A DNA stretch of 20,000 nt. Origin: an uncultured virus (IMG/VR IMGVR_UViG_3300021131_000005) (Duplodnaviria; Heunggongvirae; Uroviricota; Caudoviricetes). Below the pieces are notes generated by a model that ran no database searches, was not told the origin of the DNA, and was given only the letters and a program-made list of their open reading frames with translations. A program made the position numbers and the translations under genes. Below are positions 1-20,000 of this stretch, piece by piece. The first letter of the stretch is position 1. Each line of letters opens with the position of its first letter. Where the stretch lies: the IMG/VR virus record IMGVR_UViG_3300021131_000005. One strand, written 5' to 3'.

Positions 1-12
1 AAAATTTTATTT

Positions 13-204
13 ATGCTAAACGTAATACCATTAAATGATTTAAGAGAACATGATGAACAATCAACTTGTGATTGCCGCCCCTCGGTTTATTTTGAAAATG
101 GCGAAATGATTATAGTACATAATTCATTTGATAGGCGTGAAGAAATAGAAGAAGGTGGGATGCAAGATTGTGGGGAACACCCAACATTAAATTTTATAAA
201 ATGA
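13..204 (+). CDS. Conserved small phage protein, putative metal-binding (VIPLNDLREH...CDC.P...HNSFDRRE)
   Basis: ORF track; His/Cys-rich motif resembling a recurring phage hypothetical family; ATGA overlap with the next gene. Confidence 0.7.
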   Translation: MLNVIPLNDLREHDEQSTCDCRPSVYFENGEMIIVHNSFDRREEIEEGGMQDCGEHPTLNFIK

Positions 205-377
205 TTTTAGAAAAATTAAAAATAGGACAAAAAGTTTGGGTTATGGAAGAATTTCCAAAACAACTTATTATCGAAGAAATTGATATTGATAAAAAAGAAG
301 TTTGGTGTGATGATGGGTGGAATCATTCAGCAGATGAAATTTATAGTAGTCAATCTAAATGTAAAAATGATAACTAA
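201..377 (+). CDS. Hypothetical protein (MILEKLKIGQKVWV...)
   Basis: Track ORF 168..377; ATG at 201 overlaps the upstream TGA (ATGA), so 201 is the likelier start. Confidence 0.65.
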   Translation: MILEKLKIGQKVWVMEEFPKQLIIEEIDIDKKEVWCDDGWNHSADEIYSSQSKCKNDN

Positions 378-537
378 ACAACGACTAGACTATCATTTGC
401 GCCAACAATGCACTGCTAAAGATTTAGAGGCTATTTGTTATTTCAATAGGATAATAAAAAATTATAAAAGGATGCTTTTTTTAGAAAAAAGTAGTAATAT
501 TGCAAAGAATAACAAATCAATAGGATTGACAACTTAA
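367..537 (+). CDS. Small protein, paralog of 4610..4747 (LRQQCTAKDLEAICYFNRIIKNYKR core)
   Basis: In-frame ATG at 367 within track ORF 280..537; 25-aa core identical to the minus-strand copy with only synonymous changes. Confidence 0.75.
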   Translation: MITKQRLDYHLRQQCTAKDLEAICYFNRIIKNYKRMLFLEKSSNIAKNNKSIGLTT

Positions 538-546
538 CAATCTACT

Positions 547-579
547 GCCTTGCAATCTCGGAAAATTGCAAGGCTTTTT
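547..579 (+). terminator. Intrinsic terminator
   Basis: GCCTTGCAAT-N8-ATTGCAAGGC followed by TTTTT. Confidence 0.8.
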
Positions 580-592
580 AATTAAATGATTT

Positions 593-772
593 ATGACTTA
601 CAAAGTATTTCTCGAAATAGGCGGACGGAAATTAGCCGTACAAGTAGAAGCGGATAGCGAACTTGAAGCAAGGGAAATAAAAGTTCATAAGGTGGAAGTA
701 GTAAAAGAAAAGACTAATCCTGAAACAGAGGAAATATCATTAGAACACCTTAAAAGCATTTTTGGAATATGA
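593..772 (+). CDS. Hypothetical protein, 59 aa (MTYKVFLEIGGRKLAVQVEADSELEARE...LKSIFGI), not in ORF track
   Basis: Manually translated; fills the gap; ATGA overlap with 769. Confidence 0.75.
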   Translation: MTYKVFLEIGGRKLAVQVEADSELEAREIKVHKVEVVKEKTNPETEEISLEHLKSIFGI

Positions 773-1308
773 GTACATCATTTAACAAGGCATACCCATT
801 ATTGCCACAGTTACCATATAAGAAAACATCTATTGACATGGATAGTGTTATTTCTTATATTAAGACATTAGACGTGCCTTTGGAAGTTAAGAGGGCTACT
901 TATGTTGTAGGGCGCAATGAAAGTGCCAACGGGCATAATGGTGTTTGCTATAACCTAATTGGTTTACAAAGTGATGGCGACAAGTTCCCCAATAAATATA
1001 GCGTTCACTTTGTTGGGTTCTGTATTGAAAAAGAAAATCTTACCTTGAAGCCAAGGGGGTTTTTATGTTTTGATAAATGGCAGTCTTCTTTTGATATTTT
1101 GTCAGATGAAATACTTAATAGAGGTTTATATGTTGGCGGTAAACTTCACGAACCTATGTATTGCAGCTTTACAGATGTTACCGAAGCTAATTTTTGCCAA
1201 GCCTACGAAGACTTATGGGTGTACGGAAATAAGGACTACAAGCCTACTAAAATAGAAGTTTCCGAATTTACCTCAATGTACAATCAAGCTAAGAAAATAT
1301 TTGCATAA
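769..1308 (+). CDS. Lysozyme-fold / glucosaminidase (GH73/FlgJ-like) peptidoglycan hydrolase, possible endolysin
   Basis: RNESANG (catalytic E-S), YNLIGLQ (NxxG motif), F.CFDKWQSSFD segment resembling F..F.S..ES in GH73 enzymes. Confidence 0.55.
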   Translation: MSTSFNKAYPLLPQLPYKKTSIDMDSVISYIKTLDVPLEVKRATYVVGRNESANGHNGVCYNLIGLQSDGDKFPNKYSVHFVGFCIEKENLTLKPRGFLCFDKWQSSFDILSDEILNRGLYVGGKLHEPMYCSFTDVTEANFCQAYEDLWVYGNKDYKPTKIEVSEFTSMYNQAKKIFA

Positions 1309-2594
1309 TGCCAACAGAAGCCCCAAATTTTGAGCCGTTAAAGAAGATTGATACAACAGAAAAAATTAAGGTAAGGAAAGTTGACGAAATTAAAGACTAC
1401 ATAGTTGAGCATCAAAATGAATCCGAGGAAAGTATAGCTGCTAAATTTAAGTCAACGGTTAACTATATTAAAAATGCTAAGACAGAATTAAGAAAAGAAG
1501 GTAAAATACCAAAACTTGAAGAAGGATGGCGACAAAAACCAACACCCGAAGAAAAGCACAAAGCACTATATGAAGAATGCGAAAATGTAGGTTTACCTAA
1601 AGAAAGGGTGACGCATTATTGGTGGAAAACGGATGATGCCTCTATATTTGTTAAGTGCGAACAAACACAAGAAAGCGATATTTTAAAGTCAATAGAGAAC
1701 ATTATAACCGAAAGATTAACCACTAGAATAACAATACCTACAACGCCAAATGAGACTTGCAAAAAAGCCATAAAAGTAACCATATCAGATGCTCACGTTG
1801 GACTAGACCCAAACCCCAACGGTTACGGAATTTACAACTACAAATATAACGCAGATATATTCTTTCAGAACTTAGAAAGTGTTTATCAATCCGTTATTGC
1901 AAAGCATAATCAGTTTGGCAAATTCGATACTTTATTTATAGATGACTTAGGGGACGGTTTGGATGGTTGGAACGGATTAACTACTAGGGGCGGTCACGAC
2001 TTGCCACAAAATATGTCTAACGTTGATGCATTTAAGACATTTGTTAAAGGTAAACTAAACCTAATCGAAAGGTTAATAGCGGCAAACGTATCTGATAGTA
2101 TAGAGTGTCACAATGTTTCAAATGACAATCATAGCGGGGATTTTGCCCGTATTGCAAATGAAACTATCAAAATGGTATTAGATAGAATTTACGGTGAGGG
2201 TCAAATAGGATTTAAGATATTAAATAAGTTTGTAGAACATTTTTATTACGGCGACCATTGTTTTATCTATACTCATGGGAAGGACGAAAAGCAAAGGGTT
2301 AAAAATTTATCATTAGACCTTACCCCAACTATTATAGAATTTTTCAGAGGGTACATTGACTATTACGGAATTAACTCAAAATTCATTCATGTAGATAAAG
2401 GGGATTTGCACCAGCTAGGATATAAGCGTTGTAATAAGTTTGATTATCGCAATTATATGTCATTTGCGCCGCCGTCCTTTCATAGTAGTCACAACTACAA
2501 CGGCTCATATAGCGGCTATTCAATACAGGTTATAGATAAGCATTCAGCAACGGTAAGCCACGAAGATTATTTTTTTGATTTAACTAAATTGTGA
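1308..2594 (+). CDS. Calcineurin-like metallophosphoesterase with N-terminal HTH-like extension
   Basis: Motifs in order: ISDAHVG (DxH), DLGDGLDG (GDxxD), NDNH (GNH-like), THG, GDLH (GHxH-like); N-terminal IAAKFKSTVNYIKN HTH-like helix pair. Confidence 0.8.
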   Translation: MPTEAPNFEPLKKIDTTEKIKVRKVDEIKDYIVEHQNESEESIAAKFKSTVNYIKNAKTELRKEGKIPKLEEGWRQKPTPEEKHKALYEECENVGLPKERVTHYWWKTDDASIFVKCEQTQESDILKSIENIITERLTTRITIPTTPNETCKKAIKVTISDAHVGLDPNPNGYGIYNYKYNADIFFQNLESVYQSVIAKHNQFGKFDTLFIDDLGDGLDGWNGLTTRGGHDLPQNMSNVDAFKTFVKGKLNLIERLIAANVSDSIECHNVSNDNHSGDFARIANETIKMVLDRIYGEGQIGFKILNKFVEHFYYGDHCFIYTHGKDEKQRVKNLSLDLTPTIIEFFRGYIDYYGINSKFIHVDKGDLHQLGYKRCNKFDYRNYMSFAPPSFHSSHNYNGSYSGYSIQVIDKHSATVSHEDYFFDLTKL

Positions 2595-2597
2595 AAC

Positions 2598-3014
2598 ATG
2601 ACAAAAAAAACATACTTACTACTAGACGACATACGAAGCCCGTTTGATGTGTTCTTATATACTTTCAAACTAAAGTATCTTTTTAGAAAATGGCTAGTAG
2701 TAAGGAATTATAATGATTTGACTACTTATATACTAAACTATGGTATGCCTTACTTTATTTCTTTCGACCATGATTTACATCCATCCCATTATACACCAAA
2801 AGAGTATTGGAATGATTACGGTTTAAGTAAACGGTGGCAAGAATCACAGCCTAAGATAGAACCAAACGGCGAAGATTGCGCAAAATTTATAAAAGCAAGA
2901 ATGCTTTATAGTAATTGGGAAAATAACGGAATGGTTAAACCTAAATTCTACGTTCATTCTAAAAACCCAGTAGGTAGGGATAAAATTATTAATGTATTAA
3001 AAGATTTGAAATGA
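2598..3014 (+). CDS. Receiver-like domain protein (cyclic-phosphate-processing REC type)
   Basis: LLLDDIR.P, W.VVRNY, ISFDHDL, G.DCAKF, VHSKNPVGR..I match the phage stand-alone REC-like family. Confidence 0.75.
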   Translation: MTKKTYLLLDDIRSPFDVFLYTFKLKYLFRKWLVVRNYNDLTTYILNYGMPYFISFDHDLHPSHYTPKEYWNDYGLSKRWQESQPKIEPNGEDCAKFIKARMLYSNWENNGMVKPKFYVHSKNPVGRDKIINVLKDLK

Positions 3015-3214
3015 CCACAACAAAAGCAGAACAACTATTAGTATCAACGGGTTACGATTTATTCGGCTCGAATGATGACGTAAAGAAGATAATGGAAGCC
3101 ATGAAGCAAGCTATGGAAATAGGCTATGATAGCGGCGTAAAGATGTCGGCTATTAGCAAGGATGCTTTATTGAAACAATATTTTGAGGACACTTTTAATA
3201 TTGAGGACGAATGA
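3011..3214 (+). CDS. Hypothetical protein
   Basis: ORF track; ATGA overlap with the upstream gene. Confidence 0.65.
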   Translation: MTTTKAEQLLVSTGYDLFGSNDDVKKIMEAMKQAMEIGYDSGVKMSAISKDALLKQYFEDTFNIEDE

Positions 3215-3441
3215 AGGAAAATAGCAAAAGAAAGGGCAGCTAAATTGATGTTGTTGCCATAGTAACCGTTCACTATCTACTACACAATTCGTAGTTAATC
3301 ACAAATGGTTACTTTTCTATTTTTACCTACTATTTTCATAGCAATTTGCGAAGTGCGAATATAAATACGCTTATTATCAGTAAAGGCTTAAAGTGAAAAT
3401 TTGTCGAGTAAACTGTGTAATTTACTTTAAATTTTGATAAT

Positions 3442-3463
3442 AAAAAAAGCCCGCAGAACGGGC
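3442..3463 (-). terminator. Intrinsic terminator (minus strand)
   Basis: Minus strand GCCCG-TTCTG-CGGGC followed by T7. Confidence 0.75.
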
Positions 3464-3496
3464 AAAGGATATACACAGAGGTAGTCCGAAGTGTCA

Positions 3497-3529
3497 CAAA
3501 AATACACTAAATTTGTGACATGAAACAAA
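3497..3529 (-). promoter_or_regulatory. Bacteroidota housekeeping-sigma promoter (minus strand)
   Basis: TTTG (3529-3526)-N21-TATTTTTG (3504-3497), matching the TTTG-N19-21-TAnnTTTG consensus. Confidence 0.5.
3508..3515 (+). promoter_or_regulatory. -7 promoter element for a near-leaderless nuclease mRNA
   Basis: TAAATTTG ends 4 nt before the ATG at 3520. Confidence 0.5.
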
Positions 3530-4125
3530 CATTACTTTTTTTCAGTTGGTTACTAATTGTAGCCAACTCGTGGGGGCAAACAATAGACACTGTAATTCAC
3601 GCCCCGAACTATACAAGCTATTACAGCTACAAACTACACAACCCCATATTCGTTGTTTACAAGCTATATAAAGGCGGCGGTTCGTGTTCTAGGGTAAAGG
3701 ATAGGTTTATTAGTGATAACCTTCCTAATAGTGCCACAGCGTCCGATTATGCAGGTAGTGGGTATGATGAGGGTCACGAATGCAACTCGGCGGACTTCGC
3801 TTATGACTGCAAATTACAAGAAGCTACATTTAGGTTTTATAATTGCACGCCTCAAACACCAGCATTGAATAGAGGTTGTTGGAAGCATATAGAAACAACG
3901 GTAAGAAAGGAAAGCCAAACTGATAGTTTACTAATCATTTGCGGCAATATCTTTGGCAGTAAAACTATTGGCAAAGGTGTTGCAGTACCGTCTTATTGTT
4001 TCAAAATCGTATATCGCAAAGGTGAGGTTATTCATAGCTTATTATTTCCCAATGATAACAGCCGGTCATTTAGAACTGTCAGCGTAGATAGTCTTAGGGG
4101 ATTGTATAAGTTTGCGCCGTTTTAA
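3520..4125 (+). CDS. Secreted DNA/RNA non-specific endonuclease (beta-beta-alpha-Me, NucA/Serratia type)
   Basis: Signal peptide MKQTLLFFSWLLIVANSWGQ; DYAGSGYDEGH (DRGH variant); NCTPQ...LNRGCWKHIE (NxxPQ...N...W...E); VAVPSYCFKIV. Confidence 0.9.
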   Translation: MKQTLLFFSWLLIVANSWGQTIDTVIHAPNYTSYYSYKLHNPIFVVYKLYKGGGSCSRVKDRFISDNLPNSATASDYAGSGYDEGHECNSADFAYDCKLQEATFRFYNCTPQTPALNRGCWKHIETTVRKESQTDSLLIICGNIFGSKTIGKGVAVPSYCFKIVYRKGEVIHSLLFPNDNSRSFRTVSVDSLRGLYKFAPF

Positions 4126-4295
4126 AGTTCATCAGGGGGTTTAATGCGTTCGCTTATTTGTTCAAAATGAAACTCGTTTAATTCTAAATAAGAGGGGTTT
4201 TTAAATATTTTCCTTTTAGCATCATATTTAAACATTTCCCAATCTCTATTTTGTTCTTTTACTTTGCACCAGTAATATCCGCTTTCTCTTTTCAT
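4122..4295 (-). CDS. Hypothetical protein, 57 aa (MKRESGYYWCKVK...), not in ORF track
   Basis: Manual translation; GYYW N-terminus common in small phage proteins; stop overlaps the nuclease stop (TTAA). Confidence 0.65.
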   Translation of the reverse strand: MKRESGYYWCKVKEQNRDWEMFKYDAKRKIFKNPSYLELNEFHFEQISERIKPPDEL

Positions 4296-4297
4296 AA

Positions 4298-4423
4298 TTA
4301 ATGTATTGAAACGTGATTAACAATAAAGCACCAAATCAAATAAATAACATAAATACATACAGCCATTATTACCATTATTTTAAAGAATCCTTTTAATAAC
4401 TCAATTAACATTTGGTCAAACAT
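4298..4423 (-). CDS. Small membrane peptide, 41 aa (MFDQMLIELLKGFFKIMVIMAVCIYVIYLIWCFIV...)
   Basis: Manual translation; single hydrophobic helix; fills the operon gap exactly. Confidence 0.55.
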   Translation of the reverse strand: MFDQMLIELLKGFFKIMVIMAVCIYVIYLIWCFIVNHVSIH

Positions 4424-4424
4424 A

Positions 4425-4613
4425 TTACTTCTTTAATTGTCTTAAATTATTTTCTCTTTGTTCTCTTTTTAATCTCTCACTAAAAGTTTCTTTACCTTGT
4501 TTACGTCTAATTTTTCTATTAGAAATGTTTATATCATTTCCTGATTGTGCAGCTTTTTTACTAAATTGAAACATAGCATCGTATATTTCAGCATCTTCTT
4601 TACTATAACTCAT
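4425..4613 (-). CDS. Hypothetical basic protein
   Basis: ORF track; coupled to its neighbours. Confidence 0.6.
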   Translation of the reverse strand: MSYSKEDAEIYDAMFQFSKKAAQSGNDINISNRKIRRKQGKETFSERLKREQRENNLRQLKK

Positions 4614-4747
4614 AATTTTTCTAATTTAAGGATTCGTTTATAATTTTTTATTATCCTATTAAAATAACAAATAGCTTCTAAGTCTTTAGCAGTACATTGT
4701 TGCCTAAGATTGTAATCTGGTCGTTTTATTTCTTTTTTCTTCTTCAT
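4610..4747 (-). CDS. Small protein, 45 aa (MKKKKEIKRPDYNLRQQCTAKDLEAICYFNRIIKNYKRILKLEKL), paralog of 367..537; not in ORF track
   Basis: Manual translation; ATGA overlap with 4613; homology to 367..537. Confidence 0.75.
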   Translation of the reverse strand: MKKKKEIKRPDYNLRQQCTAKDLEAICYFNRIIKNYKRILKLEKL

Positions 4748-5123
4748 AAAACTGTTCTAAAATATAAGAATGTCCATTTTCTCTAAGATAAGACTTTAAT
4801 TTTTCGTAATCATTATTATTTTGTAAGTCTGCAATTAAAATATTTGTTTTTTTAACTAATGATTTATTTTCAAGAAGTTTATTTTGCAACTGTTTTTTCT
4901 TCCACAAAGGTGTTTGTGGTGAATTATATTGAGCAGCCATTAAATCACGTTCTTCCTTTAGTTTATTACCAATAGAACTTATGTGATATTCTAAATCATT
5001 AGATACGCCTATTTTTATTATAGTAGATATTTCGGTAGGATTAAAATATCTTCTTTCACAAATAGACTTTGATAACCTATCTGCCATTTCATTTATACTT
5101 TCTGCTATTGTTCTTAATTTCAT
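4704..5123 (-). CDS. Hypothetical coiled-coil protein
   Basis: ORF track, 139 aa. Confidence 0.7.
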   Translation of the reverse strand: MKLRTIAESINEMADRLSKSICERRYFNPTEISTIIKIGVSNDLEYHISSIGNKLKEERDLMAAQYNSPQTPLWKKKQLQNKLLENKSLVKKTNILIADLQNNNDYEKLKSYLRENGHSYILEQFYEEEKRNKTTRLQS

Positions 5124-5126
5124 ACT

Positions 5127-5243
5127 TCACTCTTTTATAATTGCCAAAATAATAACCCCTATTGCAAATAACCATAAATGATTAAATCTTGCACCAATGG
5201 ATAGGCACAATATACCTATCCAAAATCTTAGCCATGTTTTCAT
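5127..5243 (-). CDS. Small membrane peptide, 38 aa (MKTWLRFWIGILCLSIGARFNHLWLFAIGVIILAIIKE)
   Basis: Manual translation; ATGA overlap with 5240; two short hydrophobic stretches. Confidence 0.5.
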   Translation of the reverse strand: MKTWLRFWIGILCLSIGARFNHLWLFAIGVIILAIIKE

Positions 5244-5476
5244 TTGCAGTAAGTTTCGTTGTAGTATTGTTCGCCGAAAGTTGTTTCAGTTCCATGAATA
5301 CCTATTTCAATATCGTTTGATATTAAAATGTTTTTGTGAACATTAGCAGCGTCTATAATCTGTTTGCGTTCAATTTCTAAACACTTTTCTTTCAATCCTT
5401 TATAAAACTGAAATGTCTCTATTGTCATTTGTCTTTCTAGTTCTTCGCAAAACATTTGTAAAGCTGTCTTTTCCAT
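5240..5476 (-). CDS. Conserved small phage protein (KTA...E.E..QIIDA...EQYYNETY family)
   Basis: Motif pattern recurrent in Bacteroidota phage hypotheticals. Confidence 0.75.
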   Translation of the reverse strand: MEKTALQMFCEELERQMTIETFQFYKGLKEKCLEIERKQIIDAANVHKNILISNDIEIGIHGTETTFGEQYYNETYCK

Positions 5477-5478
5477 AA

Positions 5479-5730
5479 TTACATTTGTTTAAGGTGTTCG
5501 AGAATTTGTTGATAATGCTTAACATCACTTACGAAAAAATCCGTATCATAAATGTGTTCTGTGTATGGTTTAGCATAGTTTATTATCGCTTCCACTTCCG
5601 TTATGGCGCATTGGATAGCAGATTTAAAAGCTATACCGCCTTTAAATAAATCCCCGTTAGTGTCAAATATCATAATACTTTTTGAGTACCAATTTTCCAC
5701 TATCTCTAATGCTTGTTGTTCAATTGTCAT
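5479..5730 (-). CDS. Conserved small phage protein (A..CA...V.AII...YQQI family)
   Basis: ORF track; recurrent phage motif. Confidence 0.7.
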   Translation of the reverse strand: MTIEQQALEIVENWYSKSIMIFDTNGDLFKGGIAFKSAIQCAITEVEAIINYAKPYTEHIYDTDFFVSDVKHYQQILEHLKQM

Positions 5731-5732
5731 AA

Positions 5733-5933
5733 TTAATAACGTTTAGTTTTAATTGGGTTATCAAATGGGCTTCTTTGCCACCTTTCCATAAGTTCAGCAT
5801 AAACCCAATGTCTGCACTTGACCACTCGTTTGAGGCGTGACCCAAGTTTATTTCCTTTAGTCTTACTTTTACCCCATTTCAACCTTAACGATATTTCATC
5901 GTATAAGTCTATTCTATTTCTTACTTTTCCCAT
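5733..5933 (-). CDS. Hypothetical basic protein
   Basis: ORF track. Confidence 0.55.
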   Translation of the reverse strand: MGKVRNRIDLYDEISLRLKWGKSKTKGNKLGSRLKRVVKCRHWVYAELMERWQRSPFDNPIKTKRY

Positions 5934-6300
5934 TTTACTTCAATTTCTTTGTTAAAAAATAGCCTTATAAGCTGTTGTAGTTGGTGAAGGTATAAAACTC
6001 TACTAGGGTGCATAGGGTAACCCCAAGGACAACATTGAAATATTTTTTTATCTTCTATCCAATCCATTAAAATGTACTCATAGCAATACATTTCTTTAGT
6101 TCTACCATCTGAATGGGTTTGCATTACTTCTTTATAAACCCCTCTATCCTTTCCATAAGTTCTGGTGAAAGAGGAATAAATTGTATATTGCCAGTAAAAG
6201 CAGGATTATTTTCTAAGCTAAGAATAGTATTTGCATTTACTTTTGTTTGTATGCCATTTCTCAGAACACAATCCCCAACCATCAAGTTTAAGTTAGTCAT
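5921..6300 (-). pseudogene. Frameshift-split gene (N-half 6300..6124 MTNLNLMVGDCV...IPLSPELMERIEGF; C-half 6124..5921 ...YLHQLQQLIRLFFNKEI)
   Basis: The halves together resemble the single-chain phage family L.IG..V...IPL..E.L...GF...LHQLQNL; one extra A at 6131-6133 (minus) fuses them. Confidence 0.55.
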
Positions 6301-6445
6301 GTTTAGTATTTTTAAATTGTGATAAATATACTCTTACCTGCCTTTTTCCACTACGCCTAAGTTTCATGTTAGTTATCCTAAGTCGCCACCTAAGACGTGA
6401 ACATTTATATTCTTCATTTGAAGGCACACTACATTTCCACATCAT
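6293..6445 (-). CDS. Possible basic 50-aa protein (MMWKCSVPSNEEYKCSRLRWRLR...)
   Basis: Manual translation; fills the gap between genes. Confidence 0.4.
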   Translation of the reverse strand: MMWKCSVPSNEEYKCSRLRWRLRITNMKLRRSGKRQVRVYLSQFKNTKHD

Positions 6446-6446
6446 T

Positions 6447-6743
6447 CTATAATTTAATTGTTATTGGATAGGATAAATAATCTTTTAGCCTTTCTTCACG
6501 CTTTATCAAGTCGTAATTTTTACCACTACAAAAACCTTTACTAAAAGCATCCTCAACAATAGGTGTTAGGGGTGTGGTGTTAGATTTAAGCTGTTCAAGA
6601 GCTTGTATTCTACATTTCCAACCTTGGGCATATTCAGGTAAACTATTTTCTAAATGAACCTTTAATGATGCTATTTCATTTTCCAACCATCCCCTACTGA
6701 TAACTATCCCATCTTCGGGAAGGATTTGTTTAGTGTTGTTCAT
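6447..6743 (-). CDS. Hypothetical protein, paralog of 7837..8040
   Basis: MNNTKQILPEDGIVISRGWLE vs MSNTKQILPSDGLVISREWLE. Confidence 0.75.
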   Translation of the reverse strand: MNNTKQILPEDGIVISRGWLENEIASLKVHLENSLPEYAQGWKCRIQALEQLKSNTTPLTPIVEDAFSKGFCSGKNYDLIKREERLKDYLSYPITIKL

Positions 6744-6753
6744 TAGTTATTGT

Positions 6754-7014
6754 TTAAATTTTAGAGAATAATGTTTCTAATCTATGAATTTCACCCATAA
6801 TAAGAATTTTTCTTTGATTGTAAAAAAACTCTACTTGTGATTTAGTTAGGTATAATTTTGTTTGATTTTCTGATTTATAACTACCGCTAACAGTAATATT
6901 TATTTCGTAATAATTTCTCAATACAATATTTTTTTCTAAATCATTAAGCTCTCTTTTAGCTTAAATTATTTTATCTTGTAATTTTTTACCTTCGATTAAC
7001 TGTTCTTTTGTCAT
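6754..7014 (-). pseudogene. 87-codon gene interrupted by an in-frame TAA at 6963-6961 (MTKEQLIEGKKLQDKII*AKRELNDLEK...IHRLETLFSKI)
   Basis: Manual translation; frame stays open after the stop; MTKEQ...I..LE..F..I pattern typical of small phage coiled-coil proteins. Confidence 0.65.
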
Positions 7015-7063
7015 TTTTCTTCAATTTTATTGTTAACGGGATACCCCAAGTCGGGGCGTTTGC

Positions 7064-7324
7064 TCAATTCCATTTGAATGGGTTTCTAATATCAGATTCT
7101 TTCCAAACACCAACAAAGCCAAACATTAAAATGCCTAAAATTAAAATAAAGATTAAAGCTATATATGATAGTGGGTTATAAGGGTTAAGTCTATGTGCTT
7201 CCCAAAACCCACGCCCTAATCTTTTCAATCCCTTTTTATGTCTTTCTTCGTTAGACACTATCTGTATAATGCGTAAACTAATTAATATCTTTCTCATTAA
7301 TATTCTGCTTTTAAAGTTTCCCAT
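7064..7324 (-). CDS. Membrane protein (RLNPYNPLSY + TM helix)
   Basis: ORF track; likely real start is the internal ATG (MRKILISL) at 7297 overlapping the upstream stop. Confidence 0.7.
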   Translation of the reverse strand: MGNFKSRILMRKILISLRIIQIVSNEERHKKGLKRLGRGFWEAHRLNPYNPLSYIALIFILILGILMFGFVGVWKESDIRNPFKWN

Positions 7325-7806
7325 AAATAATTTTCACCATCATAATCTACTGTGATTTTTGTGGGGTATGTAGGGGGCGTGATTGAAGAAATAAGTCTAT
7401 TGCAAGTAGTAGCTTGTAAATCACCATCAATACCACACTCCCAAGCCTTATCTATAATTTCTTCCAACTCATCCATTGTCAAATGAAACTCCCTACCTAC
7501 CGATTTGCGACCAGCGAGGAAACTATCCTTTCTTAAATATAACTCATGCCCCGTTAAGTCATCAAAACTTTTTTTATTGATGTATTCCTCTGCCAATTCC
7601 TCATCAGTCTTTGGTTTGCGGATGAGGGTGGAAGGAAGTAGATAAATTTCATCATACAGTCTACTATCTTTGTGGCAATCTGTAATATCGGTACTTGCTA
7701 TTGCCACCATATAGCCATCGGCTTCATCCTCAAACTCTAATAGTCTAATTATACCACCATCAATTTCCAGCGTCTCATCTTTTACCCTAAACACTTTCTT
7801 TTCCAT
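7297..7806 (-). CDS. Hypothetical protein
   Basis: ORF track, 169 aa. Confidence 0.75.
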   Translation of the reverse strand: MEKKVFRVKDETLEIDGGIIRLLEFEDEADGYMVAIASTDITDCHKDSRLYDEIYLLPSTLIRKPKTDEELAEEYINKKSFDDLTGHELYLRKDSFLAGRKSVGREFHLTMDELEEIIDKAWECGIDGDLQATTCNRLISSITPPTYPTKITVDYDGENYLWETLKAEY

Positions 7807-7836
7807 GTTTTATTATTTTATCCAATTTATAATCTT

Positions 7837-8040
7837 TTATCCAAGCGTCCTCCAATATTTGAGTGAGGGGTAGGAGTTATCTCTAACTGCTTTCAATTCC
7901 TCAATTACATCAAATATCTCACCCTCTTTTTTACCGTCTGTTTGATGCCAATAGTTTTCCCATACATTTATCTTTTCTTCCAACCATTCTCTACTGATAA
8001 CCAACCCATCAGATGGAAGTATTTGTTTAGTGTTGCTCAT
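7837..8040 (-). CDS. Paralog of 6447..6743 with an apparent 1-nt frameshift near its 3' end
   Basis: N-terminal identity; the alternative frame after 7867-7870 reads PLTQILEDAW, matching PLTPIVEDAF in the paralog. Confidence 0.65.
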   Translation of the reverse strand: MSNTKQILPSDGLVISREWLEEKINVWENYWHQTDGKKEGEIFDVIEELKAVRDNSYPSLKYWRTLG

Positions 8041-8221
8041 TTTCTTCGTTTAAATTACTTAAAATAATACCACCTATAAATGCCATAGGTATACCTAATA
8101 GAAACCCTCTATGTACGCTGCATAAATAACCACTAACTACTAGCAGGATTATTCCTAAATCTAGTTTAAATTCTTTATTCATTTTAAAGAAGTTTTTTTG
8201 CATTAGATAATATTTCTTCAA
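8027..8221 (-). CDS. Small two-TM membrane protein
   Basis: ORF track; likely start at MNKEFKLD; two hydrophobic segments. Confidence 0.6.
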   Translation of the reverse strand: MKKYYLMQKNFFKMNKEFKLDLGIILLVVSGYLCSVHRGFLLGIPMAFIGGIILSNLNEENEQH

Positions 8222-8402
8222 CTCTATTGGGATGTGCTATTTTGCCACTTATTACATCTATCAATTCCCTATGACTAGCCTCTAATGGGGTGTAGTATGT
8301 TTCAAATAATTGCCTACAAGCTAACACCATAGCACCTCTATCACTACCCTTAAATACGGTAAACGCATCTTGTATTACGTTTTCAATTTGTTCCTTGTTC
8401 AT
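8184..8402 (-). CDS. Hypothetical protein, first gene of the leftward operon
   Basis: ORF track; A-rich leader and promoter directly upstream. Confidence 0.7.
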   Translation of the reverse strand: MNKEQIENVIQDAFTVFKGSDRGAMVLACRQLFETYYTPLEASHRELIDVISGKIAHPNRVEEILSNAKKLL

Positions 8403-8425
8403 TTTTTTACTTTTTTAGTGTAATG

Positions 8426-8457
8426 CAAATGTAAGGGGATAATTTAGAATAACCAAA
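8426..8457 (-). promoter_or_regulatory. Leftward Bacteroidota-type promoter
   Basis: TTTG(G)-N20-TACATTTG on the minus strand. Confidence 0.75.
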
Positions 8458-8487
8458 CTTTTTTTTATAATTTGCTAAAAAATACTT

Positions 8488-8519
8488 TTTGGTAAATTAA
8501 ATATGTATTTATATATTTG
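8488..8519 (+). promoter_or_regulatory. Rightward Bacteroidota-type promoter
   Basis: TTTG(G)-N20-TATATTTG, followed by CAGCG. Confidence 0.75.
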
Positions 8520-8542
8520 CAGCGTATCAAACAAATAAAGTA

Positions 8543-8737
8543 ATGGCAAAAGAAAAAATTACATTTCAGCAAGCATTAGTAAAGGCTATGGATGGAAGAA
8601 CTAACAGGTGGTTAATGAATAAGTGCGGTATTCACGAAAGTGAGTTATCCCGTATAGTAAAAGGTAGGCTTGCGCCGACAGATGGGCAAGTTGAAAAAAT
8701 AAAAGTAGTATTTCCTGATTTAAAATTTGATAAATAA
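8543..8737 (+). CDS. XRE/Cro-family helix-turn-helix regulator
   Basis: NRWLMNKCGIHESELSRIVKGRLAP HTH pattern; first gene after the divergent promoters. Confidence 0.8.
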   Translation: MAKEKITFQQALVKAMDGRTNRWLMNKCGIHESELSRIVKGRLAPTDGQVEKIKVVFPDLKFDK

Positions 8738-9288
8738 TGGTAACAATATATACATTGTCTACTAATGTAAATGAAATATTCTATGTAGGTGCTACTAGAA
8801 AAACATTAAAGGAAAGGTTTTATGGTCACGGATGCTTATTAAAATCAATGAATTTAAAAAAGGCAGACGTAAAAATAGAAGAAATTGAAACTTGTAACAA
8901 TTCTATTGCTAGATACGTTGAGTTATATTGGATTAATCAATTCAAATCTTGGGGATTTAATCTTAAAAATAAAGCAATACATAGTTTTAGTTACAGGACA
9001 TTAAGTGATAGCCCTATTAAATATCCAAATGGAATATCGCCCCTTGATGAATATCAAGATAAAATATCGGTACTTAATAAAGAAGTACAACTTAGGGATT
9101 TAGATAAATTAACTAGATATAGTAAATTAGGCAGACCAGTTTTATGCTGTAAAGGCACTTATTTTAGATATGCTAATAAAAAAGGATATAATGATTGCTT
9201 GGCTAAACATATATTTCACGAATTATCAAAAATATTAAAGGCTCGTGGCGTTGATGTTGATTCTATATTAAAAGAACTTAACTCTTAA
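8737..9288 (+). CDS. GIY-YIG nuclease domain protein
   Basis: TIY...FYVGAT...L.ERF.GH...E.YWI..F...G.NL.N. Confidence 0.75.
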   Translation: MVTIYTLSTNVNEIFYVGATRKTLKERFYGHGCLLKSMNLKKADVKIEEIETCNNSIARYVELYWINQFKSWGFNLKNKAIHSFSYRTLSDSPIKYPNGISPLDEYQDKISVLNKEVQLRDLDKLTRYSKLGRPVLCCKGTYFRYANKKGYNDCLAKHIFHELSKILKARGVDVDSILKELNS

Positions 9289-9298
9289 AACAAATAAC

Positions 9299-9523
9299 AT
9301 GAAAGAAGTAAAACACTTACTATTAGACGCAATCACTTTATGCAATAGTATAGATAACGGTTTTAGTCTATTTGAAAGCATAGACGATGAACACAAGGTA
9401 GATTTACTGTATGATGCTAAAGTCAAACTTGCATCCAAAGTAGCAGAACTTAACAACATTCTTAACCCACAACCCTTGCAGTCAGTAGTAGAGATTGAAG
9501 AGGAAGTGTTAAATGGTAAATAA
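9299..9523 (+). CDS. Hypothetical protein
   Basis: ORF track; in operon orientation. Confidence 0.65.
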   Translation: MKEVKHLLLDAITLCNSIDNGFSLFESIDDEHKVDLLYDAKVKLASKVAELNNILNPQPLQSVVEIEEEVLNGK

Positions 9524-9524
9524 A

Positions 9525-9764
9525 ATGGATTGGATAAAAGTAAGTGATAGGTTGCCTGATTATAACATAGAAGTTTTAGTTTTTGGTGAAAGAAAACGCA
9601 TGAATCCACAAATGGGCGGGGCTTATATACAAATAAGTAAAAGACAAAATTTAGATGGTAATTTTACTTTAAGAGAAATTGAGCGTATGCAAGATGAGAA
9701 TGAATTTTCCCTAATGCAATATGTTACCCACTGGATGCCTTTACCCGAAACCCCACAAGATTAA
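9525..9764 (+). CDS. DUF551-family phage protein
   Basis: MDWIKVSDRLP...VLV...VTHWMPLPETP; track start 9513, canonical start 9525. Confidence 0.85.
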   Translation: MDWIKVSDRLPDYNIEVLVFGERKRMNPQMGGAYIQISKRQNLDGNFTLREIERMQDENEFSLMQYVTHWMPLPETPQD

Positions 9765-9787
9765 TTCACAATTAAACGATAAATAAA

Positions 9788-10240
9788 ATGAGAGTAAAAA
9801 TTGAAGATTACAGGGGTTGGGAAATAATGTTTGATACAGATGATGAAACTTTCTACACAGAATCAAACAAATGGGATACTAGCAAGACTAAAAACATCTA
9901 TTCAAGTGTAAAAAAATACATTGATGATTTTATTAAAGACAATACAAAGTTTGTTCCATTTTATGTACAAAAACATTACAATGGTGACCCTAAATTAATA
10001 ATAGGAACTAGAAAAGACGGCGATTTTTTGTATAAGGATAAAAATGGTAGTGTCAATAAAATAGGCAGACATGAAGAAAGCGAATATTACAAAGTAAATT
10101 CCGATAATGAAAGTATATATTCTGAGTTAAGAATTTTAGACGAAAAATTTGAAGAGTTAAGACTGAAACAAAAAGAACTTAATTCTAAGTTAATAAAAGT
10201 GAAATTGAAAGATATTCGTAATGAATCTATTGAATTTTAA
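9788..10240 (+). CDS. Hypothetical phage protein (IEDYRGWEI.FD...)
   Basis: ORF track, 150 aa; C-terminal coiled coil. Confidence 0.75.
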   Translation: MRVKIEDYRGWEIMFDTDDETFYTESNKWDTSKTKNIYSSVKKYIDDFIKDNTKFVPFYVQKHYNGDPKLIIGTRKDGDFLYKDKNGSVNKIGRHEESEYYKVNSDNESIYSELRILDEKFEELRLKQKELNSKLIKVKLKDIRNESIEF

Positions 10241-10250
10241 AATAAATAAA

Positions 10251-10616
10251 ATGAGAGAAATAATTTTTAAAGGTCGAGTAAAAGACGAAGAGCAAAGCGA
10301 ATTTTACGACAAATGGTTTTACGGTGATTTGATACAACTTGCAGACGGTTCTACATTTATAAGGCAGCAAGAATCAGGTACTGGATTGGAAGTGATACCC
10401 GAAACTGTTGGACAATATAGTGGAGTGAGAGATAGGAATGGTAATAAGATATTTGAGGGGGATATAGTAGATACTCACGCTAACTTTGAAGACCCTTATG
10501 TTAGAGAGGTTATTTGGGGTGAAAATTGCGGATTAGAGTTTAAGCCACTTACAGGTTATAACCTTTGTAAAGCAAATGAACATCATTTTAAAATCATTCG
10601 TAACATTCACGACTAA
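10251..10616 (+). CDS. YopX-family phage protein
   Basis: MREIIFKGR...W.YGDL...VIPETVGQYSG..D.NG.KIFEGDIV...I..NIHD. Confidence 0.9.
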   Translation: MREIIFKGRVKDEEQSEFYDKWFYGDLIQLADGSTFIRQQESGTGLEVIPETVGQYSGVRDRNGNKIFEGDIVDTHANFEDPYVREVIWGENCGLEFKPLTGYNLCKANEHHFKIIRNIHD

Positions 10617-10627
10617 GCCCCCATACC

Positions 10628-10702
10628 ATGCTTGCCATATTTATAATAACACTAATTATTGACATCGCTACCTATATAGGGGCGGAAAAAGAAAGAAACT
10701 AA
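10628..10702 (+). CDS. Possible 24-aa hydrophobic peptide (MLAIFIITLIIDIATYIGAEKERN)
   Basis: Manual translation; TAATG coupling to 10702. Confidence 0.4.
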   Translation: MLAIFIITLIIDIATYIGAEKERN

Positions 10703-10938
10703 TGTCTAAACACAAATTCCCACACGGTCACACATTCGGAGGTAGAAAAGAAAAGACGTATAAGACGAAGCAGCTACACAGGCGCATACCAGAGGATATA
10801 TTTACAGAAGTAGCTAGTCAGGTATATGAAATGGTTAAAAATTATGAACTGCTAAACGGTCACAAAAAGAGTGATAGTTTAGTACACCTTAAAAGTTTGC
10901 AAGGGTTATTAGATGATGTTAACGAAACCTTAAAATAA
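10702..10938 (+). CDS. Hypothetical, possibly DNA-binding (HKFPHGHTFGGRK...RRIPED)
   Basis: ORF track; GGRK hook plus RHH-like segment (weak). Confidence 0.6.
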   Translation: MSKHKFPHGHTFGGRKEKTYKTKQLHRRIPEDIFTEVASQVYEMVKNYELLNGHKKSDSLVHLKSLQGLLDDVNETLK

Positions 10939-10947
10939 CCTTAAAAT
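10926..10947 (+). repeat. 11-bp tandem duplication (AACCTTAAAAT)x2
   Basis: Direct reading; lies just upstream of the 10982 promoter. Confidence 0.8.
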
Positions 10948-10961
10948 ACTATTTTGTATAT

Positions 10962-10989
10962 TTTGGTATCATTAATTACATTATCTTTG
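10962..10989 (+). promoter_or_regulatory. Internal rightward promoter
   Basis: TTTGG...TATCTTTG (10982-10989), then an A-rich leader to ATG 11030. Confidence 0.65.
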
Positions 10990-11029
10990 TCCTATCAAAG
11001 CAATTAAGCAGCGAGTTAAAAAGAAAAAA

Positions 11030-11227
11030 ATGAAAAATTACAAAGTATGTATCAGTTATGTATTAGACCCATTTAGGGATAGAAAATTAGATACTCCCGA
11101 AACTATTACAGTTGAATTTGATAATGTATTAGCTTCAAACGAAAGCGAAGCAAGAGATTTGGCGAAAGAAATAAGCCACGAACACGATAATAAAAGTGTT
11201 TGGGAAAGTTGGGCTTACGAAAATTAA
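11030..11227 (+). CDS. Hypothetical protein (V.ASNESEAR.LA motif)
   Basis: ORF track. Confidence 0.7.
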   Translation: MKNYKVCISYVLDPFRDRKLDTPETITVEFDNVLASNESEARDLAKEISHEHDNKSVWESWAYEN

Positions 11228-11266
11228 CTCACAGGGCGGCTAAAAACCGCCCATAAATCTTAACAC

Positions 11267-11476
11267 ATGAGACACGAAAAAATAATAAAAGACGAAAGGG
11301 GAATAATTAGGATAGATGTAAATATGGAATCAAGCTATAATACAGTATATTGGCGTGTAAATACATTTCTTAAAGCTCCTAGAAAAAAGAATGAAGTTTG
11401 GGTAGAAAATATTGCTACCCCCGCCGAAATACTAGAGGCTAAACTAGAATTGTGGAACTTAATTAAACCTTCTTAA
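11267..11476 (+). CDS. Hypothetical phage protein
   Basis: ORF track. Confidence 0.7.
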   Translation: MRHEKIIKDERGIIRIDVNMESSYNTVYWRVNTFLKAPRKKNEVWVENIATPAEILEAKLELWNLIKPS

Positions 11477-11477
11477 C

Positions 11478-11564
11478 ATGACACCTACAAACATCAAACA
11501 CATTCAAACGATATTAATAGTAGCACTATGCTTGGCTATTATGTTGTTTGCTGATAGTATTTAA
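11478..11564 (+). CDS. 28-aa membrane peptide (MTPTNIKHIQTILIVALCLAIMLFADSI)
   Basis: Manual translation; single TM; fills the gap. Confidence 0.55.
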   Translation: MTPTNIKHIQTILIVALCLAIMLFADSI

Positions 11565-11586
11565 TCACATAGTAAAATAGAAAAAA

Positions 11587-12153
11587 ATGAGAGCAAGCAA
11601 AGAATTAATCAATCACCTAAGTAGTAGCTTATGGAATGTTATTCAGGCGCAAATACAAAGTGTATTGAATGGGTTTGAGGGTAATCCATTAGAGGAAACC
11701 CCACCACAAAGAGATTGGACGGGGGTGATGTTCAAACACAAGTAAGTGTATAATGGTAAAATATACTTTATTAAAGAAAAAGACGTTGACGGATATATAA
11801 TTACTTGGGGAACAGAAGAAAGAGCTAAATATGATGAAGAGCTTGTAAACGAGTATTTTTCAAAAGGTACTTGGATAGAAATCCCCAACGACCAACAGCC
11901 CACTATCCACGCAGATAAACCCCGTGACCCGCTGAATCTATTTGATATGGAAAAGAGGATAGAGGCGTTGGAAGCTGCGACATTTGGAAGCAAACAAAAC
12001 CTCGACATCGAAGATTGGGAAACGGTTGAGTGTTTGTCTTATGAAGAGATAACAAAAATTATAGAAGATAAATGTAGTGGATTACTTGATTGCACCGATA
12101 AAGACGATATAGAAGAATTTAAGGCATACATCAAACAAAAACTTAACAAGTAA
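11587..12153 (+). pseudogene. Gene with an in-frame TAA at 11743-11745 (…RDWTGVMFKHK*VYNGKIYFIK…), or two abutting in-frame ORFs
   Basis: ATG 11587 with A-rich leader is in frame with track ORF 11746..12153, whose GTG directly follows the stop. Confidence 0.55.
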
Positions 12154-12185
12154 ACAGTAAGGTCACTTTACGACCGTGAAATAAG

Positions 12186-12689
12186 ATGAAACAGTTATTT
12201 ATCGCACTACTATGCGCATCGTTATTCGCTTCATGCGAAAATGTACCTTCTCAAACAGCAGATGAGAAAACAACACAAATGCAATCTAACCTTGAACAAG
12301 AGGCGGTTGCACAAGTTGGAATCCCTGCAATCCACAATTTTCAAGAAAAGAAGTTGTTAAAGCAGATATATGAATTAAGGGATAATGAAAAGCTAGTTTG
12401 TTATGCCTATTTATTTAATGCTATGCAAGGTAAATTAATTTTTATTGGCAAGTGCATAGGGTATGGTATTCCTTATTCTACACAGTACAGTAACCCTCAA
12501 AAATTAGTTAGAGGGGATTTGGGTCAATATAGAGGGGATATACCAATAGCACAAGCAGAACCTAACGGCTTATTCATGCCAACATCAAGCGAAGGTACAT
12601 GGGTAATGCTTTTAGATGAAAGTGGCACACCTCATCCCGTTTATATTGAACCACAAGTAATAGTTTCACCTTTTAAATTAAATTTATAA
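12186..12689 (+). CDS. Conserved phage lipoprotein
   Basis: Lipobox LFASC; GKCIGYGIPYSTQYSNP...QAEPNGLF...GTWV...PVYIEP.VIVSPF.L, a recurrent phage family. Confidence 0.8.
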   Translation: MKQLFIALLCASLFASCENVPSQTADEKTTQMQSNLEQEAVAQVGIPAIHNFQEKKLLKQIYELRDNEKLVCYAYLFNAMQGKLIFIGKCIGYGIPYSTQYSNPQKLVRGDLGQYRGDIPIAQAEPNGLFMPTSSEGTWVMLLDESGTPHPVYIEPQVIVSPFKLNL

Positions 12690-13024
12690 TGAAAACAGTA
12701 TTAGCAGCACTAGGGGGAATAATAGCCTTTACATTACTATTAGTAGGATTGTCTTTTGCGTTTGGTTGGTCGGGTGTTCTTTATACTAAAACAGTAGGTA
12801 AAGCACAAGAAAACGCCCGTAGGAAAGTATTTGAGCAAACGCAATCTTATGTAGAAGGCAAAGCACAAGAATTGACAAAATACAGATTAGAGTATCAAAC
12901 AGAAAAAGACCCAGTGGCAAAAGAAGCAATAAGGCAAACTATTATTCAATCATTCTCAAATGTTGATGCTAGTAAAATGCCTTTTGAATTACAATCTTTT
13001 CTATCACAAGTTAGAGGGTATTAA
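12689..13024 (+). CDS. Membrane-anchored protein, partner of the lipoprotein
   Basis: N-terminal TM helix; ENARRKVFEQTQSYVEGKAQEL.KY..EY; TAATG coupling. Confidence 0.8.
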   Translation: MKTVLAALGGIIAFTLLLVGLSFAFGWSGVLYTKTVGKAQENARRKVFEQTQSYVEGKAQELTKYRLEYQTEKDPVAKEAIRQTIIQSFSNVDASKMPFELQSFLSQVRGY

Positions 13025-13059
13025 TTTTTAACCCCCAACAGAGGTAAATAACAAAAATA

Positions 13060-13094
13060 AAAAAGCCCCGTAATATTATATTACGGGGCTTTTT
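13060..13094. terminator. Bidirectional intrinsic terminator
   Basis: AAAAAGCCCCGTAATA-TTA-TATTACGGGGCTTTTT, perfect 16-bp arms between convergent operons. Confidence 0.9.
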
Positions 13095-13109
13095 CGCTGT
13101 TAGATGCTA

Positions 13110-13298
13110 CTATAATTTAAGTTTTATCCAGTTTAACTTTTCTTTTCTTCGCTGCAAAATATCATAACGTTTAGTTAATTGAATTATAACCCTAGTAGGT
13201 AGGGAGTTGTTTAGTTTCTTTCTTATCTTGTGTTGCTCTGTTTCTGTTATGTGAGATAATCTAAATGCAAGGGGGAAACGATTGTCTTTTCGGGGCAT
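13110..13298 (-). CDS. Hypothetical basic protein
   Basis: ORF track. Confidence 0.55.
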   Translation of the reverse strand: MPRKDNRFPLAFRLSHITETEQHKIRKKLNNSLPTRVIIQLTKRYDILQRRKEKLNWIKLKL

Positions 13299-13300
13299 GA

Positions 13301-13468
13301 TTACTTAGATTCGTATTGTGTCTGATAATAAGCCCTTAATGTTCGCTGCAAGGACTTCTTTTTGTTTTCTGCTGCAAAGGGGTTTTTACACTTTCCCAAA
13401 CGGATGTTTTCACTTATCCTATTAATTTGGGCTTGTAGTTTGTAGGGGTTTATTTGTTGCTGTGCCAT
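13301..13468 (-). CDS. 55-aa protein (MAQQQINPYKLQAQINRISENIRLGKC...), not in ORF track
   Basis: Manual translation; TAATG coupling to the upstream gene. Confidence 0.6.
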   Translation of the reverse strand: MAQQQINPYKLQAQINRISENIRLGKCKNPFAAENKKKSLQRTLRAYYQTQYESK

Positions 13469-13695
13469 TAGTAAGACCTTTCGTTGTGAATAAATCTCTT
13501 TGACCTTTCGGGGTTTTCACCCTTTCTGCTATTCTCGGTAAAAGGCAAATCTATTGGGTATATTTCGTCTAAACGCTGCTTGTCTATCCAAACCCCCTTA
13601 TCGTAATATTTACCCCCTTCGCTATCCATTTTAAAGGGAAGTGATTGCCTTATATTCTTATTCTTTGTGTACTGGGCTACTGATAGTATTGCCAT
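13468..13695 (-). CDS. Hypothetical protein
   Basis: ORF track. Confidence 0.65.
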   Translation of the reverse strand: MAILSVAQYTKNKNIRQSLPFKMDSEGGKYYDKGVWIDKQRLDEIYPIDLPFTENSRKGENPERSKRFIHNERSY

Positions 13696-13709
13696 TGCTT
13701 AATTGGGGT

Positions 13710-13850
13710 TTAAATACCTTTAATAATAACTCTTATCCTTTCTGCGTATTCTTTAGTGATGTATCTACAATGAATGTATCTTACCTTTTCAATCCAAAAG
13801 TAAAAATAGTAGCCTATATCCTTTCTGTAAAATATCTTAGTTGTTTTCAT
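13710..13850 (-). CDS. 46-aa aromatic-rich protein (MKTTKIFYRKDIGYYFYFW...)
   Basis: Manual translation; fills the gap. Confidence 0.5.
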   Translation of the reverse strand: MKTTKIFYRKDIGYYFYFWIEKVRYIHCRYITKEYAERIRVIIKGI

Positions 13851-13857
13851 AAATACT

Positions 13858-15063
13858 CTAGTGTGCTACAAATGTAGCTTTGCGCAATCTGCTTACGAAA
13901 TTGTTTTGCTTTGTTTTTAACTCCCCTTTGGTAGTGATGTACATAGTGGGATATGTTTCAATCTTCGCTGCTTTTTTAGGTGCATTAATGATTATTGGTT
14001 TATGGCTACAAGGGGAAACTAAAACAGTATCAATCCCATTTGTAAAACTAAAAACCCTATCATTCGCTGCAAACATTTGTATATCCTGACCTTTGAAAAT
14101 AGCCAACGATTCAGCTAATAATTTGCCATTAAAGGAAACTTCCATATCAAAACTACTTTCACAATTACAATTTAATCTAGTGTAAGCATCGGTATCGAAG
14201 TCCAAACTTTCAGCACTAATATGTAATTGATTTTTGTAAGCATCCGCCCCATTACTCAAAATAGTAACTATTGGCATATACTTACACATTGCAGAAGGTA
14301 TCATTTGTTTTACAGCCTTAACAAACCCATTTGAATTAAAACAAATAGGCTGCAATGATTCAGTATTAGGTACAACTGCTTTATAGTCTGGGTACTTGCA
14401 ATAGTCATCCTTAAATAGTGCAACTTTCAAATCGTTAAAATACGCTGTTTCCTTATCCACTACTTTTATAGTTAGTGGGGATTCATAGTCAACTTTTGCG
14501 CTGCTTAATTCCTTTAATGATTCAGATGTGATAAGTATTTTGAAAGGGGTTTTGTCGTTTCTTTCGTAACCCCTTTTTTGCCCCAAATAAAGCCTATGAC
14601 TATCAGTTGCCACTACTTGTACACTTTTGCCGTTAAAATCCAAACAAACGCATTGCAATTGTGGTTTTAAGTCGTCCTTGCTTATGTACTTAGCAGCCTT
14701 CTTTATGTCGTCTAATATTTCAGGCACTACTATTACACCCATAATAAATTCTGTTATTTCTACTCTAGTGTTTTTGTAAGGTAGCCCCACTAAATCACAT
14801 AGGGAATAAAAGTAGGCATTATCAATAGGTATGGGGAATTTATAACAACCGTTTTTAGTGGTTACTTTCAAGTCCATTTGGATAATAGTTTTGCCGTTAA
14901 TATCCTTATCAAAATTCTTTTCGATCCCTTGTATTAATTCCCCACTAACTATGTCATTTTTTACCTCAACTAATAGTTTGTGTATAGTAGCATAATGTCT
15001 GCCTACTTCGCTATTCCCCTTTTGTGGGATTCCGATTGCTTTTAAAATTTCGTTGCTTTTCAT
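13858..15063 (-). CDS. dnaN: DNA polymerase III beta sliding clamp-like protein (divergent)
   Basis: ISKDDLKPQLQCV (cf. A..D.R..L.G), VVATDSHRL (VATDGHRL), KYPDYKAVVP (RFPDYRRVLP), MEVSFNGKLL (MEIGFN..Y). Confidence 0.8.
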   Translation of the reverse strand: MKSNEILKAIGIPQKGNSEVGRHYATIHKLLVEVKNDIVSGELIQGIEKNFDKDINGKTIIQMDLKVTTKNGCYKFPIPIDNAYFYSLCDLVGLPYKNTRVEITEFIMGVIVVPEILDDIKKAAKYISKDDLKPQLQCVCLDFNGKSVQVVATDSHRLYLGQKRGYERNDKTPFKILITSESLKELSSAKVDYESPLTIKVVDKETAYFNDLKVALFKDDYCKYPDYKAVVPNTESLQPICFNSNGFVKAVKQMIPSAMCKYMPIVTILSNGADAYKNQLHISAESLDFDTDAYTRLNCNCESSFDMEVSFNGKLLAESLAIFKGQDIQMFAANDRVFSFTNGIDTVLVSPCSHKPIIINAPKKAAKIETYPTMYITTKGELKTKQNNFVSRLRKATFVAH

Positions 15064-15090
15064 TTTTTAGATGTTTTTTTAGATGTGTTA

Positions 15091-15363
15091 TTAAATTTCT
15101 CCTTTTAAAATGACTTTACCATACTCTCTGATTCTGCCATTATCTACATCCGCTATAAATAAAGAACAACTCCCTTTATTTTCACGATTCCAATAATGTA
15201 CGGTCATTATTTCACGCCACCTTTGTTCTGTTTTGACATAATGTTTTTTAGCTTCCGTTTTGTTGGTGAAAAATGATAATTCAGAAAATGCTGTTTCAAC
15301 TTGCTTATCGCCTTTTAGTTTAAAATTGCATCTGTTAACAAATGCACTTACTCCGTAAATCAT
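15091..15363 (-). CDS. Hypothetical protein
   Basis: Track ORF 15091..15399; ATG 15363 (MIYGVSAF) is likelier than the GTG inside a hairpin. Confidence 0.6.
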   Translation of the reverse strand: MIYGVSAFVNRCNFKLKGDKQVETAFSELSFFTNKTEAKKHYVKTEQRWREIMTVHYWNRENKGSCSLFIADVDNGRIREYGKVILKGEI

Positions 15364-15407
15364 AATATTAGTTGCAGTTTTTAAAGTGCTGCGCTGCACC
15401 TTTGTTA

Positions 15408-15629
15408 TTAAATATAATCTTTAGTAAGTTCTTCAAAATAGGGTTTATCTAACCTTCTTATTAAACCCCCTAATGTACCATTATTAATTCTATTACTTAA
15501 TACAAGGGGGGAGCAATAGTTTCTACGCTGCTTCTTATCAGTAAGGCACATGAAACGGGCATAAGTAACACTTGCGGGTTCTTTGCTTAACTCATCGTTT
15601 AGTTTATTTTCTTTCTCTAGTAATGTCAT
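15408..15629 (-). CDS. Hypothetical protein (G.LIRRLD...F motif)
   Basis: ORF track. Confidence 0.7.
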   Translation of the reverse strand: MTLLEKENKLNDELSKEPASVTYARFMCLTDKKQRRNYCSPLVLSNRINNGTLGGLIRRLDKPYFEELTKDYI

Positions 15630-15633
15630 CGTA

Positions 15634-15870
15634 TTAATAAAGTTTATTTGTTTCTAGGGGTTCGATAACAAACTCCCCTTCGCCGTTATAGTTTTGCGTT
15701 TGGTTAATATGGTCTAAATTATACAAGTCATCCTTAGATAATTTTTCCCCTTGTTTCTTTACTTGCTGCCTTACTATTTTTAAGGCATTGCTTTTTGTAG
15801 TTCCTACTCCTAACATATCACGACTAGCGTATGAGTGCCAAGCATCTGTTTTATATACGATGTAAACCAT
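15634..15870 (-). CDS. Conserved Bacteroidota phage early-type protein (VY..Y.TDAWHSY.S...QTQ)
   Basis: ORF track; A-rich leader. Confidence 0.75.
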   Translation of the reverse strand: MVYIVYKTDAWHSYASRDMLGVGTTKSNALKIVRQQVKKQGEKLSKDDLYNLDHINQTQNYNGEGEFVIEPLETNKLY

Positions 15871-15981
15871 AATTGATATTTTTTTTAGTTTTTTTTACTT
15901 TTTTAGTTTGAGCCGTGAAGGTATGCAACCCCGACTTAATAAGTGTTAATCTATTTGTTAAAATAAAGTTAAGTTGTAGTT

Positions 15982-16194
15982 TTATTCGCTGCTTAAATGT
16001 ACTTCACTCATAACTAAGGCAGAGAACTTTTTATCTGTTTTCATTCTTTGCATTATGTCAGATACTAAATGTCTTTTTTCTTGTTCATCTAAACGGTTAT
16101 AATCTTTTTTATCAAATTCATGGGGCAAATATCCCTTTCCACCTAATTTAAAGGCTTTTTTCGCTTCGTTCCCCGCTTCTGTAATTTTGTTCAT
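15982..16194 (-). CDS. Hypothetical protein
   Basis: ORF track. Confidence 0.65.
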   Translation of the reverse strand: MNKITEAGNEAKKAFKLGGKGYLPHEFDKKDYNRLDEQEKRHLVSDIMQRMKTDKKFSALVMSEVHLSSE

Positions 16195-16198
16195 AATA

Positions 16199-16387
16199 TT
16201 AAGATGGACTTATGAATTTATTAATCTCTCCTTTAGCGAATGAGCCTTGATTGGTCTCTACATAGAAATACTCCCCCGTTTTTGTTTTATACTCCCCCTT
16301 TCTTACAATACCATTGTAAATTATGCCAGTATTGCCCATAATAGTAACACTTTGCCCGTCTTTTAAACTTTCTATAATCTTTTCCAT
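16199..16387 (-). CDS. Hypothetical beta-rich protein (MEKIIESLKDGQSVTI...)
   Basis: Track ORF 16199..16486; start moved to 16387 because the upstream part overlaps the hidden lipoprotein gene. Confidence 0.6.
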   Translation of the reverse strand: MEKIIESLKDGQSVTIMGNTGIIYNGIVRKGEYKTKTGEYFYVETNQGSFAKGEINKFISPS

Positions 16388-16427
16388 AATATTAAGGCAG
16401 TTTTGAAGGTCTGCCAACTTGTGAGGG

Positions 16428-16604
16428 TTAAAATGCTCTTTTCCAATTAGTGTGACCGTAATATTTAGCCCAATAGTGGCTATCATTATTCGGGCATTGG
16501 TGCAAGTTTTCCCCGCTGCACCCTGCCAACATTATAGCCATAATAGCCAAACTAATCAATAACGTTATTTGTGCTGCCTTAATGTCCTTTTGTCGCTGTG
16601 TCAT
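16428..16604 (-). CDS. Small lipoprotein, 58 aa (…LLISLAIMAIMLAGCSGENLHQCPNNDSHYWAKYYGHTNWKRAF), not in ORF track
   Basis: Manual translation; hydrophobic helix + canonical LAGC lipobox; ATGA coupling to 16601. Confidence 0.7.
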   Translation of the reverse strand: MTQRQKDIKAAQITLLISLAIMAIMLAGCSGENLHQCPNNDSHYWAKYYGHTNWKRAF

Positions 16605-16786
16605 GCTTTCACGTTTATTAGTTCTTTAATCTTAGCCGTTGCACTATCTATACTCATTCCGCCAAAGTGGTGTGAAGTGCCATTAATACCCACCTGATAA
16701 ACGTCTTTTTGTTTCCAACAATAAACAGAATTTAAACCGTTTTTATTACTGAAACTTTGCGCTTTTTTTCTTTTATCTATTTTCAC
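16601..16786 (-). CDS. Hypothetical protein
   Basis: ORF track (GTG start). Confidence 0.6.
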   Translation of the reverse strand: MKIDKRKKAQSFSNKNGLNSVYCWKQKDVYQVGINGTSHHFGGMSIDSATAKIKELINVKA

Positions 16787-16838
16787 AATTTTTTATTTTA
16801 TCGTTTCCAAAACTTTAAGATGTTCCCTTTCTGCTAAA

Positions 16839-17096
16839 TTAAAGGGCAATAAATCCGTTTAAAAATTCTTTTACTTTAGGTAGTTCCTTTTCTGTAAATA
16901 CTTCGCTAATAAACTGCCTTATTGTTTCTTTTGGGGTTTTCTTGTCGCTGCTTTTGTCATCATAAATGGCAGAATTAAACCGCTTAAATCCGCCTAAATA
17001 TTCAAGTCCCATAAGCCTCACACAAAGTCTTTCACTGCCTACTATATTGTATGTTTTGGCATTGGGTACGTTTTCCGTTATTTTTATGTTATACAT
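16839..17096 (-). CDS. Hypothetical protein
   Basis: ORF track. Confidence 0.65.
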   Translation of the reverse strand: MYNIKITENVPNAKTYNIVGSERLCVRLMGLEYLGGFKRFNSAIYDDKSSDKKTPKETIRQFISEVFTEKELPKVKEFLNGFIAL

Positions 17097-17121
17097 TGCT
17101 TCGCTGTATTAAAGGGGGGAA

Positions 17122-17478
17122 TTAATGCCCGAATAAAATGCAAGTTAAATTTTCGTCCTGAAAGTCTTTAATTAAAGACTTTAGTAAAGGTATTGCAGCA
17201 TTGTATCTTCTGTATCTTTCCCTATTGTGTTTCTTCATAAATTCCAGAATTTCGGCAGGGGGGACTGAAAACAATGGTTTCCCGTACATATCCGTTTCTA
17301 TTTTATCATATCCATCATAAAAATACAATCTTTCAGTATATCTGTCCTTATCTAAGAAGGTATCAAAGAAATTAGATTTGCAAAGGTCTATTTCTGCTAT
17401 TTTACTGAAATATGTCATTCCATATTCAATTTCTTCTTCAAACTTTCTGCCTATAATAAGGCGTGTTTCGTATCCCAT
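17122..17478 (-). CDS. Conserved phage protein (MGYE.RL.I...DLCK...D.YG..L...YRR...FGH)
   Basis: ORF track; recurrent phage family pattern. Confidence 0.75.
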   Translation of the reverse strand: MGYETRLIIGRKFEEEIEYGMTYFSKIAEIDLCKSNFFDTFLDKDRYTERLYFYDGYDKIETDMYGKPLFSVPPAEILEFMKKHNRERYRRYNAAIPLLKSLIKDFQDENLTCILFGH

Positions 17479-17489
17479 AATTTTATTGT

Positions 17490-17720
17490 TTAATAGTCAA
17501 TATCGTTTTCAATTAAAGACTGCTCTATAAGTTCTATCTGCTTACCCAATAGGAATTTATCAATATCCCACCACTCTAATAAGTCAGCATCAAATTTATC
17601 GCTGCCTTCGTCTTTTCTTTTAAGCATAGTATCGTAAGCATCACTTACACTTTGCCTTTCTTCTTTTGCCTTATCCAATTTTCGGAGAAGTGCTGCCCTA
17701 TGTTGCTTTGTCAATTCCAT
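17490..17720 (-). CDS. Hypothetical helical protein
   Basis: ORF track. Confidence 0.7.
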   Translation of the reverse strand: MELTKQHRAALLRKLDKAKEERQSVSDAYDTMLKRKDEGSDKFDADLLEWWDIDKFLLGKQIELIEQSLIENDIDY

Positions 17721-17732
17721 AACTTTACTTTT

Positions 17733-18056
17733 TTACGCTGCCTTTAAATAACTTTCAATATGTTTACCGTATAACTTCATAAGGGTAAGATATACCCGTT
17801 GCCTTTCAAAAGTCCAATGTGCTTTTAATAGTCTTTTCGCTGCCTTTAATTTGTCCGCTAATACTTGACCTTGCATAAGTAGGATAAGAAAATTTTTAGC
17901 CTTATCCCGGGCATCTTTTGCAGCCTCCTTCACTTTCCCTTGCATCTTAGTTATTGCAGTCTTTAACGCTGCCTTTGTCTTGTAAATTTTCCCCGTTGTA
18001 AAGTCTAAATAGCCTACTATCTTAATAGCTATTACCATAGTGCTTAATGTTCTCAT
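17733..18056 (-). CDS. Lys/Ala-rich basic protein (GKIYKT.AALK.AIT)
   Basis: ORF track; A-rich leader. Confidence 0.7.
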   Translation of the reverse strand: MRTLSTMVIAIKIVGYLDFTTGKIYKTKAALKTAITKMQGKVKEAAKDARDKAKNFLILLMQGQVLADKLKAAKRLLKAHWTFERQRVYLTLMKLYGKHIESYLKAA

Positions 18057-18101
18057 TTTTTTCTTTTTTAGTAGGGGATTTGTTACCCCCTTGTTAGATA
18101 A

Positions 18102-18293
18102 TTAGTGCCTATTGTAGTCTAGTGGACAAATAGAACCTTTTACTTCTTTACAAAAATCGTCTGCTATTTGCTTCTCATCCTCTTTAAATTGTCTTTCTCT
18201 CAGTACTAAGTCTTTGCAATAAAATACTACAAAGCCTGATTTTTTAGCTGGGATAATTTCAACCTTCTTTTTTGTTCTTATTGTCTTTGCCAT
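18102..18293 (-). CDS. Hypothetical protein
   Basis: ORF track. Confidence 0.6.
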   Translation of the reverse strand: MAKTIRTKKKVEIIPAKKSGFVVFYCKDLVLRERQFKEDEKQIADDFCKEVKGSICPLDYNRH

Positions 18294-18408
18294 AATTTAA
18301 CCCGTCTTTTTTTTACTTGCTGCGGCTGCAAGGTTTTAATTGTGAAAAGGTTAGTAATAGGCGGGGGTATCGCTCCCCCTTCGCTCTTTGCTGCCTATTT
18401 GTTGGGGA

Positions 18409-18642
18409 TTAATAACAAAACTCTTGTCTTAGTTGACTTCCCTCAAAAAATCCTTTTAAGTCCTTCTTGCTTACTCTTTGGGCTTTATTATTCCAAAAGT
18501 GGAATATTTTAAAATAACCCGCCCTTAGTTCATTCTCTAATACAATACGATTTAAGTCTTCTATGTTACAAAAGAATTGTTTACCCGTGCTTGATACAAC
18601 TTGATAAACTCTACAATTGTTGTCAATTTTTACCGTGTTCAT
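18409..18642 (-). CDS. Hypothetical protein
   Basis: ORF track. Confidence 0.7.
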   Translation of the reverse strand: MNTVKIDNNCRVYQVVSSTGKQFFCNIEDLNRIVLENELRAGYFKIFHFWNNKAQRVSKKDLKGFFEGSQLRQEFCY

Positions 18643-18701
18643 ATTTATTCATTTTTATGGTTAATATATGGCAACTGTTACCGCTGCCATATTTCAGGGA
18701 A

Positions 18702-18974
18702 TTACCCTTCATCAGTTAACCTTAATATCGCTTTTTCAGTTTCCCCAATATTGTAGGATTGAAATACGATACCGCCGCCGTATTGCTTGTTATGAAATTT
18801 TCTACCCCCTATTTTTTTTGCCCTTTTTAATGCAATGTTATAATCGTATCCCATTTTATAGTCGGGCTGCAAAGTGTCATTCCTCGTTAGCAGATTTAGA
18901 TAGTGGCATACATAGCGAGGGTTTCCGTTTGCATCGTTGTTTACTCTCTTAAATTCGATTTTACTTGTACTCAT
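18702..18974 (-). CDS. Conserved phage early-region protein (RVNND.NGNPRYV.H...GG.KFHNKQYGGGIVFQSYN)
   Basis: Motif recognised as a widespread phage early-gene family of unknown function; promoter and A-rich leader upstream. Confidence 0.8.
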   Translation of the reverse strand: MSTSKIEFKRVNNDANGNPRYVCHYLNLLTRNDTLQPDYKMGYDYNIALKRAKKIGGRKFHNKQYGGGIVFQSYNIGETEKAILRLTDEG

Positions 18975-19009
18975 TTTTTTTATTTTTTTATTGTTAATTA
19001 ATTAGACTG

Positions 19010-19017
19010 CAAAAATA
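19010..19017 (-). promoter_or_regulatory. -7 promoter element TATTTTTG
   Basis: Matches TAnnTTTG; ~35 nt upstream of ATG 18974; preceded by the TTAACA box. Confidence 0.6.
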
Positions 19018-19051
19018 TATATAACGCTGCTATCTATTTGTTAAAATTTTG

Positions 19052-19267
19052 TTAATATAAACATGATGGGATATTATACTTTTTAGGACGGTTATAATAT
19101 TCTAGTAAGATGTTTATTTCTTTACTACTCATAACCTCTACGCCTCTATAATACTTTTCGCAAAGTATATGTATTTTTTCGCAAAGGTTTATTTCTCTTT
19201 TCTCTACATCCTGCAATGTTCTGTTAACCATATCCCATAGGTTTGAAGTTGTGCAAATGTTTGTCAT
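19052..19267 (-). CDS. Hypothetical protein
   Basis: ORF track. Confidence 0.55.
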   Translation of the reverse strand: MTNICTTSNLWDMVNRTLQDVEKREINLCEKIHILCEKYYRGVEVMSSKEINILLEYYNRPKKYNIPSCLY

Positions 19268-19274
19268 GCTATTA

Positions 19275-19520
19275 CTATTTTATTTTTTTACTTTTAAATA
19301 AAAAGCTATGTATTTCTAAATGTGGATTAATAACATTATTTTGAACAGTCCTTTTTTTACTTACTGTTTCAATAGGGGTAATAATATCCCCTACATTGAC
19401 ATTTGCGCACATTCCAGACTTATCTCTATTCTTATATACTATTTTACCACAATTAGAAAGGTATCCTTTAAGATTCCAAGTAGTACCTTCTATTGTAGTT
19501 TTTAAATTTACTTTTTGCAT
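19275..19520 (-). CDS. Hypothetical protein
   Basis: ORF track. Confidence 0.65.
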   Translation of the reverse strand: MQKVNLKTTIEGTTWNLKGYLSNCGKIVYKNRDKSGMCANVNVGDIITPIETVSKKRTVQNNVINPHLEIHSFLFKSKKIK

Positions 19521-19530
19521 GATGTTAGTA

Positions 19531-19806
19531 TTAAGATATTTTATAGAAAGTTCTTTTTTGTGTACTTTCGTTAGTCTTAACGATTATTTTTTCGCCGAAC
19601 TGTTCAAACCTATAAATAACGCTTTTTTGAGACATTACACGAATATATAATTCGGACGGTTCTAAGGGTAAGCATTTGGGCAAACATAACTGTACAAACT
19701 TTTGCAGAAAATCCCCTACTACTTTTTTAGTGGTTGCATTCAAATGTATATAATCACTATATGACATTTGGGTAGTGTTAACTTTTGTTAAAATTGTGCT
19801 TTTCAT
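19531..19806 (-). CDS. Hypothetical protein
   Basis: ORF track; A-rich leader and near-consensus promoter AATATTTG at 19838-19831. Confidence 0.65.
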   Translation of the reverse strand: MKSTILTKVNTTQMSYSDYIHLNATTKKVVGDFLQKFVQLCLPKCLPLEPSELYIRVMSQKSVIYRFEQFGEKIIVKTNESTQKRTFYKIS

Positions 19807-20000
19807 TTTTTTTTACTTTTTTAGTACTTGCAAATATTCAGTTAATCAGTTTATATTTCAATCAGTCGAAAATAACGTTAACAAAATTTTAACATATTAT
19901 TATTATCTTTCATTACTCTTTTTAGTCTGCAAACAACTCCCATAATATATATAGTATTAGAACACAAAACTACTTCAATACCTTCACACTATCCTAATCT

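Follow-up and report, generated by a model that had tools for sequence, protein, structure and literature searches.

Why would a phage write the same short word, always in one orientation, about every 350 bases into its early genes? The question is raised by the 20,000-nt stretch of DNA analysed here (the window), in which, as in its relatives, GCAGCG recurs at that frequency along a leftward gene block (Table 1). The phage is a freshwater bacterial virus and the block, which we infer to be an early or host-takeover-type module, includes a TreK-like gene; in Staphylococcus Kayviruses, TreK is carried by the long terminal repeat. The sliding-clamp-like gene of the block, which contains three of the copies, is a marker of the phage group.

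Table 1. Features of the window that bear on the GCAGCG array (positions in the window)
Feature	Position	Strand	Remarks
Outlying GCAGCG overlapping a TAnnTTTG promoter element	8512..8524	+	left out of the array
Terminator where two convergent gene blocks meet (perfect 17-bp inverted repeat)	13058..13095	n/a	
Near-copies ACAGCG (4)	13095..17107	-	13095, 14443, 16594, 17102; orientation as array
Leftward block, 22 ORFs	13110..19806	-	21 of 22 below 120 aa; nearly all without family match
Array, 17 GCAGCG (CGCTGC on + strand)	13150..19030	-	one orientation throughout
Array sites 1-9		-	13150, 13344, 13574, 13966, 14065, 14499, 15392, 15526, 15987
Array sites 10-17		-	16514, 16946, 17600, 17736, 17838, 17967, 18682, 19025
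Sliding-clamp (DnaN/beta)-like gene	13858..15063	-	401 aa, N-terminal extension; below NCBIfam cut-off
Hairpin right behind the TreK-like gene	18657..18712	-	18682 copy is part of the stem; z -3.9
TreK-like gene	18702..18974	-	Pfam PF24229, E 4e-24
TAnnTTTG element ahead of the TreK-like gene	19010..19017	-	19025 copy just upstream
Three more ORFs and T/G-rich, C-poor window edge	19052..20000	-	without GCAGCG

Position and Polarity of the Array

The positions of the 17 CGCTGC and four CGCTGT listed in the original prediction were recovered exactly, as was the absence of opposite copies, with no GCAGCG on the + strand within 13050-19100. The four copies counted in the left 13 kb lie at 8116 (-) and at 5346, 8519 and 11008 (+). 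The 8519 copy had been placed right after a promoter, but its first letter is in fact the final G of a TAnnTTTG element, which, like the element at 19010..19017, we take to match the Bacteroidota -7 promoter consensus. The figure of 20 sense copies out of 21 window-wide is carried by the block, and the counts outside the block in relatives are near chance.

Within the array, spacing is irregular (99-893, mean 367) and the flanks are A-rich. No longer consensus around GCAGCG was found in the 17 sites or in the pooled relatives, and the copies show neither helical phase nor regular spacing. The octamer GCAGCGAA was rejected as the real unit, being present at just 6 of the 17 copies. In the pooled relatives two one-letter variants are both raised, ACAGCG (19 versus 4.3 expected) and GCAGCA (21 versus 7.2 expected). 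The array stops at the terminator, and the arrays of relatives stop at the equivalent place.

Enrichment beyond Chance and Codon Use

The block is expected to hold 0.36 copies from base composition and 0.54 from a first-order Markov model, versus 17 observed. The original prediction had estimated about 0.2-0.3 at about 31% GC; its enrichment stands, with GC corrected to 33-34%. Synonymous codon shuffling of the 22 block genes gave a mean of 1.27 copies and a maximum of 6 in 5000 shuffles, and shuffling of codon order a mean of 0.68, versus 15 observed coding copies, so that the enrichment holds against both the codon-preserving and the Markov null. In relatives, synonymous shuffles never reach the observed 15 (L087) or 17 (L090) copies. 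A non-palindromic short word is thus enriched beyond codon use in the window, L087 and L090, as in a Chi array.

The copies read Ala-Ala (5), xGC-AGC-G (5) and Gln-Arg (5), with two intergenic when the GTG-start ORF 15091-15399 is counted as a gene; the earlier counts of four Gln-Arg and three intergenic copies are amended accordingly, and the claim that codons do not explain the word is upheld. GCA-GCG is used in 5 of 11 Ala-Ala pairs and CAG-CGN in 6 of 10 Gln-Arg pairs. A word of this kind could arise neutrally from codon use, amino-acid content or repeats, and there was a precedent: dense words at several TreK loci turned out to be tandem repeats (L003, L006, L017, L024 and L060, all set aside). 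Here, however, none of the 5000 protein-preserving shuffles reaches the count, and the copies are dispersed, occupy three frames and intergenic sequence, and are re-created elsewhere in relatives. The by-product explanation is refuted and retains practically no probability, which supports the view that a selected signal is overlaid on the coding sequence of the early-like block.

Conservation and Turnover in Related Phages

The motif density is conserved in homologous regions of related phages, a comparison that the original prediction had called for. Across the window and five non-identical relative segments it is 2.2-2.8 per kb (2.2-2.7 in the relatives alone), with 82 pooled copies versus 2.9 expected, two of them reversed. 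In alignments, 23 of 34 site instances are kept, versus about 12 expected, while 11 instances occur in relatives only (one being an alignment artefact); density is therefore kept while position turns over. The word is maintained across relatives with clamp-protein similarities of 33-92%.

The copies concentrate in one region of the genome and, in the block of the window, share one orientation (17:0). In the relative G001, 10 of 15 copies lie within the first 3.4 kb, and in G002 9 of 24 within the first 3.3 kb. The viral contigs contained no identical copy of the window. No comparable array was found in 30 viral records, mostly fragments, that share a similar SSB (positions of 150 of 219 matches, and 6 records in whole), at 80 TreK loci or among 117 listed motif-pair loci. 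The 9:0 copies of G266 were discarded as an array, lying mostly inside long genes of the structural arm.

Polarity relative to transcription could point to a signal on the early transcript, such as antitermination, pausing or RNA-binding-protein sites: every one of the 17 copies falls on the coding strand, the array stops at a terminator, and 17 of the 19 coding copies outside the block in G001 and G002 are sense. Yet that outside excess differs little from what shuffling predicts (17 versus 13 sense, 2 versus 8 antisense), no RNA fold is common to the 17 site contexts, the clearest folded one being the 18657..18712 hairpin, and no fixed placement relative to gene starts, stops or frame was found. 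The extended consensus, fixed gene placement or shared fold of stoperator-, SAS- or nut-type signals was not found in the array. Repeated antitermination or polymerase-loading sites, as originally proposed, are consequently unsupported, and an RNA- or transcription-level role is very improbable.

The Probable Adjacent Genome End and Arrays of Cultured Phages

Because an inverted end segment is found about 140-170 bp ahead of the TreK-like gene in L087 and L090, the genome end of the window phage probably lies beyond 20000, a placement drawn from relatives only. Upstream of TreK in relatives there is 0.8 kb of skewed sequence without genes, along with an inverted end segment of about 100 bp. 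The sequencing runs yielded contigs from related strains only (share 0.05-0.09).

Two cultured phages carry host Chi words in their terminal repeats. The repeat of Staphylococcus phage MSA6 holds 12+6 GAAGCGG (the host Chi), its top 7-mer, with none in the next 42 kb, and that of Bacillus phage SPO1 holds 29+17 AGCGG (the host Chi; 3.5 versus 0.86 per kb), with 5 of the 8 unpaired bottom-strand copies within the first 1.5 kb. The signal of the window array (log10 p -19.5) is on a par with that of MSA6 (-21.2), and the best of 72 control scans reached -6.8. Both phages resemble the window in having small early genes at an end (a probable one in the window), a TreK homologue (MSA6) and a dense host Chi-like word (2.2 and 3.5 per kb, respectively). 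In contrast to the strictly one-way array, their copies occur in both orientations, often as back-to-back pairs, and they have direct terminal repeats and Firmicute hosts with chromosomes polarised for the word (89.7% in S. aureus). The terminal repeat of T5 has just two Chi and Aeromonas PhAER-4 has none. GCAGCG occurs twice in the 61.7 kb of Flavobacterium phage elemoA, a phage with Erf and an exonuclease. No report of the GCAGCG word, or of Chi in Kayvirus or SPO1 repeats, was found in the literature searched; subscription papers on those phages and supplements of Chi papers may mention them.

Proposed Chi-like Sites for a Host AddAB

With about even probability, the array consists of Chi-like control sites for the AddAB of a Bacteroidota host, a reading that was one of the options of the original prediction and is the best supported, by the analogy with these phages, by host AddAB and by the missing recombinase in relatives. 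The AddAB words AGCGG (B. subtilis) and GAAGCGG (S. aureus) share AGCG with GCAGCG, and GCTG is common to RecBCD words, including Chi GCTGGTGG, and the complement CGCTGC. Unlike in the AddAB words, there is no preference for a G after the word (6 of 58 contexts) and no excess of GAAGCG (7 versus 5.3); the resemblance counts as no more than a lead. In 2010 the AddAB of B. fragilis was described as having no known Chi (PMC2887965), and a 2021 survey gave Chi-like words as known for five species (PMC8022716). No Chi-like word for Bacteroidota was found in the literature searched.

Further precedents come from LLS (E. coli), MD8 (P. aeruginosa) and P1, phages in which Chi, likewise a GC-rich short word, is arrayed in one orientation and clustered toward one end; lambda-type replication is a further shared trait (PMC12315714, bioRxiv 10.1101/2021.07.08.451572). 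MD8 has NinG and no recombinase (PMC12315714), a combination also seen in the relatives here, and LLS is likewise without a recombinase. LLS has one Chi per 1.86 kb over its genome, whereas the window array reaches about 2.8 per kb along 6 kb (PMC12315714, bioRxiv 10.1101/2021.07.08.451572). By comparison with these phages, GCAGCG is not a known Chi, the host enzyme would be AddAB and not RecBCD, a host-genome signature is missing, and the ends are apparently inverted, not cos or permuted.

NinG is present in the relatives. No SSAP, recombinase or RecE/Exo-type protein was matched in 87 of the 89 called ORFs of G002 (two short overlapping ORFs left out), in 20 ORFs of G001, in 12 of the L090 block or in 51 of the window. 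An own recombination module is therefore missing in the relatives as far as these matches go, since remote homologues may escape them. A metallophosphoesterase-like gene of the window (1308-2594) has a weak 'exonuclease' PHROG match.

The likely host family was assigned from the SSB of a relative (10 of 251 genomes). Its genomes have a PD-(D/E)XK helicase-nuclease (5 of 5) and no RecC (0 of 5), with an addA-addB pair in G046; AddAB-type genes thus occur in 5 of 5, a count of gene presence only in a host proposed from SSB. Against the Chi-like reading, the replichore skew that had been expected in candidate hosts was absent: in 838 kb from five genomes, GCAGCG occurs 526 times versus 561 expected, 248 leading versus 278 lagging, where a 60% bias would be detected with 99% power. 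In G258, a member with 33% GC, 63 of 100 copies are leading because gene co-orientation is 63%, and in members of 40-46% GC each strand already has a copy every 2.4-4.3 kb. High ratios of GCAGCG to its reversed control in the family (up to 12.7) come from a scarce control word, and one-strand runs in the match lists of G010 and G323 were a listing artefact (400 kb of G010 are without skew). No clear two-arc skew of longer patterns was found in 10 complete chromosomes (two of them among matches listed) and two drafts, the nearest being Myroides (24 of 35). The lack of an unrelated phage with this array in the scans above, the few or absent Chi of T5 and PhAER-4, and the two-way arrays of MSA6 and SPO1 also count against Chi-like sites.

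If the array is Chi-like, the phage would have placed a candidate word at ~350-bp intervals through the early module beside the probable genome end, and AddAB loading on the free end would meet a site within a few hundred bases. There it would cease cutting the 3'-ending strand, leaving a RecA-loaded tail. Attenuated AddAB would spare the first genes, and a phage with lambda-type replication and without its own recombinase would gain host recombination. An enzyme entering at the adjacent end would read the template strand as 5'-CGCTGC-3', in Chi geometry; if GCAGCG is the strand read, the array would act on ends arising downstream of the block.

Other Possible Readers

The main rival reading, possible but on the whole doubtful, is that the array provides binding or loading sites for a protein that the phage encodes or co-injects. 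Such a protein might coat the first-entering DNA, protect it or pull it in, in line with the translocation or coating sites of the original prediction, or it might later silence the early block. So far the word has been seen in this lineage alone, a host signature is missing and the polarity is strict; G003, a phage of similar build, has its own word, AGACGG, pointing inward. Relatives also encode proteins of 1500-3000 aa without family or PDB match, and no RNA-polymerase or methyltransferase motif or PDB match was found in the large proteins of G002. However, the sites are a bare hexamer with free turnover and neither extended consensus nor spacing rule, no candidate reader was found among the block genes, and the words arrayed in the two cultured phages are the Chi words of their hosts. 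That such a machine, and not AddAB, reads a lineage-specific directional code driving uptake or shielding of entering DNA seems unlikely.

Targets of type III, ISP or BREX-like systems are typically non-palindromic 6-mers with one A, a form that GCAGCG fits, and the near absence of GATC, GGCC, CCGG and CGCG from the phage suggests that it is under strong restriction pressure. Both points favour another directional host machine, with the copies as decoys for such systems or as translocase loading sites aiding DNA entry. The EcoP15I sites of T7 all lie in one orientation and are likewise polar, non-palindromic hexamers, but the window differs in its local enrichment. As the original prediction rightly held, type III-style polarity is no explanation: outside the block, G001 and G002 have copies that converge, and genome-wide 10 are forward and 5 reverse in G001, 13 and 11 in G002. 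Convergent copies are forbidden under T7-style evasion, where genome-wide co-orientation comes with no enrichment. Furthermore, this phage removes restriction sites instead of adding them, and such systems differ between strains, yet the word persists across the clamp divergence given above. A KOPS-type word should show strong host replichore skew, and none was seen. Another host machine is accordingly improbable.

Implications

If a phage machine reads the array, different words would do the same job in different lineages (GCAGCG here, AGACGG in G003), a class of genome-entry signal apart from Chi. If the array is Chi-like, GCAGCG would be a six-letter Bacteroidota Chi candidate with a predicted strand, and phage ends would reveal Chi that host-genome statistics miss. 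The counts in MSA6 and SPO1 make the same idea testable now in B. subtilis. Should the word have no effect on AddAB, a new reader would be needed for this selected, one-way code in the phage DNA that enters the cell.

A polar hexamer array in the early-like block

The leftward early-like block contains 22 ORFs, mostly short and without assigned names, and its top hexamer is GCAGCG (17 copies observed, 0.36 expected). The original prediction had placed 17 CGCTGC and four CGCTGT on the + strand and claimed strict polarity; a recount of the window finds each at its place and no reverse copy in the block. The enrichment also survives a codon-preserving shuffle, in which synonymous codons were permuted and proteins kept fixed: the 15 coding copies compare with a mean of 1.27 and a maximum of 6 in 5000 runs. 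The view that this is not a codon effect holds in that all three frames are used, with the split amended to five copies per frame and two intergenic (previously 5, 5 and 4, with three intergenic).

Spacing between copies is irregular (99-893 bases), and no 10-base phase was found in it. Flanks are A-rich across 58 distinct contexts, among which no consensus beyond the hexamer was detected, while the octamer GCAGCGAA covers 6 of the 17 copies. A strong hairpin 3′ of the TreK-like gene takes in one copy, and no common RNA fold was found across the 17 copy contexts; an RNA-level role fits less well and is very improbable.

The block also includes a TreK-like gene and a sliding-clamp-like gene, whose product carries an N-terminal extension of ~110 aa and has halves exchanged mosaically among relatives. 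In cultured phages, 229 of the 233 records matching TreK are Staphylococcus phages, where the gene sits within the long terminal repeat. The AT-rich element repeated between block genes is possibly an operator or promoter part.

Coordinates of the features discussed
Feature	Record	Coordinates	Remark
Perfect 17-bp inverted repeat	window	13058-13095	closes the block
TTAACAAAATTTTAAC-like AT-rich element	window	19032-19055, 15949-15972, 19878-19897	between block genes
Clamp-like protein	window	13858-15063	early-block gene
Terminal repeat	L081 (Staphylococcus phage MSA6)	1-8049	GAAGCGG
Terminal repeat	L264 (Bacillus phage SPO1)	1-13185	AGCGG
Sense-strand word	L038 (49% GC phage)	9776-16800	TGGTGG
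Weaker words near TreK-like genes	L004, L014, L041, L053, L039, L070		TCCAGG, GGTTAGC, GACAAT, CTTGCCA, GCAGTGG, ACTTACG, in the order of the loci
Gene-free segment	L090 (relative contig)	1-800	5′ of TreK
Inverted ends	L012 / G003 (L265, L268)	1-8800 (L265)	AGACGG
GroEL/GroES and NAD-salvage-like genes	L100 (segment of G001)	389-9968	

Conservation of the array in relatives

The clamp protein (33-92% identity) retrieved eight partly redundant metagenome loci, and the conservation expected by the original prediction is borne out, as all eight hold the array on the coding strand. Pooling the window with five non-identical relative segments gives 82 copies against 2.9 expected, two of them reversed. 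Alignment with relatives shows conservation at 23 of 34 site instances where overall identity predicts ~12, the relatives being non-independent and this baseline rough; 11 instances are relative-only, one of them an alignment artefact. In two near-whole relatives (G001 and G002) the word is dense solely within the block, and outside it sense and antisense copies number 5/0 and 12/2 against 6.1/3.9 and 7.0/4.1 after shuffling. Because density is kept while sites turn over, and only in the block, selection acts on local density and not on particular positions. Convergent copies in relatives rule out restriction evasion via polarity, in agreement with the earlier view that type III-style polarity falls short.

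Chi words in other phages

In the 8-kb left terminal repeat of MSA6, GAAGCGG, the Chi-like word of S. aureus, is the top 7-mer (12 top-strand and 6 bottom-strand copies, four as back-to-back pairs), and the next 42 kb hold none; no report of this was found in the literature searched. The window signal equals that of MSA6 and lies far above 72 control scans. Similarly, the 13.2-kb repeat of SPO1 holds 46 copies of AGCGG, the B. subtilis Chi-like word (29 + 17), many in back-to-back pairs, at 3.5 per kb against 0.86 outside, hence four times denser. Five of its eight unpaired bottom-strand copies crowd into the leftmost 1.5 kb, which is the placement required by entry from that side. The T5 terminal repeat has only two Chi and PhAER-4 none, so the habit is not universal (two of four cultured phages examined). 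One-way Chi arrays clustered at an end are described in PMC12315714 for LLS and MD8, both without a recombination module, MD8 retaining NinG; Chi in P1 is discussed in bioRxiv 10.1101/2021.07.08.451572.

No GCAGCG array was found in 80 TreK-bearing loci. In L038, TGGTGG, which resembles gammaproteobacterial Chi, occurs 25 times in sense and three times reversed, beginning 3′ of a TreK-like gene. The weaker words of six further loci are dispersed and barely above the control range.

The likely host

The SSB of a relative, which may be Chitinophagaceae-like, selects 10 of 251 Bacteroidota genomes (E 1e-33 or better; next match 1e-18). Five of the ten co-occur in one family sample, and the 16S of the selected genomes is just 80-83% similar to named Flavobacteriales, Bacteroidales and other loci. 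An AddAB-type gene is present in five of five genomes of the likely host family, and RecC was found in none of these.

The proposed replichore skew is absent: in 838 kb from five genomes of the likely host family, oriented by GC skew, 248 copies are leading and 278 lagging (526 against 561 expected), in a test with 99% power for a 60% bias. No outstanding hexamer was found in this DNA. In G258, a 33%-GC genome of the likely host family, 63 of 100 copies are leading among the matches listed on two contigs, the same figure as gene co-orientation. In members with 40-46% GC, chance alone puts a copy on each strand every 2.4-4.3 kb, and these would need no enrichment, which a 33% GC phage does. This mitigates the failed host test, except for G258, where the word occurs once per 27 kb.

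A phage-encoded reader, although doubtful, would fit both this missing signature and the confinement of the word to the lineage, but no candidate was found among the block genes. Neither the 30 SSB-linked records, most of them fragments, nor the 117 motif-pair loci listed yielded an unrelated phage that carries the array. Another host machine as reader is a less good fit and improbable.

Genome build and ends

The G002 terminase resembles that of Flavobacterium and Cellulophaga phages, and its replication set comprises an initiator, a DnaC-like loader, DnaB, SSB and NinG; a search of G002 for a DNA polymerase or recombinase gave no match. On the contig L090, a stretch of 0.8 kb upstream of TreK is gene-free with strong T/G skew, and in both G001 and G002 the other genome end carries ~100 bases of it in inverted form. 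G003, a phage of similar build, has 123-base inverted ends with small genes reading inward and AGACGG pointing inward at both (nine in the left block, three at the right end; 4/1000 in a shuffle test). The simplest reading of these assemblies is a genome bounded by inverted terminal repeats, with the block lying next to one of them. G001 and G002, the phages with such ends, have a terminase and show no DNA polymerase match. G001 also encodes GroEL/GroES, glycosyltransferases and a nicotinamide phosphoribosyltransferase adjoining a PRTase. GATC, GGCC, CCGG and CGCG are nearly missing from the window, G001 and G002 (GATC in G002: 0 against 197 expected).

A proposed Chi-like array for host AddAB

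The most likely reading, at about even confidence, is that the hexamers form a Chi-like array which acts on the AddAB of the host. This option of the original prediction gains from the array anatomy, which resembles that of a working Chi array, from the MSA6 and SPO1 parallels and from the AddAB genes, and loses from the absent host signature; because that signature is a defining feature and the test for it failed, the word is not classed as Chi. An enzyme recognises Chi as it approaches from the 3′ side (PMC12315714), hence for AddAB entering at the end 5′ of TreK the word would be CGCTGC, which lies on the template strand. GCAGCG could be the strand read only if ends arose downstream or the far end carried another copy of the block.

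Arrays of this kind are already known; what is new, as far as the literature searched goes, including PMC8022716 and PMC2887965, is this particular word, its host phylum and a strict polarity next to inverted ends. AddAB-fed spacer uptake is described as bounded by Chi (PMC8860600), and such a limit may be a further gain for the phage.
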